A stretch of DNA of 64,000 nt, taken from assembly GCA_965223265.1 (NCBI GenBank), contig OZ244999.1, forward strand, positions 4,412,188-4,476,187, read 5' to 3'. This DNA is from Planctomycetota bacterium (GTDB taxonomy: Bacteria; Planctomycetota; UBA8108; SXIK01). Below are positions 1 to 64,000 of this stretch, in pieces. A program made the translations under genes and the position numbers. How positions within the stretch are numbered: position 1 is the first letter of the stretch; each line of letters begins with the position of its first letter. The notes under the pieces are model-generated. The model made no database searches and was not told where the DNA came from. It saw nothing but the letters and a program-made list of their open reading frames with translations.

Positions 1-267
1 ATGGTCGAGCGGCTCGCCAAGTATAGTAGCCGCATCGATGGTCATTGGCGGCAACGCGCCTCGGGCTCCGGTCAACAGAGAGCCGCACTTCCGGCGCCGG
101 AGTCGTCCGCTGGCTCTGCTCCGGAGGCGGACGCCATGGTCTCGTTCACGGATCACGTCGAAAGTCTGGTCCATCAAGAGGCATTTCGCCTCCTCTTCTC
201 GATCGCGGCGGACCTGGCTCAGATCGCGCAGCGCATGCGCATCCTCGCCCCACAGCGCGGAGAGTGA
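1..267 (+). CDS. 3' fragment of an unidentified ORF entering from the left edge (hypothetical)
   Basis: Open frame from the window edge to a stop at 265-267. No recognisable motif. The Arg/Ala-rich composition could equally be a GC-driven shadow frame. Confidence 0.15.
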   Translation: MVERLAKYSSRIDGHWRQRASGSGQQRAALPAPESSAGSAPEADAMVSFTDHVESLVHQEAFRLLFSIAADLAQIAQRMRILAPQRGE

Positions 268-492
268 CGGACGCGGCGCTTTTGGGGGTTTCACCGTCGC
301 ACGATCTTTCTGCTGCAGCGTCGGCTGAGAATGACCGAGGAAGTCTTCGGTGGCAGGCTGTGACGCGGGACTGAGACGGGACCGTGACGCAGGACTGGGG
401 CTCGCACGCAGAGCAAGATTGCGCCCATGCCCCCGACGCCGCTAAAATCGCGCCTTTTCAACAGCACGAAGAGAACGAAGGATAGCGCAGCC

Positions 493-2544
493 ATGCCCCG
501 CCTCACCCTCCCCGACGGCAGCATCCGCGACTACGACGATGCGGTCACACCGGCCGAAGTCGCGGCAGACATCGGACCTGGCCTCGCCAAGGCTGCGATT
601 GGTGCTCGGGTGAACGGCGAACTCGTGGATGTCTCGACGAAGATCGACTCCGATGCCGATCTCAGCCTCGTCACCATGCCGAAGGCGAGTCAAGAGCCGA
701 GCGCCGACGCACTTTTTCTCATCCGGCACAGCTGTGCGCACGTCATGGCGGAAGCGATTCAGCGTCTGATCCCCGACGCTCAGCTCGTCTACGGCCCCCC
801 TGTCGACGAGGGCTTTTACTACGACATCGCACTACCGGAAGAACGGCCGTTGAGCTCGAACGATTTCGATGCCATCGAGAAGGAGATGCGGCGAATCGTC
901 GGGGAGAAGCGGCGCTTCACCCGCTATGAACTCCCAGCGACCGAAGGCATGACGAAGCTGGACGCCGAGGGCAGCAAATACAAGCTCGACAACGCGCAGC
1001 GCGCGCTCGATGGCGGCGCCGACTCCCTCTCATGGTACGCCACCGGTGAACCGAACAGCGACTGGGAAGACCTATGCCGCGGTCCGCATGTTCCGAGCAC
1101 TGGTCATATCGGCGCCTTCAAGGTCATGAGCTTGGCATCGAGCTACTGGCACGGCGACGCGAACTCCGATCGTCTAACGCGAGTCTACGGTACAGCCTTC
1201 TCCCATCAGAAGCAGCTGGATGCTTATCTCCATCGACTCGAAGAGTCGAAAAAACGAGACCACCGTGTCCTCGGGAGAAAGTATGGACTCTTCCACATTG
1301 ACGACACCGTCGGACAAGGGCTCATTCTATGGAAGCCGAACGGTGCCCTCATCCGCCGAGAGCTTGAAGAGTTCATTCGCACGGAGCTAGTGAAGGACGG
1401 TTACAACACGGTCTACACCCCGCACATCGGCAAACTTGATCTCTACAAAACGAGCGGACACTTCCCCTACTACCGCGACAGCCAGTTCCCGCCGCTCATT
1501 CACCACGAGGCTCTGGATCGGTTGGCGACAGAATCGGTCAGTTGCGGCGAGCTATCGAACCTCCTCGATCAAGGAGAAATCGATGGCTACCTCCTCAAGC
1601 CGATGAACTGTCCGCACCACATCAAGATCTTCGATTCCGAGCCGCGCAGCTATCGAGATTTGCCGATTCGGCTGGCGGAGTTCGGCACAGTCTATCGCTG
1701 GGAGCAATCCGGAGAGCTGAGTGGGATGACCCGAGTACGCGGTTTCACGCAGGATGACGCACACCTCTTCTGCGCTGAAGACCAAGTCGGTGACGAGATT
1801 CGCGGCTGTCTGCGGATCGTGCGCCTGATCCTGTCGACACTCGGATTGACCGATTATCGCGTCCGCGTCGGCCTTCGCGATCCAGATAGCGGCAAGTACA
1901 CTGGCGACCCGGCCGTGTGGGATAAAGCGGAGGCAGCGTGCCTTGATGCAGCCCGCACGCTCGACGTTCCGTTCACACAGGAGCCAGGCGAAGCGGCCTT
2001 CTACGGCCCTAAAATCGACTTTGTCGTTCGCGACGTCCTCGGGCGGGAGTGGCAACTGGGGACGGTCCAGGTCGACTACAACCTACCCGAACGGTTTGAT
2101 CTGACCTACGTCGGATCGGACAACAAAGCCCACCGCCCAGTTATGGTCCACCGCGCGCCGTTTGGCTCTATGGAGCGGTTTATCGGCATCCTGATCGAGC
2201 ACTTCGCAGGCTCCTTCCCGACGTGGCTGGCGCCCGAGCAGGCTCGCGTGCTCCCAATCAGCGACAAGTTCCTCGACTACGCGCAAGAGGTTCAGGGGCG
2301 ACTGCTCGACGAAGGCCTCCGCGTCGGCATCGATCGCAGCGACGAGCGCATTCAGGCGAAGATCAAGATCGGTACGGAGGAGAGAGTCCCCTACCTATTG
2401 ATCGTCGGCGGCAAAGATAAAGACGCGGGAACGGTGTCGGTGCGTCGACGCGGCAAGGGTGATGAAGGCGCTCAGCCACTGGAAGCATTCATCGCAAGTA
2501 TCCTCGCCGAAGTTCGCGAGCGGCGCCTCGACACCGCGAATTAG
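493..2544 (+). CDS. thrS: Threonyl-tRNA synthetase
   Basis: Has an N-terminal TGS domain (MPRLTLPDGSIRDYDD...), the class-II core with the KPMNCPHH zinc motif, and a C-terminal anticodon-binding region. AAGGA lies 12 nt upstream of the ATG at 493. The longer ORF from 427 is probably an N-terminal over-extension. Confidence 0.95.
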   Translation: MPRLTLPDGSIRDYDDAVTPAEVAADIGPGLAKAAIGARVNGELVDVSTKIDSDADLSLVTMPKASQEPSADALFLIRHSCAHVMAEAIQRLIPDAQLVYGPPVDEGFYYDIALPEERPLSSNDFDAIEKEMRRIVGEKRRFTRYELPATEGMTKLDAEGSKYKLDNAQRALDGGADSLSWYATGEPNSDWEDLCRGPHVPSTGHIGAFKVMSLASSYWHGDANSDRLTRVYGTAFSHQKQLDAYLHRLEESKKRDHRVLGRKYGLFHIDDTVGQGLILWKPNGALIRRELEEFIRTELVKDGYNTVYTPHIGKLDLYKTSGHFPYYRDSQFPPLIHHEALDRLATESVSCGELSNLLDQGEIDGYLLKPMNCPHHIKIFDSEPRSYRDLPIRLAEFGTVYRWEQSGELSGMTRVRGFTQDDAHLFCAEDQVGDEIRGCLRIVRLILSTLGLTDYRVRVGLRDPDSGKYTGDPAVWDKAEAACLDAARTLDVPFTQEPGEAAFYGPKIDFVVRDVLGREWQLGTVQVDYNLPERFDLTYVGSDNKAHRPVMVHRAPFGSMERFIGILIEHFAGSFPTWLAPEQARVLPISDKFLDYAQEVQGRLLDEGLRVGIDRSDERIQAKIKIGTEERVPYLLIVGGKDKDAGTVSVRRRGKGDEGAQPLEAFIASILAEVRERRLDTAN

Positions 2545-2679
2545 ATCGCCGGCGAGTAGACTCCAGCGCCTGCAGCAGATGGCGGCAGGAAACTCCTCCA
2601 GCTGGGCGAGTCGCACACCAGGAGTAGCGTTGAGTCGCGCTGGGGTTCGATTGCCTTTCAGCGAAACGTCACGCCTGGT

Positions 2680-3600
2680 TCATCCCACCGCCGGACCTGC
2701 CGAAGCCCACTGCCACTCGGGATGCGACGGCGCCGACTTGATGCCGCGAAACATGCGCACGAACTCGCGCCGGCGGACAAACCCGAGCTCCTGCAGCCTG
2801 GCAGTCCACTGCTGAGCGCGCTCGCCCGCTTCGAGGGCGTCGATCGCTACAGCCGTCCCCACATCGAGCCGCTGTAGCACATTTGCCAGCAGTGCTTCGG
2901 CGATCGCCGGCCCGGTCGCAACAATCGGTCCGACGTGTGCGTAGAGGGAACCAGGTCGCGCGCTGGCGTACCCTGTCACGGAAACGCATTCAGCGCAGGA
3001 GTTCACGCTCGCGTCGACGACGAAGCTCAGTTGCGGAGACTGCCGCGCCCATGCCTCGATGACATCGACTCTTGGTGCCCCGAAGGCATGGCGGTCGAGC
3101 TCGAACGCTGCCGGGGCGTCGGCATTCAAGTCGAAGCTCCGTACGGTGATCGAGCCAGCGAGGTGCGCTGATCGTTCTTGACACTCACTTGATACAGTCG
3201 CGACCCACCGTCCCAGCCTCACGTGATCATGAAATCCCAAAGTCTGATAAAGGCGCTGCCCCTCAGTCGTCGCATCGAGTCCGACGGTATGACACTCGCT
3301 GTCTAAGCTTTCCAGTGCTCGACCAAGGAGACGTCGACCGATGCCCTGCCGCCGCACACTTCGGTCAACAAGTACCATGCCGACCCAACCAACAGAGCCC
3401 GAATGGACCACCGTCGTCGTCGTGCCGACTCCAACGCCACCGACCTCGGCAACGAAACAGCCATGTGGACGGAAACGAAGAAAGTGGTGCCAGTCCGCAG
3501 CCGTTTGATTCCAACCGGCCTCCTCTTTGAGACGCATACCGAGCTCGACGTCCGTCGATTGCATGCGACGAATGTGCACCGAGTCAGCCACGTTGCCCAT
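2680..3600 (-). CDS. GNAT family N-acetyltransferase with C-terminal YitH-like acetyltransferase extension
   Basis: The acetyl-CoA binding motif VRRQGIGRRLLGRALE follows the HIRRM...VELGMRL beta1 region. Start chosen at Met167 of the long ORF (coordinate 3600), preceded by GGAG-N6. The upstream 160 codons of the ORF are Arg-rich and overlap the neighbouring oxidoreductase, so I treat them as not real. Confidence 0.7.
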   Translation of the reverse strand: MGNVADSVHIRRMQSTDVELGMRLKEEAGWNQTAADWHHFLRFRPHGCFVAEVGGVGVGTTTTVVHSGSVGWVGMVLVDRSVRRQGIGRRLLGRALESLDSECHTVGLDATTEGQRLYQTLGFHDHVRLGRWVATVSSECQERSAHLAGSITVRSFDLNADAPAAFELDRHAFGAPRVDVIEAWARQSPQLSFVVDASVNSCAECVSVTGYASARPGSLYAHVGPIVATGPAIAEALLANVLQRLDVGTAVAIDALEAGERAQQWTARLQELGFVRRREFVRMFRGIKSAPSHPEWQWASAGPAVG

Positions 3601-5215
3601 GCGCCGCTCCATCGTTGGAACCGCCCCACCACGGCAGTCGCTCCACATCGACGCCGAGGTCGTGAGCCACGACCCGCGCGGCATTGTAACCACCGAGTCC
3701 GGTGATGTTGCCTCCGGGATGCGTCGACCCACCGCACAAGTAGAGCGCGCGAATGGGGGTACGGTACGACCCTGCGCCCTCGAAGGGACGGTGAAAGCCG
3801 ATCTGTCCATCGGCGAACGACCCGACGAGGAGATCTCCCGCCTGCATGTTCGGAAGGCGCTCGTATGTCGCGGCGGGAGTGGCGTGAAACGATCCACGCA
3901 CCACACCTGGCTCTGCGAGGTTCGGCGCGTAGCTCGACCACATCTCCAGCAGCTCCGATGCGTGCGCACCTGCAACCTCCGACCATGTGGTGGATTCCCC
4001 CGAGAGGTCGAATGGCACCTTCTCCCACAAAAACGCCGTGTGCTTCCCCGGCGGCGCTTGCCCGCCATCAAAGCGAGTCGGTGTCGCTCCCCACGCAACT
4101 CTCATCGGAGGCCGCCGTCGCCCCTCGTGCGCGCGGACGATGGCGTCAAACTGTTCCAGGCTCTCGAGACCAAGAATCGTCATGAACGCATCATCAATCT
4201 CCGGCCGCCGCTCCACTGCGCGGTAGCGAGGCCGCTCATTGAGCGCGAGGTAAAGCCCAAAAAGCGGTGCGAGGACGTTGTAGCGAAACCCGCGCGCCTT
4301 CTCCTGAAGGCGGCGTGAGATCTCCGAAGTCGGCAATAAATCGACGAACGTCTGCTGCGGATTCAACCCGGAGGCGACAAACGCGTTGGCTCCGATCGTC
4401 TCGCCGCCGGCTAACTCGACGCCGACTGCTCGCTCGCCCTGCAGCAGAATCCGTTCGATCGTGACGTCGCAGCGAATCGCGCTACCGTGCGCCTCGATGG
4501 CGGCAACGAGCCCCTGCGCGAGGGCGTGAGAGCCGCCAACACACATCTGTGCCTTGTGCGGTGACGCCAACAGCGACGGAATCGAGTGGCCGAAACCCTT
4601 GAGACGTAAGTCGACCTCTCGCAGGCCATTGAAAAATAGGAGGCCCGCTCGAACGACATCGTTTTCGAATTCGCGCATGACGAATTCGAGCGGCGACCAG
4701 GCGCTAACCTCGAGCAAACGCCGACCCGCCGGCGTCGAGCTGAGGCGTGCCTGCCTCACCTCGGGTGGTAGCGGCGGCGCCTCTGACTCGGGCACGACGA
4801 GCTCGTCGACGATGGGTGCGAACTCGTCAATCCATTGCCGCAGCTTCCGCGCGTCGCGGCGTGAAAACTCAGCAAAGGAGGCTGCGGTTTTTTCGTTGTC
4901 GGTCCACCACTCGAGCGTGCGCCCGTCACGAAGAATCATCGCTACGTTGAGCTCAGGCTCAACGTAGCGGACACCGTAGTGCTCGAGTTCTAGATCACGA
5001 AACCACGGCTTCGAGGTGAGCGCACGATGAAAGAACGAATGAACGTTGTGGCGAAACCCCTCCAGACCGGGATGGGAATCCGTTGCCAATCCGCCGCCGA
5101 ACTCCGCTGCGCGCTCGAGGACGAGGCAGCGGAGCCCGGCACGCGCCAAATAGGCTGCCAGCACGAGCGTGTTGTGCCCACTTCCAAGCAGCAGTCCGTC
5201 ATAGGTGGTGTCCAT
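3584..5215 (-). CDS. FAD-dependent oxidoreductase, phytoene-desaturase (CrtI)-like family
   Basis: N-terminal dinucleotide-binding fold (YDGLLLGSGHNTLVLAAYLARAGLRCLVLE) and C-terminal GG-THPGGNITG motif typical of the amine-oxidase/CrtI superfamily. Confidence 0.8.
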   Translation of the reverse strand: MDTTYDGLLLGSGHNTLVLAAYLARAGLRCLVLERAAEFGGGLATDSHPGLEGFRHNVHSFFHRALTSKPWFRDLELEHYGVRYVEPELNVAMILRDGRTLEWWTDNEKTAASFAEFSRRDARKLRQWIDEFAPIVDELVVPESEAPPLPPEVRQARLSSTPAGRRLLEVSAWSPLEFVMREFENDVVRAGLLFFNGLREVDLRLKGFGHSIPSLLASPHKAQMCVGGSHALAQGLVAAIEAHGSAIRCDVTIERILLQGERAVGVELAGGETIGANAFVASGLNPQQTFVDLLPTSEISRRLQEKARGFRYNVLAPLFGLYLALNERPRYRAVERRPEIDDAFMTILGLESLEQFDAIVRAHEGRRRPPMRVAWGATPTRFDGGQAPPGKHTAFLWEKVPFDLSGESTTWSEVAGAHASELLEMWSSYAPNLAEPGVVRGSFHATPAATYERLPNMQAGDLLVGSFADGQIGFHRPFEGAGSYRTPIRALYLCGGSTHPGGNITGLGGYNAARVVAHDLGVDVERLPWWGGSNDGAAHGQRG

Positions 5216-5327
5216 CAGCAGCTACGCGGGATGAGGAGGAGACGGAGCGATACAAGTCCTCGGCAGGCTCGCCGATGCTTGCGAGCACCTTCATGCCGCC
5301 GCTGGAGGATCACTCTGGGATAGGCCA

Positions 5328-8300
5328 TCAGCCTGTGGTCAGGCAACTGATTTCATGCAGGCGTGCCCCTGTGCAAATATCGAGGGCCAACTCGGCCATC
5401 GCAGGATGGCACGTGAAGAACAGGATCTGGTGGTCGCGTGCGAAGCGATCGAACGCCTCGAGCATGCCCCGAGCGCGCCCGGGATCAAAATTGACGAAGA
5501 CGTCGTCAAGGATAAGCGGCAAATGAACGCTCCGGGAGGAGTATTCCGCAACCAATCCGAGTCGAAGAGCAAGATAGAGCTGCTCGGCTGTGCCGCGACT
5601 GAGCTCGCTGGTCCGTTTGCGCTTACCATCGACGTCGACGAGGATGATGTCTTGTCCATCCGTCGCCTGTAGCACGCGGGTGTATCGCCCGTCGGTTGCT
5701 AGGCGGAGGATTTCCGACGCTGCCGCGAACACGTGCGGCTGTCGCTTGAGTTCGTATTCACGCATGGTGCGCGCGATTAAGGCTCGAGCCAGCGACGCCG
5801 TCTCGAAACGTCGAGTCGCTTGCTTCAACTCGTTCTCCAACCCGGCACGTCGCGTTCGGAGCGTATCCAAATCGGCGGACTGTTCCAGCTCTCGTCTCGC
5901 CGCTTCACTGTCCCGTGCGGCTCGGATGGCGTCGTCTCGCGATCGCTCGACAGACTCGAGTGCTAAGTCGATGCGTTCCGCTTCCGCCTTCCACCGTTCA
6001 AGGTCGCCGCACGGTAAATCACGCCGTACGACCGCAGCTGCCTCGCCGCATCCGAGTCTGCTCTCAAGCTGCCGCTCACAACCCTGAATCACCCGCTCAA
6101 GTTCTCGGCGTCTCTTGGCGCGGCGTAAACTCTCGCGCAATTCCACTTCATTGGTTGCACCGACTTCATCAAACAGCGCCGAGAGTTCCTGCCGCGTGCG
6201 TCGGCGCTCCTCTTCAACTGACTGCAGACGTGCCTGTCGACGACCGATCTCGGTTGCTAGCGCCTCCAGTCGCGCGCGGCGTTGATCGTCGGCCTCGAGT
6301 CGGTCCATAAACTCAAAAAGAAGGGTGACCGGGTCAGAGTTCCCAGACGCCATCTCAGCCTGTCGCCCGCTCTGATCAGGAGAGCTCGAAGTACTTGGCG
6401 CAGGGCCGGACGCCACATCGACGACCCCGCAGCTCTCAGATGCGTCGGCCAGAAGCGCGGCGACGCCGTGACGCCAATCGCTCACCAGCTTCTCTAGTCG
6501 CACAGCTTGCGCACGCTCTTCGGCTTTTCGCGTCCATAGCAGCCTCAATCGATCGAGCTCGGTAAAAAAGTCCTGCGCCGCTTCCAGCTCAAGGGTCTCT
6601 GGCATCCCATTTCGACGCTGCCACTCATCCCATGCGGCACGGTTCACGGTCTCACGTCGCTCCATCTCGTAGCACCGCTCCCTGATCACTTCGACCTCGC
6701 TGCGAATCGATTCAAGCTCGAGCTCAACAACCTCAAGCCGTTCACGGCATTCTTCCGCTGCGACAACAGCGCCATGAGCGTGTTGCAGACAACGTGCCAT
6801 CCCGTCGAGATCTTGTTCTTCCGGCTCGGAGGAGAGGCCCAGCCGAGTGGCGCACTCGCTGACCTTTTCATGCAGTGCCTCTTGGCAAGCCCGACTCTCC
6901 TCGAGCACGGCTGCGAAGTTCTTGCGTTCACGCTTGCGGCGGCGCAGAAGGACTCCTGCGCAGACTGCCGCAAGAAGCATCACGAGCACGCCACCAACGA
7001 TCATCGCGACGCCACCACGTGTCACGGCGAGTTCAGGGCTGACAAACCAAAACGCAACGACGAGCGAGAAGGCCGTGCCGAGGGCTAGCGCCGCTAACGC
7101 GGCGACAAGGATCACATCGCTCGGCACTGTGACACCCGACGACGCCGCCAGTGGTGATTCGTTCTTTACGGGTTCGCCCGTAGGGGACTCGACCTCCGCG
7201 CTCCCGGGGGCCGCTCCAAAGCTCGTCGCACTCCCACCGCGCGTGAGGAAAGCATATTTCGCCCGCTCGATTTTCAGCTCGTGCCACGCCCCCTGCAGGC
7301 GACCAAGAAGCTCCTCCTGCTCTGAAATCTCCTCTGGCGACGGTGCTTCGACCAGTCGGCGCTGCAAACGAGTGGCCTCAGTCTGAAGGCGTCTCTCTTC
7401 ACGTTCCGGCGCCTGAAGCGCCGCCTCCAGCTCGGCTCGCTGCGTGCGACAAGTCTTAGCGGCGGCCTGAAGCGCCGCCAGCTCGTCGCGGGCCGGAGTC
7501 TCGCCGGTGTCCAAAAAGTGCCGAAACGCCTCCGACCAGTTTCCCGTCGCCTCCATCCCGCTCTCAAGAGCAGACGTCGCCGCCCGAAGCCGTTGCCGCG
7601 TCGCACTCAGCTCCTCGGTGCGTTGGCGAAACGAGCCGACGTCGGCGTACAGCTCGTTCGCGCGCACGCGCCACCGAGCCGCCTCAGGCAAGACACCTGC
7701 CTCCAGCCGCAGACGCGAAGCGTCGTCTGTCTTCAACTCAGCCCGTAGCGTAGCGATCTGTGCCTTGAGCGACTCAGCATGCCCGGTGAGTGCGCTCAGC
7801 CGGCGCTCAACGTCGTCGTGGTCCAAAACTGTCTCAGGAAGCTCCTGCATCTCGACGCGAGCGGCGTTCGCCTCACACCAAAGTGGCCAGAGATCGATGA
7901 GCGCCTCGAATCGAGAACGCTCCGATCGCAGCCCCTCAGCCTCAGCGCGCAGCCCATGCACGCTCGCCTCATGGCGTGCCTGCGCGTCGACGAGATCGCC
8001 GTAGTTTTCCATGGCGGCGCGCGCACGCTGTTCTTCGCCGCGGCACGCAGCGTATTCGGTGGCGAGCTGGGAGAGCCGTCCGCTGGCGCCTCTCTGTTTC
8101 AGCAGCGAAGAGATTTCCTCATCCAGCTGCCGCCGCACCTGGCGAACGGCTCTACCCGCTCCTGCCATGCCGGCTGAAAAAATTCGATCTTTGACTCCTT
8201 GCTTCGAAAGCGATGCGAAATCCTGAAGCTCCGTGAGGCTGAACGCGAAGACCGACTTGAAGAGCGCGCGATCCATCCCCCCGACAAGCTGGGAGAGCTC

Positions 8301-8621
8301 GGCCTCACCCGCCTCACGGCCATCGTCGTACTGCAAAAACGCTTGCCGCTTGCCGCGGGCGCTGCGCTCGATCGTCAGCCCTTTGCCGTTCACCTCGACG
8401 AGGAGTCGTCCTCCGTGTTCGCCACCGCGAAGCGGAGGATAAAGGCGCTCACTACTGCGCCCATCAGGAAAGCCGAAGAGCACCCCACGAAGAAACGCCA
8501 GAAGCGTGCTCTTACCAGCTTCATTCGGCCCGAGAAAGACCGTCATTGCAGTGTCGAGTCCGTCGACGTGTTCGTCGCAAAAGAGACCGAACCCATCGAT
8601 ATGCCAGCCGCGGAGAATCAT
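5328..8621 (-). CDS. YhaN/SbcC-like AAA ATPase (Walker A GPNEAGKST) with long coiled coil and a central two-helix transmembrane hairpin
   Basis: N-terminal Walker A motif. C-terminal signature/Walker B/D-loop region (QLYLALRLGL...LPLILDDVFVNFD). Long Glu/Arg/Leu/Ala-rich coiled coil. Hydrophobic hairpin VILVAALAALALGTAFSLVVAFWFV...VAMIVGGVLVMLLAAVCAGVLL followed by RRRKRERK. The start ATG overlaps the stop of the upstream nuclease gene (ATGA). Confidence 0.8.
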   Translation of the reverse strand: MILRGWHIDGFGLFCDEHVDGLDTAMTVFLGPNEAGKSTLLAFLRGVLFGFPDGRSSERLYPPLRGGEHGGRLLVEVNGKGLTIERSARGKRQAFLQYDDGREAGEAELSQLVGGMDRALFKSVFAFSLTELQDFASLSKQGVKDRIFSAGMAGAGRAVRQVRRQLDEEISSLLKQRGASGRLSQLATEYAACRGEEQRARAAMENYGDLVDAQARHEASVHGLRAEAEGLRSERSRFEALIDLWPLWCEANAARVEMQELPETVLDHDDVERRLSALTGHAESLKAQIATLRAELKTDDASRLRLEAGVLPEAARWRVRANELYADVGSFRQRTEELSATRQRLRAATSALESGMEATGNWSEAFRHFLDTGETPARDELAALQAAAKTCRTQRAELEAALQAPEREERRLQTEATRLQRRLVEAPSPEEISEQEELLGRLQGAWHELKIERAKYAFLTRGGSATSFGAAPGSAEVESPTGEPVKNESPLAASSGVTVPSDVILVAALAALALGTAFSLVVAFWFVSPELAVTRGGVAMIVGGVLVMLLAAVCAGVLLRRRKRERKNFAAVLEESRACQEALHEKVSECATRLGLSSEPEEQDLDGMARCLQHAHGAVVAAEECRERLEVVELELESIRSEVEVIRERCYEMERRETVNRAAWDEWQRRNGMPETLELEAAQDFFTELDRLRLLWTRKAEERAQAVRLEKLVSDWRHGVAALLADASESCGVVDVASGPAPSTSSSPDQSGRQAEMASGNSDPVTLLFEFMDRLEADDQRRARLEALATEIGRRQARLQSVEEERRRTRQELSALFDEVGATNEVELRESLRRAKRRRELERVIQGCERQLESRLGCGEAAAVVRRDLPCGDLERWKAEAERIDLALESVERSRDDAIRAARDSEAARRELEQSADLDTLRTRRAGLENELKQATRRFETASLARALIARTMREYELKRQPHVFAAASEILRLATDGRYTRVLQATDGQDIILVDVDGKRKRTSELSRGTAEQLYLALRLGLVAEYSSRSVHLPLILDDVFVNFDPGRARGMLEAFDRFARDHQILFFTCHPAMAELALDICTGARLHEISCLTTG

Positions 8622-9892
8622 TCGTCGTCGAGTGTCTCCTTGAGTCGATCGATGGCCTCCTCGGCAGCCACGCGCACGAGCGTTTCTGCTGCTTCACCGT
8701 GCCTCTCAGCGGACCACTGTGAGAGAGCGCGCCGCGCTAGAAGCGCCGTCGACTCGTCCATGAACGTCTCAAGATCTGGCGGTGCCTCGCACAACTCATT
8801 CGTAAGCCGAAGTAACTGCGACAGAAAATCGTCACGGCGCAGTAGCTCGGCGTCGTCCAAACGGCGTCCGGTCAGGGCTTTGACGCTCTCCCACCACAGA
8901 AGAGGCTGCTGCGATTCACACTCAGCGCGCAGCTCTGTGAGCAGGCCTTCAAGCACACCAACTCGCTTCAGGTCACGATGCAGCGGCCCGCGCCCGTAGA
9001 GCACGCAACGCACAACGAGTCCTCTGCCGTCTTCCTCCGACTGGCGCTGGCAGGCAGCGGCGTACAATTCGTCGCGGAGCTCGCGAATGTCGTTGACGCC
9101 CTCGATCGGTACGTTCAACTCGACAAACCGCAAGACGTCGAGCGCCTCGAAGGAGACTCGAGCGACTCTATCGTCTTCGACTTCGACGACGACCGCCCCC
9201 TTCGCACCAAGCTCACTCGGCTTGGGGGACCGGCCTTGGAGTGCTCCGGGGTAGATGATCCAAGGATCCCCTTTGCTGACTTGCGTGTACTGGTGGATAT
9301 GTCCAAGAGCCCAGTAATCATACCCGGTGGCTGCAAGATCGGAGACCTCGCAAGGGCTGTACGGCTCGTGTCCGTCGCCGCTACCGACGCTGCAGTGCAG
9401 CACCCCTATGGATAGACCTGGCTCGCCTCGGAGCTGGAATCGCCGCGCCAAGTTCTCGCGCACCGCGGCGGCACCGAAACTGATTCCACAGACGCTCGCG
9501 AGACGCACGCCGTCCTTCACGACTGGGACGCACTCGACGTGCGAGGCACCGAATGTATGCACGCTCTCTGGCCACCGACATGTTCCCCTTCGGCCATCGA
9601 GCGGATCATGGTTGCCGTGCGCGATCAACGTTTGAACTCCCGCTCGATCGAGACGCTCAAGCCCGCGGGCAAACCTCAATTGCGCTCGTATGCTCGCCTC
9701 TGTGCTGTCGAACACGTCGCCCGCAATGACCAAAAATGCTGCCTCACGCTGAAGCGTGAACGCCACCAGCGCGTCGAAAGCAGCAAGCGATGCATCGCGC
9801 AGCTCTGCCGCCACTCGTGGCGAGCTCCTCGCCACGCCCGTAAACGGACTGCCAAGGTGGAAGTCTGCTGCATGCACAAACGAGAATCGCAT
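8618..9892 (-). CDS. YhaO/SbcD-like calcineurin-family metallophosphoesterase (DNA repair exonuclease)
   Basis: MRFSFVHAADFHLGSP metallophosphatase motif I, GDVFD and GNHD motifs. Start at 9892 is preceded by GGAG, so the annotated longer ORF to 10093 is an over-extension. Translationally coupled to the downstream ATPase. Confidence 0.8.
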   Translation of the reverse strand: MRFSFVHAADFHLGSPFTGVARSSPRVAAELRDASLAAFDALVAFTLQREAAFLVIAGDVFDSTEASIRAQLRFARGLERLDRAGVQTLIAHGNHDPLDGRRGTCRWPESVHTFGASHVECVPVVKDGVRLASVCGISFGAAAVRENLARRFQLRGEPGLSIGVLHCSVGSGDGHEPYSPCEVSDLAATGYDYWALGHIHQYTQVSKGDPWIIYPGALQGRSPKPSELGAKGAVVVEVEDDRVARVSFEALDVLRFVELNVPIEGVNDIRELRDELYAAACQRQSEEDGRGLVVRCVLYGRGPLHRDLKRVGVLEGLLTELRAECESQQPLLWWESVKALTGRRLDDAELLRRDDFLSQLLRLTNELCEAPPDLETFMDESTALLARRALSQWSAERHGEAAETLVRVAAEEAIDRLKETLDDE

Positions 9893-10117
9893 TCTTCTCC
9901 ACTCCCTTCGCACGCCAATAACGCGCGGTGTCGGCAAGGACGCTCTCTCGCATCCTCTTGTCGATCGCTCAGTCACCGTCGCAAGGGTGCCTACCGCGAT
10001 GCGCAAGTCGACGATGTGCGTCGGGTCGAGTCGCGAGGCGCGGCACCGCCAGTGTCGCGCCTCGCGCGCGGCAGCGCAAGGGGCAAACCACACACTCCGC
10101 GCCGGCCCAGGACGTCG

Positions 10118-10900
10118 TCACAGTCGCGAGCGAGTTCGTATCAAGTCTATGGCCGTCTCGTGCACGACGCTATCCGCAGGCGTCGTCTGTGCGATGATCT
10201 GGAGCTCCGCGACGGGTGGCAGAGATGCTGGCCCAAGCTCCTCCAGAAGCTGTAGCGACAACGTTCGACTGAGGAGATCCAAGTCTTGCCGCAGGACGCA
10301 TTCCCGCAGAACTGCCCGCGCTCGCTCGGGGTCAATGCGAGCCAGTGCGGCGAGAGCTCGGTGACGAACGAGATGGAATGCGTCGGCCCGAATCGCTCGT
10401 TCGACACCCGCGGACGACGACCTGGCTGCGGCCCCGATCTCGCCGAGTGTCCCGGCCGCCCAGTACCGCGTCGCCGGATCGCCTGAAATCAACGCCTCGG
10501 AGAGCGCATCGACAGCGGCATCACCGTACGCAGTCAATTCTCGCGACGCCGACGGCGCAGTGTCACGCCGAAAACGATCAATCAAGTAGGGAATGGCCCG
10601 CCGCGAACGTCGCTCGGCGAGTGAATCCACCACAGCCTCGCGATGATCACCGACCGGGATACACAACAGCATGGCATCGACTCCACCCCGGCAGAGAGCG
10701 AGTGCTCGGCCACTACTGAGTAAAAGCGCGCCGAGAAGGCTCGCGGAGATGAGGAACACACCGGCGACTAGGAGTGTCGCTGGTCGCAGCGAACGCACTC
10801 GCGCCGACGCCGGGCTGCTATTGTGTGGATCAATCAACGTCGCCCCCCGCTTCAAGAGGAGAGCGCTATCGGCTACCCGGCGAACGAGCCTGAAAGTCAC
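10118..10900 (-). CDS. HEAT/PBS-lyase repeat protein, N-terminal signal/TM helix
   Basis: N-terminal hydrophobic helix (LLVAGVFLISASLLGALLL) followed by repeated helical A/L/R-rich units reminiscent of HEAT_2 repeats. No catalytic motif. Confidence 0.5.
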   Translation of the reverse strand: MTFRLVRRVADSALLLKRGATLIDPHNSSPASARVRSLRPATLLVAGVFLISASLLGALLLSSGRALALCRGGVDAMLLCIPVGDHREAVVDSLAERRSRRAIPYLIDRFRRDTAPSASRELTAYGDAAVDALSEALISGDPATRYWAAGTLGEIGAAARSSSAGVERAIRADAFHLVRHRALAALARIDPERARAVLRECVLRQDLDLLSRTLSLQLLEELGPASLPPVAELQIIAQTTPADSVVHETAIDLIRTRSRL

Positions 10901-11138
10901 CGGAAGCTCACCGTGATGTCTTCAGGTGGCTCGAACAAAACGAGCGGTTAGGCGTGGCACGGATTTAGGGATTTAGGCAGCGCCCTCCACACTGTCCTCG
11001 GCGTAGAGGCACGCATGGGCGCAGCGGAGACTGACGGATGGCGTTTTCGGCCCCGGTGCCGACAGGAATGGCGGAATCGGAGTGAGCGCCGGTCGAACGA
11101 ACCATCGAGAGCTTTTCTTGAGCAGCAATTCACGCCAC

Positions 11139-14100
11139 TCAGTTGCTGAACGTGATGAAGTTATCACTCATCGACAGATGCTGCGCCGCAATCCAGGCAG
11201 CCGAGCGCGTCACACCTGAGATGCGCACTTCGTCGAGAAGGCCGAGGAAATATGCCGTAGAGCCTGCGACTCGGCCGATATTGAGCGGCTGAGGGTTGGC
11301 GACGAGCGGCGACAGCGTCGAGTCTGCTGTCACGTCCACTCCATCGAGATAGACACGGCCCGTGCCGCCGTCGACTGACGTAGCAACGTAGTACCAAGTG
11401 TCCGATGAGAGGGTCAGGCCAGTGGCGCGAAGGTAGTTCGTTCCGCTGCCGAGCGACGTGACACGGCCTGAGCTCTGATGCACTTCAAGGTTGTAACCAA
11501 ATGAATCGTTCCAGACGTTCTTCTTCGAGACGATCCGCGGCGGATGCCCGGACTGCCCCGCCGCCAAACTGAACCAAGCCTCGATCGACAGCTGACCGGT
11601 GACCTCCAAACTGGGGCTCGTGCCGGCGTCAATAAAGTCGTCGACGCCGTCGAAGGAGCGAGCTGCACCGATCTGACCTGCCCCGGCGGTGCTGCCGCTG
11701 TTGACGCCATCGTTAATGTTCGCCGTCGAGTCTTGCAGGTCGGAGTTGAGATGCCAGACGGCATTGTAGCCTGCCGTCCAAACGCCGGCGGCGTCCTGGC
11801 CATCCGGTGCAACAGGATTATCATAGTAGAGCATGATGTAATCCACGCTCGAAACTGCGTCGATTTGGGGTACTCTCACCCATACGTAGGACGTCCCGGT
11901 TGGATCCCATGTGTCGATTTCGTGTGACAACACAGTGGTCCCGTCGTCATCGATGAAGCGAAGATCTTCACCAGCGGCCTGGATTGCGGCGTAGTCGAGC
12001 TTCGTCGCATCCAGCGTCACCAGAACCGGGAAGTCCACCAGGTTCTCCGCCTGCGCCGCGTTGTTGAACGTCAACTGACGGCGCTGACCCCACGACGCAT
12101 CCCACCAGCCAATGTTGCTCACCGTGATCGTCGTCGTCGCGCTGTCTGTGTCGCCGTCGTCGTCCGTCACCGTCAACGTCGCAAGGTACGTCCCCGCAGA
12201 GGCATACTCGTGCGTCGTCGTCACACCTGTGTCACCTTGAGTGTCGCCAAAGTCCCATGAGTACGACACAATCGTGCCGTCCGTGTCGCTCGAGCCAGAA
12301 GCGTCAAAGCTCACCAAAAGCGGCTCCAGACCCGACTCCGGAGTCGCTGTGAACGACGCCGTCGGAGGATCGTTCGGCACAGGAAGAACCGTCAGCACAG
12401 CATCCGCGCTCGTCACGCTCCCAAAAGCGTTACTCACCTCGACGCTGTAAAATCCCCCGTCATCCGCGAGCGTCAACACCGGCGTCGTGTATGAGCTGCT
12501 GGTCGCACCGGCGATCGGTACACTGTTCAAAAGCCACTGATACGACAGCGGCGCTGTTCCGCTCGCCACCACGTCGAACGTCGCGGTCTCCCCTTCGAAA
12601 ACCGACTGACTCTGCGGGTCCTGCGTGATGCTCGGCGGCGACGGCGCCGCGTCCACCGTGATCGACACCGCGGCCGACGTCTCGCTCACACCACCGTCGT
12701 TCGTCGCCACGGCCGTCAGGCTGTGCGTCCCTACAGGAACACCATTCCAGACGTACTCGTACGGGGCCGTTGTGTCGCTGCCAAGAAGGCCACCATCGGC
12801 ATAAAAGTCCACCTGGTCCACTGTGCCTTCAGGGTCCGAAGCCGTCGCTTCGATCGTCACATTCACTGGCTCAACGTACGACGTACCATCCGCCGGTGAC
12901 GTGATGCTCACCGTCGGCGGTGGACGACCGCCGCCCTCCCCGACGCCGTACGTCAGCATCCCGTCGCTCATCGACTGGTGCTGCGCCGCAATCCACGCCG
13001 CCGAGCGCGTCACGCTCGAGATCCGCACTTCGTCGAGAACCCCCAGAAAGTACGCCGTCGAGCCGGCCACCCGGCCGATGTTTAGTGGCTGGGGATTCGC
13101 CACCAGCGACGACATCGTCGAGTCCGTCGTCACGTCCACGCCATCGAGGTACACCTGGCCCGATGTGCCGCTCGCTGACGTCGCTACGTAGTGCCACGTG
13201 TCCGTGCCAAGCACCACCCCGCTGGCGCGCAGCGAGTCCGAGCCGCTGCCCAGGGACGTGATGCGTCCTGAGCTCTGCTGCACCTCGAGGTTGTAACCGA
13301 ACGGGTCGTTCCAGACGTTCTTCTTCGAAACGATCCGCGGCGGATGGCCTGATTGACCCGGCGCCAGGCGGATCCATGCCTCGATCGACAGCTGGCCTGT
13401 GATCTCAAGGCTGGCGCTCGTCCCCGCGTCGATGAAGTCGTCCACTCCATCAAACGTGCGGGCGCCGCCGATGCGTCCGGCGCCGGGCGCGGTGCCGTTG
13501 TCGACACCGTCGTTGGCGTTCGACGTCGAGTCCTGTGTGCCATCGAGGTGCCACACGCCTGCGTAACCGGCACTCCACACCCCCGCGGCGTCCTGGCCGT
13601 CAGGCGCCGAACCGTTGTCGTAGTAGAGCATCATGTAGTCAGTCGTCGAGCTCGCGTCGATCTGCGGCACCTTCACCCACACGTGCGACGTGCCCGCCGG
13701 GTCCCACGACTCGATCTCGTGCGACAGCACCGTGAAGCTATCCGCGTCAATAAACCGCAGGTCTTCACCTTGCGCTTGCGTCAGCGAATAGTCGATCCGC
13801 GTCGCATCCAGCGTCACCAGCACCGGGAAGTCCACCAAGTTCTCCGCCTGCGCAGCGTTGTTGAACGTCAACTGACGGCGCTGACCCCACGACGCATCCC
13901 ACCAGCCTATGTTGCTCACCGTGATCGTCGTCGTCGTGCTGTCTGTGTCGCCGTCGTCGTCCGTCACCGTCAACGTCGCAAGGTACGTCCCCGCAGAGGC
14001 ATACTCGTGCGTCGTCGTCACACCTGTGTCACCTTGAGTGTCGCCAAAGTCCCATGAGTACGACACAATCGTGCCGTCCGTGTCGCTCGAGCCAGAAGCG

Positions 14101-17100
14101 TCAAAGCTCACCAAAAGCGGCTCCAGACCCGACTCCGGAGTCGCTGTGAACGACGCCGTCGGAGGATCGTTCGGCACAGGAAGAACCGTCAGCACAGCAT
14201 CCGCGCTCGTCACGCTCCCAAAAGCGTTACTCACCTCGACGCTGTAAAATCCCCCGTCATCCGCGAGCGTCAACACCGGCGTCGTGTATGAGCTGCTGGT
14301 CGCACCGCCGATCGGTACACTGTTCAATAGCCACTGATACGACAGCGGCGCTGTTCCGCTCGCCACCACGTCGAACGTCGCGGTCTCCCCTTCGAAAACC
14401 GACTGGCTCTGCGGGTCCTGCGTGATGCTCGGCGGCGACGGCGCCGCGTCCACCGTGATCGACACCGCAGCCGACGTCTCGCTCACACCGCCGTCGTTCG
14501 TCGCCACCGCCGTCAGGCTGTGTGTCCCTACAGGAACACCATTCCAGACGTACTCGTAAGGGCTCGTTGTGTCGCTGCCAAGAAGGCCACCATCGGCATA
14601 AAAGTCCACCTGGTCCACGGTGCCTTCAGGGTCTGAAGCCGTCGCTTCGATCGTCACATTCACTGGCTCAACGTACAAAGTCCCATCCGCCGGTGACGTG
14701 ATGCTCACAGTCGGCGGTGGACGACCGCCGCCCTCCCCGACGCCGTACGTCAGCATCCCGTCGCTCATCGACTGGTGCTGCGCTGCAATCCACGCCGCCG
14801 AGCGCGTCACGCTCGAGATGCGCACTTCGTCGAGAACCCCGAGAAAATATGCCGTCGAGCCGGCCACCCGGCCGATATTGAGCGGCTGGGGATTCGCCAC
14901 CAGCGACGACATCGTCGAGTCCGTCGTCACGTCCACGCCGTCGAGGTACACCTGGCCCGTTGTGCCGCTCGCTGACGTCGCTATGTAGTGCCACGTGTCC
15001 GTGCCAAGCACTACACCGTCGGCGCGCAGCGAGTCCGAACCGCTGCCCAGAGACGTGATGCGGCTATTGCTCTGCTGCACCTCGAGGTTGTAACCAAACG
15101 GGTCATTCCAGACGTTCTTCTTCGAGACGATCCGCGGTGGATGCCCGGACTGCCCAGGCGCAAGGCGGATCCAAGCCTCGATCGAAAGCTGGCCCGTGAT
15201 CTCCAAACTCGCACTTGTCCCCGCGTCGATGAAGTCGTCCACTCCATCAAACGAGCGGGCGCTGCCGATGCGTCCAGCGCTCGGCGCTGTGCCGTTGTCG
15301 ACACCGTCGTTGGCGTTCGACGTCGAGTCCTGTGTGCCATCGAGGTGCCACACGCCTGCGTAACCGGCACTCCACACCCCCGCGGCGTCCTGGCCGTCAG
15401 GGGCCGAAGCGTTGTCGTAGTAGAGCATCATGTAGTCAGTCGTCGAGCTCGCGTCGATCTGCGGCACCTTCACCCACACGTGCGACGTGCCCGCCGGGTC
15501 CCACGACTCGATCTCGTGCGACAGTACTGTAAAACCGTCCGCATCGATGAACCGAATGTCTTCGCCTTGCGCTTGCGTCAGCGAATAGTCGATCCGCGTC
15601 GCATCCAGCGTCACCAGCACCGGGAAGTCCACCAAGTTCTCCGCCTGCGCAGCGTTGTTGAACGTCAACTGACGGCGCTGACCCCACGACGCATCCCACC
15701 AGCCTATGTTGCTCACCGTGATCGTCGTCGTCGTGCTGTCTGTGTCGCCGTCGTCGTCCGTCACCGTCAGCGTCGCAAGGTACGTCCCCGCAGAGGCATA
15801 CTCGTGCGTCGTCGTCACGCCTGTGTCACCTTGAGTGTCGCCAAAGTCCCATGAGTACGACACAATCGTGCCGTCCGTGTCGCTCGAGCCAGAGGCGTCA
15901 AAGCTCACCAAAAGCGGCTCCAGACCCGACTCCGGAGTCGCTGTGAACGACGCCGTCGGAGGATCGTTCGGCACCGGAAGAACCGTCAGCACAGCATCCG
16001 CGCTCGTCACGCTCCCAAAAGCGTTACTCACCTCGACGCTGTAAAATCCCCCGTCGTCCGCGAGCGTCAACACCGGCGTCGTGTATGAGCTGCTGGTCGC
16101 ACCGCCGATCGGTACACTGTTCAATAGCCACTGATACGACAGCGGCGCTGTTCCGCTCGCCACCACGTCGAACGTCGCGGTCTCCCCTTCGAAAACCGAC
16201 TGGCTCTGCGGGTCCTGCGTGATGCTCGGCGGCGACGGCGCCGCGTCCACCGTGATCGACACCGCGGCCGACGTCTCGCTCACACCGCCGTCGTTCGTCG
16301 CCACCGCCGTCAGGCTGTGTGTCCCTACAGGAACACCATTCCAGACGTACTCGTAAGGGCTCGTTGTGTCGCTGCCAAGAAGGCCACCATCGGCATAAAA
16401 GTCCACCTGGTCCACGGTGCCTTCAGGGTCTGAAGCCGTCGCTTCGATCGTCACATTCACTGGCTCAACGTACAAAGTCCCATCCGCCGGTGACGTGATG
16501 CTCACAGTCGGCGGTGGACGACCGCCGCCCTCCCCGACGCCGTACGTCAGCATCCCGTCGCTCATCGACTGGTGCTGCGCTGCAATCCACGCCGCCGAGC
16601 GCGTCACGCTCGAGATGCGCACTTCGTCGAGAACCCCGAGAAAATATGCCGTCGAGCCGGCCACCCGGCCGATATTGAGCGGCTGGGGATTCGCCACCAG
16701 CGACGACATCGTCGAGTCCGTCGTCACGTCCACGCCGTCGAGGTACACCTGGCCCGTTGTGCCGCTCGCTGACGTCGCTATGTAGTGCCACGTGTCCGTG
16801 CCAAGCACTACACCGTCGGCGCGCAGCGAGTCCGAACCGCTGCCCAGAGACGTGATGCGGCTATTGCTCTGCTGCACCTCGAGGTTGTAACCAAACGGGT
16901 CATTCCAGACGTTCTTCTTCGAGACGATCCGCGGTGGATGCCCGGACTGCCCAGGCGCAAGGCGGATCCAAGCCTCGATCGAAAGCTGGCCCGTGATCTC
17001 CAAACTCGCACTTGTCCCCGCGTCGATGAAGTCGTCCACTCCATCAAACGAGCGGGCGCTGCCGATGCGTCCAGCGCTCGGCGCTGTGCCGTTGTCGACA

Positions 17101-20100
17101 CCGTCGTTAGCGTTCGACGTCGAGTCCTGAAAGTCGTCAAGGTGCCACACGCCTGCGTAACCGGCACTCCACACCCCCGCTGCGTCCTGGCCGTCAGGTG
17201 CCGAAGCGTTGTCGTAGTAGAGCATCATGTGGTCAGTCGTCGAACCCGCGTCGATCTGCGGCACCTTCACCCACACGTGCGACGTGCCCGCCGGGTCCCA
17301 CGACTCGATCTCGTGCGACAGCACTGTAAAACCGTCCGCATCGATGAACCGCAGATCCTCACCTTGCGCTTGCGTCAGCGAATAGTCGATCCGCGTCGCA
17401 TCCAGCGTCACCAGTACCGGGAAGTTCACCAGGTTCTCCGCCTGCGCCGCGTTGTTGAACGTCAAGCGATGCCGGCGTGACCAGCTGAGATCCCACCACG
17501 ATCCGTTGACCGTGATGGTGTCGCTGATGGAGTCGGTGAATCCGTCGTTGTCAGTGACCGTCAGCGTGGCGGTGAAATCACCCACGGACGTGTACTCGTG
17601 AGAGGTCGTGACACCGGTGTCGACGCCGCCGTCGCCGAAGGTCCAATCGTAGCTCACGATGGTGCCGTCGGTGTCAAAGGACCCTGACGCGTCGAACTGC
17701 ACGGTGAGCGGGATCTCCCCCGAGGTTGGGGTGGCGGTGAACGCCGCCGTCGGGGGTTGACCGGAACCACTCACGACGCTGACCATGACGGAGTCGACAT
17801 CGACATGCCCCAGGTCGTTGATCACTTCAAGGAGTATCTCGTGATCGCCGACAGCGAGAGAGACCTGCGGCGACACGCCCGTCGCCAGCACAGTGCTGTC
17901 CGGCAGCAGCCATGTATAAGAGGAGATGACCGCACCTGGGTCGTTGCTCGCGGACGCATCGAGAGTCACCAACTCGAACCCGTCCTCATCCGTATCCGTC
18001 ACCATCTGATCGGCACCCGCGTCCGCAACGAGCGTTGAGCCGCAGTCGGGCAACACGCGGACATGCGTCGTGGTCGAGAGCCCTGCAGCATCTGAGACGG
18101 TGAGAAAGATGCGATAGAAGTAAATGTTGCCGTCGCATCCGGCGGGCGAAATGACCGTGCTAGTGCTGCAGTTCGGGTCAACGGGATCGCGGTGATCGTG
18201 GTCGTTGTGGATAAGGAAAGTTTGCCACGCACAGGTCAGTTCGCCTTGGCTGTGCTCCGCGTCCGAAATCGTCGCCGTCAAACTGAACGGGGTGTCACCG
18301 GCCATGGAATAGAGAGTGCCGTCGACTGGACTATCAATCGTGACACTGGGCGGCGTGTTGTTGAGCGAAATCACGACGGTCGCTGTATCGGTTGCACCCC
18401 CCGAATCGGTCACGGTCAAAACGACATCGAACTGGGTCGGCACCCCAGGCGATGCGGTGAACTGATGGGACGGGTCTGCCTGGGTGCTGATCGGGCTGCC
18501 GTCGCCGAAATCCCACTCGTAGGTCACAGCACCTTCGGGATCAGACGAGTTGCTGCCGGTGAACTGGACCGTCAAAGGTGTGGGGCCGTAGAAAACGTCT
18601 GCTGAGGCAACTGCGGTCGGGTTTTGATTACCGCCGGGTGCGTACGCCACCTCGAAGATCTGGTCAGTATTCCAATCGACGTAGTAGAGCCCGCCGGTCT
18701 GGGGATGCGTCGCGATGTAGACGATCGAACGGGCAGCGCTCGAGTCGAGAAAATCCCTGACTTCTACCGGCTGATCGCTGCCGTCGAAGACGAAGTTACG
18801 GATCCACCTGCCAGAGTAGTCGGCGTGGAAGTAAGTGTCTTTGTACTGCGCTGGGAAATCGTCGGCCGTGTACCACACACCGCCGATCGCCGAATTGCCG
18901 CCGAACTGCGGCCCGGCCACGGGCGAGCCGGCTGCACCGATGTTGATGACGTCGGCGTCGAGTCCATCGTAGATCCCGGTCCGTGATGGGCCGCTCCCAT
19001 GACGCCAGTCAATGGCGGGACGCGTATGGAGAAAAACCTCGACGCTGCCTGGAATGGCCTGCGCTGGATCACAGGGGTTGGGAAAGAACGGGTTAGGATC
19101 TAACGTGTCCTGCTGAATGAGGTCGTTGAAATAGAAAAACTCTTGCGTACAGCCACCGACACCGAAAAGCGGATTGGGAGCATCTTCGTTCGGGACGTCA
19201 CGCGAAAAGTAGCCGCTATGGACCGTCAACCCCTCAAACGCCGGCCAGCCAAAATTCTGTCCCGGAGCAGTGGCAACGTGAAGATCTTCCCAGATCTGCC
19301 AGCCGACATCGCCGATGTAGATCGAACCTGGGTTTCCATCTGATGGGGTGTGAGATCCTGAATTCGGCCGCAGCGCAATGCGACAAGGATTTCTCAGCCC
19401 AAGCGACCAGACCCGGGAACGCGCCGAGCGCGGCGCCGCGGCCTCCCAAAATGGATTGCTCGGCAACCCGTCACCAGTGTCTGGATCGAGACGGACGATC
19501 TTGCCGCTGAGCGAACTCAGCATCTGCGACCGATACGCGCCCACGTTCTCGTCTGGGCGGATGATCCCGTCCGCTAACCCGTCGACGTAGTAAGTCTCGG
19601 AAGCACTGCCTGTATCGGTCGACGAGTAGCTGGCACCGTCGCCGCACGAAGCGATCAGCGTGCCATCGGTTCCAAAGATCAGTCCACCAACGCCGTGAGA
19701 TTGGTGCAGAATCGGAAAACCGGTGCTCGCTGTCTCCCCGAGAAGGACCAAGCGGCTGTTCGGATCGATCGCCGTCGCATGCCCGAAATCGTCATCGCCA
19801 GGGGGTTTGATCGCAGTGTAACGGGTGATTCGCCCAATCGTCGCGGCGAAATACTCGTTTTGCGCCGGGTTGTAGCTCGGCGTACCAGCGTGCAGCAGAT
19901 GATGCCGATCGACGACGTAGAGCAGGTAGACATGACCGTTGAGGTGATAGTTGGGGTGGAGGGCGAAACCGAGGAGACCGTAGTCACGCCAACCTCCGAC
20001 CTCGTCGTTGATGTCGATGAATGGAGTCGCCAATTTGACTCCGTTCTCAACGATCCAGACGCGTCCGCCGCGCTCCCAGACAAAGACTCGATTCTCGTGA

Positions 20101-20246
20101 TCCTGCGGGTCGAACGTCAGCCCTATGACCTCGTTCCACCCACTGCCGACGGTGGTCTCGACGAAGTCAGGAGGAAGCGCCCACAAAGAGACCGGAAGAC
20201 AGAAAGCCAGCGCTAGATGGATCCCTACGTTCGCTCGTCTTGGCAT
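11139..20246 (-). CDS. Giant secreted multidomain protein (3035 aa): signal peptide, PQQ-dependent sugar dehydrogenase-like beta-propeller, PKD/Ig domains, then four DUF2341-LamG modules (three followed by Big-Ig(I-set)-PKD)
   Basis: N-terminal signal peptide (HLALAFCLPVSLWALP). GSDH-like propeller region. PKD signatures (WDFGDG...Y..L.VTD). Repeated WWD.SW..R..LTFNN (DUF2341) followed by LamG_3-like FDGVDDFIDAG...LSIEAW. Ig I-set-like and bacterial Ig-like segments. A single uninterrupted ORF of 9108 nt. Confidence 0.85.
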   Translation of the reverse strand: MPRRANVGIHLALAFCLPVSLWALPPDFVETTVGSGWNEVIGLTFDPQDHENRVFVWERGGRVWIVENGVKLATPFIDINDEVGGWRDYGLLGFALHPNYHLNGHVYLLYVVDRHHLLHAGTPSYNPAQNEYFAATIGRITRYTAIKPPGDDDFGHATAIDPNSRLVLLGETASTGFPILHQSHGVGGLIFGTDGTLIASCGDGASYSSTDTGSASETYYVDGLADGIIRPDENVGAYRSQMLSSLSGKIVRLDPDTGDGLPSNPFWEAAAPRSARSRVWSLGLRNPCRIALRPNSGSHTPSDGNPGSIYIGDVGWQIWEDLHVATAPGQNFGWPAFEGLTVHSGYFSRDVPNEDAPNPLFGVGGCTQEFFYFNDLIQQDTLDPNPFFPNPCDPAQAIPGSVEVFLHTRPAIDWRHGSGPSRTGIYDGLDADVINIGAAGSPVAGPQFGGNSAIGGVWYTADDFPAQYKDTYFHADYSGRWIRNFVFDGSDQPVEVRDFLDSSAARSIVYIATHPQTGGLYYVDWNTDQIFEVAYAPGGNQNPTAVASADVFYGPTPLTVQFTGSNSSDPEGAVTYEWDFGDGSPISTQADPSHQFTASPGVPTQFDVVLTVTDSGGATDTATVVISLNNTPPSVTIDSPVDGTLYSMAGDTPFSLTATISDAEHSQGELTCAWQTFLIHNDHDHRDPVDPNCSTSTVISPAGCDGNIYFYRIFLTVSDAAGLSTTTHVRVLPDCGSTLVADAGADQMVTDTDEDGFELVTLDASASNDPGAVISSYTWLLPDSTVLATGVSPQVSLAVGDHEILLEVINDLGHVDVDSVMVSVVSGSGQPPTAAFTATPTSGEIPLTVQFDASGSFDTDGTIVSYDWTFGDGGVDTGVTTSHEYTSVGDFTATLTVTDNDGFTDSISDTITVNGSWWDLSWSRRHRLTFNNAAQAENLVNFPVLVTLDATRIDYSLTQAQGEDLRFIDADGFTVLSHEIESWDPAGTSHVWVKVPQIDAGSTTDHMMLYYDNASAPDGQDAAGVWSAGYAGVWHLDDFQDSTSNANDGVDNGTAPSAGRIGSARSFDGVDDFIDAGTSASLEITGQLSIEAWIRLAPGQSGHPPRIVSKKNVWNDPFGYNLEVQQSNSRITSLGSGSDSLRADGVVLGTDTWHYIATSASGTTGQVYLDGVDVTTDSTMSSLVANPQPLNIGRVAGSTAYFLGVLDEVRISSVTRSAAWIAAQHQSMSDGMLTYGVGEGGGRPPPTVSITSPADGTLYVEPVNVTIEATASDPEGTVDQVDFYADGGLLGSDTTSPYEYVWNGVPVGTHSLTAVATNDGGVSETSAAVSITVDAAPSPPSITQDPQSQSVFEGETATFDVVASGTAPLSYQWLLNSVPIGGATSSSYTTPVLTLADDGGFYSVEVSNAFGSVTSADAVLTVLPVPNDPPTASFTATPESGLEPLLVSFDASGSSDTDGTIVSYSWDFGDTQGDTGVTTTHEYASAGTYLATLTVTDDDGDTDSTTTTITVSNIGWWDASWGQRRQLTFNNAAQAENLVDFPVLVTLDATRIDYSLTQAQGEDIRFIDADGFTVLSHEIESWDPAGTSHVWVKVPQIDASSTTDYMMLYYDNASAPDGQDAAGVWSAGYAGVWHLDGTQDSTSNANDGVDNGTAPSAGRIGSARSFDGVDDFIDAGTSASLEITGQLSIEAWIRLAPGQSGHPPRIVSKKNVWNDPFGYNLEVQQSNSRITSLGSGSDSLRADGVVLGTDTWHYIATSASGTTGQVYLDGVDVTTDSTMSSLVANPQPLNIGRVAGSTAYFLGVLDEVRISSVTRSAAWIAAQHQSMSDGMLTYGVGEGGGRPPPTVSITSPADGTLYVEPVNVTIEATASDPEGTVDQVDFYADGGLLGSDTTSPYEYVWNGVPVGTHSLTAVATNDGGVSETSAAVSITVDAAPSPPSITQDPQSQSVFEGETATFDVVASGTAPLSYQWLLNSVPIGGATSSSYTTPVLTLADDGGFYSVEVSNAFGSVTSADAVLTVLPVPNDPPTASFTATPESGLEPLLVSFDASGSSDTDGTIVSYSWDFGDTQGDTGVTTTHEYASAGTYLATLTVTDDDGDTDSTTTTITVSNIGWWDASWGQRRQLTFNNAAQAENLVDFPVLVTLDATRIDYSLTQAQGEDLRFIDADSFTVLSHEIESWDPAGTSHVWVKVPQIDASSTTDYMMLYYDNGSAPDGQDAAGVWSAGYAGVWHLDGTQDSTSNANDGVDNGTAPGAGRIGGARTFDGVDDFIDAGTSASLEITGQLSIEAWIRLAPGQSGHPPRIVSKKNVWNDPFGYNLEVQQSSGRITSLGSGSDSLRASGVVLGTDTWHYVATSASGTSGQVYLDGVDVTTDSTMSSLVANPQPLNIGRVAGSTAYFLGVLDEVRISSVTRSAAWIAAQHQSMSDGMLTYGVGEGGGRPPPTVSITSPADGTSYVEPVNVTIEATASDPEGTVDQVDFYADGGLLGSDTTAPYEYVWNGVPVGTHSLTAVATNDGGVSETSAAVSITVDAAPSPPSITQDPQSQSVFEGETATFDVVASGTAPLSYQWLLNSVPIAGATSSSYTTPVLTLADDGGFYSVEVSNAFGSVTSADAVLTVLPVPNDPPTASFTATPESGLEPLLVSFDASGSSDTDGTIVSYSWDFGDTQGDTGVTTTHEYASAGTYLATLTVTDDDGDTDSATTTITVSNIGWWDASWGQRRQLTFNNAAQAENLVDFPVLVTLDATKLDYAAIQAAGEDLRFIDDDGTTVLSHEIDTWDPTGTSYVWVRVPQIDAVSSVDYIMLYYDNPVAPDGQDAAGVWTAGYNAVWHLNSDLQDSTANINDGVNSGSTAGAGQIGAARSFDGVDDFIDAGTSPSLEVTGQLSIEAWFSLAAGQSGHPPRIVSKKNVWNDSFGYNLEVHQSSGRVTSLGSGTNYLRATGLTLSSDTWYYVATSVDGGTGRVYLDGVDVTADSTLSPLVANPQPLNIGRVAGSTAYFLGLLDEVRISGVTRSAAWIAAQHLSMSDNFITFSN
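11990..17480. repeat. Three near-identical in-frame tandem copies of a 1797-bp (599-codon) unit inside the giant gene; a fourth, diverged copy of the DUF2341-LamG part lies at 11139..~12100
   Basis: Six-frame ORF markers recur exactly every 1797 bp (12241/14038/15835; 12823/14620/16417; 13184/15011/16808). Direct alignment of 11941-12245 with 13741-14045 shows near identity from ~12030 onward. Encoded protein copies differ only by scattered substitutions. Confidence 0.9.
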
Positions 20247-20356
20247 GCGCTTTCCCTACGTTGACAAAAAGCAAGCGGAAAACTGGAGCGCGGCCGTATT
20301 TAAGGCATAAAACTAGCCCAGTTGCCCTGATCTCCGCCGTTCGATTGAAGCACCCG

Positions 20357-20383
20357 CTAGATTGTTCCTAGAGATTGTTCTAG
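20357..20383. promoter_or_regulatory. Direct repeat CTAGATTGTTC CTAGAGATTGTTCTAG in the 5' region of the giant gene (candidate operator)
   Basis: Two copies of AGATTGTTC, 6 bp apart and flanked by CTAG, lie ~110-135 bp upstream of the giant gene ATG (20246, minus strand), within a locally AT-richer 317-bp intergenic region. Confidence 0.3.
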
Positions 20384-20563
20384 TCGAGTGTCGCCCACCC
20401 GCCGGCCGAATGCAAGCTTAACATTATCGGGCTACCCCAACGGCCAGAGCACGCGAGGCACTCCCCCCAAACAACGGCCAGAACGGTCTTGATCGCACCG
20501 TTTTCGGATGCGCGCAATCGCCGGCGCATCACGCCGCGCTCCACCGGCACCCGCGGCGCACCT

Positions 20564-21826
20564 TCAGTTGACGCCGTCTCCGAGACGCCAGAGCGCCAAG
20601 CCGCTCCACAGCTTTGGGTAAAAGTAGGTCGTTTTGTGCGGGAAGACCTCGTGCCCCTCGACGACGCCCCGAAACTCGTCGCGACCTACAGGCTGCATGC
20701 GAAAAAGGACGTCGCCGTCGCCACGCTCGAGCGCCACCCTCTCGCCAGTCCCCTCCTTGAAGTACGTCACGCCCGCAGGTGCTACGCAGCTGCTCAGCCA
20801 ATCGCCGAGCACGACGTCTTGGAGCAAACCGTAACTGGTCGCGGCGACACCTTGGCGGGCACTCCGGAGAGCCGAGGGAAATCGCACCGGATACCCATCG
20901 CTGGCAGTCTCAATGACCATGTCCCAAGCCTCAGCGGCGGCGACTTGTTCCATCTTCGGGAGGACGCGCTCCAGGGCCTCTGCCGCAGACATGCCCTGCA
21001 GCTTCACCATACGATGTGTCGCCAGGATCGACAGCCCATCGCTGAACAGATTCGCAAACGTCATGAGCTGCCAGTTCGCGGCGGCGTCCCCGTGCGCGAG
21101 CTCGTCGCGGTAACGCAGCCCCATGGTGTAGCGGTGATGTCCGTCGGCGATGATCGGATTCTGTGCAGCGAATAGCGTGGTTAATTGCGCCACATCGGCG
21201 TCTGCCCCGATGCGAAAGAGCGCGTGACGCTCACCCGGCTTGGCCTCCACTTCGACGACGGGCTCACCCGCAGCATTCGCCTCGAGAATCGCATCGATGT
21301 GCCGTTCAGGATCCGAGTAGAGGAGAAAGATCGACTCGAGATGGGTTCGCGTCGCATGCAAAAGCTGGAGCCGGTCGTCCACGACCTTGGGGAACGTCTG
21401 CTCGTGCGGCAAAACCACGCCGTCGGCGAAAGGATGCAGCCTTCCAAGCGCGAGGAGCCCGTGGAAACGCCGCGCCGCGCCGCGCCCGGAAGCCTCTTCT
21501 ACAGGCACGTGGTAGTCGACGGTGTAGACGTAAAATCCGGGTGTCTCGTCCTGGCGCAAAACCCCTTTCCCCAGCCACCTCTCCAACTCGCGCGACCGTG
21601 ATGCATAGTCCACCGCCCCTGCCGCACTGTCGGCATCAGAAGCAGCGCCTAAGGTCAATCGCGTCACGTTGTAAGGTGAGCGCTCGAGCAGCTCGGCGTG
21701 CTGCGAGGGCGAGATCACGTCGTACGGAGGCGCCGTAACGGCCTCCGCTACAGCACGCTCGGGTGGTTCAATCGACCTGAGAACTCCGACGTCGTAGCGG
21801 AGAGCACGGAGAGGAGATATGTCCAT
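20564..21826 (-). CDS. DUF1015 family protein
   Basis: MDISPLRALRYD... N-terminus and overall similarity pattern to the conserved DUF1015 family. Start chosen at the internal Met (coordinate 21826) that matches the family N-terminus; the longer ORF to 21913 is possible. Confidence 0.65.
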   Translation of the reverse strand: MDISPLRALRYDVGVLRSIEPPERAVAEAVTAPPYDVISPSQHAELLERSPYNVTRLTLGAASDADSAAGAVDYASRSRELERWLGKGVLRQDETPGFYVYTVDYHVPVEEASGRGAARRFHGLLALGRLHPFADGVVLPHEQTFPKVVDDRLQLLHATRTHLESIFLLYSDPERHIDAILEANAAGEPVVEVEAKPGERHALFRIGADADVAQLTTLFAAQNPIIADGHHRYTMGLRYRDELAHGDAAANWQLMTFANLFSDGLSILATHRMVKLQGMSAAEALERVLPKMEQVAAAEAWDMVIETASDGYPVRFPSALRSARQGVAATSYGLLQDVVLGDWLSSCVAPAGVTYFKEGTGERVALERGDGDVLFRMQPVGRDEFRGVVEGHEVFPHKTTYFYPKLWSGLALWRLGDGVN

Positions 21827-21839
21827 GTGGGCGTTGGCT

Positions 21840-23162
21840 TCACTTCTTGGATGGAGTCGACGCGGACGATGCGCGCGCCAAATCCGCTTTAATCTGGTCG
21901 TAACACTCGACAAGGCTGATCAGCGCGTAGGACGTGTCGAGCAGAGGCAAGTTCTCCATCCAACGGTCGCTCGTGTTCACCCAGCTTCCATCACTGGCCT
22001 GCATCCCGATAAGCTTCGCGCTCAGTTCAGCCGCCCAGTCGCGCGGCTCGCCCTTCGCGTCCTTGATCGTTGTCTCGCCGTAAAGGCGCAGAGCCTTCGC
22101 CATCGTGTGATAGTAGTAGAAGAGACCGTGAAGCCCAGCGCTGGGGTTTCGTGCGGTGGCCATCCCCGGATTGAGGTCGATGCTATAGTTGCGCGAGATC
22201 CACTCAACCAAGCGGCGAAAGTCAGGGTCGCTACGCTCGACTCGGGCGTGCAGGAAACTCTTCAGCGCCGCATAACTCATGCTGCCGTAGGACGAAAACA
22301 CCCGAACACCTCCGTCGAGCGTCTCGATTGGCCCGCGTGTGGTGTTCGGCGAATAACGTGCGCCGCCGTCGCCCGTGCTGCCGATGCCTTTAGCGCCTAA
22401 TCTCGGGTCGACGTCACCCGGTCGGTTGAGACACAAGCGCAGGTACGGCTGAACATGCGTCCAGAGCTCGTCGCTCGGTGAAAGTCCGGACGCCACCAGC
22501 GCATCGAGGGCGAACTGCGTGTTTGAGAGGTCGCCGCGAAGCCCGCTGCCATAGCCGAAGCCGCCGAAGTGAAGATGCCTCTTCGGGTCGTAACCGGCAG
22601 CTGGCCCAAACTGCAGCCCACGCACGTACTCGCGAGCCCTAGTGATCGCGTCAGCGTATTTGGCGCGATCGAGCTCAACGAGTGCGAGGATCGCCACAGA
22701 GGTCTTGTAGTTGGGTAGTGTCGGGTCCTTGAGGTCGAAGAAGGCGCCACTCTGCCGTTGCCGCGCCAGGATGAAGTCTACCGCCGCCGAGATGTAGGGG
22801 CCGTCAGCCTCCGTGTAGTCGCGAGGATTCCGCGCCAAGGCATAGAGCGCGAAGGTTGTCAGCCCGAGATCCGAGGTGTTCTTCACCCTCACATAAGGAC
22901 CGTCACCGTACGGGCCGTAGCCACCGTCCGGGTTCTGTCGCTGCGCAATCCAACGCGAGCCGAGGTCGACAGCCCCCTTGATCCTACCGAGAAGCTGCTC
23001 GCGCTCGTCCGTCAAGGCCACATTCGAGAGCCCCAGGGACGCCACAAACGCGACGGCGCAGAGGAGCTGAATCCGCCCCCAAGCTCGGCGTCGTGAGGTG
23101 CTGAAGAGAAACATGTCGAACATCTCTGCAGGCGAAGGCGCCGAAAACGCCGTCCACAACAT
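21840..23162 (-). CDS. Secreted prenyltransferase/squalene-oxidase repeat protein
   Basis: Signal-peptide-like N-terminus. Repeated QxxxGxW/ DGG(Y/W)G motifs (QNPDGGYGPY, QRQSGAFF, MQASDGSW) typical of terpenoid-cyclase/prenyltransferase alpha-alpha toroid repeats. AAGGAG lies 8 nt upstream of the ATG at 23162. Confidence 0.7.
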   Translation of the reverse strand: MLWTAFSAPSPAEMFDMFLFSTSRRRAWGRIQLLCAVAFVASLGLSNVALTDEREQLLGRIKGAVDLGSRWIAQRQNPDGGYGPYGDGPYVRVKNTSDLGLTTFALYALARNPRDYTEADGPYISAAVDFILARQRQSGAFFDLKDPTLPNYKTSVAILALVELDRAKYADAITRAREYVRGLQFGPAAGYDPKRHLHFGGFGYGSGLRGDLSNTQFALDALVASGLSPSDELWTHVQPYLRLCLNRPGDVDPRLGAKGIGSTGDGGARYSPNTTRGPIETLDGGVRVFSSYGSMSYAALKSFLHARVERSDPDFRRLVEWISRNYSIDLNPGMATARNPSAGLHGLFYYYHTMAKALRLYGETTIKDAKGEPRDWAAELSAKLIGMQASDGSWVNTSDRWMENLPLLDTSYALISLVECYDQIKADLARASSASTPSKK

Positions 23163-23299
23163 AGTCGCGCTCCTTTTCTGCTTCTACTGTGCCGCGTCTT
23201 TCCCGGCGCCCTATCGACCGTTACGATCCTTCGAAAGTCTAACCGCGCCGACACCGAAATTCGAGCTGCCGCAGCGACGATCGCAAGCGCGCAGCGAGC

Positions 23300-26200
23300 T
23301 CACGCCGGGAAGTAGTCCTGAAGACTCCTCACCCCGAAATCTCGCTGCTTCAGGGCGCTGACTCCGCGCACGGCAGCACGTGCCGCCGGAATCGTCGTGA
23401 TGCACGGAATGTTCAGTTGGATCGCCAACTCGCGAATCTGCGCTTCGTCAAACTGCCGCCCACGACCGGAAGGTGTGTTGATGATGAGTTTGACGTCCCC
23501 CGATCGCATCAGATCGAGAATGTTCGGCTCGCCCCGACGAATCTTCTTGATCTCCGTAACGCCGGAGATGCCTGCGGCACTGAGGCGCCGCTTCGTTCCA
23601 GGCGTCGCGATCACCTCGAAGCCAAGCTGCAAAAGGTCTCGCGCGATCGCAGGCATGTACTTCTTGTCGCGATCGACGACGCTCAAGAAGACCTTCCCGC
23701 TCAGTGGCAACCCTTGCGTCGCCGCCATATGCGCTTTCGCGAAGGCCATACCGAAGTCATCGTCAATCCCCATGACTTCTCCCGTCGACTTCATCTCGGG
23801 TCCGAGGATGATGTCGGTGCCCGGAAAGCGGTTGAACGGGAAAACGGACTTCTTCACAGCGATGTGGTTGACTCGCACCTCGCGGACAAACCCTAAATCA
23901 GCGAGGCGACAGCCGATCATCACCTTCGTCGCCAACTTCGCCAGCGGCACGCCGATCGCCTTCGAGACGAACGGCACCGTGCGCGATGCCCGCGGGTTGG
24001 CTTCGAGCACGTAAACCTTGTCGCCTTTGATTGCGAACTGCACGTTCATCAGCCCGCGCACCTTGAGTCCTTCGGCAAGCAAGCGCGCCACCCGACGAAT
24101 CTCGCGGAGCACGCCCTCATTCAGCGAGTAGGGCGGCAGCGTACAGCTCGAGTCGCCGGAGTGCACCCCCGCCTCTTCGATATGCTCCATGATTCCTGCG
24201 ACCACAGTCTGCTCTCCGTCGGCGATGCAGTCGACATCAACTTCAATCGCCTCCTCCAGGTATTTGTCGATCAGAATCGGGCTACCTGGATTCACGTCCG
24301 CCGCAAACTCGATGTACCTTCGCAGCTGCGCATCGTCCCAGACAATCTCCATCGCACGCCCACCGAGTACGAATGATGGTCGGACGAGAACGGGATAGTC
24401 GATCTCGTGCGCAACGCGCAGAGCGCCTTCGAAATCGGTTGCGGTACCGTTCGCCGGCTGCATCAGGCCAAGGCGCTGGAGAAGATTCTTGAACTGCTCG
24501 CGATCCTCGGCGAGATCGATCGATTCCGGTGACGTCCCGAGAATCGGCACACCGGCTTCCTTCAGCCCGCGCGCCAGATTGAGTGGAGTCTGACCACCGA
24601 GCTGTAGAATGACGCCTCGTGGTTGCTCACTGTCGTAGATATTGAGAACATTCTCGAGAGTGAGCGGCTCAAAGTAGAGCTTGTCCGACGTGTCGTAGTC
24701 AGTTGAGACGGTCTCGGGGTTCGAGTTGACCATGATCGACCCCCATCCTTCTTCGCTGAGGGCGAAGGCGGCGTGGACGCAGCAGTAGTCGAACTCGATT
24801 CCTTGGCCGATGCGATTCGGCCCGCCTCCGAGGATCATCGCCTTGTTGCCGGAAGCACAGCGATTCTCATCCTCGTACTCGTACGTAGAGTAGTAGTATG
24901 GCGTAAACGCCTCGAATTCGGCCGCGCACGTATCGACCAGTTTGAACGTCGGTCGCACCCCTGCCTGCTTGCGGTGCTCACGCACCTCAGACTCCGTGCT
25001 GCCCCAAGCCACGGCCAATTGACGATCGGCGTAACCAAGTCGTTTGGACTCCTGGAAAACCGAAGCGGGGACATCATCGACCGACTGATAGAGTGTTAGC
25101 TGATCCTCATACTCAACCAGCTCCTGAATGTTGTCTAAGAACCAAATGTCGATCCCCGTGAGATCGCTGACCTCTTCGACGCCGAGGCCACGCTTCAGCG
25201 CGTGACGAACGAAAAAGAGCCGCGAGCTATTCGGCGTCTTCAGGTTGGCTCGAATCTCGTCCAAAGACAGCCGCTCGGAATCATCCTCTTGGCCGCCGAG
25301 GCCGAGCCCCGCGGCCTTCGCCTCGAGCGAGCGGATCGCCTTCTGCAGCGATTCCTTGAACGTGCGTCCGATCGACATGACTTCGCCTACCGATTTCATA
25401 CTCGTCGTCAGCGTCGGGTCGGAATCTGGAAACTTGGCGAAGTCGAATCGCGGAATCTTGACAACGCAGTAGTCGATCGACGGCTCAAAGCAGGCGGGTG
25501 TCTTTTTGGTGATGTCGTTGGGAATCTCGTCGAGCGTGTAGCCGACCGCAAGACGCGTCGCAATCTTAGCGATGGCGAAACCCGTTGCTTTTGATGCCAG
25601 AGCTGAGCTGCGGGAGACGCGAGGATTCATCTCGATGACAATCATCCGTCCGGTGCGTGGATCGGTCGCGAATTGAATGTTCGCTCCGCCTGTTTCGACT
25701 CCTATCCGACGAATGATCGCCAGCGCGGCGTTGCGCATCGTCTGATACTCTTTGTCAGTCAGAGTCTGCGCGGGAGCGACGGTAATACTATCGCCCGTGT
25801 GAACGCCCATAGCGTCAAAGTTTTCGATCGAGCAGACGATCACGACGTTGTCGTTACGATCGCGCATCACCTCGAGCTCGAACTCCTTCCAGCCCTCGAC
25901 GGACTCCTCGACGAGGATTTCCGACGTCGGGCTGGCGAGAAACCCAGCGCGGCAAATCTGGCGGAATTGGTCAGCGTCATACGCCATTCCGCCGCCGGTG
26001 CCTCCGAGCGTGAAGCTGGGGCGAATCACCATCGGCAGTCCGATGTCGCCGAGTGCGGCCTCCGCCTCGTCCATGTTCCGGAGGACCGCGCTACGCGGCA
26101 CTTCCAGGCCACAGTCCGCGACCGCATCTTTGAACAGCTGTCGATCTTCGGCGCACTGAATCACGTCATAGCTCGCGCCCAAGAGCTCGACACCGTACTT

Positions 26201-26527
26201 GTCGAGCACTCCCGCTTCCCACAACTCAGCTGCGAGGTTCAGCCCGGTTTGGCCCCCGAGTGTCGGCAGGAGAGCATCCGGTCTTTCCCGGTCGATGATC
26301 TTGCTGACGGCAGCAAGAGTCAATGGCTCGACATAGGTGCGGTCACTGAACTCCGGGTCCGTCATGATCGTTGCCGGGTTCGAGTTGACCAAGACGACGC
26401 AGTAGCCTTCTTTCCTCAACTCCTTGCATGCTTGAGTCCCGGAGTAGTCGAACTCGCAAGCCTGGCCGATGATGATCGGCCCCGAACCGATCAGGAGAAT
26501 CTTCTCTATGTCGTCGCGTCGCGGCAT
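23300..26527 (-). CDS. carB: Carbamoyl-phosphate synthase large subunit
   Basis: 1075 aa. Duplicated ATP-grasp halves ([15 protein letters not shown]...; [16 protein letters not shown]...). C-terminal MGS-like domain. Confidence 0.95.
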
Positions 26528-27159
26528 AATGTCTCGTTTGTAATCCTACCCGGCAACCTCATCCAATCTGTTCACCGCCGCAGCGACAGCGGTCGACGCG
26601 GGCAACGCTGGCCCGAGGTCTCTCGCCCGATCAACACGCTGAGCTCGGAGTTCTTAGTAGATCAAGGCCGGCAAGCTCTGCTGACCTCCCGAGGAGGTCG
26701 ACCGCATCCATATCCATTCCCGTTGGCGGCTTTGCGAGCGGACTTTCCGACACCGCCGTCGCGACCGATCGGCGCAGTCGTGCGCAACGACCGCGGATCT
26801 GCCGCGGCGCTGGTCGGACAGTGACCGAGCTCCCAAAGACCACTTCGATCTTAGGAAAAACGGCTGCGCCCGGACAGTCACCACCACGATCTCGAGTGCA
26901 AAATTTCGGGAAGTTAGCACACAACGCACGCGGTTGCAACTTCTTGCGCGAGTCTGGCTGCACCGATAAGCTCTCGAGTGGCTCGCCGCGACGTTTCTGG
27001 CTGCTCCGCGCTGCCCACGGGCCTGTTAGGCAGGGACGCCGAGGCCCTCTGCTCCCCACTCACCTGGTTGTGTGTTAGGGTGTCGCGACGCACGACCTGG
27101 AGAAGAAGAGCGGGGCCGCTTGATCCGCTCCCGTCGCCGGCCGCACCAAGGAGAACCTT

Positions 27160-28272
27160 GTGAGCTATTCCGAAGTCAAAGCTCGGCTTGGCGAATTCCT
27201 CAATCGGATCGACGACATTCGCCACACGGTCGATGTCGACGCCAATCTGAAGCGCATCGAAGAGCTCGAAGCGAAGATGGCGGCTCCTGGATTCTGGGAC
27301 AACAACGAGTCGGCGCAGGAAACGATAGCGCTCGTCAAACGGCTCAAGAGCGACACCGACCCGGTCGTCGAGCTGACGGAGCGCCTGATCGAACAGCGCG
27401 AGCTCGCCGAACTCGGCGAAGCAGAGGACGACTCCGACACTCTCGCCGACCTGACATCCGAGCTCGAGTCGGTCGGGACCGCCCTCGAGGAACTCGAGCT
27501 GAAGGCGACGCTCAACGAGCCACATGACGGCAACGACGCGTTCATTTCGGTTCACGCTGGTGCCGGCGGCACGGAGTCGTGCGATTGGGCCTCTATGTTG
27601 GCGCGTCAATACGTACGTTTCTGCGAAAAGCAAGGGTTTGCAATCGACGAGATCGACCGCCTGGCTGGCGAGGAAGCGGGAATCCGCAGCGCCATGTACT
27701 CCGTCAAGGGGCCGTACGCGTATGGACTCCTGAAGGCAGAAGTGGGCGTCCACCGACTCGTCCGCATCTCCCCATTCGACGCCAAAGGACGGCGGCATAC
27801 CTCGTTCGCCGCCGTCGACGTCATGCCAGACCTTCCTGAAACTTCTAAGGAGGTCGAAGTCAACCCGGCAGACCTGCGCGTTGATACCTACCGTGCCGGC
27901 GGCGCCGGGGGCCAACACGTCAACAAGACCGATTCCGCCGTGCGCATCACTCACCTGCCGACCGGAATCGTCGTGCAATGCCAGAACGAGCGCTCGCAGC
28001 ACTCCAATCGTGCCACCGCGATGAAGATGCTCAAAGCACGCCTCATTTTAGAGGAAGAGAAAAAGCGAGACGCGGAGTTAGCGAAGCTCTACGGCGAGAA
28101 AGGTGAGATCGCCTTCGGGGCCCAGATTCGATCCTACACGCTGCAGCCGTTCACGCTCGTCAAGGACCATCGCACGCAGCACGAGTGCGGCAATGCCAAC
28201 GCTGTGCTCGACGGCGAGATCCTGGCGTTTATCGATGCGTACTTGAGACATCGCCGCCGGAAATCGAACTGA
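27160..28272 (+). CDS. prfB: Peptide chain release factor 2
   Basis: SPF tripeptide (SPFDAKGRRHTS) and GGQ motif (RAGGAGGQHVNKTDSAVRITHLPTG). GTG start with AAGGAG 8 nt upstream. The whole protein is in one frame, so no programmed +1 frameshift. Confidence 0.9.
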   Translation: MSYSEVKARLGEFLNRIDDIRHTVDVDANLKRIEELEAKMAAPGFWDNNESAQETIALVKRLKSDTDPVVELTERLIEQRELAELGEAEDDSDTLADLTSELESVGTALEELELKATLNEPHDGNDAFISVHAGAGGTESCDWASMLARQYVRFCEKQGFAIDEIDRLAGEEAGIRSAMYSVKGPYAYGLLKAEVGVHRLVRISPFDAKGRRHTSFAAVDVMPDLPETSKEVEVNPADLRVDTYRAGGAGGQHVNKTDSAVRITHLPTGIVVQCQNERSQHSNRATAMKMLKARLILEEEKKRDAELAKLYGEKGEIAFGAQIRSYTLQPFTLVKDHRTQHECGNANAVLDGEILAFIDAYLRHRRRKSN

Positions 28273-28323
28273 CGCGTATCGATCCGGCGAAACCTGGCCA
28301 AAAAACCGACGCGACCTTCTGTC

Positions 28324-29265
28324 ATGACTGCTCTCCGCCCAGCCAACGTGAAGCCGTTCGCCCAACGTCTTGAAGAAGCGATCGATGCCAAAGGAAGCTG
28401 TCTCGTTGTCGGCCTCGACCCAATCCTCGAGCGCCTGCCGCCAGATAGCCTCGCAGCGATCGGGCACCGAGCCTCGGGCTCTGAGGGAGAAACCGCGCGC
28501 GCCGCGGCGTCCTTCGGGCTCTTTTGCCGCGTGGTGATCGAACAGGTCGCCGACGTCGCCGTCGCCGTCAAGCCGAACATTGCCTTCTTCGAGCGCTACG
28601 GCGCCGCAGGGCTCGACGTCTTGCGGTCGATCTCGAAGGAAGCGCAGGACGCTGGTCTACTCGTCATCCTCGATGCCAAGAGAGGCGATATCGGCCACAC
28701 GGCCGAGGCGTACGCCGAAGCCCTGCTCGGCACCACGAACGACACGCTCGGGCCCCACGTCGACGCGTTGACCCTGAATCCGTATCTCGGGCGAGATTCC
28801 ATCACGCCGTTCGTCGATCGAGCGCAAGCGCTGGGTCGCGGACTGTTCCTGCTCGTGCGAACTTCCAATCGATCCGCAGCGGACTTCCAGGAGCTCGAAG
28901 TCGCCGGCGCGCCGCTGTACGTCGAAGTCGCGCGCCAGGTTGCTGCTTGGGCGACCGAGTGCCGAGAGAAAGACGGCTGGAGCTGCATCGGCGCCGTGGT
29001 CGGCGCCACGTCGCCCGAAGCCGCGGCACAGATACGGGAGATCCTTACCGCCAGCTATTTCTTAGTGCCTGGGGTCGGAGCACAGGGAGGCGATCCAAAG
29101 GATCTCGCGCCATATTTCGTCGCCGGAGGCCACGGCGCGATCATCAATGCGTCGCGTTCGATCATCTTCGCGTACGAAAGTCGACCAGGGCCATGGCCTG
29201 ACGCAATTCGCGCCGCGGCACAGGAGACACGCGACACACTGGAGATGGTGCGCACGGGCCGCTGA
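28324..29265 (+). CDS. pyrF: Orotidine-5'-phosphate decarboxylase (long type-2 form)
   Basis: DAKRGDIG active-site lysine motif. Length and pattern match type-2 OMP decarboxylases. Confidence 0.85.
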   Translation: MTALRPANVKPFAQRLEEAIDAKGSCLVVGLDPILERLPPDSLAAIGHRASGSEGETARAAASFGLFCRVVIEQVADVAVAVKPNIAFFERYGAAGLDVLRSISKEAQDAGLLVILDAKRGDIGHTAEAYAEALLGTTNDTLGPHVDALTLNPYLGRDSITPFVDRAQALGRGLFLLVRTSNRSAADFQELEVAGAPLYVEVARQVAAWATECREKDGWSCIGAVVGATSPEAAAQIREILTASYFLVPGVGAQGGDPKDLAPYFVAGGHGAIINASRSIIFAYESRPGPWPDAIRAAAQETRDTLEMVRTGR

Positions 29266-29392
29266 CGCGCTGCACCCGTCCGGGACCATAGCGGACCATG
29301 GTGTCAGTACACCCCGGCGACTCGATGCGATCCCGATGATCGCCATGCCAGTGTAGCCCCGAGTGAGGCCGTCGACTCACCGGTCGGTCGGA

Positions 29393-30352
29393 TCACGGCA
29401 CAGCGCTGGAAGGCGACTCGGCGACATCGGCAGCACCACCGGTACCTTTGCCGCTTCGCGACGACGCACTGAGCATGGCGCGACGCTTGGCGCGAATCGC
29501 TCGCTGTATACGGCGCATCCGCTCTCGGGAATGGGCGCCCTCGGCAGTGCCGTTGCCGTTCTTGATGCCGCCGTTCTTACTGCCCCCGTTGGCGCTCGTG
29601 GCGTCGTGGGCGGTCGCCAGCTGCGATCTGTAGCAGGCATCGGCGCGATCGAACGCCGCCGCCGCTTGCACAAAGAAACCTGAGTTGTAGAAGCTGCAGC
29701 CGACCTCGTAGTAGCCCTCGTACGCGCCCAAGTCGTACATCAAGTCGTAAAAGGTCTCGATGCCGTTCTCGTAGGCCAACGCCACGAAGTCATTCCTGTG
29801 AATGTAGAGAGAACGAATGAAGAGTTGGATGCGCGAGAAGCTTGCGAGGTGCTCCTCAAGGCGCAGCCGCGCCCGACCGAACAAATAACGAATGTGCTGC
29901 AGCTTGTGGGGAAAGAGCGTGTGAGCTTCATCGAGGATGTGTCGCAGCTCGACTTCCGCGTCGTCGCGCTCATAGAGCGGCGCGTACGTGATGACGTTGT
30001 AGTGCTCTTCCTTGAGAATCGAGATCTCGTGAAAGATGTCGGCGACGTACCGGTCCAGGAGATCGGTCTGATCTTGACCTCGAAAGACGAGGTGGCACAA
30101 ATCCTTGAGCTCGTGGATATATCCGTTCCGAAGGCGCTCAAGGCCCTTGAGGTCGAGCAGGCTCGCCAGCTCCTGTGACTTGAGCCGCAGGTCGGCGCGC
30201 GGGATCCCCAAAAGCTCTGAGTAGCTCGAGACCTTGTTCTCGTAGCGCTCGAACTGCTCCATGAAGGCGGAGTGCGAGCGGTAGAAAAGCTCGACGATCG
30301 TCCAGATCCTCTGACCGAGCTCCTGCTCGACCGGCGAGAACCGATGCATCAT
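29393..30352 (-). CDS. Hypothetical protein (all-alpha, C-terminal Gly/Asn/Ser-rich basic tail)
   Basis: 319-aa ORF with locally distinct codon usage and no recognisable motif. Clean start MMHRF. Confidence 0.5.
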   Translation of the reverse strand: MMHRFSPVEQELGQRIWTIVELFYRSHSAFMEQFERYENKVSSYSELLGIPRADLRLKSQELASLLDLKGLERLRNGYIHELKDLCHLVFRGQDQTDLLDRYVADIFHEISILKEEHYNVITYAPLYERDDAEVELRHILDEAHTLFPHKLQHIRYLFGRARLRLEEHLASFSRIQLFIRSLYIHRNDFVALAYENGIETFYDLMYDLGAYEGYYEVGCSFYNSGFFVQAAAAFDRADACYRSQLATAHDATSANGGSKNGGIKNGNGTAEGAHSRERMRRIQRAIRAKRRAMLSASSRSGKGTGGAADVAESPSSAVP

Positions 30353-30800
30353 GTGTACTACCTCCCCGTGCTCCGGACGGCACCCAGCCCACTAGAACCG
30401 GCAGTCGAAGCCGCGTCAATGTCCTGCGACCGGGAAATTCGCGTGCCAAGGGCAAAGTGGGGCGAACGGGTGAGCGCGCCGTCGACGAGCCCGGCCTTAA
30501 CCCGTAAACTGGATCTTTTCCCTATCCCAGCTCTCCCGCCCTCAAGTGCCCAATACCCCTGCGGCCTACACCCAGGGTATCGGCTTTCAGGATCGGGGGG
30601 ATTTTGGGTGCGAACGGCTGTTTCCACCTGTTCCAGCAACCCAGGAGCCCCCAAGCGGGGTGTCAACAAGTTAGGCACCCCTCGAGCCGGGACCCCTCTC
30701 CTAAACTCCCTTGCCCCCCAAGAGGAACGCACCCGCCCGGTCGACGCTCTCGCATGGCCGTGGTCGGCTCGCATCTCTCAGATCTCAGGAGTCAATCTGT

Positions 30801-33800
30801 ATGCGAAGTCCACGAGAGACCGTCTCTCTTCTCCACGTCAGCCGCGCCTCGCTTTGGATCGCAACGTTCGCTCTGGCGGCGGCAGTCGGCTGCAATGATT
30901 CGTCAAGCAGCGGCGGTGGCGGAGGGAGCGGTATGCCTCCCGGAACTCCTGGCACGGCGACGGTCTCCGTAGTTTCGGTGACACCGTCGGACGGCGCCAA
31001 CGACGTGGCGACGAGCGCGGCGGTTCAGATCGAGTTTTCCGCCGACGTCGACGCGGCGACAGTGACCGCAGCGAACTTTCAAGTTTCGGGCTCGGTGACC
31101 GGCCTCGTCGCGGGCGCATACGCCTACGACGGAACGAACTTCGTAGCCACCTTCACACCGGACGAAGAGTTCGCGTTTGGAGAGACGATCGCGGTGGACT
31201 TGACCACCGACATCAAAGCTGCCGACGGCGGCGCGTTCGACGGTTTCATGTCTAGCTTCACGATCGAGGCAAGCCCACCTCTGCCGGCGAATCTCGTCAC
31301 CATCGAGTCAGCTTCTCCAGAGCGCGCAGCGCAGGGTGTCGACGCGAATGCTGAGGTGAATGTTCTGCTGAGCGACAGCGTTGTCCCCAGCTCCGTCAAC
31401 GTCGCAACCGCGTGGCTAAACAGTAGCCTCACGGGACGCGTCGCGGCCCAGCTCGTGCTCATGGACTCGAGTCGCCGCATTCGAATGTTTCCGTCTCGGC
31501 CGTTTCGCGCCGGAGAAGTCATTACGGTACACCTTTCGGCTCTTATCGAGCCAGCCGACGCGGCTCAAGTGTTCGTCGGTGAGTCGTTTCGCTTTCGCGT
31601 CGCCTCAGCAGCTACGGATCTGACGAATGCGCGCCGATCAGTGACGAGCGCGGTCACAACCATCAAGGAACTGCTCAGCGGCGACTTCAACCTCGACGAC
31701 CACCTCGACCTCGCCTACCTGACCGACGGTGGCAGAGAGATCCACTTTCTTCTCGGCGACGGTAGTGGAGATTTCCCCGGCCGCGCTCGCGTCGGTTTCC
31801 CAATGGAGCTCCTCAGCATCGCAACAGGCGACCTTGACGTCGACGGCGATGTAGACTTCATTGTCGGCACTCTGACGGGCGTGGCGACAGCCACGAACCT
31901 CGCAGCGCAGCAGAACGTGGCGGGCGACGAAGTCCGTTTCACGCCTTCCTCGGAAGTGATCCTCGGTAGCGCGGTGCGCGGTATTGTCGCGGGCGACATC
32001 GACTTTCTGGGCGATCTCGATTACGTACTCGACACCGACGCTGGGCTCGAAGTTCGCTTGGGCTCGCTCGCCTCGAATTCCGTTCAGGTTTTGGGCGCCA
32101 GCCGCCAGGCGGCGTCGCCACTGCGCCTTGACGACCTCAACCTCGACGGTCAAGTCGACCTGGTTTACGGCGCCGCGACCGGGACGCGCCTCGCTTACCG
32201 CCTCGGTCGGTTGCCAGACGTCAACGGCGGTCAGGGTGGCAACGACGCGACGAATCCATTCGGTCCGGAACGCTCAGTCGAAATAGGCCATGGTGTTGAA
32301 GATCTGCTCGTCGAAAACCTGGACTCAAATGCAACGCCGGAAATCCTGGTACTCACGACTGCCGGTGCAACACTCGAAGGCGGCGCACTCCGAATCCTCA
32401 CGCGCAACGAAGTGGGCGGGTATGAAGTGGAGGAGCTTGTCGGTCCAGCGCCGGAGGCAGGCGGCGACGGCGACGGCCAAGGCGCCAGCCTCGACACTGG
32501 GCGCTTGGCGCTCGCCGACTTTGAGGGGGATGCGGCGCTGGATCCGATCGTCTCGAGTGCTCTGAACGAGCGCGTCGTTTGGATCCCGCATCAAAGCGGC
32601 GCGCCCCTACTCCAGCAGGGCGAAGAGCTTCTCCGTGCACCCGTCGCGCTCTCCGTCATCGCCGGCGACTTCACGGCGAACGGCGCTACAGAAATCTACG
32701 CCGCAGCTTTGAACGAGGTTCACGGACTGATCGTCCGCGATGACGTGCCGCCGCCGGCAGATACCTTTCATCTCCGCGTCGTCGGTTCCGAAGCTCGCCG
32801 GGGTCAAGCGAGTGCCGCGGCGCTGCTACGGGCAACGAGCTCATCGCCTATGGATGGATACTCGCTCATCGTCGGCTACGATCCGGCGGTGCTCTCACCG
32901 CAGAGCGCAAGTTTCGTCGGCACGGAAACCGAATCAGCGGCAGCAGACTTCACCCGGTTTCAATTGCGGGCTGGCGACAGCGCTGTGACCGTCGAAGCGG
33001 TGGTCGACGTCTCCGCGGCGGTCCGCACCATTCCCCCCATCAACGATGCTGCCCTCTGTCGACTTCTCTTCACTGTCCAACCGGATGCGGCGCTCGGCGA
33101 CTCCTCCCTGACGCTCGTGGACACGCTAGCAAGCGTACCTGCGATCTCAACGCGCTTCGTCGTGGGGAGTGATACGATCACTCCGACATTGGAAGACGGC
33201 GAGCTCACGATCGTCTCCGGCGACGAGCCAAACGGTGGTGAGAACCCGAACAAGATGCGCGCCGGCGACGCCGCGATCGCCGCGGGCACCTCGGGGCTCG
33301 TGCCAATCTTTGGCACGGCGGAGGAAAACGTCGACGCGTTCACGACGATTCTCGGCTTCGATCCCGACTTCCTCGACTTCGAAGACGTCGATCTGACCGG
33401 GTCCGCGACTGAACCGCTCAACCCTGAGTTCACGTTCCTCCGACGCGCGCCAGAAGGTGATCACTTCACGTACACCGTCATCTTTGACTTTAACCCGCCG
33501 TTCGACCGCCAAGCGATTCCGGCCGGCGACGACTTTCTCCTTTTTAGCGCTCGCTTTGCAGTCAAACGCAGCACACCAACCGGTGCCTACCCGGTAATGT
33601 TCCTCGACGGCGTCGGCGATCCCGCGCTTTTCAACATCTTTGCGTTCGGCGGTCAATCCATTCTGGTCGACACGCAAAACGGAGTGATCGAGGTGGAAGG
33701 CACTGGAGAGACATTCTTCATCCGTGGTGACGCCAACGTCGACGGCGTGGTCGACCTGGACGACTCCGGGGTGATCAACGCTTTCGTCTTCGGGGAATCG

Positions 33801-33977
33801 GACTCGGTTCCTTGCCGTGACGCCGTGGACGTCAACGACGACGGAGAACTCTCGGTCAGTGACGCAACATTCTTCCTGCGTTTCTTTCTGCAAGGCGACG
33901 TCGAGCCACCGGCGCCGTTCCCCGATCCAGGCATGGATCCGACGGAAGACTCGCTCGACTGCGAACAAGGAATCTAA
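30801..33977 (+). CDS. Secreted lipoprotein with SbsA-type Ig-like domains, FG-GAP/VCBS-like repeats, two cohesin-like modules and a C-terminal dockerin-like double repeat
   Basis: Lipobox (LAAAVGC) after a positively charged N-terminus; start at 30801 rather than the 30711 ORF start. VSVTPSDGANDVATSAAVQIEFS Ig-like domain. D.N.D...D FG-GAP-like calcium-binding motifs. C-terminal GDANVDGVVDLDD...DVNDDGELSVSDATFFLRFFL dockerin-like pair. Confidence 0.75.
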   Translation: MRSPRETVSLLHVSRASLWIATFALAAAVGCNDSSSSGGGGGSGMPPGTPGTATVSVVSVTPSDGANDVATSAAVQIEFSADVDAATVTAANFQVSGSVTGLVAGAYAYDGTNFVATFTPDEEFAFGETIAVDLTTDIKAADGGAFDGFMSSFTIEASPPLPANLVTIESASPERAAQGVDANAEVNVLLSDSVVPSSVNVATAWLNSSLTGRVAAQLVLMDSSRRIRMFPSRPFRAGEVITVHLSALIEPADAAQVFVGESFRFRVASAATDLTNARRSVTSAVTTIKELLSGDFNLDDHLDLAYLTDGGREIHFLLGDGSGDFPGRARVGFPMELLSIATGDLDVDGDVDFIVGTLTGVATATNLAAQQNVAGDEVRFTPSSEVILGSAVRGIVAGDIDFLGDLDYVLDTDAGLEVRLGSLASNSVQVLGASRQAASPLRLDDLNLDGQVDLVYGAATGTRLAYRLGRLPDVNGGQGGNDATNPFGPERSVEIGHGVEDLLVENLDSNATPEILVLTTAGATLEGGALRILTRNEVGGYEVEELVGPAPEAGGDGDGQGASLDTGRLALADFEGDAALDPIVSSALNERVVWIPHQSGAPLLQQGEELLRAPVALSVIAGDFTANGATEIYAAALNEVHGLIVRDDVPPPADTFHLRVVGSEARRGQASAAALLRATSSSPMDGYSLIVGYDPAVLSPQSASFVGTETESAAADFTRFQLRAGDSAVTVEAVVDVSAAVRTIPPINDAALCRLLFTVQPDAALGDSSLTLVDTLASVPAISTRFVVGSDTITPTLEDGELTIVSGDEPNGGENPNKMRAGDAAIAAGTSGLVPIFGTAEENVDAFTTILGFDPDFLDFEDVDLTGSATEPLNPEFTFLRRAPEGDHFTYTVIFDFNPPFDRQAIPAGDDFLLFSARFAVKRSTPTGAYPVMFLDGVGDPALFNIFAFGGQSILVDTQNGVIEVEGTGETFFIRGDANVDGVVDLDDSGVINAFVFGESDSVPCRDAVDVNDDGELSVSDATFFLRFFLQGDVEPPAPFPDPGMDPTEDSLDCEQGI

Positions 33978-34640
33978 CCGCTGCACCGAGTGCGCGGCCC
34001 TTCACATCAGCACCCTCGTCAGCGGCGCTCGCAGAACGGAAACGATGGCCTCCTCAGCACGGTTGGCGGCGATTTCATGTGCGCCGAAACGGCTCTTGGT
34101 CCGTAGCTCGCGGGAGCCAGCCTGAGGTCTCTGCGTGCGCAGTTCGCCAGCCCGAGTCGTCCCACGCCAGCGCCGGCATCCGCTCCTCCAAGTCGACCCA
34201 AAATACATCCATAACTCACTACGCAAAAATATCTTACAACTCCCCCTTGACGACAAAACGGCCTTACCTACGGCTGCTTCTCAGCGGCTCCAGTTCTGGA
34301 GGTGTGCGCCCTGCAGCAGCTTAGAACAATCTCAGAAAAACCCCTTGCGGGCCCAACCACGATCCTTTAGATTTCCCTTCCCTCGAGCACCGCTCAAAGC
34401 GACGGGCTTGGTGGGGAAAAGAAGCTTCCGAACCCGGTCAAAGTCAGGCGGACAGCCTTCGGAAACGGAGATTGTGAGGACTCGTCGTCGAACGGTCTCC
34501 GAAGCGGCAAGACGACTTGAACGACCGTGTTTGGACGCAGCTCGACGTCCCCGGCTGTGGGTCTGTAGTCAATTTCTAGGTTGACCCAGACGGTGATTTT
34601 GTCGACACAAACAAGCCAATCTGATTGAGATCCGTTCTCC

Positions 34641-34692
34641 GCCAGGTGAAGACCAGTTCATGCCGCTGGTTCTCGCCTGGCTTTTTTGTTTG
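34641..34692 (+). terminator. Intrinsic (rho-independent) terminator: GC-rich ~15-bp stem GCCAGGUGAAGACCAG/CUGGUUCUCGCCUGGC followed by UUUUUUGUUUG
   Basis: Inverted repeat 34641-34656 / 34666-34681 with a 9-nt loop, followed immediately by T6GT3 on the plus strand. No A-tract precedes it, so it is plus-strand specific. Confidence 0.55.
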
Positions 34693-34938
34693 AGGCGGAT
34701 CTTCGACCACTCGGAGACTCCGGCATTTGCGGTAGCGCCCGCTTCAGCTAGCGGTGCCCCTCGCGGAATGCCCCGGGCTGCGTTTGTTCAGACACCCCGC
34801 TGCGTAGGTCTACCTCGGGAGCGTGCGCGGCCGCCGCGACCCGGGCGAGATGACACGCTCGAGGGCCCCTCTTGGAGATCTGAGACGAGCAGAGCTCCCC
34901 GGCTGCCGGCGCAGCGGCCATGTGGCCCAGCCCGAGCT

Positions 34939-36225
34939 TCAGGACCCGCCTTCGGCCGGCTGCGCGGCTGGATCGCTCGTCGTCGGCGCGGCGTCGCCGC
35001 TGCTCGCGCCTTCGTCGGTGGGTGCCGCGCTGCCGTCACTCTCCCCGGCTGGGTCGATCTCTGTGCCCTCTTGCGGCTCTTCCCCATCCTCTGCGGGCTC
35101 CTCCGGCTCTTCCTCCTTCGGTAGGAAGTCTTCGAGTTTCTTATCCCAGCTGCCGAACTTGTATTTCAACATTCGATAGACGCGGTCGGCATTGGCCGCA
35201 TCGGAGATGCGAAAGTAGTGTCCGTCGTCTTCACCCTTGTCGTTCTTGATCGTGTCGCCAAAGGCCACTTCGAACGACAGCAACGCGCCCTCGGGCTCGT
35301 CCTTGCGGCGATACTGCATCGCAGCACGAAGCTGAGGCTGATCAAGACCGTAGGCCGCAGGTTCCTTCGGCTCGACGACATCCTCGACGCTGATGGTCTG
35401 CCCGGCATTGAGGATGCCGCGCGCTACATAAGACTGACCGCTCTCAACCTCGTGGGTCTCCGTGCCGCTCGTGACGACGAAGTACTCCTCGCGCTTCGTC
35501 TCCGGTTCACTCTTCTCCCCTTCGCCATCCTTGTCCGCGCTCGAGTCGTCCTCCGGCGCGTCGACGGGGACGTCGCGGAACCGCCGTTCCACGAGAAGGT
35601 CTTGCTGCTCAGGTCGAACGACTCGGACCGACTGAATCTCCATGTCACTCGGCAGCTTGAAGACGTCTTTTTCGATGTAGTTCTTCCCTTCAGCATCGTC
35701 CCCCCACAGACTAGCATCCGAGCGCAGGTTCGTCGCCACGCGATACGTCGCATCTTCATCATCGAAACGGACGAAAACGCGTGTGTTCGTAATGCTACCG
35801 CCGGTCGCCGTCTTACCGATCGTCATGTTGGCGAGCTGTTGACCGCCTCCATCGAACACTCGCAGCTTGCCACCTTTCTTTTCATCCACTTCGAAGTTGG
35901 CGTGAGATCCGCGCTGGTTGCCGAACTGCTCAGGGTCTTCCAACTCACCAAGCGACTTGAGGATCTTGCCGACCTTTTCGTCGTCCGCCGGGTAATTGAA
36001 CGACGATGCAACGAGCCACTGACCGCCCTCCTTCTTGAGCTCGACCTTACCTTCTCCCTTGGCGATCTCGATGCGGGCTGCGTCGTCGATCTTCGCCTCC
36101 TGCAAGCGCTGAAAGCCGGCGGAGACCTCCCCTTCGTGGGTGACGTAGGGCGTCCGATCGACGAGAAAAAATGCAACGACAAGCACGACGAGCACGACGA
36201 GCGCGCCGATGATCGATTTATTCAT
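34939..36225 (-). CDS. DUF4340 domain protein (GldG-associated), N-terminal TM anchor, acidic C-terminal tail
   Basis: MNKSIIGALVVLVVLVVAFFLV anchor and overall DUF4340 pattern. Sits immediately downstream of the GldG-like gene, as is usual for this family. Confidence 0.7.
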   Translation of the reverse strand: MNKSIIGALVVLVVLVVAFFLVDRTPYVTHEGEVSAGFQRLQEAKIDDAARIEIAKGEGKVELKKEGGQWLVASSFNYPADDEKVGKILKSLGELEDPEQFGNQRGSHANFEVDEKKGGKLRVFDGGGQQLANMTIGKTATGGSITNTRVFVRFDDEDATYRVATNLRSDASLWGDDAEGKNYIEKDVFKLPSDMEIQSVRVVRPEQQDLLVERRFRDVPVDAPEDDSSADKDGEGEKSEPETKREEYFVVTSGTETHEVESGQSYVARGILNAGQTISVEDVVEPKEPAAYGLDQPQLRAAMQYRRKDEPEGALLSFEVAFGDTIKNDKGEDDGHYFRISDAANADRVYRMLKYKFGSWDKKLEDFLPKEEEPEEPAEDGEEPQEGTEIDPAGESDGSAAPTDEGASSGDAAPTTSDPAAQPAEGGS

Positions 36226-36282
36226 GACTGCGTCAGCCTCATTCTACGAAGACGGCAGGTTTTTGATTTTCTGTTCAGCGAC

Positions 36283-38655
36283 TCACGCACCGCGGGCTTG
36301 GTGCTGTTCGATGTAGCGACGTTCATAGCCGATACTCCGGCTGCGTCGAACGAGAAAGACGACGATTCCGAAGACGGCCACGAGGACAGGGACGAGAAAG
36401 TTGAAAAAGATAATCGACTGGTACGAGTTCTCGGCGCCTGGCTTGAAGAATCGCTGCGTGAGCTGCTTGCGACGGATTGTCAGCAGACGTTCGTCCGCGC
36501 CGAACACCTCGACCGCATTGATCAGGAACGTCAGGTTGCCCTGACTGCCGCTCCCGTTGATGTACCCTGTCTTCATCATGTCGGCCGAAGAAACGAGAAG
36601 CAGTCGGCCATCGACAGGTGTGATCTCAACCTTGACCGGCACCGGCTTGGCCTCCTCGTCGCTAGCGTCGTCGGCGGCGGCGGCATCGCCTCCTCCCGCA
36701 CTGGAGTCTCCACTGTCAGCGCCTGCATCTGTGGCAGTGTCTCCCGCGCCGGCGTTTGACTCCTGCAGCAGAGCCAAATCGTCTGGATCGACAGCGTCGA
36801 GGACACCATCACCGCCGCCCGGCATACCTGGGAAGCCTCCCGGCATGCCCGGGAAACCTCCCGGCATGCCTCCGTGTGGGTTCATCCCTCCAGGAGCTCC
36901 GGCATCAGGCTCCTCGCGCCACTCGGGGGCGGGCTGCCCCTGATACTTAAACGGAAACTTGCCCTGAACCAAAATCGCCAATTTGCGGGAATCTACGAAA
37001 TCGGGAAACGTGTCCGGTTTTTCGTGAATCAAATCCTTCTGCTCACTCACCAGGCTTGGAGGTGCGCCGCGATTGAGAGGATTCTGAGCATTGGCGAACG
37101 GATTGATCGTTGCTGTCCACGACTGGTCCGACGACCTCGCCAACACTTCGGACGTGAATCCGAGCTTCTCGAAGATTGAGTCGGTCACGGCCACCCCAGT
37201 AGCCATCGGAAAAACGAGCTCATTGACACCGTTGAGCATTGAGTGACTACTCTCAAGGTGGTCACGACGTGCGAGGACGCAGGCCGCCGCCGGCACGGCA
37301 CCAGGGATCGTCATCGGTCCGATTCGCTGCAGGAGCCGGATCGTGCCGCGCTCGTTTGATGCCAACGCCTGATGCGGCAGCTCGATTCCCCAGCTTTTGA
37401 GTAGATCATCGAAGTCTGATCCTGGGCCGAACGTCGCGATCGGAACTCCCTGCTGCATCCCCTGCTGCGAGTAATCGAGGCCAAAGCGCGAGGCCAAAAA
37501 GATCGTGCTCACGCCCAAGGAAATCGCCCGGTTGATCTCGAAAACCTGGCGCGGCTCGAGCTGATCCGGCTGCGCGATCACGAGGCAAGAGAGCAGTGCG
37601 TAGTCAGCAGGCTGCACGCCGCCCGCCAGTGCCTGCTCCTTAGCGGCGTCATCGGCACGCTCGTTTTCGCGCTCCCACTTGTCCTCCTTGAGCTTGCGGA
37701 CAAGATCCTCGATCGAATCGGCTTCTTTGATTGCCACTTCACGCAAGTCAAAGAACTCACGTAAGTGGTTCCAGACCGCCTCGTAGTCGGATGGCGGCGG
37801 GCGCTGCGGCTGCATCGGATTCATCGGCGGGGCTGGAGGCTTGCGACCGTCGAAAACGGCAACCACCGGTTTCTGCTCACGCGTCAGCTTCAGGATGCGG
37901 CTAGCGAGTTCATACTCGAGGGTCTCGAGCCGGTGGTGAACCGGGATCACTTCAGGTTGCTTGTCGAGATATGAAATCTTGATCGCGGTGTAGGCTCGAA
38001 CCTGACGAAACTCTCCCGCCGTTGACTCCTGCAGCGGGATCGGAAAAATCTGTTCCTCTTCGAGCTTTTGTTTGTACTGCTCCTCGAACTGTCGCCCCAG
38101 AATCTCGCGCTCGACGTCTCCCTGCTCGCGCCCCTGACGTGCCGCCAACTTCTGAGCGGCTTCCTCACGCTGCTTACGGATTTCCTCGGCGGTCGGCGGC
38201 TGGCGCTGACTGAAGATGTCCTGAATCGTCTGGACGGGCTCCGGCTCTTCAGGCGTCTTACCGGCCTCTTTGGCCTCGTAATACGCGTCGACCTTCTCCC
38301 TCGCGTAGTTCGCCGCCTCTGCGTCGGGGTCACGGATCTCAAAGACAAGCTTACCACCCGAGATCTCGCTGAACTCTTCGAACATATCGCGCGTGTCGCG
38401 CACGACCGTCTTGAAGAAACTCGGCAGCTCCTTCCCGCTCACGTAGTAGTCGACCTTCACCTGGTCGATGAGCTCGCTCAGGATATTCTTCGTCGGCTCT
38501 GACACGGTGTAGACTTTGTCCGCGGTCAGATCAACTTTGTGACGGCTCAGCGCTCCCGATAGCGGATAGAGCAGGAGCAAGATCACCACACAGATGCAGA
38601 GAAAAAGAATGTTCCCAACGAAGAACTTCTTGCGAAAACTTTGGCTGTCAGCCAT
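36283..38655 (-). CDS. GldG-like ABC-transporter auxiliary component (ABC_transp_aux), TM helices at both ends
   Basis: N-terminal TM helix (ILFLCICVVILLLLYPLSG) plus C-terminal TM helix (IIFFNFLVPVLVAVFGIVVFLV). Large periplasmic region. Position between an ABC-2 permease gene and a DUF4340 gene. Confidence 0.75.
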   Translation of the reverse strand: MADSQSFRKKFFVGNILFLCICVVILLLLYPLSGALSRHKVDLTADKVYTVSEPTKNILSELIDQVKVDYYVSGKELPSFFKTVVRDTRDMFEEFSEISGGKLVFEIRDPDAEAANYAREKVDAYYEAKEAGKTPEEPEPVQTIQDIFSQRQPPTAEEIRKQREEAAQKLAARQGREQGDVEREILGRQFEEQYKQKLEEEQIFPIPLQESTAGEFRQVRAYTAIKISYLDKQPEVIPVHHRLETLEYELASRILKLTREQKPVVAVFDGRKPPAPPMNPMQPQRPPPSDYEAVWNHLREFFDLREVAIKEADSIEDLVRKLKEDKWERENERADDAAKEQALAGGVQPADYALLSCLVIAQPDQLEPRQVFEINRAISLGVSTIFLASRFGLDYSQQGMQQGVPIATFGPGSDFDDLLKSWGIELPHQALASNERGTIRLLQRIGPMTIPGAVPAAACVLARRDHLESSHSMLNGVNELVFPMATGVAVTDSIFEKLGFTSEVLARSSDQSWTATINPFANAQNPLNRGAPPSLVSEQKDLIHEKPDTFPDFVDSRKLAILVQGKFPFKYQGQPAPEWREEPDAGAPGGMNPHGGMPGGFPGMPGGFPGMPGGGDGVLDAVDPDDLALLQESNAGAGDTATDAGADSGDSSAGGGDAAAADDASDEEAKPVPVKVEITPVDGRLLLVSSADMMKTGYINGSGSQGNLTFLINAVEVFGADERLLTIRRKQLTQRFFKPGAENSYQSIIFFNFLVPVLVAVFGIVVFLVRRSRSIGYERRYIEQHQARGA

Positions 38656-38751
38656 GAGCCACTCCTTCGGGCATGGAACACATTCGAATGAGCTTGATTC
38701 AAGTCGCAGGCGTCGGCGATGGACCGTAGTCGTTGGTCCAGCGAGCCGGGA

Positions 38752-39477
38752 TCAATACTTACGCCATTCGACCGCGAAGTTGGTCAAAATCAGAAAGAAC
38801 GCAGTCAGACTCAAGGCGTAGACGAAGTCGACGGGGTTCAGTAGGCCACGAATGAAATTCTCGTAGTGCGGGTAGGCGCAGAACCAAGAGATCGCCGTAC
38901 CGATCCCCAGAAGCTCGTTCAGTAGATCAACGACCGTGGGGAAACCGAGCGTCACCAGGAGGGCGAGAAGCACCATACTCACCAGCAGGGCGACGATCTG
39001 ATTCTCGGTCATCGCTGAGGCCCACGAACCGACGGCGAGGTAGACCGCCGCCATGAGAAAGGCGCCGACGTAGCTGGTGAAAATCACCCCCCAATCGAGC
39101 TCAAGAACAAGGCTGATGCTGAGGGGCACGACCAAGGTCAAGAGAAGCGTCGCTGCCACGACGGTGAAGCCAGCGAAATACTTTCCGAGCACGACTTGCC
39201 AGGATCGAAACGGCAAGGTCATGAGGATTTCCATGGTTCCTGACTTCTTTTCCTCACTCCAAAGCCGCATCGTGATCGGCGGCACGAGAAGAAGGAACGC
39301 GAAGATAAGCCACTGAAAGTAAGACCGTAGGTCCGGCGACGTCTGCTGAAAAAACTGATTGATGAAGAAGAAGAGCGCTCCCATGAGCACCAGAAAGACG
39401 CAGACGAAGATGTACGCGATCGGCGAAGTAAAGTAGGACCGCACTTCGCGCCGGTAGATCGTCAGCAAGTTTCCCAT
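38752..39477 (-). CDS. ABC-2 family transporter permease (GldF-like)
   Basis: Six hydrophobic helices. N-terminal YRREVRSYFTSPIAYIF motif typical of ABC-2/GldF permeases. Confidence 0.75.
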   Translation of the reverse strand: MGNLLTIYRREVRSYFTSPIAYIFVCVFLVLMGALFFFINQFFQQTSPDLRSYFQWLIFAFLLLVPPITMRLWSEEKKSGTMEILMTLPFRSWQVVLGKYFAGFTVVAATLLLTLVVPLSISLVLELDWGVIFTSYVGAFLMAAVYLAVGSWASAMTENQIVALLVSMVLLALLVTLGFPTVVDLLNELLGIGTAISWFCAYPHYENFIRGLLNPVDFVYALSLTAFFLILTNFAVEWRKY

Positions 39478-39545
39478 GATTTCGAATGACCTCGGTTTAT
39501 CTGGCCGCCGGCACCGGGCCGCGGCGCGTTCTCTCGATGACAGGA

Positions 39546-40502
39546 TTAGGCTGCGCTAGTGCTCGGCTTAGCGTCACTCTTGGTGAGCTGGAGGTACACG
39601 TCCTCGAGGCTCCGCATCTCCGGCTCGAGCGACGCCATCTCCCAACCCGCATCTTTGGCGAGGTGAAAAACGGCACGCCCAACGTCGGCGGATTCCGCGG
39701 CGCGTACACGCACGTCGTGGAAGTCGCCGTGGTGCCCTAAGAACTCGACGGAATCAACACCGTCGAGCGCCGCAAGCTTCGCTTGGACGTCTGCCTCTGA
39801 CCCGCTGATCGAGGCGCGGAATACTTGCTGCCCGCTCGACTTGACCTGCAGCTCCTTGGGGGTGCCGTCAGCGACCAACTTGCCGTCGTTGATGATGATG
39901 ATCCGCGAGCAAACCGCGGAGATCTCCTGCAGGATGTGCGAGCTGAACAGAATCACCTTGCTCTGGCCAAGGCGCCGAAGGAGCTCGCGAATCTCGACGA
40001 TCTGGTGTGGATCAAGGCCGCTGGTCGGCTCGTCCAGAATCAGGATCGGTGGGTCGTGGATCAGGGCCTGGGCCAATCCGACGCGCTGTTTGTAACCTTT
40101 CGACAGGTGGCCGACGTTCTTCTTCATCATGCGAGCGATCTCAACCTGGTCGACGACGCGGTCGATGGCTGACTTCGCCCGTGCCCCGTCAAGACCGCGA
40201 GCGCGGCAGACAAAACGCAAGTAGTCCCCCACCTGCATGTCGGCGTAGACGGCTGTACTTTCCGGCAAGTATCCGATGTTCTGCCGCACTGCGAACGAAT
40301 CCTCAAGGACGTCGTGACCGGCGACGCTGACGCTGCCCGCGTCGGCGACGATGTAGCACGTGAGGATTTTCAGCGTCGTCGACTTGCCGGCGCCGTTCGG
40401 TCCCAGAAAGCCGAGAATCTCCCCCGGCTTGACAGAAAAGGAGACGTGATTGACGGCCACCGTGGCGCCATAGCGTTTAACGATGTCTTGGACTTCGATC
40501 AT
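39546..40502 (-). CDS. ABC transporter ATP-binding protein (GldA-like)
   Basis: Walker A GPNGAGKST, signature LSKGYKQRV, Walker B ILILDEPTSGLD. Start at 40502 (MIEVQDIV...) is preceded by GGAGAGGA; the longer ORF to 40535 is an over-extension. Confidence 0.9.
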   Translation of the reverse strand: MIEVQDIVKRYGATVAVNHVSFSVKPGEILGFLGPNGAGKSTTLKILTCYIVADAGSVSVAGHDVLEDSFAVRQNIGYLPESTAVYADMQVGDYLRFVCRARGLDGARAKSAIDRVVDQVEIARMMKKNVGHLSKGYKQRVGLAQALIHDPPILILDEPTSGLDPHQIVEIRELLRRLGQSKVILFSSHILQEISAVCSRIIIINDGKLVADGTPKELQVKSSGQQVFRASISGSEADVQAKLAALDGVDSVEFLGHHGDFHDVRVRAAESADVGRAVFHLAKDAGWEMASLEPEMRSLEDVYLQLTKSDAKPSTSAA

Positions 40503-40935
40503 GCATCCTCTCCGGCGCCACATGCGGTGACGCAAGGTCCTCCAAGGCGACGAACACCCCGGTTCACGAATGAACTCAATGAGTGCCCAAACTCAGTGCC
40601 GGCGCGCTCTTCTCACCGCTTCGGCTCGCCGTGTTTGCGACACTGGGGTAACTATCTGCTCAAAAAATCATTTCTGTACGGCCGGCCCGGCGCCTCGCTG
40701 TAACCCTTGAGAACCTCAGAGATTACTGCGCAGCGGCCGATACGATTGCCGACAACCAACGGGCGCACCCGGGCGCCTTCGAACCACGACGTCGTCCCTG
40801 GCTTGCACCGTAGTGGCGGGGGGCGAGCGGCTGGTCCCGAAAGAGCAGATGCAGCCGTTGCGGACGATTCGCGAAAAAAGCCGGCGAAACGAAAAGGTCC
40901 CTCGCTCGGGGCATCCGCCCCACCCGTCGCCGACC

Positions 40936-41020
40936 GCACGTCACGGCCGCACGTCACGGCCTCACGTCACGGCCTCACGTCACGGCCTCACGTCACGGGT
41001 CACGGCCTCACGTCACGGCC
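40936..41020. repeat. 13-bp tandem repeat (TCACGTCACGGCC) x ~6, one copy degenerate
   Basis: GCACGTCACGGCC GCACGTCACGGCC TCACGTCACGGCC TCACGTCACGGCC TCACGTCACGGG TCACGGCC TCACGTCACGGCC. It directly abuts the stop codon (41013-41015) of the minus-strand TPR gene. Confidence 0.85.
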
Positions 41021-43343
41021 ACCACGTCAGGAGACGGCGGAGGCTGGCCGCCGCCGCCTCGTGCAGCTGCGCGGCGCCCGGGTCGGAGGCGGAGTCAGAA
41101 AAGATGTAGATGACCGCATAGCGCTCGGCGGCCGCCGCGGGATCTACGTCCACCTCAGCGTTGGCCTTCTCGAGCTCGTCTCGCAGCCAATGCACGCGTC
41201 GCTCCGCCACAAGGTCGCCGAGCTTCTGCCCCACCGTGCGCGCGAGTCTGAGCAGCAGGTCGCTGCGCGACGGCAGGTCGTCGGGGTCGCTCAGAATCAC
41301 ACCGTCCGCCTCCGGGAGGACGACGCGGTCGCGCAGGATTTCGGCGGCAGTGACCCATAGGCGCTCTTGGTCGAGCTCAAACTCGAGCGCCAGTGCAGCT
41401 TGATAGAGTCTGTGCTCAGTCGGCGCCGACCGCTCCCCCCAACTCAGCTCGGCCAATTGCCGTGGGAGGGCCTGCGCCCGGACAGTCATGCGGTGCAGAC
41501 GCTGGGACGCCAATCGTCGCCGCTCATCCAACAGGCCGCGGGCCAGAGCCGAACTCGGGTCGGGAGCTTCGAGAAGCTGCTCGAGTTCGTGCTGCGCCGC
41601 GTCGAGCTCCTCCGTCGCTTGCTTGCTGGCTTGGCTCGGAGAGAGCTGCATACCGGCCACCATCGGCTGCCGGATCCACCCCGGGCGCAGCGCCCGCGGT
41701 GCGACCCAAAACTCAGCCTGGCGCAGAACGACGACACCCAGCCCCCCGGCGCGCCCGGCCCGGCGCGTGCGCTTGAGCGCATGGCCCGGGAGGCTCCGCA
41801 AGCTGGCCGCTCGAGCGACGACCTCGAGCAGATCGTCCGCAGCGGCGCGGCGCACACGCCAGAGGTCGCACTTGAGGTCCCACTCGTCGGAGGCAAGGGC
41901 GACCTTGAACTCCAGCGTTCCGGCGGGGCCGCGCCCAGCCAGACGCGCCCGAAGACGGGCGGCGCGCAGGCGCAGTGATTTCGCCTGACACCCCGCGACC
42001 TCAGATGCCGCACGCACCCCGTCTGTGGTGGAGACGCCGTCGGCGGCGAAGCGATGGACCGTTTCGCAGAGCGTCGTCGCCAGCTGCAAGCAGAGAAGCG
42101 CGGTGGCGATGCGGCCTTCGTCTTCCAGTTCAAAAGCGCGCAGCGTCAGCTCGTCTGTCAGTTCACGCCGAACCGTGCGCTCGAGTTCTGCGACTCGAGC
42201 GGCTTCGACCAGGTTCTGGCCAGAGCCGAGACCCCTTTCCCCCAAACGCGCCATCTCCGCCAGAGCCGCGTAGGCGACATGCCACACCTCGGCGCGAGCG
42301 GCCTCGACAGCTCTTGAGTACGCCCGCTCGATGCGCGCGCGGTGGACCCGGGCCTCGCCATCAGCCGCGGCCTCGAGCCCGGGGTGGGCGAGGCGGGCCG
42401 ACCGAAAACGCTGCGCGGCCTGATCAAGCACCCCGCTAGCTTCAGACTCCGCCGCCGCCCGCAGCCACTGCAAACCTCGCCGTACAGAAGCAATGACCGT
42501 CGTTGCTCGACGGCACTCATCGAGATGGCGCTCGAGGAGAACGGCCACGTCGGCATCGGAGGCGACATCGTCGCCGACAGCATCGAGGCCGACAGCATCG
42601 AGGCCGAACGCCGAAGTCGCCCCCAGACGACGATCCAGTTCGAGCTGCGCTTGCGTCAGCTCGAGTCGCAGATTCTCCCACCCAGCTTGCAGTTTCTCGA
42701 GACGGCGCTCCTCGGCGGGCAGAGCCGCCCCGAACGTTCGTTCGCTCAGCTCTCGCGAGCGGCTCTCCACGGCCGCACGCAGCGCCGCCGACCACTCCGG
42801 CTGCCGCGCCTCGGGAGCCATCGACGCGCTAAGGAAATCACCGAGGTGGTGCACTCTCTCCCACGATCCCGGAGGCGCGGCTTCAACACGGCGCTCGAGC
42901 GCCGCCAAGTCGACGAGCCCCTGTCGCACGCGAGCGTGGTCGTCTGCCACGAAGATCCACTCGGGCGCATACTCCAGGGCGAGACGATAGTGATGGAGAG
43001 CAGCAGCAAACTCTCCCTGCCGCTCGAGCTCGCGCCCAGCGCCGCGCTCGGCGCGGGCAACTTGTCGCCCAGCCTGCTCGCACGCGCGGCGATAGGAGTC
43101 GGAATCGGGATTCAGCCGGATTGCCTGCCAAAAGTCGCGGTAGGCTGATCGATAATCACCGCTCTCGTAGTGCGCCTCACCACGACGAAACTCGGCACGA
43201 CCGCGGCATCCCGAGCTGATCAAACCGCACGCCAGTACAGCGGCGAGAGTGCTGAGCGCTGCAGCACGCGCACGGCGGCGAGTCTCGAGACGACGGGAAG
43301 CCAGCTCTCGGTGAAGAAGCGAACCGCGCAAGTCTACCGGCAC
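41013..43343 (-). CDS. Hypothetical TPR-like/coiled-coil envelope protein with N-terminal signal or lipoprotein anchor
   Basis: N-terminal AALSTLAAVLACGLISSGC hydrophobic segment with Cys. The TPR-like motif GEAHYESGDYRSAYRDFWQAIRLNP. The rest is Ala/Arg/Glu/Leu-rich helical. High GC means the exact start is uncertain. Confidence 0.55.
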   Translation of the reverse strand: MPVDLRGSLLHRELASRRLETRRRARAAALSTLAAVLACGLISSGCRGRAEFRRGEAHYESGDYRSAYRDFWQAIRLNPDSDSYRRACEQAGRQVARAERGAGRELERQGEFAAALHHYRLALEYAPEWIFVADDHARVRQGLVDLAALERRVEAAPPGSWERVHHLGDFLSASMAPEARQPEWSAALRAAVESRSRELSERTFGAALPAEERRLEKLQAGWENLRLELTQAQLELDRRLGATSAFGLDAVGLDAVGDDVASDADVAVLLERHLDECRRATTVIASVRRGLQWLRAAAESEASGVLDQAAQRFRSARLAHPGLEAAADGEARVHRARIERAYSRAVEAARAEVWHVAYAALAEMARLGERGLGSGQNLVEAARVAELERTVRRELTDELTLRAFELEDEGRIATALLCLQLATTLCETVHRFAADGVSTTDGVRAASEVAGCQAKSLRLRAARLRARLAGRGPAGTLEFKVALASDEWDLKCDLWRVRRAAADDLLEVVARAASLRSLPGHALKRTRRAGRAGGLGVVVLRQAEFWVAPRALRPGWIRQPMVAGMQLSPSQASKQATEELDAAQHELEQLLEAPDPSSALARGLLDERRRLASQRLHRMTVRAQALPRQLAELSWGERSAPTEHRLYQAALALEFELDQERLWVTAAEILRDRVVLPEADGVILSDPDDLPSRSDLLLRLARTVGQKLGDLVAERRVHWLRDELEKANAEVDVDPAAAAERYAVIYIFSDSASDPGAAQLHEAAAASLRRLLTWWP

Positions 43344-43619
43344 CTCACCTCTCGGCGTGAATGTTTTCGAACCGCTCTACGACGGCCGAAAACACTCTCT
43401 CGTGGACCAACGCTCGCAAACGGCCATGGTGCGCGCACGTGGTGCGTGGCGCGCCGCCATCTCGCGCAAGTTGGGTTCGTAGCTCGTGCCCGGCCCGAAA
43501 AACGTACCATCCACCGAGACGCGCGACAAAAACTGGCAGCGTTTCGCGGCCTCTTCGACGTGTTTCCCGAGCTTTCGGCGTGACACCGCGGCGGCGTTAT
43601 CGCCCGATGCTTCGGCAAC

Positions 43620-44750
43620 TCAGACGAGGTTTCCCTGCACGAGAAGGTCGCGGCCGAGGCGTTTCACTTGCGGTTGTTCAAGCCAGGGGGTCTCCTCCAG
43701 CCGCGAGACGCCGGGGCCTCCAACCGCACTTGGCGCGCTCGTCCCACCTGCGATGCGCGGCGCGAGGTAAACCGCCGCCTCGTGCGCTGCCCCAGCAGCC
43801 AAGCACTCACCGAGAAGGGACGCACCTCCTTCGACAAGGACCTGGGAGATGCCAAGCGCGCCGATGCGAGAGAACAGCTCGGTCAACTCGAATTTGCCGC
43901 GGCGCACAGGTGCGACAAGGACCTCGACGCCTTGGGCCGACAGTCGCTGGCGACGACGAGCTGCGACCGCACGCGTCGTGACGTACCACCGCGCCCCGTA
44001 CCCCGAGACGTCTGACTCGGCTTGCAGAAAACGCGACTTCCATGGCAGGCGACCACGGCGGTCCAAAACGAAGCGCGCCGGCGTGCGCCCGCGGGCGGGT
44101 CGTGGATCTAGCCGCGGATCGTCGAGAAGCGCTGTTTGCGTGCCGACGAGCACGGCATCGACGCGCCGTCTTAACCCGTGCGCATGCCTGCGGGCTTTGT
44201 CTCCCGTGATCCATCGCGACTCACCTGCAGCCGTGGCGATCTTCCCGTCGAGCGTCATTGCCCATTTGAGAATCACCCATGGCGTCCCGGTCTCAACCCA
44301 GTGAAAGAACGGCCGATTGAGAGCCAGCGCATCGTCACGGCAGACACCGGCGACGACTTCGATGCCGTGGCGTCGCAGAAGGCGCGGACCGCGGCCGCGC
44401 GCGCGGGAAAATGGATCCGGCGCAGCGTAGATCACACGACGCACGCCGGCGGCGACCAAAGCGTCGGCACACGGCGGCGTCTTGCCATGATGGGCGCAGG
44501 GCTCGAGCGTAATGTACACATCGCTGTGCCTGGCGTCACCGGCATCGCGCAGGGCTTCCACCTCGGCATGATCGCCACCGAAGCGTCGATGGTAGCCTTG
44601 TCCAACGATGCGGCCGCCGCGAACAACGACAGCACCGACCATCGGGTTTGGTGACACGGTCTCGAGGCCACGGCGAGCCAAACGCAACGCGAGACGCATG
44701 AACTCTTCATCGCGTGTCCGGAAAGCTGAGCTCTTCACTTGCTTTGGCAT
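43620..44750 (-). CDS. ribD: Bifunctional riboflavin biosynthesis deaminase/reductase
   Basis: CMP/dCMP deaminase zinc motifs (HAEVEAL...TLEPCAHHGKTPPC) followed by RibD C-terminal reductase domain (TLDGKIA...). Confidence 0.9.
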   Translation of the reverse strand: MPKQVKSSAFRTRDEEFMRLALRLARRGLETVSPNPMVGAVVVRGGRIVGQGYHRRFGGDHAEVEALRDAGDARHSDVYITLEPCAHHGKTPPCADALVAAGVRRVIYAAPDPFSRARGRGPRLLRRHGIEVVAGVCRDDALALNRPFFHWVETGTPWVILKWAMTLDGKIATAAGESRWITGDKARRHAHGLRRRVDAVLVGTQTALLDDPRLDPRPARGRTPARFVLDRRGRLPWKSRFLQAESDVSGYGARWYVTTRAVAARRRQRLSAQGVEVLVAPVRRGKFELTELFSRIGALGISQVLVEGGASLLGECLAAGAAHEAAVYLAPRIAGGTSAPSAVGGPGVSRLEETPWLEQPQVKRLGRDLLVQGNLV

Positions 44751-44848
44751 CGATCCTCAGCGCTCGGCGCTGGCCACCATCCACCCCGTCGCGACGGAAA
44801 CCCGCGGCAGATCTGAACGCGAAACGCACGATTCATTCCGCAGTCGTT

Positions 44849-46312
44849 TCACTCCGCCGGATCGACGCGTTCGCCGACCAAGACGACGTTGGTCGCCTCG
44901 CGGATGCGAACATCGACCCGTTGACCGATCACGCCCTCGCTCTCAGAGCCCGGAAAAACGACGATTTGGTGGCGCCGGTTACGCCCACACAAGCGCGTTG
45001 GGTCAAGCTTACTCACGCCTTCGACCAACACCTCTTCGACGTGCCCTATTCGCTCCGCATAGATTTCGCGGGCGATGCGCTCGACTGTCTGCAGAAGGCG
45101 CTGATGGCGCTCCCGCTTGACTTCTTCTGGCACGTCGTCGCTCGCCGTCATTGCCGCGCGAGTGCCCGCCCGCTCGGAGTACTTAAAAGCAAACGCACCT
45201 TGAAAACGAATCTCCTCCGCAAGGCGGATCGTCGCGTCAAACTCCGCATCCGTTTCGCCGCAAAATCCAACGATGAAGTCGGTCGCAAGACCCAAATCCG
45301 GAATCTTTTCACGACACTCGTCGATCACGCGGCGGTAGTGGTCGATTGTGTGGGTCCGCAGCATTCTTTTGAGGACAGCATCGTGGCCCGATTGAACAGG
45401 CAGGTGTAGGTATCTCTTCACCTTGTCGAGGACCGCCATCGCCTCGATGAGCTCAGGAAACATGAAGCGGGGATGCGACGTAATGAAGCTAATGCGCTCC
45501 AACCCACGAATTTTTGCTAGCTCGTAGAGCACATGGTGCAGTCCGATCTGGCGACCCTTCGCCAGTCGCTTGCCGTACGAGTTGACCGTCTGCCCGAGAA
45601 GCGTGATCTCCCGCACTCCCTGGTCGACTAAAACACGAGCTTCCTCAACGATGTCACGCACTGGTCGGCTGACTTCCTTGCCGCGTGTCGTCGGCACGAC
45701 ACAAAACGTGCACGCCTGATCACAGCCACGCATGACCGAAATGAAGGCTTGAAAAGGCGTCGGTCCAAGATTACGTCGGCGATGAAAGTGCGGCTCGACC
45801 TCGAGATCGAGAGCAGCCACCTGCGCGCCGGCGCGCGCCTTCGTGATGAGCTCTGGGAGGCGCAGAAACTCTCCTGGGCCACAAACGATGCCGACTTGCG
45901 GATAGCGCTTGAAGATCGTTTCGCGATGGTTCTGCGCACTGCAACCGAGCACGCCGATGACGACATCAGGGCGCCGCTCTTTCAACGGCCGGAGCGAACC
46001 GACCTTAGAGAAGACGCGATTCTCAGCCTGTTCACGGATGGCGCACGTGTTGTAGAGAACAACTCCGGCATCTCGGACGTTACGTGTCAGGCGGTAGCCC
46101 TCGTCGTACAGGACGCTCATCATGAGCTCCGCGTCCAGTTTGTTCATCTGGCAGCCGAACACCTCAAAGTAGACCCGTTTCTGGCGCGGCACGCCGGCGG
46201 CTTCAGCTTCGTCGACGTCGACGCCGTCCTCAGCGTGGAGGAAACTCGAGAGGTAGCTGCTGGCACCACGCGAAGGCGCGGTGGAAGGTTTGACAACGGG
46301 CAACGGCTGCAT
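44849..46312 (-). CDS. miaB: tRNA-i6A37 methylthiotransferase
   Basis: N-terminal MTTase domain (FGCQMN), radical-SAM CxxxCxxC (CDQACTFCVVP) and a C-terminal TRAM domain. Confidence 0.9.
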   Translation of the reverse strand: MQPLPVVKPSTAPSRGASSYLSSFLHAEDGVDVDEAEAAGVPRQKRVYFEVFGCQMNKLDAELMMSVLYDEGYRLTRNVRDAGVVLYNTCAIREQAENRVFSKVGSLRPLKERRPDVVIGVLGCSAQNHRETIFKRYPQVGIVCGPGEFLRLPELITKARAGAQVAALDLEVEPHFHRRRNLGPTPFQAFISVMRGCDQACTFCVVPTTRGKEVSRPVRDIVEEARVLVDQGVREITLLGQTVNSYGKRLAKGRQIGLHHVLYELAKIRGLERISFITSHPRFMFPELIEAMAVLDKVKRYLHLPVQSGHDAVLKRMLRTHTIDHYRRVIDECREKIPDLGLATDFIVGFCGETDAEFDATIRLAEEIRFQGAFAFKYSERAGTRAAMTASDDVPEEVKRERHQRLLQTVERIAREIYAERIGHVEEVLVEGVSKLDPTRLCGRNRRHQIVVFPGSESEGVIGQRVDVRIREATNVVLVGERVDPAE

Positions 46313-46576
46313 AGGTCCTCGTGGCGTTGAAAGGAACTATGTTAAAGCGATGCGAAGAGGTGTCAAGCTGGCGCGCCGAAGGCCGGGGAAGACAGATCTT
46401 GGCGACGCGGTTCGCGTGCCACCTGCCACCTGCCACCTGCCGAGGCACGTCGGAAGCCAAAGCCTGCCGTCTGGAGCCCCGGCTCACGTCCCTCGGTCTT
46501 GTCGGCTGGTGCCCGAGTCGAACGTCGACCGAGTCGACAAAGGTCAGGCGCGGAGGCCGTCGGGCACGCTCGGAGG

Positions 46577-48223
46577 TCAGGAGCGAAGAAACAAACGTGC
46601 GATGAGCACGCCGGCAAGCGCGAAGCCAAGAAGCCCCATAACGACCGGCAAACGGTCCGTCTTGAGATCACTGCCGGCGAGAAGAATGGCCGAGCTAATG
46701 GCCAAGCCGCAGATCATCAGGGCAACCGGGACGCGGAGCGAAATCTGCTCGAGACGTCGTTCGACGCGGTCCATTTCACGCAGGTTCATTTGCAATTCCA
46801 GTTTCCCTTCGGCACCTCGCCGCAGGATCTCTGCCAAGTTGGCCGGGTAGGAGCGAGCCGCACTCAAGATCTCCGCTGTCTCACCGCGTAAGTCACGAAG
46901 GACACGGTCCGGCGACCAACGACGGCGGAACATGTCGAGCGCATAGGGACGCACCGCAGAGACGACTTCCAGATGCGGTGCGCACAGGCGTAGGACGCTC
47001 TCGAGCAGCACGAGCGTTCTCCCCACTTGAACGTACTGCGTCGGAAGCGAGATCCCATTGCGCACAACAATCTCGAAAAGCGAGTTGAAGAGCTCGTCGA
47101 CGTGGATCTCTGCAAGCTCGGTGCCGTAGAGAGGATCAAGAGTTTCCATGAGCTCAGCGGCCAATGTCCGGACGTCGATCTCATGCTGCAGCTTTCCTTG
47201 CTTCAACGCCCAGCGTGCGACGGCATCGTAGTTCCTGCGAACGAGCGCAATGATCAAGGTCAGCATATCGTCTGTCATCTGCGGCGTGCAGAGACCGACG
47301 TGGCCGAAGTCGATGAGCCCGACGCGCCCGTCGGACATGAGGATGAAGTTTCCTGGGTGAGGATCTCCATGGTAGAACCCGTGCTCGAACACCTGTTTCA
47401 GCAGTGTGAGTGCTATTGCGGTCCCAATCTCGGCGCCGCGGACCGGGTCCAGCGGCGAGCTGCGCAGGGACGAGAGCCGGCGTCCTTCGAGGTACTCTAC
47501 GGTGAGCACGCTGTCGCGCGATCGCTCCACGTCGACGCGCGGCACGTAGACGACCGAGTCGGAAGGCAACTGCTCGCGAGCGCGGACCAAGTGTCGACAC
47601 TCGAAGTCGAAGTGCAGCTCCTGCGTGATGGCACGTTCAAATTGACGGACGATCCCCTCGGCGTCGATGAAGCTCAAGTCGCGCCACCCTGAGAGGAACT
47701 CCGCCAGCAGCCGAAGAACCCACAAGTCTTCCCGAATCAACTTTTCGATGCCGCGCCTCCGCACCTTCACCACGACCGACTCGCCGTCGCGCGTCCGCGC
47801 CAGGTGCACCTGGGCGATGGAGGCCGTCGCCAACGCCTTGGAGTCGATCTCAGCGAAGAACTCGTCGACCTTTCCACCAAAGGCCTCAGCGAGAGTTTTC
47901 TCGACTGCGGCAAACGGCTCGGCGGCGACGTTGTCCTGGAGCTGGCTCAACTCAGCCACGTAGGCGGGAGGCACGAGATCCGGACGAGTGCTGAGCATCT
48001 GGCCAAACTTGATGAACGTCGGCCCGAGCTCCTCGAGCGCCATACGCAGCCGTTCGGGCTGCTGGACCGTTTCGCGAGGTTCACGCTTGAGGAATTTGCG
48101 CAGTCGCGTCCGGACAGGCGCCTGCAGCACGTCCGACACCTGGTGGAATCCGTGCTTGCCAAGGATGAGGGCGATATCCTTGATGCGCGGAATACTCCGG
48201 AGCGTCCTCAGCGAACGCAGCAT
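46577..48223 (-). CDS. ubiB: UbiB/ABC1 atypical kinase family protein
   Basis: ABC1 family motifs (KFGQMLSTRPDLVPP, AASIAQVH, HGDPHPGN, IDFG). C-terminal TM helices. Confidence 0.85.
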   Translation of the reverse strand: MLRSLRTLRSIPRIKDIALILGKHGFHQVSDVLQAPVRTRLRKFLKREPRETVQQPERLRMALEELGPTFIKFGQMLSTRPDLVPPAYVAELSQLQDNVAAEPFAAVEKTLAEAFGGKVDEFFAEIDSKALATASIAQVHLARTRDGESVVVKVRRRGIEKLIREDLWVLRLLAEFLSGWRDLSFIDAEGIVRQFERAITQELHFDFECRHLVRAREQLPSDSVVYVPRVDVERSRDSVLTVEYLEGRRLSSLRSSPLDPVRGAEIGTAIALTLLKQVFEHGFYHGDPHPGNFILMSDGRVGLIDFGHVGLCTPQMTDDMLTLIIALVRRNYDAVARWALKQGKLQHEIDVRTLAAELMETLDPLYGTELAEIHVDELFNSLFEIVVRNGISLPTQYVQVGRTLVLLESVLRLCAPHLEVVSAVRPYALDMFRRRWSPDRVLRDLRGETAEILSAARSYPANLAEILRRGAEGKLELQMNLREMDRVERRLEQISLRVPVALMICGLAISSAILLAGSDLKTDRLPVVMGLLGFALAGVLIARLFLRS

Positions 48224-48232
48224 GAAACGGCG

Positions 48233-48565
48233 CTACCCTTCCGAACTTGGCTCGACGACGTCCGGCGCTTCAGCCGCAAGACGCTGCTCAAGCGCTGTGA
48301 CCCTTTGCTCGAGGCGCTCCAGCTCCTGGCGCGCAGCGAACGGAGTCTTGCTGATCCAACGCTCAAGCTCGGACTGAATGCGTTCCGAGAACTCCCGACT
48401 CTCCTCTTCGCCCTTGGCGGCAAGGGTCTCAACAACCTTCGCGCCCTGATCCTTCGTCAGCTCCCCTCGCGAGACGAGATCATCGATCGACGTTTTGAGC
48501 TTTTCCTGGGCGACGGAAAAGGCACCGAGACTCGCGTAGAGAGTTGTTCGCAGCGAATCGAGCAT
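48233..48565 (-). CDS. Phasin-family (PHA granule-associated) protein
   Basis: Small helical protein with the characteristic phasin pattern (LRTTLYASLGAF...KTSIDDLV). Start at 48565 is preceded by GGAGGTGA-N7; the longer ORF to 48610 is less likely. Confidence 0.6.
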   Translation of the reverse strand: MLDSLRTTLYASLGAFSVAQEKLKTSIDDLVSRGELTKDQGAKVVETLAAKGEEESREFSERIQSELERWISKTPFAARQELERLEQRVTALEQRLAAEAPDVVEPSSEG

Positions 48566-48899
48566 GATGTAATCACCTCCAAATGATAAGCGACGGGTAG
48601 AAAGCCGCATCTTCTTCTTCGGCCGTTGATCTCACTGTCCACACTCGGAGGCCGCTCTCGGAGACTGCTCCCGGAGATCACTCTCGCAAATCGCAGCGCC
48701 GCCTCGCGTGAGCACTCAGCTACGGCGCCGGGGTGGAGCCTCGAAACGGCCCACTTTTCCTGCGCGCAACCCGGGACTTCTCTGTGGCGCCGCAAGGCAG
48801 TCCGTAACCCGGCTTCGTGTCGCAGCGTCCACCGATCGTTAGAACCGGGGCTGTCATGCAATCGAGCCGGACGCGGGACGTCTAGCCTCAGGGCGCTCT

Positions 48900-49925
48900 T
48901 CAAAGGGCTTCCAGACAGCGATTCAGTTTGTCGATCAGGTCAGGCAACGCTCCGGTAAACCGACAACCGGCGGCCTTTGCATGTCCACCACCACCGAACT
49001 CGCGAGCAATCGATTCCACCTCAGCGTCGCCCGTCGCCCGCAAGCTCACTTTAAAGCTGTTCGGCTCAGTTTCAACCACGAGAGCGAAAATGCGGGCGCC
49101 ACGAATCGATTTGAGCTGGTCGATCATGCCGTCGAGCTCAGCGAGGTCGAGACCGGCTCGTTCATTGAGGCGGATCACGGACCAAATGAAGTCGCCGTCG
49201 CGCTCAACGCGGACATTACTCAATGAGACGCCGAGAACTCTCGCTCGCTCCGGCGACAAGTCGTGATAAATCTGGTCGTGGAGGGATTCAACATCCAGGC
49301 GATGGGCGGAAAGCCTCGCCGCGTCGGCGAGCGCCCACGGTCCCGTGTTCGAAAACCGGAACCAACCGGTGTCGGTCGCGATCGCAATCCAGAGAGCCTG
49401 TGCCATCGTATCGTCGAGTTCGATCTCGAGGCGGTCGAGCAGCGCCAAAACAAGCGACCCCGTCGCGGGAGCCTCCGGCACCACGAGCTCGTGGTCGTAG
49501 CGGCCCACCTCCTGTGTCCTGTGGTGATCGATACAGATGCGACGCGCCCCCGGCGCAAAGAACAGCGGCTCGAAGTCCCCGATGCGGCTCGGCTCGCTGG
49601 TGTCCAGGGCCACGAACCAGTCGGTCGGTGCGAGCTTGGCCGCGAATTCATCGGGGTTGACCTGACTCATGACGCCGGGCGGCATGAGAGGCTCGTAGCG
49701 CTTCGGAATCTGCTGCGCGGTGACGGCGCGCGCCTCTTTGCCGAGCGAGCGGAGTCCGAGTGCCAACGCGACGGCCGAACCCAGGGCGTCACCGTCAGGA
49801 CCGACGTGGGTCGCGATCACAAAGCTCTTCGACGCCGAAATTGCGGCGGCCATCTCATCGAGGATGTCGGCCGCAGGACGTCCAGAAAGCGAGTCGCGCG
49901 CTAGATCGATCGGGAGTGAGCTCAT
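48900..49925 (-). CDS. nrnA: DHH/DHHA1 phosphoesterase, NrnA-like bifunctional oligoribonuclease/pAp phosphatase
   Basis: DHH motifs (IATHVGPDGDALGS, DHH at ICIDHHRTQ) and DHHA1 GGGH motif (FGGGGHAKAAG). The start is ambiguous between 49925 and 49973; the shorter one fits the family N-terminus. Confidence 0.8.
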   Translation of the reverse strand: MSSLPIDLARDSLSGRPAADILDEMAAAISASKSFVIATHVGPDGDALGSAVALALGLRSLGKEARAVTAQQIPKRYEPLMPPGVMSQVNPDEFAAKLAPTDWFVALDTSEPSRIGDFEPLFFAPGARRICIDHHRTQEVGRYDHELVVPEAPATGSLVLALLDRLEIELDDTMAQALWIAIATDTGWFRFSNTGPWALADAARLSAHRLDVESLHDQIYHDLSPERARVLGVSLSNVRVERDGDFIWSVIRLNERAGLDLAELDGMIDQLKSIRGARIFALVVETEPNSFKVSLRATGDAEVESIAREFGGGGHAKAAGCRFTGALPDLIDKLNRCLEAL

Positions 49926-50081
49926 GGAACGGTAGGACACCCTATGGCCGCAACCGGAGCTGGCGCTGAACATCTGGGAAAATATTGACTAAACGCCATA
50001 TTTTTATTTTGTTTCAAAACTATCTGGATGGGACGATCGCCTGAAAGAACCCAATCGCATTGAATAGCGCGCCATGAGTCC

Positions 50082-50112
50082 CCCGCTGCATCGTCACCCG
50101 CTGCATCGTCAC
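50082..50112. repeat. 15/16-bp perfect direct tandem repeat CCGCTGCATCGTCAC x2
   Basis: CCCGCTGCATCGTCAC CCGCTGCATCGTCAC. Sits in the 650-bp divergent intergenic region between nrnA and the XRE regulator gene, just right of an AT-rich island (49975-50060). Confidence 0.8.
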
Positions 50113-50573
50113 CTGCCGTCCACGTCGGCAAGGCGGCAGATCGACAGGAGGGGCTGCGAATTTCGCCGCGACCACGGCGCAGACAGCCAACAAATGCCGG
50201 ATCACCGATCCAACTTCGGCACGCTCGCGGGTTGCGCTTGTACTCGCTTCTACGGAATCTCGTCAAGCCTGCCGCTCGGCGATTGTTTTTGACGACATGG
50301 AGTTGCTACGATCCAATATGTTATCTCCCCTTTTTGGCTTCTGGAAGCAACCGTGTTCGGTTGTTCTCAGCGAAATCCGCGCGGGATGCAAGACAGATGG
50401 TGGTGTTATGGTGGTCTCCGATTGTGCGGCTGGCAGAACCACACTGTCGACAGGTCCGGCTGGCGATGGCTGCCCGTCCATTCGGGAAGGGTCGTTTGCC
50501 GCGGCGACGTCAGGAACTGCGACGGGAGCGACGTCGGGAGCCAGTCACGGAGCCACTTACGGAGCGGGTCCTG

Positions 50574-51128
50574 ATGCAACCAGGTAGAAAGATTCTGAAT
50601 CTACGCTGCGACAGAAAGATCTCTCAGCAAGATCTCGCCAAAGCCTGTGACATCACTCCGAGCGCCTTGTCAAAAATCGAAGCCGGCATCAACTCACCGC
50701 GTGCCAACATCATTTGGAAGATCGCTCGCAACCTTGGAGTCACGGTCGAATACCTCCTCGATGAGGAGATGCCCTATCCATACCCAAGTCAGAACTACCA
50801 GGAAGGTGAGCTCAGCGTCGACGACGAGAACGCGCGACCGCGCGTCCGTATGGATGTCCGGCCACAGGAGAAGGCGTTCCTTGAGTCACTGCGCGGATCG
50901 CATTCGATCTGTCGCGAAATCGCCTATACCCTACCGCACGCGAATGTCGAGACGATTCGTCTGATCCACTTTTTGCTCAACCACTCGAGAATTAAGAACC
51001 CCAGCCATAAGTTTCTGAAGAACTTCGAGTTCTTGCTGACGAACGGCGACTTGCCAGGGAAAGCCGAGACGACGCCGGCCAAACCGCGAAAGAAGATCGC
51101 GAAGAAGAAATCTTCGAGTCGCCGTTAG
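50574..51128 (+). CDS. XRE-family helix-turn-helix transcriptional regulator with unknown C-terminal domain and Lys-rich tail
   Basis: HTH_XRE signature (LRCDRKISQQDLAKACDITPSALSKIEAGINSPRANIIWKIARNLGVTVEYLL). I chose the start at the Met immediately before the HTH (coordinate 50574). The ORF continues upstream to 50232, but that stretch looks non-coding. Confidence 0.7.
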   Translation: MQPGRKILNLRCDRKISQQDLAKACDITPSALSKIEAGINSPRANIIWKIARNLGVTVEYLLDEEMPYPYPSQNYQEGELSVDDENARPRVRMDVRPQEKAFLESLRGSHSICREIAYTLPHANVETIRLIHFLLNHSRIKNPSHKFLKNFEFLLTNGDLPGKAETTPAKPRKKIAKKKSSSRR

Positions 51129-51227
51129 CCTGCATGCTCACGCGCCGCGGCCAGACAATGAAAGGCGAAAGACGAATGCGTTTGGGGCGTTCGCGTTGCA
51201 CGCAATTGATCAGCCCTGTTGGACATC

Positions 51228-52100
51228 TCAGTTGAGCAGCGCGGCCATAGCCTCGCCGATCTTGTCGGGCGTCTCACTGATGCCGCATCCAGCCGCCGCC
51301 AGCGCCTTGACCTTCTCCGCCGCGGTCCCCTTACCGCCGGAGATGATCGCTCCGGCGTGCCCCATTCGCTTGCCGGGTGGGGCGCTCTGGCCGGCGATAA
51401 ACGCAGCGACAGGCTTCGTGATCGAAGCCTCGATCAACTCTGCTGCTTCTTCCTCAGCGGTGCCACCAATCTCTCCAATCATGACGATCCCTCGCGTCTC
51501 AGAATCGGCCTCGAAGAGGCGCAGGGCGTCGACAAAGTTCGTGCCGACGATAGGATCTCCTCCGATTCCGATGCATGTCGATTGTCCCAGCCCGAGCGCA
51601 GAAAGTTGGAATACCGCTTCGTAGGTGAGCGTGCCACTTCTGGAGACGACGCCAATGGAGCCGGGCTGGTGAATGTATCCCGGCATGATTCCAATCTTGC
51701 ACTGGCCCGGAGTAATGATTCCCGGGCAATTCGGGCCAATCAGACGCGGGGCGTCCTCACCCTTGAGCACCTCCGTGACGACGGCCATGTCACGCGCCGG
51801 AATACCTTCCGTGATGCACACAATCAGCGCTACACCGCTATCCGCAGCCTCCAGAATCGCGTCCGCGGCGAACGGCGGCGGCACGTAGATGACGCTGGCA
51901 TTGCCGCCAGTCTCCTGGACGGCCTCTTCCATGGTATCGAAGACCGCAATGCCGTCGACGTCAGAGCCGCCGCGGCCAGGAGTCACACCGGCAACAACTT
52001 GCGTACCATACTCGACCGCCTGCCGGGTGTGAAACGTCCCCGTGCGTCCCGTGATCCCCTGAACGATGAGGCGCGTTTCCTGGTTGACCAGAATACTCAT
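51228..52100 (-). CDS. sucD: Succinyl-CoA synthetase alpha subunit
   Basis: CoA-binding Rossmann region ([12 protein letters not shown]) and the active-site His loop (GHAGAII). Overlaps sucC by 4 bp. Confidence 0.95.
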
Positions 52101-53263
52101 GAGTTTCCTCCGGCGGCGACGGCCTTGGCGGCAGCGTCAGACAGGCTCTTAGCGAGTGTGATCTCGAGGTTCGACTCACTGAGCAGTCGCATGCCTTCCT
52201 CGACTTTGGTCCCCTCAAGGCGAACGACAAGTGGTACGCTCAATCCAACCTTGGCGGCAGCCGCCACGATGCCCTCCGCGATGACATCGCACCGCATGAT
52301 GCCACCGAATATGTTCACCAAAATGGCCTGGACGTCCTCATCGTCGAGGATGATTTTGAAGGCCTCGGTGACCTTTTCGGCGGTGGCACCGCCGCCGACG
52401 TCGAGAAAATTCGCCGGCCGACCGCCAACGTTTTGGATGATGTCGAGCGTTGCCATGGCGAGACCCGCTCCGTTGACCATACAGCCGATCGTTCCATCGA
52501 GTTTGATGTAGCTAAGGTCGAACTCTCGCGCGCGGACTTCCTGCGGGTCGTCTTCGTGCGGGTCCCAATAGCTTTGGATGTCCTTGTTTCGATAGAGCGC
52601 GTTGTCGTCGAAGCTGAACTTTGCGTCAAGCGCGACGATCTGGTCATCCCCGGTGAGTACGAGCGGGTTGATCTCGGCAAGCGAGGCGTCCGTCTCCAAA
52701 AAAGCACGCGCAAGATTCCCGAACACCGTCGCTGCGGAATTCAAGACTTTACCACTGAGCCCCAGTCGCCGGGCGACACGGCGCCCTTGAAACGGCTGTA
52801 GTCCCCGCGTCGTGGAAAACGGCTCTTTCAGAATCTTCTCGGGACTGCGAGCTGCGACCTCTTCGATTTCGACGCCTCCCTCCGAAGAGACCAGCAGCAC
52901 CGGCTTGCTGACGGCTCGGTCGAGGACGATCCCGGCATAGAACTCTTGCGCGATGTCGCACCCAGCTTCGATCAGAACCTTGCGGACTTTTTGCCCCTCC
53001 GGCCCTGTCTGCTTGGTCACCAGCTGCATTCCCAGAATGTCTTCACTCGCCTGCAGCGCCTCTGACCTGCTGCGGCACACCTTCACGCCGCCGCCCTTGC
53101 CCCGGCCGCCGGCATGGATCTGCGCTTTCACAACCCACACGTCGCCGCCCAGACTCTCGATCGCAGCGGCGGCGTCTGCAGCATCCGTAATCACCCGTCC
53201 CTCAAGCACGGGAACACCGAAGCGCGCGAGAACTTCCTTCGCCTGAAACTCGTGGACTTTCAC
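52097..53263 (-). CDS. sucC: Succinyl-CoA synthetase beta subunit
   Basis: ATP-grasp N-terminal domain ([19 protein letters not shown]) and C-terminal ligase-CoA domain. Confidence 0.95.
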
Positions 53264-53945
53264 CGTCGTGTCTCCATGACCGTTGTCGTCGATCCGACCC
53301 GGGAGATGTCGCTGGACGGAGAAACGGTCAACACCGCGTCGACGAAGTTACGGGCCGAAAAACCGACCCCCTGACGCCAGATCGGCGGCGGAGAGACCGG
53401 CTTCAGCTGTGCGCACTTCTGCGACGGGCTGCCAAGCAACACCGCTACCACGTTCGCTCGCGGTTGCCGCACGATAGTTCTGGTGAGGCGATCCAGCGAT
53501 CGATCAGGTTATCAGACGACGAAAGCGCTCTGACCAGCCGTTTCCGGGACAAGGAAAGGCAAAATTATAAAAAAGTCGATAGACACAGCAAGGGGAAAAG
53601 AGCACCCGCAACGCATCTGGCGACGTCGCTCGCCTGCCCTGCCCGAGACGATGGCCCGAGTTTTTCATGAGTTTCCACGAAGATCCAGACAGCTCCACTC
53701 CTGCGCCGGCCTCAGGCGCGCGTCCGATGTTCGCGCCGGATCGAAGACTCGCGGAGCTCAGCCCGGTGCAAGTGCGTCCCCCTCCTGCCAAATCAACCCG
53801 TGCCGCCATGGCTGTGGCCAGAGCCTTCAGACATGCGCTGCCGCGTCAGAGAAAGCTTCTGCCTGAACACATCAACGCGACACATCAACGCGTGCAGAGC
53901 GATCGTGGTGCGCCACGATCTGCGGTCGCCTCTTGGAGATATCCA

Positions 53946-54668
53946 ATGAATTGGTCCAAGTCCCACTCAACGATGGAACATCTCAGACGCCTCTTGAGTC
54001 GCGTCAACCACACGATCGGGTGCCTGACTCGGTGCTTTGTCGTTTCGGCACTTGTCGTGACGGCGGGCTGCGCGCACTACGCTGCACGCGGGCTTGACGA
54101 TCTTCAGGGCGCGGGCGCCTCCGTGCAGCAACGAGAAGCAGACGGCCTCTACATCGCAGTGGAAGACCTGACCAACCCAAGGGAATCAGTGAAATACTTC
54201 GATCGCAGTCTGGTCGATCACGGATTCGCACCGGTCATCGTGCTTCTCGAAATGGACGTCAACTCGAAGGCTCGCTTCGACGTCAACAAGGATGACATGC
54301 GTCTCGTACTCAATACCGGTGAACGACTTGAACCGGTCGAGCCGGACGCTGTCGCCGAAACAGTTGCGTACTCGTACTGGCGTTCAACTTTCGGCTTTCT
54401 GTTCCTGGTCCCAGGGTTTTTCGTCGTTTCATCAGTGAGCGACGCCAACGCGGAACTCCTTGACGATTACCAATCCAAAGCATTCAAGAACGTTCGCATT
54501 CACCCAAACTTTCGCTCTTTGAGCGGAGTCGTCTTCTTCAAGCTGCCACCGGAGAGCGCGCCGCTCGACATGCGAGACAGCTTCGTTGAGGTGAAGGTCT
54601 ACAAACACGGCGAAGACGGCGCTCTCGGTGACGTTTTCGATCTCGCCGTACATTTCCACGACAGCTGA
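53946..54668 (+). CDS. Hypothetical lipoprotein
   Basis: Start chosen at MNWSKS... with lipobox VVTAGC; the ORF track start at 53667 is probably an over-extension. No recognisable catalytic motif. Confidence 0.45.
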   Translation: MNWSKSHSTMEHLRRLLSRVNHTIGCLTRCFVVSALVVTAGCAHYAARGLDDLQGAGASVQQREADGLYIAVEDLTNPRESVKYFDRSLVDHGFAPVIVLLEMDVNSKARFDVNKDDMRLVLNTGERLEPVEPDAVAETVAYSYWRSTFGFLFLVPGFFVVSSVSDANAELLDDYQSKAFKNVRIHPNFRSLSGVVFFKLPPESAPLDMRDSFVEVKVYKHGEDGALGDVFDLAVHFHDS

Positions 54669-54804
54669 CGCGACGAACTATGCGGCTTGATCGCGCGACG
54701 ACCTTTCACGACTCTGACGACCTCGGCGAAGGCGTCCGATCTGAACGCAAAGACGTCCTTCTGACTCAGCTTTCCAACCGGCGTCCTGAATTAATTGAGG
54801 CCAC

Positions 54805-57357
54805 ATGACTCGTACACGAGATCGATTCGAGAATCAGCCAGCGCGCAGTTCGCTCTTCGTCCCCTGGATCCTACTCGCAGCCTTAGTGGTTCCTGGCTGC
54901 GGTGGACTGAGTCAACGATCGCAGGAGTTGTACGAACAAGCTCAGCTCGCCCTCGACAACAAAGATTGGCAGCGAGCGCATCAGCTGCTCTCCGAAGTAC
55001 TTGAGCAGAATCCCGAGTTTCCTCCTGCCTACATCGCGCGTGGACAGGCTGAGTTCGGCATGAAGTCGTTCGACAAGGCGGTCGAAGATTTCGACGTAGC
55101 CCTGAAGCGCGGCGGCCTGAGCCCGGACGAACGTTTCGTCGCCCTGACGTTCAAAGGACGCTGTGTCATCGAGAAGGGAAGGGACTTGCGTCGGGACTTG
55201 AACGGCATGGAGAAGGGCGCGCGTTCGAAACTGCTCAAAGAAGTAAGAACGACCTTCGTCCGCGCCAACGCTCTTCTCGTGAAAGCAGTGGAGCTCAAAC
55301 CGGATGGATACGACGCCGTCCTTTGGCGCGCATACTGCTTCGTGCAGGTGGAAAACCACAAACGAGCTCTTGAGCTGCTCCGCACATGCGAGAAGGTCGC
55401 GCCGAATCGATGGGAACATCGATTCGTCAAGGCTCTGGCAACCGAAGGTCTCTACAAGATCAACCCTGAAAGTCTATCTACCTATCTCGAATTGGCGCGT
55501 ACCGGACGCTCAGACGAATACGCCGTCGTGTTCGAGCACCTCATCACGACGTTTCCAAAAGTTGAGCAGGACTCACAGCGGCGCATCTTTCGCTATGTCG
55601 AGAACTTCGTCAAAGCAGTGCCAGGCCACCCGTCGACGCTGGACTCGTTCCTGAATGAGACCCAGGAGCAGATTCTGCGCGAAGAACGTGAGGAGCGGAT
55701 CCGCAACGGCATCGCCCGAGCCGAAGCGTTCGCAGAAAATCAAAAGTATCAAAACGCGATCGAACTTCTTGAGACACTCATGGCCAAAGAAGGGGACTCG
55801 GAAGTTGCAGCTCAGTCTCTGCAGGACGTTCGGGAACGCTGGTCTCTGTCCCTCGAGGCGCGGGCGGTCACCCGTTCGACGTCGGACGACAAAGAGCAGC
55901 TACGAGCTGCGCTCGAAGACTACCAGATGGCACAACGCTTGACGAAAAAGGTCGACCGTCTCGGGACACTTCAGCAGAAGATCAATGCTGTCACGCTCGT
56001 CCTAACGCGCCGGGAGACGGCACTGAAGCTTGAACGCAGTTTCGAGCAGCTCAAGAAGGAACTGTTCGCCGAAGCGCTCGCAGAGCTCCGTGGAATCTCT
56101 CTCGATGATCTCACGCCGGAGGATACGGATCTCTACCACTACCTGCGAGGCGTGGCCAGCTACCACCTGGGTCACTGGAAAGTGGCGGCGAAATCCCTCG
56201 AGCAGATCGTGCACCGCGACTACCCGAACATTGATACTCTCCAGGGAATGGCGCTCATGAAAGGAGACGACGCCGAAGCCGGCGCTCGCATACTCATCAA
56301 CGTTCCCGCAGAACGTCGAACTGACGAAGTCCATCGCAGTCTTGCTGAATACTTCCTCAAAGGTAACGACCTTGAGAAGGCCATTGGCTACCTAGGAGCC
56401 ATCAAGAAGAAGACGAACGCGGACTTCGAAGCAGAGCTCGAAGCACGTGAGACGCTCGGACGTCAATTCTTCGAAGACCATAGGTACGATGCCGCGAGAG
56501 ATCACCTCGTCGCCGCAAAGAACCTCCTGGAGCAGAAGCTGGACCGCAAAGCCCCCGACGTTTACCTCTATCTTGGGCATAGCTACTTTCATAGCGAGGA
56601 CTTCGAACGAGCAAAGAAAGCGTACACGGACCTCAGCAGCTCGCGGCTGACCGAGGCGGAAAGAACTCGCTGTCGCGAACTCTACCTTCAACGTGCCAAG
56701 ATCTACCTGCAGGAACGACTCCCTGACCTTGCCTACGAAGATTTGTCGACGTTCGAAAGACTGGGCGGCGAGTTTGCGGACGAAAGTCTCGTTCGAAAGT
56801 ATTCCTGGCTAGTTGCCACGTACGCCGACTATATGCCACTGACCAAAATCCACTACTGGACCTACGTCAACGTAACGACCGGCAAAAGCTCGCGCCTGTC
56901 CGTCGGGAATCAAGTGGACGGCGTGTACAAGATTGAGCGACACGAAGATCACATGACGACCGAGGAGTCGTGGGCGAAAGAAGGGACGACTCTCATCAGA
57001 AAGCTTGGGGGCGACATTTGGCGTCTGCCGATCAATCTGGAGCCGGCGACGGACACCTTTCCGAGCCACGAGTATCGCGCCGACGAAGGAAGAGTGAAGA
57101 TCGAATACAAGTCGGAGATTCAGTCGAACGGGGAAGTGGTCGAGCTCGCTGACGGCAGGACGCTTCGAAACTGCATCAAGGTGCAGCTCAAAAAGACGCG
57201 CTCCGAGCCTGGCAAGGCGGTCTCGTTTCTCGTCTACGTGTTCTACTTCGCACCCGACGTTGGCGAGGTGAAGCGCGAGGTACTTCTCGACGGAGAGAAA
57301 GTCTCCGAGGTCGTGCTCTCAAGTTGGGCGTACCGCAGCGACACGCTGGGCAATTAA
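54805..57357 (+). CDS. TPR-repeat lipoprotein (850 aa)
   Basis: Lipobox LVVPGC. Multiple TPR-like units (AYIARGQAEFGMKSFDKAVEDFDVAL, LWRAYCFVQVENHKRALELL, etc.). Confidence 0.6.
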   Translation: MTRTRDRFENQPARSSLFVPWILLAALVVPGCGGLSQRSQELYEQAQLALDNKDWQRAHQLLSEVLEQNPEFPPAYIARGQAEFGMKSFDKAVEDFDVALKRGGLSPDERFVALTFKGRCVIEKGRDLRRDLNGMEKGARSKLLKEVRTTFVRANALLVKAVELKPDGYDAVLWRAYCFVQVENHKRALELLRTCEKVAPNRWEHRFVKALATEGLYKINPESLSTYLELARTGRSDEYAVVFEHLITTFPKVEQDSQRRIFRYVENFVKAVPGHPSTLDSFLNETQEQILREEREERIRNGIARAEAFAENQKYQNAIELLETLMAKEGDSEVAAQSLQDVRERWSLSLEARAVTRSTSDDKEQLRAALEDYQMAQRLTKKVDRLGTLQQKINAVTLVLTRRETALKLERSFEQLKKELFAEALAELRGISLDDLTPEDTDLYHYLRGVASYHLGHWKVAAKSLEQIVHRDYPNIDTLQGMALMKGDDAEAGARILINVPAERRTDEVHRSLAEYFLKGNDLEKAIGYLGAIKKKTNADFEAELEARETLGRQFFEDHRYDAARDHLVAAKNLLEQKLDRKAPDVYLYLGHSYFHSEDFERAKKAYTDLSSSRLTEAERTRCRELYLQRAKIYLQERLPDLAYEDLSTFERLGGEFADESLVRKYSWLVATYADYMPLTKIHYWTYVNVTTGKSSRLSVGNQVDGVYKIERHEDHMTTEESWAKEGTTLIRKLGGDIWRLPINLEPATDTFPSHEYRADEGRVKIEYKSEIQSNGEVVELADGRTLRNCIKVQLKKTRSEPGKAVSFLVYVFYFAPDVGEVKREVLLDGEKVSEVVLSSWAYRSDTLGN

Positions 57358-57425
57358 TTGACCACGTAGACGGCGTCGCGTCCGCGCACACAGGGTCAGT
57401 GGCCTCGAGTCCGACCAGACCGTTG

Positions 57426-59477
57426 TCAGTTGCCGACGGCGTGCCGCTTGCTCGAACGCAATCGGACGATGCCGGCGCGACTCGTCGCGTTTCCCTTGTC
57501 GAGGTACTTCAGCACAAACTGAAACTGCCGCAAGGCGTCGAGTCCGCGCCCCTCCTGTTCGTAGAGATAGCCGAGCAGGTTCCGGACACCGACCTCATGT
57601 TCCTTGAGGCCGCTCTCGCGGTAAGTGACGAGCTCGCCAAGTTCCGACGAGAGAAGGTCGATCGCGCCCGCATGGTCCTTCAGTAATGACCGTATGCGAG
57701 CAGCGCTCAACAAGTAGTCGAATTTATGTTGACGGTATGCTTTGCGGATCTGGACGACGGAGCGGTTGTGGGTACGGCGGTCGAATGCGAGCTCTCCACT
57801 GAGTGGTAGGTCCTCAAGCGTCATCGTTACCAGATGCCCACGTCGATCCCCGAGCGCGGCGAGAGCCTTCTCGTACGCCTCGAGAGAACGTTTCAGTAGG
57901 GTCTCCCGCTCGGTGCTCGTGAGACTGAAGTCGCCCGTCGCGACCTGAAGCGCCAACTCGGCGAAACCAAGCGTCCCTTGGAGTTGGCCAGCCTCGTGGA
58001 GTATGCTCGCTTCATACGCTGCCAGCGCCTTTCGCTGATCGCCCAGACGGCGATGACAATGCCCTTCGTATAGGTGAAGCCAAAACCGGTCAGATGTTTC
58101 GACCCCTGGTCGCGTATGGTAATTCGTCGCCTGGAGAATCGTCAGCGCCGTTTCCGCGTCGTTCTTCTCCACGATGTGAATCATAGCCAAACAAATGTGC
58201 GCACGCAGGAATAACGGGTCGACACTTCGGGCCTGCTCGAGTCGCTCCAAAGCGTAGTCCACATCTCGCTCACCGTAAGCGCGCGACGCCTCCTCCCAAA
58301 GCTGCGTGGCCTTCTCGCGCTCAGGTGTCATCTCCTTGCGGTCGGCGAGGATCTTGTAGCTGAACTGCCGTATCCGCTCCTCGTTCTCGGTCCACCAGTT
58401 CCACCAGCGTGAGATCGCTTGCCGCCTAGCCTCAGGAGCGCCGTCCGGTCGAAAGCGGAACGTCTGATCAGTGAACTCGCGTAGCAGGCCGATCGCCATA
58501 CGCCGCGCCGGCTCTGCAAGCTCAAGCGCTTCGATGATCGTCGGCAATCCCAAGAGGATCTGGTTCTTGCAGAGAGCAACCGCACTCGCGAATTGTGTTC
58601 GCCCTGCGCTCTGATTGTAGATGTCTACGAGCTCTCGATTGCGCTGAGTCCGCCGGAGAAAGTCGATCGAATAACCTCTGACAACGTCGTCCTGCTGTTC
58701 GCTGAGGGCGAGGTGCACAGCCAAAGGCACGACCTCGTCGGCGAAACGAAAAAAGAGGAAAACGAGGAGATTCCGCTTCTCCTCGCTCGTTCCATTCGTC
58801 AGCACGTCGAAGACCTGCGTGTCGTAAGCTTCGATCTTCGGATCAGTGACTCTCTTCAGCTCGTAGGTGCGAGCGACCCCCTCGAACGCGGCCTTTGCCT
58901 CAGCTGAAACCGCCTCGTCCGCCAACGCGGCCCTGACTCTATCGATGGCAAAGATGCCCCACTTGCTTAGGAACTGCACGTCCGTCGCTGTTGAGGCCTG
59001 CCCTGGCTCAGCGTCGATCACGCGCTGCAGAGATGCATCGATCGACCGAGCGAGCTCCACCGTGTAGAGCTTGTCGTGGCTCTCCACAGTCTGTCCGGCA
59101 AGAATGATGTCACTCACCTCTGCCCGTGGGATGACGACGCGAGCGCCTCCCGCGAGCGTGACGCGGATCTGCTGGCCCCCGGCAAGCTCTTCAACCTTGC
59201 CGTTGATGCGAAACCCGTCGGCATTGATCACAGCGTCAGTCTTGGCGACTTCGCGAGCAACGCGCCCTTGATCCAAATCAACGCTTACAATATCGCGCCT
59301 ACGGATGACCTTACTGCCGCCGCGACAGCGCATCTCAAGCTGCGACCCGCCAAGTTCAACAAGGTCGCCCTCGAGGCGAGTGCCGTCGCTCAGCTCAATT
59401 CGATCGGCACCGAGTGATAGAGACGAGAGGAGAGCGGCGCAGACGAGCGCCGAGAAGACGGTTAGATTTCGTGTCAT
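57426..59477 (-). CDS. Secreted hypothetical protein, N-terminal beta-rich domain plus TPR/HEAT-like helical repeats
   Basis: Signal peptide (LTVFSALVCAALLSSLSLGA) at the internal Met, so the start is moved to 59477. TPR-like segments in the C-terminal half. Confidence 0.55.
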   Translation of the reverse strand: MTRNLTVFSALVCAALLSSLSLGADRIELSDGTRLEGDLVELGGSQLEMRCRGGSKVIRRRDIVSVDLDQGRVAREVAKTDAVINADGFRINGKVEELAGGQQIRVTLAGGARVVIPRAEVSDIILAGQTVESHDKLYTVELARSIDASLQRVIDAEPGQASTATDVQFLSKWGIFAIDRVRAALADEAVSAEAKAAFEGVARTYELKRVTDPKIEAYDTQVFDVLTNGTSEEKRNLLVFLFFRFADEVVPLAVHLALSEQQDDVVRGYSIDFLRRTQRNRELVDIYNQSAGRTQFASAVALCKNQILLGLPTIIEALELAEPARRMAIGLLREFTDQTFRFRPDGAPEARRQAISRWWNWWTENEERIRQFSYKILADRKEMTPEREKATQLWEEASRAYGERDVDYALERLEQARSVDPLFLRAHICLAMIHIVEKNDAETALTILQATNYHTRPGVETSDRFWLHLYEGHCHRRLGDQRKALAAYEASILHEAGQLQGTLGFAELALQVATGDFSLTSTERETLLKRSLEAYEKALAALGDRRGHLVTMTLEDLPLSGELAFDRRTHNRSVVQIRKAYRQHKFDYLLSAARIRSLLKDHAGAIDLLSSELGELVTYRESGLKEHEVGVRNLLGYLYEQEGRGLDALRQFQFVLKYLDKGNATSRAGIVRLRSSKRHAVGN

Positions 59478-59827
59478 TGTCGGTTTCCACGAACGATCGA
59501 CTTGGGAGGAAAGTTCGAGCGAGGAATGGGAACCGGTCGCGCTGCACTCATGCAACGGAACGCAACAGAAGTACAAAACTTTGGAGGCGACCGTTTCGGT
59601 CCCGACGCGGCGTCGCTCCGCGGGGCGCGGGTTGGTGGGTTCACAGAACGATTATAGATCATCCCACAAACCGAGCCAACCCCTGCTCTTGTTTCGCTGC
59701 AATCACCACAGTATCCTGATCTCGGCGTAGGTTCGTGGCGCCGGTCTTGGCCATAGCCTTGGAAACGACGCGCCACCCCCTTCCAAGATCTTGATCGACA
59801 ATCACTTGCGGAATACCCCAACTCCGA

Positions 59828-60841
59828 ATGAGACCACAAGCGACACAGCAGCAGAAAACGACATCTGGCAGATCCAAGTCCGTCGCCGAGCTCAAGAAAG
59901 GGGATCGAGTCCGCGGTGACGTGTTCATGATCGAGACCGCAAACTTTAAGCAAACTCGCGATGGGAAATTCTTCGTCCAGATGACGCTACGGGACAAGAC
60001 CGCGTCCGTGCGGGCGATCCGCTGGGAGGCAAGTCGCGACCTCTATGCCTCCATATCTAACGCCCAGTTCCTACGCCTCGACGGACGTGTCGAGGAATTC
60101 CAGCAAAACCTTCAAATCATCGTTGACCGCCTTGACGTCGTCGACCCGCACGAGGTCAAGTTCGATGAATTCCTCCCGGTTTCGGTGCGCGACCCACTCG
60201 AGATGGAGAGAGAGCTACTCGAGCACATCGCCACGGTAAAACAGGACGATATCCGCCGTCTTCTCGTCGCGTTCGTCGAAGACCCAGAGATTCGCGAAGG
60301 TCTGCTGCGCTGCCCAGCCGGCAAAACCCTTCACCACGCGTACGTGGGCGGACTGCTGGAGCACATCCTCTCGCTGGTGAACGCAGCGAAGTTGGTGACG
60401 AAGAACTACCCGCGACTCGATCGCGACGTGCTCGTCGCGGCAGCTGTGCTGCACGACATAGGCAAGATTCGCGAGCTGACGTTCACGAGCGCGTTTGGCT
60501 ACTCCGACGTTGGCCAGCTCGTCGGCCATGTCGGGCTGGCACTGCAGATGCTGCAGGAGAAAATCGCGAAACTTGAGTCGTTCCCGGAGCCAATGCGTAT
60601 TCACCTCGAACACATCATTGCCAGCCATCACGGCCAACTTGAGCACGGAGCGCTCAAAGTCCCGATGACTGCCGAAGCCATCGCGTTCCATTTCCTCGAC
60701 AACCTTGACTCGAAGATGGCAATGATCGAAGACATGTCGAACGAGATAGCCGCGGGGTCGGGTACACGGCCAGGCAGCGGACAGTGGACTGAGTTCAAGC
60801 CGGCGCTCAGCCGGAGAGTCTTCTTCCCCGGCGACGTCTGA
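59828..60841 (+). CDS. yhaM: YhaM-like 3'-5' exonuclease (OB-fold + HD domain)
   Basis: N-terminal OB-fold. HD-domain motifs (GGLLEHILSL, AAAVLHDIGK, IASHHGQLE). Architecture identical to Bacillus YhaM/Cbf1. Confidence 0.8.
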   Translation: MRPQATQQQKTTSGRSKSVAELKKGDRVRGDVFMIETANFKQTRDGKFFVQMTLRDKTASVRAIRWEASRDLYASISNAQFLRLDGRVEEFQQNLQIIVDRLDVVDPHEVKFDEFLPVSVRDPLEMERELLEHIATVKQDDIRRLLVAFVEDPEIREGLLRCPAGKTLHHAYVGGLLEHILSLVNAAKLVTKNYPRLDRDVLVAAAVLHDIGKIRELTFTSAFGYSDVGQLVGHVGLALQMLQEKIAKLESFPEPMRIHLEHIIASHHGQLEHGALKVPMTAEAIAFHFLDNLDSKMAMIEDMSNEIAAGSGTRPGSGQWTEFKPALSRRVFFPGDV

Positions 60842-60888
60842 GTCCCCAGGCCATCGCCAGGCCACCGACCAATCCTATCGGAGGGTGT

Positions 60889-61755
60889 ATGTTTCACGGT
60901 TCATACGTCGCTCTCGTGACGCCACTTCGTGACGGTCGCATTGATCTAGAGAAAGTGGACGAACTCGTCGACTGGCACGTCGAACAGGGCACCGACGGCA
61001 TCGTCCCGTGCGGCACCACGGGCGAGTCAGCAACCTTCAGTCACGAGGAGCACGAACTTCTCATCCGCCGCGTCGTCGAGCGCACTGGTGGCCGCGTCGC
61101 CGTGCTGGCGGGAACCGGCTCGAACAGCACCGCCGAAGCGATTCGCTTGACTCGGTTTGCTCAGGACGTCGGCGCAGATGGCGCGCTTCTGATCACGCCG
61201 TACTACAACAAGCCGACGCAATCAGGTCTTGTCCGCCACTTTGAAGCGGTAGCTCGCGAAGTCTCCCTGCCGCTCGTGCTCTACAACGTACCGTCGCGCA
61301 CCGGCGTCAACATGATGCCGCCAGCTGTCTTGGAGTGCGCGCGCATTCCTAACGTCGTTGGTATCAAAGAGGCCAGCGGCTCGCTCGATCAGACGTCGGA
61401 AATCATCCGTGGCTCCGAGCTGAGCGTACTGTCTGGCGACGACTCACTCACTCTCGGCCTCATGTCGATTGGCGCAAAGGGCGTGATCTCTGTCGCAGCC
61501 AACGTCGCTCCGGCGGCGGTAGCGGAAATGACACGGCTCGCACTCGACGGCGACTTCGACGCAGCCCGTCAGCGACATCTGGAGCTCTATCCACTGTTTC
61601 AAGCGATGTTTCTTGAGACAAACCCGATTCCGGTCAAGGCCGCGATGGCGCTTCAATCCCGTATCGCGAACGAACTACGTCTCCCCATGACGCAGTTGTC
61701 AGAGGGCTATGTCGAGAAGCTGCGCCAAGTGCTGCTCGAGCTGGACCTGCTGTAG
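60889..61755 (+). CDS. dapA: 4-hydroxy-tetrahydrodipicolinate synthase
   Basis: DapA pattern (GSYVALVTPL, GTTGES, catalytic Lys in GIKEASG). GGAGGGTG RBS. Confidence 0.95.
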   Translation: MFHGSYVALVTPLRDGRIDLEKVDELVDWHVEQGTDGIVPCGTTGESATFSHEEHELLIRRVVERTGGRVAVLAGTGSNSTAEAIRLTRFAQDVGADGALLITPYYNKPTQSGLVRHFEAVAREVSLPLVLYNVPSRTGVNMMPPAVLECARIPNVVGIKEASGSLDQTSEIIRGSELSVLSGDDSLTLGLMSIGAKGVISVAANVAPAAVAEMTRLALDGDFDAARQRHLELYPLFQAMFLETNPIPVKAAMALQSRIANELRLPMTQLSEGYVEKLRQVLLELDLL

Positions 61756-62034
61756 CCTCGAGTTTGGCATTTCGTGCCGGCCTCACCGGACGAGTTTCGC
61801 TGGGATTCAAAGGCCCTTTCGACTTTTTGCACCCTGAGAACCCTTGTTCAAAAACTCCTGTCCGGCCCTTCGGGGAATGCCAATACGCAGGAACTTGTTC
61901 GATGGAACCATCGTCGCCACACGGCGGGCTTCTTTTGCGTAGATTCCCTTCCCAAGTTGGACGGATGGGTTTTCAGCGGCCTGTTAGCGTAGCGGCTCGC
62001 CTGAAAAACTCATTCGGCCGAGAAACTGGCCTCT

Positions 62035-63429
62035 TCAGTACTGCCGACGGCTCGCTTCGATCGCAGCACAAATCTCGTCCGCGCTACTCTGCGTCGACTC
62101 ATGGTTCGGGCCTTCGACCATAACGCGCGCCAGCGGCTCGGTGCCCGAATACCTCAAGACCACCCGCCCCTCGGCTCCGAGGCGCTCCTCGACACGCTGG
62201 ACAGCCTCAAGCACACCGGCAAGCTCAGCGAATGGCACCTTCTCGTCCACTTCGACATTCTGAATGAGCTGGGGAAATCGGCGCATGATCGCGCTCTCAG
62301 CATCCAGATCTAGATCGTCTGTCTGCAGCACATCCAGCAGACGGATCCCGGACAAGATGCCATCGCCGGTCGGTGCATCGTCGAGGAAAATAGTGTGCCC
62401 AGACTGCTCGCCACCGATCGGGTGACCACCGGCGACCATGGCATCGTAGACGTTTCTATCACCCACGTCAGTCCGCAGGAGCTGCAGCTGCTGATCCCGA
62501 AGGGCCAGCTCAAGCCCAATGTTCGACATGGACGTTGCGACCAGCGTCTTCGTCGGGAGCCTACCGTTCGCAAGAAAGTAGCGCGCCGCCAGAGCGATCA
62601 CAAAGTCGCCGTCGAGCACCTGTCCCGTTTTCGTGATCGGGATCATGCGGTCTCCATCGCCATCGAAACAGAGCCCAATCGTCGCTCCACCGCCTTCACC
62701 GGTGAGCCTCTCTGCCAGCGCTTCTGGATGCGTGGCTCCGGTGCCGGCGTTGATGTTGAACCCGTCGGGTGCGTCCCCGATGACGTCCACGACCATACCG
62801 AGGCGACGGAAAACCTCGGGCGCAACGCGGTACGTCGCTCCGTTCGCGGTGTCGAGCGCAATGCGGCGTCCGCGCAGACGACTCGGATTCCAGCACGAAG
62901 CGACCAAGTGATCGACATAATCGGCCCGGCCCTGAGCTGCACGATCTTCCGGATCACTAGTCGCGCGCACTTCCACAGCGTCGACACGGGCAAACGCCTC
63001 TTCAACCGCACGCTCAAACTCTGGGGAAACCTTGGCACCGACCGGCGAAAAGAACTTAACCCCGTTGTCAGCAGCGGGATTATGAGAAGCCGAAAGTACA
63101 ATCCCAAGTGCTGCGTCCTGCGCACGACTTGCCAGATGGGCGACGCCCGGGGTCGGAAGCACACCGACGTCCACGACGCCGAATCCCCGCGCACCCAAGG
63201 TCTGTGCGATGAGCTTGAGAAGATGCGGCCCCGAGTCCCGCGTGTCTCTGCCGACGAGCACACGGCTCCCAACGCGCCCAACTGGAAAATCGACTGGAAA
63301 GTTCTCCGGCTGACTGAGCACCCGTGCGGTGGCTTCCAGGATTCTCCGGACGCTGTCATCCGCAAGAAGGCCTTGGCCGGCCTTGTCGCGCACCCCGTCG
63401 GTGCCAAAAAGGCGCCGATCATCACCCAT
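62035..63429 (-). CDS. glmM: Phosphoglucosamine mutase
   Basis: FGTDGVRD N-terminus. Active-site Ser loop (SASHNPAADNGVKFF). Four-domain PGM/PMM architecture. ATG at 63429 has GAGGA 9 nt upstream. Confidence 0.9.
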   Translation of the reverse strand: MGDDRRLFGTDGVRDKAGQGLLADDSVRRILEATARVLSQPENFPVDFPVGRVGSRVLVGRDTRDSGPHLLKLIAQTLGARGFGVVDVGVLPTPGVAHLASRAQDAALGIVLSASHNPAADNGVKFFSPVGAKVSPEFERAVEEAFARVDAVEVRATSDPEDRAAQGRADYVDHLVASCWNPSRLRGRRIALDTANGATYRVAPEVFRRLGMVVDVIGDAPDGFNINAGTGATHPEALAERLTGEGGGATIGLCFDGDGDRMIPITKTGQVLDGDFVIALAARYFLANGRLPTKTLVATSMSNIGLELALRDQQLQLLRTDVGDRNVYDAMVAGGHPIGGEQSGHTIFLDDAPTGDGILSGIRLLDVLQTDDLDLDAESAIMRRFPQLIQNVEVDEKVPFAELAGVLEAVQRVEERLGAEGRVVLRYSGTEPLARVMVEGPNHESTQSSADEICAAIEASRRQY

Positions 63430-63483
63430 AGGACTCACTCCTCGCTGGATTGGACAGACCGCGCCGCATGACCCCTTCCGCGT

Positions 63484-64000
63484 TTACTCTTGGCACGGTT
63501 TGATGACGTAGTACCACGGGCCTGGATCACTAGCATCCGCCTGCACGCGAACAAGCGGCCAGCGTGGAACGATTAAGGAGGAAGACGTGAAGGTCCCAGA
63601 AGTCTCTTCGCCCGAGCCGGTCGGAAGTGAGTCCGCTTCGATCGCGAAGTTCACCGACACCTGAGAATTCTCTTTTGCAAGCTCCTCCTCGAGGCGCTCA
63701 ATGTCGTCCTGAGGTCCGACCAACACAACGGCCACGCGGTCTGGACACTCAATACTCAGGGGCTCAGTGAATGGAGGAATGCGCAGCGTCAACGGCATCA
63801 CGCGCTCGATACTCTTCTCGCTGAGTTTGAGAGAGACGTGGACATCCACCTTCAGAGGATCAACTTTCACGACATCCAAAGCGGCTTGATCGACGTTGGG
63901 ATCAAGCGAAAACACTCGAACCGCGACCGTACCGTCATATTTTAGCTCACGCAGATCGGAATCGGTCAGCTCGGTGTCAATACTGATCTGCAGCGACGAG
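63484..64000 (-). CDS. YbbR-like domain protein (CdaR-like), 3' part; gene continues beyond the right edge
   Basis: Repeated beta-rich segments (VKVDPLKVDVHVSL..., TEPLSIECPDRVAVVLVGP) resembling YbbR repeats. Located immediately upstream of glmM, as in the cdaA-cdaR-glmM arrangement. The frame stays open to the window edge. Confidence 0.5.
   Translation of the reverse strand, partial: SSLQISIDTELTDSDLRELKYDGTVAVRVFSLDPNVDQAALDVVKVDPLKVDVHVSLKLSEKSIERVMPLTLRIPPFTEPLSIECPDRVAVVLVGPQDDIERLEEELAKENSQVSVNFAIEADSLPTGSGEETSGTFTSSSLIVPRWPLVRVQADASDPGPWYYVIKPCQE

Follow-up and report, generated by a model that had tools for sequence, protein, structure and literature searches.

The question raised by this locus is what a protein of 3035 amino acids, which joins a sugar-dehydrogenase-like propeller to four DUF2341-LamG repeats, does, and which of its parts carries the function. 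The single 9.1-kb ORF described in the first-pass annotation is present at positions 11139..20246 of the window (the whole 64-kb stretch of DNA that was analysed); it starts with ATG and spans 9108 nt, coding for the 3035 residues plus a stop codon. The gene lies on the minus strand, which corrects the earlier description, and all feature coordinates below refer to that strand. An exact copy of the protein is present in public data (P0001) on one 9.18-Mb contig, and a 46%-identical Spirosoma MAG locus was the only match among the GTDB representatives scanned. Comparison of the window ORFs with Pfam found the gene to be solitary and surrounded by housekeeping genes, and homologues of CarB point to Planctomycetota as the phylum of origin. 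The 317-nt intergenic region upstream (20247..20563) probably holds the gene's own promoter; a sigma-70 scan, which is uninformative for Planctomycetota, found no sigma-70-like site in it. No rRNA, tRNA or Rfam match occurred within the 64-kb window, and PQQ biosynthesis genes were absent from it, which would leave PQQ use possible, since E. coli scavenges PQQ. Neither a MotA/ExbB gene nor a conserved neighbour was found beside the gene in the window or in the homologue contexts, and inspection of four homologue contexts led us to reject the idea that a cytochrome, a TonB receptor or ExbB is a regular partner in an operon.

A Pfam scan of the entire protein recovered, above the curated cut-offs, every family foreseen in the first-pass annotation: GSDH (PF07995; 61.9 bits, aa 51-339), four stretches each of DUF2341 (PF10102; 176 bits) and Laminin_G_3 (PF13385; 255 bits), five PKD domains (PF00801/PF18911), three Big_7 and three I-set/Ig_3 domains. 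When the propeller alone was used, the GSDH score was 71.2 bits, with a gathering cut-off of 25. Weak query matches to Nudix_hydro, NS3 helicase and DUF4828 had no independent stretch and were discarded as cross-hits. The N-terminus, MPRRANVGIHLALAFCLPVSLWA followed by LPP, combines a basic n-region with a 17-residue hydrophobic core, and homologue alignments start at residue ~24; from these two observations we infer that aa 1-23 (20178..20246) form a Sec signal peptide, as had been claimed. At the other end, the protein terminates with the last strand of its last LamG domain, and the C-terminal residues, SMSDNFITFSN, contain no hydrophobic stretch. Reading of the sequence, with no dedicated predictor, found no C-terminal sorting motif, TM helix or N-terminal lipobox, the 'LAFC' of the N-terminus not being a canonical one, and Por_Secre_tail (PF18962) was absent from the Pfam matches. 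The earlier remark that no anchor can be recognised was thus borne out.

Behind the signal peptide stands a head of three domains (residues ~24-735). The first, aa 24-540 (18627..20177), is a six-bladed beta-propeller of the GSDH/PQQ-sugar-dehydrogenase type, with the fold of sGDH. Its GSDH match spans only positions 12-226 of the 332 in the profile, because the propeller has insertions of ~200 aa. As a profile of full-length homologues gave PDB results dominated by PKD matches, a propeller-only profile was used instead, and this left blades 5-6 unaligned. Among 110 homologues, H184 within the motif HxGGxxxFGxDGxL and R285 were each kept in 108, and N286 in 99; N331-G-W-P was also conserved among head homologues. 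H184 aligns with 'LHSGG' and R285-N286 with 'GHRNP' of 2ISM. In sGDH, the catalytic His is His144, and the pair that contacts the PQQ quinone is Arg228/Asn229. A conserved K/R at position 483 is at most a candidate for the basic residues by which the C-terminal blades bind the PQQ carboxylates. The propeller is followed by a PKD domain, aa 545-630 (18357..18614), which was recognised by Pfam and by alignments with the ColH PKD and is kept in the homologues, and by an Ig-like domain, aa 631-735 (18042..18356). The sole family match of the latter was a weak Big_7 (E 0.004), and it was modelled as a beta-sandwich. Across the 110 homologues it has an invariant triad, H680-x-x-H683-x-H685, together with conserved D662, W674 and C704...C735; the three histidines constitute a putative metal site, and the two cysteines possibly form a disulfide. 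No domain that would obviously accept electrons, such as a cytochrome, is present in the protein.

It was the head, and not the repeats, that proved to be the most conserved and probably the decisive part of the protein, a point missed in the first pass. Nearly all of the top homologues (118/119) align over this ~715-aa region at 46-62% identity, with the head almost without exception at the N-terminus, and the named head-bearing matches belong to Bacteroidota, Verrucomicrobiae and Gammaproteobacteria. No NCBIfam model exists for the head family. The homologue tails are mutually unrelated and comprise LamG, PA14, malectin, F5/8-C (discoidin), cadherin-like and T9SS CTD domains; in P0096, the head is fused to a complete three-domain multicopper oxidase. 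Apparent CopC and 3-keto-disaccharide-hydrolase matches in homologues were cross-hits with no independent stretch. Heads with 2-4 LamG-only units are common among the homologues, many of which end in LamG. The fusion of a propeller with DUF2341-LamG units, which had been taken as unusual, recurs with 2-3 units in P0003, P0007, P0034 and P0064 and partly in P0002, which has one full unit and a partial one. With four, the protein studied here has the most full units among the head-bearing proteins seen. A conserved head combined with differing tails suggests that an enzyme-like head is paired with a targeting tail that can be exchanged, and argues against a mere adhesin fibre.

The adhesin reading, put forward in the first-pass annotation, would make the propeller a head that binds a ligand without catalysis, like that of Hedgehog-interacting protein (HHIP), and the whole protein a surface fibre through which other cells, prey or surfaces are bound. 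Since the catalytic His is kept in the non-catalytic HHIP as well, motif retention alone is no proof of catalysis. Nevertheless, HHIP has 'GLHDP' where 2ISM has 'GHRNP', so that the Arg-Asn pair retained in the head is lost from HHIP. Furthermore, the head is 46-62% identical across several phyla and has ~80 near-invariant positions, a conservation that fits an enzyme better, whereas adhesin tips normally diversify; here the variable part is the tails. The absence of a cell anchor also speaks against a surface fibre, and we consider this reading possible, if rather unlikely.

Between the head and the modules lie two PKD-type spacers (17499..18041), aa 826-916 and aa 736-825, the latter being a sixth PKD-like domain below threshold. 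The tail then repeats with a period of 1797 nt (599 aa), which is above the limit of Tandem Repeats Finder and was determined by a repeat search and direct comparison. There are three full modules, with starts at aa 917, 1516 and 2115. Module 1 (aa 917-1515; 15702..17498) consists of DUF2341, LamG_3, Big_7, Ig (I-set) and PKD; module 2 (aa 1516-2114; 13905..15701) has the same five domains and 98% amino acid identity to module 1; and module 3 (aa 2115-2713; 12108..13904), again with these five domains, is 96-97.5% identical to both. Module 4 (aa 2714-3035; 11142..12107) contains DUF2341-LamG_3 only and forms the C-terminal end of the protein; its identity to the matching part of modules 1-3 is 75-78%. 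Thus Pfam and the repeat comparison agree with the original description of four DUF2341-LamG_3 repeats, three of them with additional Big_7, I-set and PKD domains, and an HMM built here for DUF2341-LamG likewise found four full units. An AF2 model of DUF2341-LamG reached a pLDDT of 96 and a pTM of 0.93, and for this reason we regard the two domains as one rigid unit.

Such units are abundant elsewhere. At E<=1e-30, the unit profile matched 69,541 cluster representatives, and 83 of the 150 best-scoring ones carry 4-20 full units, contrary to the first-pass view of DUF2341 as a domain usually single and beside MotA/ExbB. A GSDH head occurred in two of these 150 top-scoring array proteins, namely the present one and P0007. 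The unit aligned over its full length with stand-alone DUF2341-LamG proteins, and with most of the 120 homologues listed it shared 30-50% identity at 95-100% query coverage. The Pfam description of DUF2341 and archaeal epd-locus data suggest that the protein might assist a motor of the MotA/TolQ/ExbB type or a type IV pilus system. DUF2341 can be appended to the N-terminus of MotA-like 'GIT' A subunits (PMC12505986), and a DUF2341 gene in the epd pilus locus of Methanococcus maripaludis was one of those hit by transposons when transformation-defective mutants were screened for (PMC10133366). JGI also labels some stand-alone DUF2341-LamG homologues ExbB. However, one 'ExbB'-labelled homologue, P0160, has neither a MotA domain nor an ExbB neighbour; the inspected contexts of P0007 and P0012 contain no MotA/ExbB, pilus-type or conserved neighbours; Pfam found no MotA_ExbB, pilin or secretin domain in ~40 scanned window ORFs, picked among the ORFs with 150 aa or more; and the giant protein carries neither a class III nor a prepilin signal. 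Such an accessory role is very improbable.

Modules 1-3 share 96-98% identity as protein and 94-98% over the 1797 nt, far beyond chance. Between copies there are 43-111 differences, most of them synonymous and arranged as a mosaic, and with a dN/dS of 0.11-0.24 the repeats are under purifying selection. That misassembly of near-identical 1.8-kb repeats accounts in part for the number of copies or for the ORF itself, or that the gene is a decaying remnant, could be argued from the near-identity of three copies and from the single contig that carries the protein, but is hardly credible given that the frame is open throughout, that collapsed or chimeric repeats would not yield such mosaic, mostly synonymous differences, and that relatives have 2-20 units. 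The size of the contig implies that the assembly probably rests on long reads.

Taken together, we give about an even chance to the explanation that this is a Sec-exported extracellular protein whose enzyme-like head is held on polysaccharide by a multivalent lectin-like tail. The plan would be that of a self-contained protein with a constant head and an exchangeable tail. Following presumed Sec-dependent export to the outside, the head (aa 24-735) would act as the conserved functional unit, most likely binding a sugar and oxidising it with PQQ/Ca2+, a chemistry like that of the aldose dehydrogenases of the periplasm and the AA12 enzymes of fungi. The four rigid DUF2341-LamG units, spaced by Big_7, I-set and PKD, would most likely tether the head, in the manner of a multivalent lectin, to a glycan polymer, which could be a polysaccharide of the environment or belong to a cell surface. 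These units would have arisen through within-gene amplification, and gene conversion under purifying selection would have maintained their similarity. A bolder extension, which we consider unlikely, is that the head family forms a large cross-phylum group of extracellular glycan oxidoreductases, a bacterial counterpart of AA12 with a three-His metal/electron-transfer site and substrate-setting tails, and that DUF2341-LamG is a new carbohydrate-binding module, here in a fourfold array.

Judged from its sequence, the giant protein is a large, fairly ordinary member of a family with recurring parts, because head and tail are both met with in numerous other giant proteins of bacteria. This gene alone changes little, as there are precedents for its parts and for the way they are combined. 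Its wider value lies in a highly conserved and unstudied extracellular head with PQQ-dehydrogenase hallmarks, an invariant three-His site and fusions, across several phyla, to a variety of glycan-binding tails, and in the rigid DUF2341-LamG unit, of which arrays can contain as many as 20 copies. If the head were catalytic, these proteins would represent a widespread class of extracellular oxidoreductases by which bacteria act on sugars, with a bearing on polysaccharide turnover, possibly on LPMO-type redox chemistry, and DUF2341-LamG would gain a role as a targeting module.

Among known systems, the propeller resembles the soluble PQQ aldose/glucose dehydrogenases 2ISM (Thermus thermophilus TTHA0570), 2G8S (Escherichia coli YliI/Asd) and 1C9U (Acinetobacter calcoaceticus sGDH), from which it differs by the propeller insertions, by sequence similarity that ends two-thirds of the way along the Pfam profile, and by fusion to PKD, the three-His Ig-like domain and a 2300-aa tail. 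The likeness to CAZy AA12 proteins with a CBM, such as Coprinopsis cinerea CcPDH (6JT5) and Trichoderma reesei AA12 (6I1T), is a functional analogy only, structural alignment giving no more than 15-19% identity; the CcPDH type has an AA8 cytochrome and CBM1, whereas the giant protein has neither and does not match that type. Secreted GSDH + CBM proteins have also been described in Teredinibacter turnerae (TERTU_2567) and compared with CcPDH (PMC12055684). In contrast to the AA12 and GSDH + CBM proteins, targeting here would rely on DUF2341-LamG units and on no classical CBM family. Also close are the relatives with the same head and a variable tail (P0002-P0120), for example from Rhodocytophaga rosea, Hymenobacter, Pontibacter, Ferrimonas and MAGs of Verrucomicrobiae and Bacteroidia, which are annotated as PQQ-dependent sugar dehydrogenase or as PKD, LamG-like jellyroll or DUF2341 domain-containing proteins; many of the Bacteroidota among them have a T9SS C-terminal domain, which the giant protein, of planctomycete origin, lacks. 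Multi-copy and stand-alone DUF2341-LamG_3 proteins contain the same two-domain unit. Lectin-like jelly rolls are further found in domain 4 of AbnA, a GH43 arabinanase of Geobacillus stearothermophilus (5HON), and in CBM40 and neurotoxin HCN, whereas in the giant protein the jelly roll and the DUF2341 beta-sandwich on its N-terminal side form one rigid unit.

The open reading frame at positions 11139-20246 (minus strand) was determined by ORF calling and translation to start with ATG and to encode 3035 aa, with a G+C content of ~60-64% that is uniform with its surroundings. Pfam-A recovered, well above the curated cut-offs, all families that the first-pass annotation had named, and thus confirmed its composition: GSDH (PF07995; aa 51-339, 61.9 bits), DUF2341 (PF10102) and Laminin_G_3 (PF13385) in four stretches each, PKD_4/PKD in five, and Big_7 and Ig_3/I-set in three each. 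A predicted signal peptide (aa 1-23), read from the sequence, precedes the point (~24) at which homologue alignments begin. The head then comprises a propeller (aa 24-540), a PKD domain (aa 545-630), and an Ig-like domain without a Pfam family (aa 631-735; 18042-18356, minus strand), and is followed by two PKD-type spacers (aa 736-916), three 599-aa modules (first residues 917, 1516, and 2115), each made up of DUF2341-LamG-Big_7-Ig-PKD, and a terminal DUF2341-LamG (aa 2714-3035). The C terminus is the final strand of the LamG domain, and neither Pfam-A nor sequence reading found a T9SS domain, LPXTG, PEP-CTERM, or TM helix there.

A whole-protein search returned proteins of 1.7-3.4 kaa that matched the first ~24% of the query only. 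By BLASTP, 118 of 119 homologues aligned over ~715 aa (query 24-735) with 46-62% identity, the head being N-terminal almost always. Its named sources included Bacteroidota (Rhodocytophaga, Hymenobacter, Pontibacter, and Chryseolinea), Verrucomicrobiae, and Gammaproteobacteria (Ferrimonas and Steroidobacteraceae), while the tails were mutually unrelated, with LamG, PA14, malectin, F5/8-C, cadherin-like, VCBS, fn3, or proprotein-convertase P domains and often a T9SS sorting domain. In an alignment of 110 heads, ~80 positions were conserved at ≥97%, including H184 (HxGGxxxFGxDGxL), K249/R252, N264-P265, R285-N286, and N331-G-W-P335. The H680-x-x-H683-x-H685 triad of the Ig-like third domain (18192-18209, minus strand) was invariant in 110 of 110 heads, and D662, W674, and a C704...C735 pair were conserved alongside it. 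From this conservation, the triad with D662 and W674 looks like a putative metal site, and the cysteine pair is a possible disulfide. Pfam and NCBIfam hold no model describing the HxxHxH domain, NCBIfam has none for the head, and literature searching found no paper on the head.

In the comparison list for the head, the values were 37.1 for T. thermophilus TTHA0570 (2ISM), 36.5 for 7CDY, 29.7 for sGDH (1C9U), 28.2 for the non-catalytic Hedgehog-interacting protein (HHIP), and 25.8 and 25.0 for the AA12 enzymes of T. reesei (6I1T) and CcPDH (6JT5). When a propeller-only profile was compared with the PDB, 'GLRNP' of the head family paired with 'GHRNP' of 2ISM, whereas HHIP has 'GLHDP' at this position; in sGDH, this Arg-Asn pair contacts the PQQ quinone. 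Because this pair matches 2ISM and not HHIP, the head resembles the enzymes more closely, a PQQ-contact comparison that covers the earlier blades, since no sequence alignment was obtained for the C-terminal ones. Furthermore, the homologue P0096 (3043 aa) carries the head, PA14, and a complete three-domain multicopper oxidase (aa 2023-2405), a fusion hinting that the head may take part in redox chemistry. We infer catalysis, cofactor, ligand, and localization, and give even chances to the best-supported model, a secreted protein that would join a constant enzyme-like head to a multivalent lectin-like tail. The main rival, a non-catalytic adhesin, is a lesser possibility, with the Arg-Asn pair against it; roles other than these, a motor or pilus accessory, or an assembly artefact are improbable.

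The lectin-like tail of the proposed head-plus-tail protein is built on a DUF2341-LamG unit. With the C-terminal 326 aa as query, 264 proteins were found. The majority are stand-alone DUF2341+LamG_3 proteins, 340-560 aa long and spread over many phyla (30-50% identity, full coverage), and the closest DUF2341 halves came from Planctomycetota and Chloroflexota. An AF2 model from 99 sequences (pLDDT 96, pTM 0.93) predicts one rigid body, a ~110-aa beta-sandwich and then a jelly roll, for which comparison structures include pentraxins and LamG/LNS domains. AbnA domain 4, with arabino-oligosaccharide bound in the crystal, has been put forward as a new CBM (PMC9110388). In a first alignment of the stand-alone proteins, later set aside, a consensus Cys lay ~17 residues past the start Met, suggesting that many of them may be lipoproteins, unlike the giant protein.

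A unit profile searched against 1.84 billion cluster representatives gave 69,541 matches at E≤1e-30, with up to 21 matched stretches in the best ones. Counting with a purpose-built HMM in the 150 listed proteins (the best of the 69,541) found at least four full units in 83 and a maximum of 20, and an independent Pfam cross-check bore out 4-6 DUF2341+LamG_3 pairs in five of these. The first-pass interpretation is therefore only partly supported: no anchor is discernible, as described, but its four DUF2341 copies are not unusual. Among head-bearing proteins, P0007 has three units, P0003, P0034, and P0064 two each, and P0002 one full and one partial unit. LamG-only units, two to four per protein, are present in many others and often form the protein end exactly as in the giant protein. 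Only the pairing of the head with at least three full units is uncommon (2 of the 150 listed array proteins, the query and P0007).

DUF2341 is also found in giant Patescibacteria proteins (PMC11809585). An accessory role in a motor or pilus would accord with its occurrence in MotA-like 'GIT' subunits (PMC12505986) and in large proteins of archaeal type IV pilus loci (PMC4858521), and with the M. maripaludis epd-locus DUF2341 gene being among the transposon hits of a transformation-defective mutant screen (PMC10133366). However, such a role is unlikely, as partner genes were absent from the window and from the contexts of four homologues, one of them JGI-labelled 'ExbB', and ~40 scanned window ORFs (chosen from those ≥150 aa) contained no MotA/ExbB, pilus, secretin, or cytochrome domain. 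The JGI 'biopolymer transport protein ExbB' is a stand-alone DUF2341-LamG protein on metagenome contigs L002 and L003 (6001-7182) and L004 (4172-5353); because it lacks a MotA_ExbB domain and ExbB/TolQ neighbours, the label looks like annotation carry-over.

The rest of the window holds housekeeping genes (thrS, carB, pyrF, ribD, a MiaB/RimO-type enzyme, ubiB, sucCD, dapA, and glmM), an SbcCD-like pair, and a GldG-type ABC system; the nearest named relatives of its CarB are Planctomycetota MAGs only (71-80% identity). A 317-nt intergenic region lies 5' of the giant gene. Directly downstream on the same strand (5328-10900, minus) are a HEAT-repeat protein, a calcineurin-like phosphoesterase, and a 1097-aa SbcC/AAA_27-type ATPase, the latter two being the SbcCD-like pair, with no apparent functional tie to the giant gene. 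A second large ORF (30711-33977, plus strand; 1088 aa, uncertain TTG start) may encode another extracellular protein, because it has Big_5 Ig-like and FG-GAP repeats. The GldG-type cluster (34939-40535, minus strand) comprises an ABC ATPase, an ABC-2 permease, an ABC_transp_aux/DUF7088 protein, and a DUF4340 protein. Local G+C reaches 66-67% at 40001-44000, against ~60-62% elsewhere in the window, coinciding with a 776-aa TPR protein (41013-43343, minus strand) and many overlapping spurious ORFs. At 2680-5215 (minus strand), two longest-ORF calls share ~500 nt: one is an FAD/NAD oxidoreductase (3584-5215), the other a GNAT acetyltransferase (2680-4098) that probably starts downstream of the listed TTG.

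Repeat searching and direct comparison gave a DNA period of 1797 nt, bearing out the 599-aa repetition noticed earlier; TRF gave no match because this period exceeds its limit. Modules 1-3 agree pairwise at 96-98% in protein and 94-98% in DNA, and module 4 agrees with them at 75-78% in protein. Differences among modules 1-3 (12108-17498, minus strand) are mostly synonymous (dN/dS 0.11-0.24) and blockwise: the Ig/PKD half is nearly identical among copies, most differences between copies 1 and 2 fall within the initial 390 nt, and most of those between copies 2 and 3 within nt 138-1394, suggesting gene-conversion tracts. Differences of this character indicate that the modules were amplified within the gene and that gene conversion among them continues under purifying selection. 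The protein is on record from one 9.18-Mb contig only, but an assembly artefact is unlikely, as mostly synonymous, block-clustered differences speak against a chimera.

The giant protein belongs to a known but uncharacterised kind; the gene itself is of moderate-to-low import, and what most deserves following up is the conserved head with its HxxHxH site. The proposed combination of an enzyme-like head and a lectin-like tail would share its design logic with AA12 CcPDH, a CBM-tethered PQQ dehydrogenase, and with the likewise CBM-tethered GSDH+CBM proteins of T. turnerae (PMC12055684).

Follow-up and report, generated by a model that had tools for sequence, protein, structure and literature searches.

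A giant planctomycetal gene carries an in-frame tandem array of five-domain units that may form a multivalent lectin-like protein

In titin and nebulin, as at the locus described here, duplication acts on a super-repeat in which several different Ig-type domains are copied together; these proteins are eukaryotic, ancient and unrelated to the one considered below, and their copies are far more diverged. Among bacteria, the Periscope Proteins comprise SasG/Aap, Rib/alpha C, Sgo_0707, Esp and CdrA, and they are defined by a repeat number that changes from strain to strain within a species or among closely related ones (Whelan et al. 2021, PMC8201768). The gene studied here shares with them in-frame tandem repeats of folded domains within a large, apparently secreted bacterial protein, very high DNA and protein identity between repeats, a functional-looking N-terminal domain, and intragenic homologous recombination as the presumed changer of copy number. 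It departs from them in its unit, a 599-aa block of five different domains rather than one domain or a short E-G5 pair, and therefore identical domains are never neighbours. Further differences are that half of the unit is a globular lectin-like module where Periscope Proteins have a stalk element, that no wall or membrane anchor is recognised, that divergence between copies points to slow turnover, and that the host is an environmental planctomycete and not a host-associated pathogen. The sizes and domain content of giant planctomycetal genes have also been reported (Kohn et al. 2016, PMC5177795, citing Reva and Tummler 2008), and these genes, in which domains are commonly duplicated internally, are often found where gene content is unique (PMC5177795). 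Our gene resembles these in exceeding 5 kb, in belonging to a genome of roughly 9 Mb, in its repeated Ig-like and lectin-like domains and in lacking a counterpart at the corresponding place in the nearest complete relative, but that literature (PMC5177795) does not include near-identical 1.8-kb internal repeats or a conversion mosaic as found here.

The window analysed, to which all coordinates refer, is a 64,000-nt stretch of DNA that named relatives of its CarB place in the phylum Planctomycetota. The giant gene lies on the minus strand at 11139-20246, where the ORF list gives a frame of ~9.1 kb that contains the whole array and translates without internal stops into 3,035 aa; an identical protein, P0001, is already recorded on a contig of 9,179,496 bp and forms a singleton cluster in the protein collection. 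The N-terminus, MPRRANVGIHLALAFCLPVSLWALPP, resembles a Sec signal peptide when read by eye, and the protein is predicted to be secreted. The head (aa 1-560; 18567-20246, minus strand) comprises this putative signal peptide and then a beta-propeller of the GSDH (glucose/sorbosone-dehydrogenase) type that matches Pfam PF07995 with E = 8.5e-17 and 61.9 bits against a cut-off of 25. At the sequence level, the head weakly matches solved soluble PQQ-type dehydrogenases and the propellers of Hedgehog-interacting protein, and it is conserved at about 50% identity across hundreds of homologues. Between head and array is a middle region of PKD and Ig-like domains (aa 561-831; 17754-18566, minus strand), in which Pfam recognised PKD, PKD_4 and K319L-like_PKD stretches and which is collinear with the homologue P0002. 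Across the whole protein, Pfam counted four DUF2341, four Laminin_G_3, three Big_7, three Ig_3/I-set and five PKD domains, all above their cut-offs, with DUF2341 (176 bits) and Laminin_G_3 (255 bits) adjacent in that order and over gathering scores. The C-terminus falls immediately past the last LamG domain. Pfam recognised no C-terminal anchor family, a search that planctomycetal anchoring signals may escape, and no promoter or terminator was found when the sequence downstream of the gene was scanned.

Window positions 12084-17474 hold three head-to-tail copies of a 1,797-bp unit in a single intact ORF. The unit is exactly 599 codons long and begins on a codon boundary, although the phase chosen as the start of each copy is arbitrary. 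All three copies are on the minus strand: U1 (aa 925-1523; 15678-17474), U2 (aa 1524-2122; 13881-15677) and U3 (aa 2123-2721; 12084-13880) each encode DUF2341, LamG, Big_7, an Ig domain (I-set in U1) and PKD. Nucleotide and amino acid identities are 98.2% and 98.7% for U1-U2, 95.6% and 97.5% for U2-U3, and 94.4% and 96.5% for U1-U3, so the three 599-aa repeats show the high identity expected of Periscope repeats (96.5-98.7% amino acid, 94.4-98.2% DNA). Self-comparison at an offset of 1,797 gave 88-100% identity per 99-nt block from ~11985 to 15650, with partners extending to ~17450, against a background of 20-40% at other offsets. The 1,797-nt spacing was also returned by a separate repeat search, and Tandem Repeats Finder missed the array because the longest period it covered was 500. 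The initial annotation was thus right to see three in-frame tandem repeats of 1797 bp in one uninterrupted ORF, at 94.4-98.2% DNA identity, and the array is a genuine in-frame tandem amplification in a lineage-specific giant gene. Its description of them as long perfect repeats did not hold, given that pairs of units differ at 32-100 sites and exact matches extend to at most 842 nt (U1/U2) and 370 nt (U2/U3).

The array is flanked on both sides by diverged partial copies. At the 3' end of the gene lies U4 (aa 2722-3035; 11142-12083, minus strand), a partial unit of 314 aa that contains DUF2341-LamG only and shares ~75% nucleotide and 76-78% amino acid identity with U1-U3, from which it also differs by one additional codon. 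At the 5' edge, local alignment and ungapped comparison delimited PKD0 (aa 832-924; 17475-17753, minus strand), whose PKD domain (aa 832-913) shares 72% amino acid identity with the PKD closing each unit. The dS between U4 and the internal copies is about 1.0-1.2 (dN/dS 0.13-0.16) versus 0.05-0.18 among the internal copies. This supports an array that is older at both edges, 5' PKD0 and 3' U4, than in its core, and agrees with the earlier proposals that a diverged fourth DUF2341-LamG copy ends the gene and that the array is old at its edge and young in its core.

The variation among the internal copies has the pattern of selected coding sequence. Most differences are synonymous, with dN/dS at 0.10-0.15, third codon positions hold 76 of the 105 variable sites, and substitutions of all types occur (63 transitions, 41 transversions); U1-U3 and U4 are kept under purifying selection. 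The scattered differences among lectin-fold repeats led us to consider a diversity-generating retroelement target, where changes would be expected at template adenines and would be mostly non-synonymous. This was rejected on the occurrence of all substitution types, the third-position excess and the low dN/dS. U3 is separated from U1 and U2 by a dS of 0.14-0.18 with dN/dS of about 0.1, and therefore the three distinct copies have long been maintained under purifying selection, which argues against rapid gain and loss of units. The label of recent expansion consequently fits part of U1 and U2 only and not U3, at its dS of 0.14-0.18 from both.

The differences between copies are also arranged in blocks. 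U2 is a mosaic that equals U3 at unit positions 1-128, 154-366 and 1371-1740 and equals U1 at 367-1370. Sites in positions 1-128 and 154-366 group U2 with U3, the grouping of U1 with U2 at positions 367-1370 is backed by 62 sites versus 1, and U2 with U3 is favoured again at 1371-1797. Private sites follow the same blocks: 21 of the 26 in U1 fall in positions 1-366 and 62 of the 73 in U3 fall in positions 367-1370, with only 5 in U2, while positions 113-153 hold three distinct, mostly synonymous versions, one per unit. The longest shared exact tract spans 842 nt (U1 16267-17108 = U2 14470-15311, minus strand), and a second spans 370 nt (U2 13938-14307 = U3 12141-12510, minus strand); when the differences (32 for U1/U2) were placed at random 20,000 times, runs this long never arose. 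The block-wise switching of copy pairings indicates gene conversion or unequal crossover, and a single ~1-kb conversion or a pair of unequal crossovers explains the mosaic about equally well. The 842-nt tract is the trace of a recent conversion or crossover and offers the best substrate for more unequal recombination, which, as had been suggested, is mechanistically possible between copies given the two shared exact tracts. Conversion of U3 by U4 was rejected: polarised against U4 as the outgroup, the sites private to U3 fall 22 on one branch and 26 on the other, which fits ordinary divergence.

A compact, lectin-like double domain makes up half of each unit. An AlphaFold2 model of DUF2341-LamG (pLDDT 90.8, pTM 0.89) shows a confident concanavalin-A-like fold of the jelly-roll, lectin type; the structure is predicted given that a sequence search of solved structures with the unit returned matches confined to its Ig, PKD and Big_7 half. 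Domain 4 of AbnA and the CBM40 of sialidases are concanavalin-A-like carbohydrate-binding modules that occur in multiple copies and share 7-21% identity with DUF2341-LamG, and one PDB match, 2w68, is a sialic-acid-binding domain engineered to be multivalent, its title citing multivalency-enhanced affinity. Unlike these, the protein studied here has an additional N-terminal DUF2341 beta-sandwich fused to every LamG. The DUF2341-LamG module is probably ligand-binding, with carbohydrate as a likely ligand on the strength of the modelled fold. The papers found give no characterised function for DUF2341, and its place in a repeated lectin-like module on a dehydrogenase-type propeller offers a concrete binding hypothesis for this family. 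A role as a surface fibre is doubtful because half of the unit is a compact double domain, the repeats do not form an elongated rod-like stalk, and Pfam recognises no C-terminal anchor.

The giant gene belongs to a group of GSDH-headed multidomain secreted proteins, having PF07995 above the gathering score followed by PKD domains. Members such as P0002, P0014 and P0079 share the propeller and PKD region (~730 aa) at about 45-60% identity and carry labels such as 'glucose/arabinose dehydrogenase', 'PKD domain-containing protein' or 'LamG-like jellyroll fold domain-containing protein'. Their C-terminal binding-type modules are variable; several members have PKD-DUF2341-LamG after the head, and many from Bacteroidota end in a T9SS sorting domain that is absent from our protein, which has four DUF2341-LamG modules whereas the GSDH-headed homologues examined, all distant at 48% identity or less, have one or two. 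The closest homologue, P0002 (locus L008), aligns collinearly over aa 57-1621 at 48% identity; its two DUF2341-LamG copies lie 1,815 nt apart and are 98.6% identical. The two copies of L020 are spaced 1,842 nt apart and share 90% identity, and L012 and L016 have a single module behind the same propeller head. Among distant homologues the number of modules ranges from 1 to 4, and the pairing of DUF2341 with LamG was seen in 81 related loci. Among the 1.84 billion representative proteins searched, P0002 alone aligned to the full 599-aa unit in a single stretch, at 44% identity. Protein searches with the unit alone returned mostly generic Ig, PKD and Big_7 matches and no full-unit protein at high identity, and a genome-collection scan returned distant partial matches only, at 26-46% identity and no stronger than 1e-19. 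Exact-sequence queries of a gene-position index with the giant protein, CarB and the HEAT protein gave no match. In the nearest complete relative, whose CarB is 78% identical, the order CarB, SQHop-like, DUF1015, HEAT, Metallophos and SbcC-like is kept, with nothing between DUF1015 and HEAT, so that the giant gene is absent at the syntenic site. Separately, an array of a similar type, with a period of ~1.8 kb, was seen at L087.

We favour, at a probability of roughly 0.6, a reading in which this locus encodes a secreted planctomycetal protein whose multivalent lectin-like array was built by duplication, with an origin in unequal recombination and a role in valency. The starting layout would have been PKD-DUF2341-LamG-(Ig-like spacers)-PKD-DUF2341-LamG, with homologous stretches ~1.8 kb apart. 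Unequal homologous recombination between those stretches would then have added whole 599-codon units (DUF2341, LamG, Big_7, Ig and PKD), and at least two later exchanges, by gene conversion or unequal crossover, may have homogenised portions of adjacent units; we infer this order of events. The product would be a secreted N-terminal propeller followed by four DUF2341-LamG modules with three-domain Ig-like linkers between them. Duplication would raise the valency of the ligand-binding module, and avidity for a repetitive polymer or surface is the most likely role, with added protein length as a putative by-product. The internal duplication is genuine, if rather ordinary for a large secreted protein; it shows no sign of fast on/off switching of length and does not overturn current understanding. 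The locus is a well-resolved example of how a large bacterial protein grows by duplication of a multi-domain block and not of a single domain, in which stages of growth are visible: the edges are old and diverged, the core is younger, and homogenisation has proceeded in blocks.

A Periscope-type surface protein, in which the near-identical units would exist chiefly to let recombination quickly change their number within populations and thereby the projection of the N-terminal head, is an unlikely alternative that corresponds to the initial annotation's suggestion of phase-like length variation in a surface fibre. The 599-aa units are 96.5-98.7% identical, the 842- and 370-nt exact tracts could sustain RecA-type exchange, the functional-looking domain is N-terminal with the repeats C-terminal to it, and module number is unequal among distant homologues. 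However, frequent gain and loss should leave near-identical copies, as in the most extreme variable proteins (PMC8201768), and the copies here are distinct haplotypes at dS 0.05-0.18; this divergence argues that any copy-number turnover would be slow. The compact double domain is not rod-forming, and the absence of a C-terminal anchor recognised by Pfam also speaks against this alternative. In a related and similarly improbable version, the number of five-domain 599-aa blocks would vary within natural populations and tune both valency and reach, as a 'supermodule' form of Periscope-type variation; if so, the ~1.8-kb arrays in L008, L020, L087 and possibly L007 would be independent cases of the same strategy.

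We also think it improbable that the duplication is selectively neutral, with the extra units as tolerated passengers that bring no benefit of valency or length. Giant planctomycetal genes commonly contain internally duplicated domains (PMC5177795), and the gene is missing from the nearest complete relative, both of which would suit such a scenario. A dispensable copy would drift towards a dN/dS of 1, however, and dN/dS is 0.10-0.16 across all three units and U4; no frameshift of the kind that a dispensable copy would acquire occurs in 5.4 kb, and the same module has been duplicated repeatedly at similar spacing in other lineages.

An assembly artefact, with a true unit number that is lower or higher and a chimeric middle copy, is very improbable: 1.8-kb repeats with an 842-nt exact tract invite such errors and U2, apart from its 5 private sites, is a patchwork of U1 and U3, but four of those sites cluster within 40 nt with three of them synonymous, unlike sequencing error, the frame is open over all unit junctions, the third-position bias and low dN/dS of the differences reflect real evolution, and the single 9.18-Mb contig suggests long reads spanning the 5.4-kb array. 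The collapse or expansion that the initial annotation warned of is accordingly unlikely here, with each copy carrying private, mostly synonymous variants. The array does mark a spot at which related genomes, when assembled from short reads, may suffer collapses or frameshifts. The related contig L007 may hold an assembly artefact in its copy number, and we rejected it as proof of a 10-copy array elsewhere: its copy number is unreliable, with five units 100% identical on a contig labelled 1x, and its unit length of 1,795 is not divisible by three.

The giant gene is a single open reading frame on the minus strand, running from 20246 down to 11139 (3,035 codons, no internal stops), and much of it consists of a long unit repeated in tandem. 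When the window was shifted by 1,797 nt and compared to its unshifted copy, 99-nt blocks showed 88-100% identity from ~11985 to 15650, and the remaining offsets gave 20-40%, the level of unrelated sequence. The 1,797-nt spacing was also recovered by a repeat search; the array was not reported by Tandem Repeats Finder because the longest period of that program is 500. The high-identity region starts in register with the codons, at gene position 2773 (aa 925), and comprises three minus-strand units of exactly 599 codons each, U1 (15678-17474), U2 (13881-15677), and U3 (12084-13880). Nucleotide and amino-acid identities are 98.2% and 98.7% for U1-U2, 95.6% and 97.5% for U2-U3, and 94.4% and 96.5% for U1-U3. 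The last 314 codons of the gene (11142-12083) form a partial fourth copy, U4, which corresponds to the first half of the unit with one codon more and shares ~75% DNA and 76-78% protein identity with the units. At aa 832-913, directly preceding U1, there is a PKD domain with 72% identity to the PKD at the end of each unit; this domain and U4 therefore mark an old, diverged edge at either end of the array. The initial annotation had described in-frame 1,797-bp repeats whose gain or loss would preserve the frame, together with a diverged fourth copy, and all of these points, including the coordinates, are borne out. The feature is thus real and correctly located, but its interpretation was partly overdrawn; the repeats are not perfect, given that the longest exact tracts in common are only 842 nt (U1/U2) and 370 nt (U2/U3). 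Antisense to the units, plus-strand ORFs of 231-288 aa recur at ~1,797-nt spacing (13353-14057, 14988-15854, and 16785-17480) and are most simply by-products of high GC content and repetition rather than genes.

All Pfam matches in the giant protein were above curated cut-offs. A glucose/sorbosone-dehydrogenase (GSDH) beta-propeller near the N-terminus is followed by PKD domains, and each unit then carries DUF2341, Laminin_G_3 (LamG), Big_7, an I-set/Ig_3 immunoglobulin domain, and PKD. The protein terminates right at its last LamG domain, and Pfam recognized no anchor family in it. Judged by eye, the N-terminal sequence (MPRRANVGIHLALAFCLPVSLWALPP) resembles a Sec signal peptide. Structural matches to the lectin-type module are domain 4 of a GH43 arabinanase (22.5), the heavy-chain/receptor-binding region of clostridial neurotoxins and the related NTNH proteins (17-20), CBM40 sialic-acid-binding modules (16-17), and pentraxins and laminin G domains (12-17). 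In each unit, three Ig-like spacer domains thus come after a lectin-type module of the concanavalin-A-like kind. The papers found give no characterized function for DUF2341; they mention it as an addition to MotA/ExbB-type proteins and as part of very large putative adhesion proteins.

There are 105 variable sites among U1-U3, 76 of which fall at third codon positions, and all substitution types are represented. With the Nei-Gojobori method in a custom script, we obtained dS and dN/dS values of 0.05 and 0.15 for U1-U2, 0.14 and 0.11 for U2-U3, and 0.18 and 0.11 for U1-U3; for the units against U4, dS was 1.0-1.2 and dN/dS 0.13-0.16. The low dN/dS in every comparison indicates purifying selection on all copies, and the three-copy state is not brand new. 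The differences among the units are strongly clustered. U1 is the odd copy at 10 sites and U2 at 3 within unit positions 1-128; a patch with three distinct haplotypes follows at 129-153 (U3 odd at 8, U2 at 1); U1 is odd at 11 sites and U3 at 1 within 154-366; U3 is odd at 62 and U2 at 1 within 367-1370; and U1 is odd at 5 and U3 at 2 within 1371-1797. When an equal number of differences was placed at random, identical runs of 842 and 370 nt were matched in 0 of 20,000 placements. Most simply, this mosaic could reflect an early split of U1 from a U2/U3 ancestor and then a recent U1-U2 conversion of ~1 kb, or it could reflect two unequal crossovers; either history would require at least two exchange events. 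When U4 served as the outgroup, sites private to U3 divided 22 to 26, and conversion of U3 by U4 was therefore rejected.

The best-supported reading is that the five-domain block was amplified in tandem inside the gene by unequal homologous recombination and that the units were then partially homogenized, in a protein that would be secreted and whose repeated element is a lectin-type module. Duplication likely raises the valency of the protein and thereby its avidity for a ligand of repeating structure, probably a polysaccharide, and the extra length of the protein is likely a side effect of module gain. Large repetitive secreted bacterial proteins with tandem repeats in concerted evolution are a known kind; what is distinctive here is the size of the repeat unit, its multi-domain composition, and its lectin content. 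The initial annotation had instead suggested that the array may provide phase-like length variation of a surface fiber; fast variation of this type would resemble the Periscope Proteins, a class whose defining feature is variation between strains (PMC8201768). This view is weakened by the divergence of the copies from each other, by the globular nature of half of the unit, and by the lack of a recognized anchor, and we consider it improbable that the number of five-domain blocks varies at the population level. An assembly artefact is an unlikely source of the copy number, given that every unit keeps private, mostly synonymous variants and that three distinct haplotypes occur at positions 113-153, which speaks for three genuine copies rather than a product of the assembler. 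The spectrum of substitutions led us to reject a DGR-type target.

The N-terminal ~730 aa (propeller and PKD) share 45-60% identity with hundreds of large proteins whose C-terminal modules are highly variable. Among 1.84 billion representative proteins searched, the whole 599-aa unit was matched as one stretch only by P0002, the closest homologue, which is collinear with the giant protein over aa 57-1621 at 48% identity. Its locus, L008 (ENA ERZ25039601, contig_19681; 3804-6578), carries a pair of DUF2341-LamG copies at 1,815-nt spacing, with 98.6% identity over 960 nt; a single indel breaks the called ORF, and P0002 thus ends in out-of-frame residues. Methyltransferase and glycosyltransferase genes come after the P0002 gene. 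A metagenome scan for DUF2341-LamG returned 79 loci, and with L007 and L008 included, 18 of 81 loci have at least two such modules. The ~1.8-kb spacing of L008 was seen in three further loci: L020 (1,842 nt, copies 90% identical), L087 (1,845 nt, 99% identical over 333 nt), and L007 (1,795 nt, 89-100% identical). The propeller-PKD-DUF2341-LamG layout is present in L008, L012, L015, L016, and L020, where the DUF2341-LamG modules number one or two, compared to four in the giant protein. These modules are always far more alike within one protein than between proteins, and the amplifications were therefore independent or the copies have been held alike by conversion. L007 (1-18022; ENA ERZ26222911, ctg956403_1x_c) is an 18-kb contig of 67.6% GC that is taken up almost wholly by about ten tandem units of 1,795-1,838 nt, which have the domain content of the window's unit and 49% amino-acid identity to it. 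Its copy number is not trustworthy, given that five units show 100% identity, the contig is named as 1x, and the common length of 1,795 is not divisible by three, so that the frame shifts once per unit; L007 may represent either a genuine array in decay or a loop made in assembly.

The flanks consist of ordinary chromosomal genes, encoding threonyl-tRNA synthetase, an SbcC/SbcD-like pair, a HEAT-repeat protein, DUF1015, carbamoyl-phosphate synthase, and OMP decarboxylase. Every named relative of CarB belongs to Planctomycetota (72-80% identity), and the exact giant protein is recorded once, on a 9,179,496-bp contig. The DUF1015 and HEAT-repeat genes directly flank the giant gene (intervals 10900-11139 and 20246-20564). 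The nearest complete relative, a 7.87-Mb contig with a CarB 78% identical (locus L011), keeps the order CarB, SQHop-like, DUF1015, HEAT, Metallophos, and SbcC-like. There, DUF1015 and HEAT are direct neighbors 466 nt apart (L011 15752-18139), with no gene between them and no trace of the giant protein by tblastn. The giant gene is therefore lineage-specific at this site, either through a gain in the source genome or a loss in the relative, in agreement with reports on planctomycetal giant genes generally (PMC5177795). Two genes downstream of it, an SbcC-like ATPase (1,097 aa) and a metallophosphatase (491 aa) overlap by 4 nt (5328-10093); their closeness to the array is probably a coincidence, since the pair is conserved in L011. 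The protein encoded at 30711-33977 (1,088 aa) has Big_5 and FG-GAP domains. L009 and L011, the two relatives examined, have proteins of 1,067-1,069 aa with this architecture at the equivalent position, and the gene is part of the shared gene order, in contrast to the giant gene. Farther along, a 13-nt tandem repeat (CACGTCACGGCCT) at 40937-41029 (~7.5 copies, 82% matches, with indels) shares 17 nt with the 3' end of an ORF for a TPR protein (41013-43343, minus strand); the rest of the repeat is immediately downstream of that ORF, and GC is raised to 0.66 across this stretch.

What the first reader, a model, noticed from the sequence alone, without database searches (positions are those of the whole stretch)
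33978..34938. ~1 kb ORF-free gap with promoter-like -35 and a strong intrinsic terminator: candidate ~400-nt ncRNA
There is no credible ORF on either strand between the secreted-protein gene (ends 33977) and the DUF4340 gene (ends 34939, opposite strand). The only ATG ORFs are Arg/Pro-rich shadow frames. A locally AT-rich patch holds TTGACG (34248-34253) followed by a possible -10. A textbook rho-independent terminator (15-bp GC-rich stem at 34641-34681 followed by TTTTTTGTTTG) then ends a plus-strand transcript about 380-450 nt downstream. The region also contains the TAGAACAATCTC 12-mer shared with the giant-gene promoter. I could not match it to tmRNA, RNase P, SRP or 6S consensus by eye.
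Basis: seen in the sequence. Interest (0 to 1): 0.5.

Follow-up and report, generated by a model that had tools for sequence, protein, structure and literature searches.

The report
New conserved planctomycete small RNA gene
The gap holds a previously undescribed non-coding RNA gene of about 310 nt, with its own conserved promoter and terminator, found at the same chromosomal spot in a clade of Planctomycetota; its function is still unknown.

Summary
The interval 33978-34938 lies between two converging genes and has no credible ORF. The hairpin at 34641-34681 plus its T-run is a real intrinsic terminator.

Comparison with 13 homologous loci from planctomycete MAGs and metagenomes shows one discrete conserved unit:
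- an A-tract;
- TTGCGR, then 17 nt, then TAGAKT;
- a 5' hairpin;
- a body that varies from 229 to 454 nt in total transcript length;
- an invariant stretch, GAAUCCGUUCUCC;
- a terminator with compensatory changes and a conserved loop, YCAUGCC.

In close relatives, conservation falls from 96-100% inside the unit to 66% upstream and 31% downstream. The unit sits next to the 3' end of a DUF4340 gene in both orientations, so it is a separate transcription unit and not a 3' UTR.

There is no conserved ORF, no Rfam 15 match, and no tRNA or tmRNA call.

The likely promoter lies about 100 nt downstream, which makes the RNA about 308 nt (34380-34687).

The most likely function is a trans-acting base-pairing sRNA that uses the invariant C/U-rich stretch as its seed. 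That is inference; I found no target and have no expression data. It is a new family of a known kind, of moderate interest.

The parts
34319..34333 (+). Conserved upstream box GCTTAGAACAATCTC (family consensus GCTTAGRACAAT).
   Evidence: Present 11-12 nt upstream of the -35 block in all 11 full-length distinct promoters. In about 189 kb of the window and homologous loci it is found only there and once upstream of the giant ORF.
34334..34344 (+). A-rich tract followed by a C-run (AGAAAAACCCC) between the box and the -35 block.
   Evidence: An R-A-A-R-A-A-type tract is conserved at this position in all homologs.
34345..34350 (+). Putative -35 hexamer TTGCGG.
   Evidence: TTGCGR is invariant in all homologs. 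It is one of only 5 TTGNNN-N16-18-TANANT matches on both strands of the window.
34351..34367 (+). 17-nt spacer of fixed length and variable sequence.
   Evidence: The spacer is 17 nt in 10 of 11 promoters and 18 nt in one. The sequence is not conserved except at its 3' end.
34368..34373 (+). Putative -10 hexamer TAGATT.
   Evidence: TAGATT, TAGAGT or TACAGT in all homologs. It falls below the E. coli-consensus threshold of the scan, so this assignment is an inference from conservation.
34380..34415 (+). Predicted transcript start (uncertain by a few nt) and 5' terminal hairpin P1, which begins with the conserved CCUYG.
   Evidence: Pair probabilities are 0.8-0.99 in the window RNA. A closed 5' hairpin domain closed by the CCUYG motif is predicted in 6 of 10 non-redundant homologs and, without that motif pairing, in three more. 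There is one C-G to U-A compensatory change. Not statistically tested.
34416..34627 (+). Variable body made of several predicted hairpins.
   Evidence: Total transcript length varies from 229 to 454 nt between lineages. Within a close group the body is 89% identical against 66% and 31% for flanking intergenic DNA. Covariation here is not significant.
34628..34640 (+). Conserved C/U-rich stretch AGAUCCGUUCUCC (family GAAUCCGUUCUCC), proposed as the seed or recognition site.
   Evidence: AUCCGUUCUCCGCC is invariant in all 14 distinct homologs. These include five unique RNA-bearing loci found through protein homology rather than through the motif (L001, L004, L033, L037, L039). Mean predicted unpaired probability is 0.32-0.96.
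34641..34681 (+). Terminator hairpin. Arms are 34641-34656 and 34666-34681. The conserved loop motif CAUGCC is at 34659-34664.
   Evidence: Energy -30.8 kcal/mol, z = -6.0. It has 15 pairs, 5 of them with changes on both sides, and 0 of 500 shuffles as good. The loop YCAUGCC is invariant.
34682..34692 (+). U-tract TTTTTTGTTTG, marking the 3' end of the RNA.
   Evidence: A T-run of at least 5 follows the hairpin in every homolog.
20350..20383 (-). Second copy of the box, upstream of the 3035-aa ORF: TAGAACAATCTC followed by TAGGAACAATCTAG.
   Evidence: It aligns with the sRNA promoter as TAGAACAATCTC-N11-T[T/A]GCGGG (read). Co-regulation is a hypothesis only.
33978..34318 (.). Non-conserved spacer.
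   Evidence: No conservation in the alignments. Direct repeat D1.
34693..34938 (.). Non-conserved spacer between the RNA's 3' end and the DUF4340 stop codon.
   Evidence: Downstream DNA is unalignable even among close relatives (31% identity).

Best explanation
Window 34319-34692 (+) is a stand-alone gene for a non-coding RNA of about 308 nt (34380-34687). The gene belongs to a family conserved in one clade of Planctomycetota.

Supported by comparison:
- It is a discrete unit with sharp conservation boundaries.
- A promoter-like block is conserved: box GCTTAGRACAAT, A-tract, TTGCGR, 17 nt, TAGAKT.
- The terminator covaries.
- There is no conserved ORF.
- Orientation is independent of the neighbouring genes.

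Inferred:
- Transcription starts about 7 nt after TAGATT and ends at the U-tract.
- The RNA carries a protective 5' hairpin, a fast-evolving structured body, and an invariant 13-nt C/U-rich stretch (GAAUCCGUUCUCC) just 5' of the terminator.
- That stretch, complementary to GGAGAACGGAUUC, most likely acts as a seed that pairs with Shine-Dalgarno-like sequences of one or more conserved mRNAs in trans. The terminator hairpin and U-tail (conserved loop YCAUGCC) would then be a chaperone site or a second contact.
- The conserved upstream box suggests control by a dedicated transcription factor, possibly shared with the 3035-aa surface-protein gene at 11139-20246.

My confidence that this is a real independent ncRNA gene is about 0.85. 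My confidence that it works as a base-pairing regulator is about 0.4. The single score given (0.55) is for the statement as a whole.
For: Homologs. Fourteen distinct homologs share the architecture. Five unique RNA-bearing loci (L001, L004, L033, L037, L039) were reached through DUF4340 protein homology, not through the RNA motif; L034 is a second contig carrying the same protein as L033. All five carry the exact 3' motif.

Conservation profile in the close group:
- upstream: 66%
- promoter block: 96%
- transcript nt 1-60: 100%
- body: 89%
- 3' motif plus terminator: 97%
- downstream: 31%

Terminator. Five compensated pairs, 96.7% paired, 0 of 500 shuffles as good, and slid controls collapse. 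Hairpin z = -6.0.

Promoter. The 17-nt spacing is fixed while the spacer sequence varies.

Orientation. The unit lies beside the DUF4340 3' end on the same strand in L021, L022, L025, L028, L033, L037 and L039. It is convergent in the window, L001, L015, L027 and L026.

Non-coding. There is no conserved ORF, and reading frames differ even between 90%-identical copies.

Strand. The plus strand folds better than shuffles and the minus strand does not.

Copy number. One copy per locus.
Against: - There are no expression data of any kind.
- The promoter hexamers match the E. coli consensus at only 7 of 12 positions and were not picked up by the consensus scan.
- Covariation in the body is not significant, and P1 rests on predictions plus one compensatory change.
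- No convincing target site was found in the 64-kb window or the fetched loci. That is only a tiny fraction of a 9-Mb genome.
- The predicted accessibility of the proposed seed is only moderate in several homologs.
- Most homologs were found with the 3' motif itself, which inflates its apparent invariance. The loci found through protein homology partly control for this.
Confidence: 0.55

Rival explanations
1. The RNA binds or sequesters a protein rather than base-pairing with mRNAs. One example would be an RNA-polymerase-binding RNA in the manner of 6S or Ms1. The invariant stretch and the conserved terminator loop would then be protein contact sites.
For: Two short invariant elements (GAAUCCGUUCUCC and loop YCAUGCC) sit beside a freely varying body. 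The promoter is very strongly conserved. No mRNA target was found nearby. 6S RNA was reported as not detectable in Pirellula, Rhodopirellula and Thermogutta (PMC5673643).
Against: No Rfam 6S-type model matches even at E up to 5-10. Predicted folds are multi-hairpin and lack a consistent 5'-3' closing stem or central bubble. Length ranges from 229 to 454 nt. No repeated protein-binding motif is enriched in the body. GGA is not enriched by my hand count. Whether this genome lacks 6S is unknown, because only 64 kb is available.
Confidence: 0.15
2. The RNA has no promoter of its own. It is the long 3' UTR of the upstream same-strand gene, or a 3'-UTR-derived processed RNA from it. In the window that gene is the Big_5/FG-GAP gene.
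For: In every locus a gene lies upstream on the same strand: Big_5 in the window, L001, L004, L017 and L031, and DUF4340 in the L021-type loci. No terminator was detected between the Big_5 stop codon and the unit in the window.
Against: The upstream gene differs between lineages while the TTGCGR-17-TAGAKT block and its upstream box stay invariant. Conservation begins abruptly at the box, with 66% identity upstream against 96% in the block. The distance from the upstream stop codon ranges from roughly 90 to 340 nt.
Confidence: 0.08
3. The conservation acts at the DNA level only. The region would be a regulatory site plus a terminator serving the neighbouring genes, and any RNA made has no function of its own.
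For: Only the two ends are strongly conserved across distant lineages. The body diverges in both length and sequence.
Against: The terminator points away from DUF4340 in convergent loci, and no gene lies downstream of the promoter block. Within the close group the body is far more conserved than the flanking intergenic DNA (89% against 31-66%). The unit moves as a whole when inverted.
Confidence: 0.05
4. The region encodes a small protein.
For: ORFs of 58-149 aa can be drawn across the region.
Against: No ORF is conserved. Frames and ends differ even between copies about 90% identical, and many run through the terminator without a stop codon. Compositions are those of Arg/Pro-rich shadow frames. 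The 149-aa ORF has no Pfam hit.
Confidence: 0.02

Closest known systems
SgrS-type enterobacterial sRNAs (architecture only; comparison from my own knowledge of Horler and Vanderpool 2009, not checked here)
   Same: A stand-alone gene with a conserved promoter carrying an upstream regulator site. The 5' part varies strongly in length and sequence between species. The short conserved pairing region lies just 5' of a Rho-independent terminator.
   Different: There is no sequence or Rfam similarity. No adjacent regulator gene is present and no conserved small ORF. The phylum is different. Target and chaperone are unknown.
C/U-rich anti-Shine-Dalgarno sRNAs such as RsaE/RoxS and actinobacterial 6C (from my own knowledge)
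   Same: A conserved pyrimidine-rich unpaired motif (here UUCUCC) that could pair with GGAG-type ribosome-binding sites. A stable terminator hairpin is also present.
   Different: These families have short RNAs carrying several C-rich loops. Here there is a single 13-nt stretch in an RNA of 230-450 nt. There is no Rfam match.
6S RNA and mycobacterial Ms1
   Same: A housekeeping-style, strongly conserved promoter. Ms1 is about 300 nt, a similar size. 6S has reportedly not been found in several planctomycetes (PMC5673643).
   Different: There is no covariance-model match, no consistent rod-with-bubble fold, and length varies widely. RNA polymerase binding cannot be tested here.
tRNA 3' half / tmRNA
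   Same: GAAUCC-GUUCU-CCGCC-R reads like the 3' half of a T-loop, a T-stem strand and an acceptor strand (my own observation).
   Different: ARAGORN finds no tRNA or tmRNA in the window or in 15 homologous loci. No matching 5' acceptor or T-stem strand is conserved. The GCC belongs to the terminator stem.

Membership tests
Intrinsic (Rho-independent) terminator | Stable G+C-rich hairpin immediately followed by a U-tract | tested here: met
   Energy -30.8 kcal/mol, z = -6.0. TTTTTT starts directly after the stem. The feature is present in all homologs.
Intrinsic (Rho-independent) terminator | Stem maintained by compensatory changes across homologs | tested here: met
   Five of 15 pairs changed on both sides, 96.7% of cells paired, 0 of 500 shuffles as good, and slid controls reach at most 49% paired.
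Sigma-70-type promoter | Two hexamers resembling TTGACA and TATAAT, 17 +/- 1 nt apart | tested here: inconclusive
   TTGCGR-17(18)-TAGAKT is conserved with fixed spacing and a variable spacer sequence in 11 of 11 promoters. It matches the E. coli consensus at only 7 of 12 positions and falls below the scan threshold. I found no TSS map for planctomycetes in the literature.
Sigma-70-type promoter | Primary transcript 5' end 6-9 nt downstream of the -10 hexamer | not testable with these tools
   Needs dRNA-seq or 5' RACE.
Any described RNA family (Rfam 15, 4227 models) | Covariance-model score at or above the gathering threshold | tested here: not met
   Zero hits in the whole window. In the gap, only a chance snoRNA match at E = 6.6. 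No consistent sub-threshold family in 7 homologous loci.
6S RNA | Match to 6S covariance models; rod-like fold with a 5'-3' closing stem and a large central bubble | tested here: not met
   No 6S-type hit at E up to 5-10. MFE folds are multi-hairpin and show no conserved closing stem. The fold comparison rests on predictions only.
6S RNA | Binds the RNA polymerase holoenzyme and templates pRNA | not testable with these tools
   Biochemical assay needed.
tRNA / tmRNA | Cloverleaf or tRNA-like domain recognised by ARAGORN | tested here: not met
   no genes found in the window or in 15 loci.
Trans-encoded base-pairing sRNA (general class) | Independent transcription unit in an intergenic region, non-coding, ending at an intrinsic terminator | tested here: met
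   Conservation boundaries, independence of orientation, no conserved ORF, terminator. Transcription itself is inferred.
Trans-encoded base-pairing sRNA (general class) | Conserved accessible seed with complementary sites in target mRNAs | tested here: inconclusive
   The invariant 13-nt stretch has a predicted unpaired probability of 0.32-0.96. No target above chance was found in the window or loci. Whole genomes were not available.
Trans-encoded base-pairing sRNA (general class) | Dependence on an RNA chaperone (Hfq or ProQ) | not testable with these tools
   Needs co-immunoprecipitation. The presence of hfq in the source genome could not be checked from 64 kb.
Small protein gene | ORF conserved in frame and length among homologs | tested here: not met

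The most novel reading that the evidence does not exclude
This could be a lineage-wide regulatory RNA of a poorly studied planctomycete clade, with two invariant recognition surfaces (GAAUCCGUUCUCC and the terminator loop YCAUGCC) that engage a conserved cellular machine rather than a single mRNA. One version of this reading is a functional stand-in for 6S RNA, which has not been detected in Pirellula-type planctomycetes. In this reading its promoter box would also tie it to a regulon that includes the 3035-aa repeat-rich surface protein.
Probability: 0.08. Interest if true: 0.7.

Novelty: new member of a known kind. Interest (0 to 1): 0.4.

Why it matters
My literature searches found no characterised regulatory sRNA and no transcription-start map for Planctomycetota.

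This locus offers three things:
- a well-delimited, conserved RNA gene that can be tested by Northern blot, deletion or pull-down in a cultured strain with a complete 9.18-Mb genome;
- a concrete, conserved promoter architecture for the group: box, A-tract, TTGCGR, 17 nt, TAGAKT;
- a candidate transcription-factor box shared with a giant surface-protein gene.

It also fills a 1-kb annotation hole that recurs next to the ABC/GldG-like/DUF4340 operon in related genomes.

Tried and rejected
- **Known RNA families.** Rfam at gathering and at permissive E-values on the window, the gap and 7 homologous loci gave nothing consistent.
- **tRNA or tmRNA.** ARAGORN was negative. The tRNA-3'-half look of the invariant motif led nowhere.
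- **First related-locus search.** The search for related loci with the DUF4340 protein on genome contigs found no relatives. Exact look-up of the window protein found no contig.
- **Coding potential.** No conserved ORF.
- **CsrB-like or repeated-motif sponge.** No k-mer is enriched beyond shuffles in the bodies. GGA is not enriched by my hand count.
- **Targets.** I searched for the complement of the invariant stretch in the window, in all loci by duplex energy, at 29 gene starts in the window, and in the DNA upstream of each RNA. Only chance-level hits appeared. An AGAACGGA site just after the Big_5 stop codon occurs in the window and L004 but not in L001, L017 or L031.
- **Whole-body consensus structure.** The bodies are too divergent to align across lineages. 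Within the close group covariation is not significant.
- **Sigma-54 or ECF reading of the conserved block.** I considered both by eye and dropped them: there is no GG-N10-GC spacing and no ECF-type -10.
- **Flanking inverted repeats.** I looked for repeats that could explain the orientation flips and found nothing convincing.
Not conserved.

Full report
**1. Checking the observation**

The 1088-aa ORF at 30711-33977 (+) carries Big_5 and FG-GAP domains and has a dockerin-like C-terminus. The 428-aa ORF at 34939-36225 (-) is a DUF4340 protein. It is the last gene of an operon encoding an ABC ATPase, an ABC-2 permease and a GldG-like protein. The two genes converge, leaving 961 nt between them.

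All ORFs in the gap are Arg/Pro-rich shadow frames, and the longest (149 aa) has no Pfam hit. GC drops to 0.51 at 34200-34399 against 0.62-0.66 nearby.

It folds at -30.8 kcal/mol, z = -6.0 against dinucleotide shuffles.

The 12-mer TAGAACAATCTC occurs at 34322-34333 (+) and at 20371-20382 (-), upstream of the 3035-aa ORF (11139-20246, -). About 0.14 matches are expected at up to one mismatch.

TTGACG is at 34247-34252, one base off from the stated coordinates.

The plus strand of 34255-34700 folds better than shuffles (z = -2.2). The minus strand does not (z = -0.7).

**2. Known families**

- Rfam 15 gives no hit at gathering thresholds anywhere in the window.
- In the gap it gives only a chance snoRNA match at E = 6.6.
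- It gives nothing consistent in seven homologous loci.
- ARAGORN finds no tRNA or tmRNA in the window or in 15 loci.

**3. Homologs**

The source is a 9.18-Mb contig of a planctomycete (P0001). Its ThrRS is at most 77% identical to other proteins, which are labelled Planctomycetota or Phycisphaerales MAGs.

DUF4340 homologs are at most 48% identical. Their contigs nevertheless show the same gap:
- L001 (SXIK01000214.1, a Planctomycetia MAG) has 1.1 kb between DUF4340 and a convergent Big_5 gene.
- L004 has 0.9 kb after the Big_5/dockerin gene.

Aligning the three gaps revealed a conserved core. It runs from the 12-mer region to the terminator and includes an invariant ATCCGTTCTCCGCC.

Pattern scans then recovered more copies:
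- L015 and L017 from genomes, among 12 chance hits in other phyla.
- L021, L022, L025, L027, L028 and L031, plus partial L023 and L026, from metagenomes.

A covariance model of the 3' domain (R1) found one copy per locus. It also found the RNA in L033/L034, L037 and L039. Those loci had been fetched only through DUF4340 protein homology.

The RNA is absent from three loci:
- L003.
- L035 and L036. There DUF4340 and Big_5 converge with only 35 nt between them.

**4. Anatomy**

All full-length copies share the following elements in order:
- GCTTAGRACAAT(C);
- an A-rich tract;
- TTGCGR;
- a spacer of 17 nt (18 in one copy), fixed in length but variable in sequence;
- TAGATT, TAGAGT or TACAGT;
- about 6 nt;
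- CCUYG...

I read this as an upstream factor or UP-type box followed by -35 and -10 hexamers. In the window these are:
- box: 34319-34333;
- -35: 34345-34350;
- -10: 34368-34373;
- predicted start: about 34380.

The consensus scan did not report this site, because it matches the E. coli hexamers at only 7 of 12 positions. The promoter assignment therefore rests on the conservation pattern. Only five TTGNNN-N16-18-TANANT matches exist on both strands of the window, and this is one of them.

Downstream come four parts:
- A 5' hairpin. It is strongly predicted in the window, L004, L017, L021, L028 and L015, and shows one C-G to U-A compensatory change at the Y of CCUYG.
- A body that gives total transcript lengths of 229-454 nt.
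- The invariant GAAUCCGUUCUCC (AGAUCCGUUCUCC in the window, 34628-34640).
- The terminator, with conserved loop YCAUGCC (34659-34664) and a U-tract.

Terminator covariation is clear. Of its 15 pairs, 5 changed on both sides. 96.7% of cells are paired, 0 of 500 shuffles do as well, and slid controls reach at most 49% paired.

Body structure could not be established. In the four close relatives the RNAalifold model is 97.7% paired but has only two compensated pairs, which is not better than shuffles.

**5. It is a discrete unit**

Among five close relatives, mean pairwise identity is:

| Region | Identity |
|---|---|
| 155 nt upstream of the box | 66% |
| Box plus promoter | 96% |
| Transcript nt 1-60 | 100% |
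| Body | 89% |
| 3' motif plus terminator | 97% |
| DNA after the U-tract | 31% |

The conserved block therefore begins at the box and ends at the terminator. The body is under constraint at short evolutionary distances.

**6. It is independent of its neighbours**

tblastn places the RNA beside the 3' end of DUF4340 in most loci, in both orientations:
- Same strand: L021, L022, L025, L028, L033, L037, L039.
- Convergent: the window, L001, L015, L027/L023, L026.

It follows the Big_5 gene on the same strand in the window, L001, L004, L017 and L031.

The unit keeps its promoter block whichever gene precedes it.

**7. It is not coding**

The longest ORFs differ in frame and extent even between copies about 90% identical. 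Many run through the terminator without a stop codon.

**8. Function**

Nothing here shows function directly.

The architecture is that of a trans-acting base-pairing sRNA: its own regulated-looking promoter, a 5' hairpin, a variable body, and a short invariant pyrimidine-rich stretch directly 5' of a strong terminator. The closest architectural parallel I know is SgrS, which has a variable 5' part and a conserved seed next to the terminator. Its content also recalls anti-Shine-Dalgarno sRNAs such as RsaE/RoxS. Both comparisons come from my own knowledge.

The complement of the stretch is GGAGAACGGAUUC, which looks like a ribosome-binding site.

I looked for such sites in four places:
- the window;
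- all loci;
- 29 gene starts;
- the DNA upstream of each RNA.

Only chance-level matches appeared. With 64 kb of a 9-Mb genome, this says little either way.

No repeated motif marks the body as a protein sponge.

A protein-binding role remains open, including an RNA polymerase-binding role like that of 6S or Ms1. 6S RNA was reported as undetectable in Pirellula, Rhodopirellula and Thermogutta (PMC5673643). However, neither the models nor the predicted folds look 6S-like.

**9. The shared box**

In about 189 kb of the window and homologous loci, a TAGRACAAT-type box occurs only at the RNA promoters and once upstream of the giant ORF. There it is followed by a second near-copy (TAGGAACAATCTAG). 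It lines up with the sRNA promoter as TAGAACAATCTC-N11-T[T/A]GCGGG.

Co-regulation of the RNA and the giant surface protein by one factor is a reasonable hypothesis, but it has not been tested.

**10. Verdict**

It is a new ncRNA family: it is absent from Rfam 15, and my literature searches found no planctomycete sRNA or TSS studies. It belongs to a familiar kind, the stand-alone bacterial sRNA.

Identity as an independent ncRNA gene is well supported at about 0.85. The base-pairing mechanism is the leading but unproven reading, at about 0.4. Interest is moderate.

Noticed in passing
window 40937-41029: About 7.5 tandem copies of a 13-nt unit (CACGTCACGGCCT). They lie mostly in the intergenic region upstream of the ABC/GldG-like/DUF4340 operon, and the 3' end of the array overlaps the end of the TPR ORF (41013-43343, -). 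They could be an array of binding sites; the meaning is unknown.
   Followed up: partly
window 11139-20246 (-): A 3035-aa ORF with four internal repeats of about 1797 nt. In parts of the unit three copies are 97-100% identical. It is probably a giant repeat-rich surface protein. Its upstream region carries the sRNA promoter box.
   Followed up: partly
window 34231-34252: ATCTTACAACTCCCCCTTG(ACG) is 74% identical to ATCTCAGAAAAACCCCTTG(CGG) of the true promoter 98 nt downstream. It is specific to this genome.
   Followed up: partly
window 34030-34040; L004 about 184 nt upstream of its -35: An AGAACGGA site complementary to the invariant RNA stretch lies just after the Big_5 stop codon in the window and in L004. 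It is absent from L001, L017 and L031. This is probably chance.
   Followed up: yes
L035 5504-5539; L036 1649-1684; L003: In some related genomes DUF4340 and the Big_5 gene converge with only 35 nt between them and the RNA is absent. L003 also lacks it. The RNA is therefore not universal even where synteny is kept.
   Followed up: partly
L037 6727-6752: The body of this homolog contains a tandem duplication of GGATAATCTCCGA. This illustrates how the body changes length.
   Followed up: no
L017 about 2990-3030 (-): After the terminator the sequence CCCTTTTTTTAGGGGG is repeated twice. It may be a duplicated terminator tail.
   Followed up: no
window 28324-29265 with L001 14621-15541 and L036 6199-6649: An OMP decarboxylase (pyrF-like) gene and a gene of roughly 290-320 aa with no known domain lie beside the Big_5 gene in several genomes. 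Conserved synteny therefore extends beyond the RNA.
   Followed up: no
window 34075-34212 (-): A 45-aa ATG ORF (MDVFWVDLEERMPALAWDDSGW...) is the only ORF in the gap that is not Arg/Pro-rich. It lies in the non-conserved spacer.
   Followed up: no
window 36814-36871: A 21-nt tandem repeat (2.8 copies) lies inside the GldG-like ORF.
   Followed up: no
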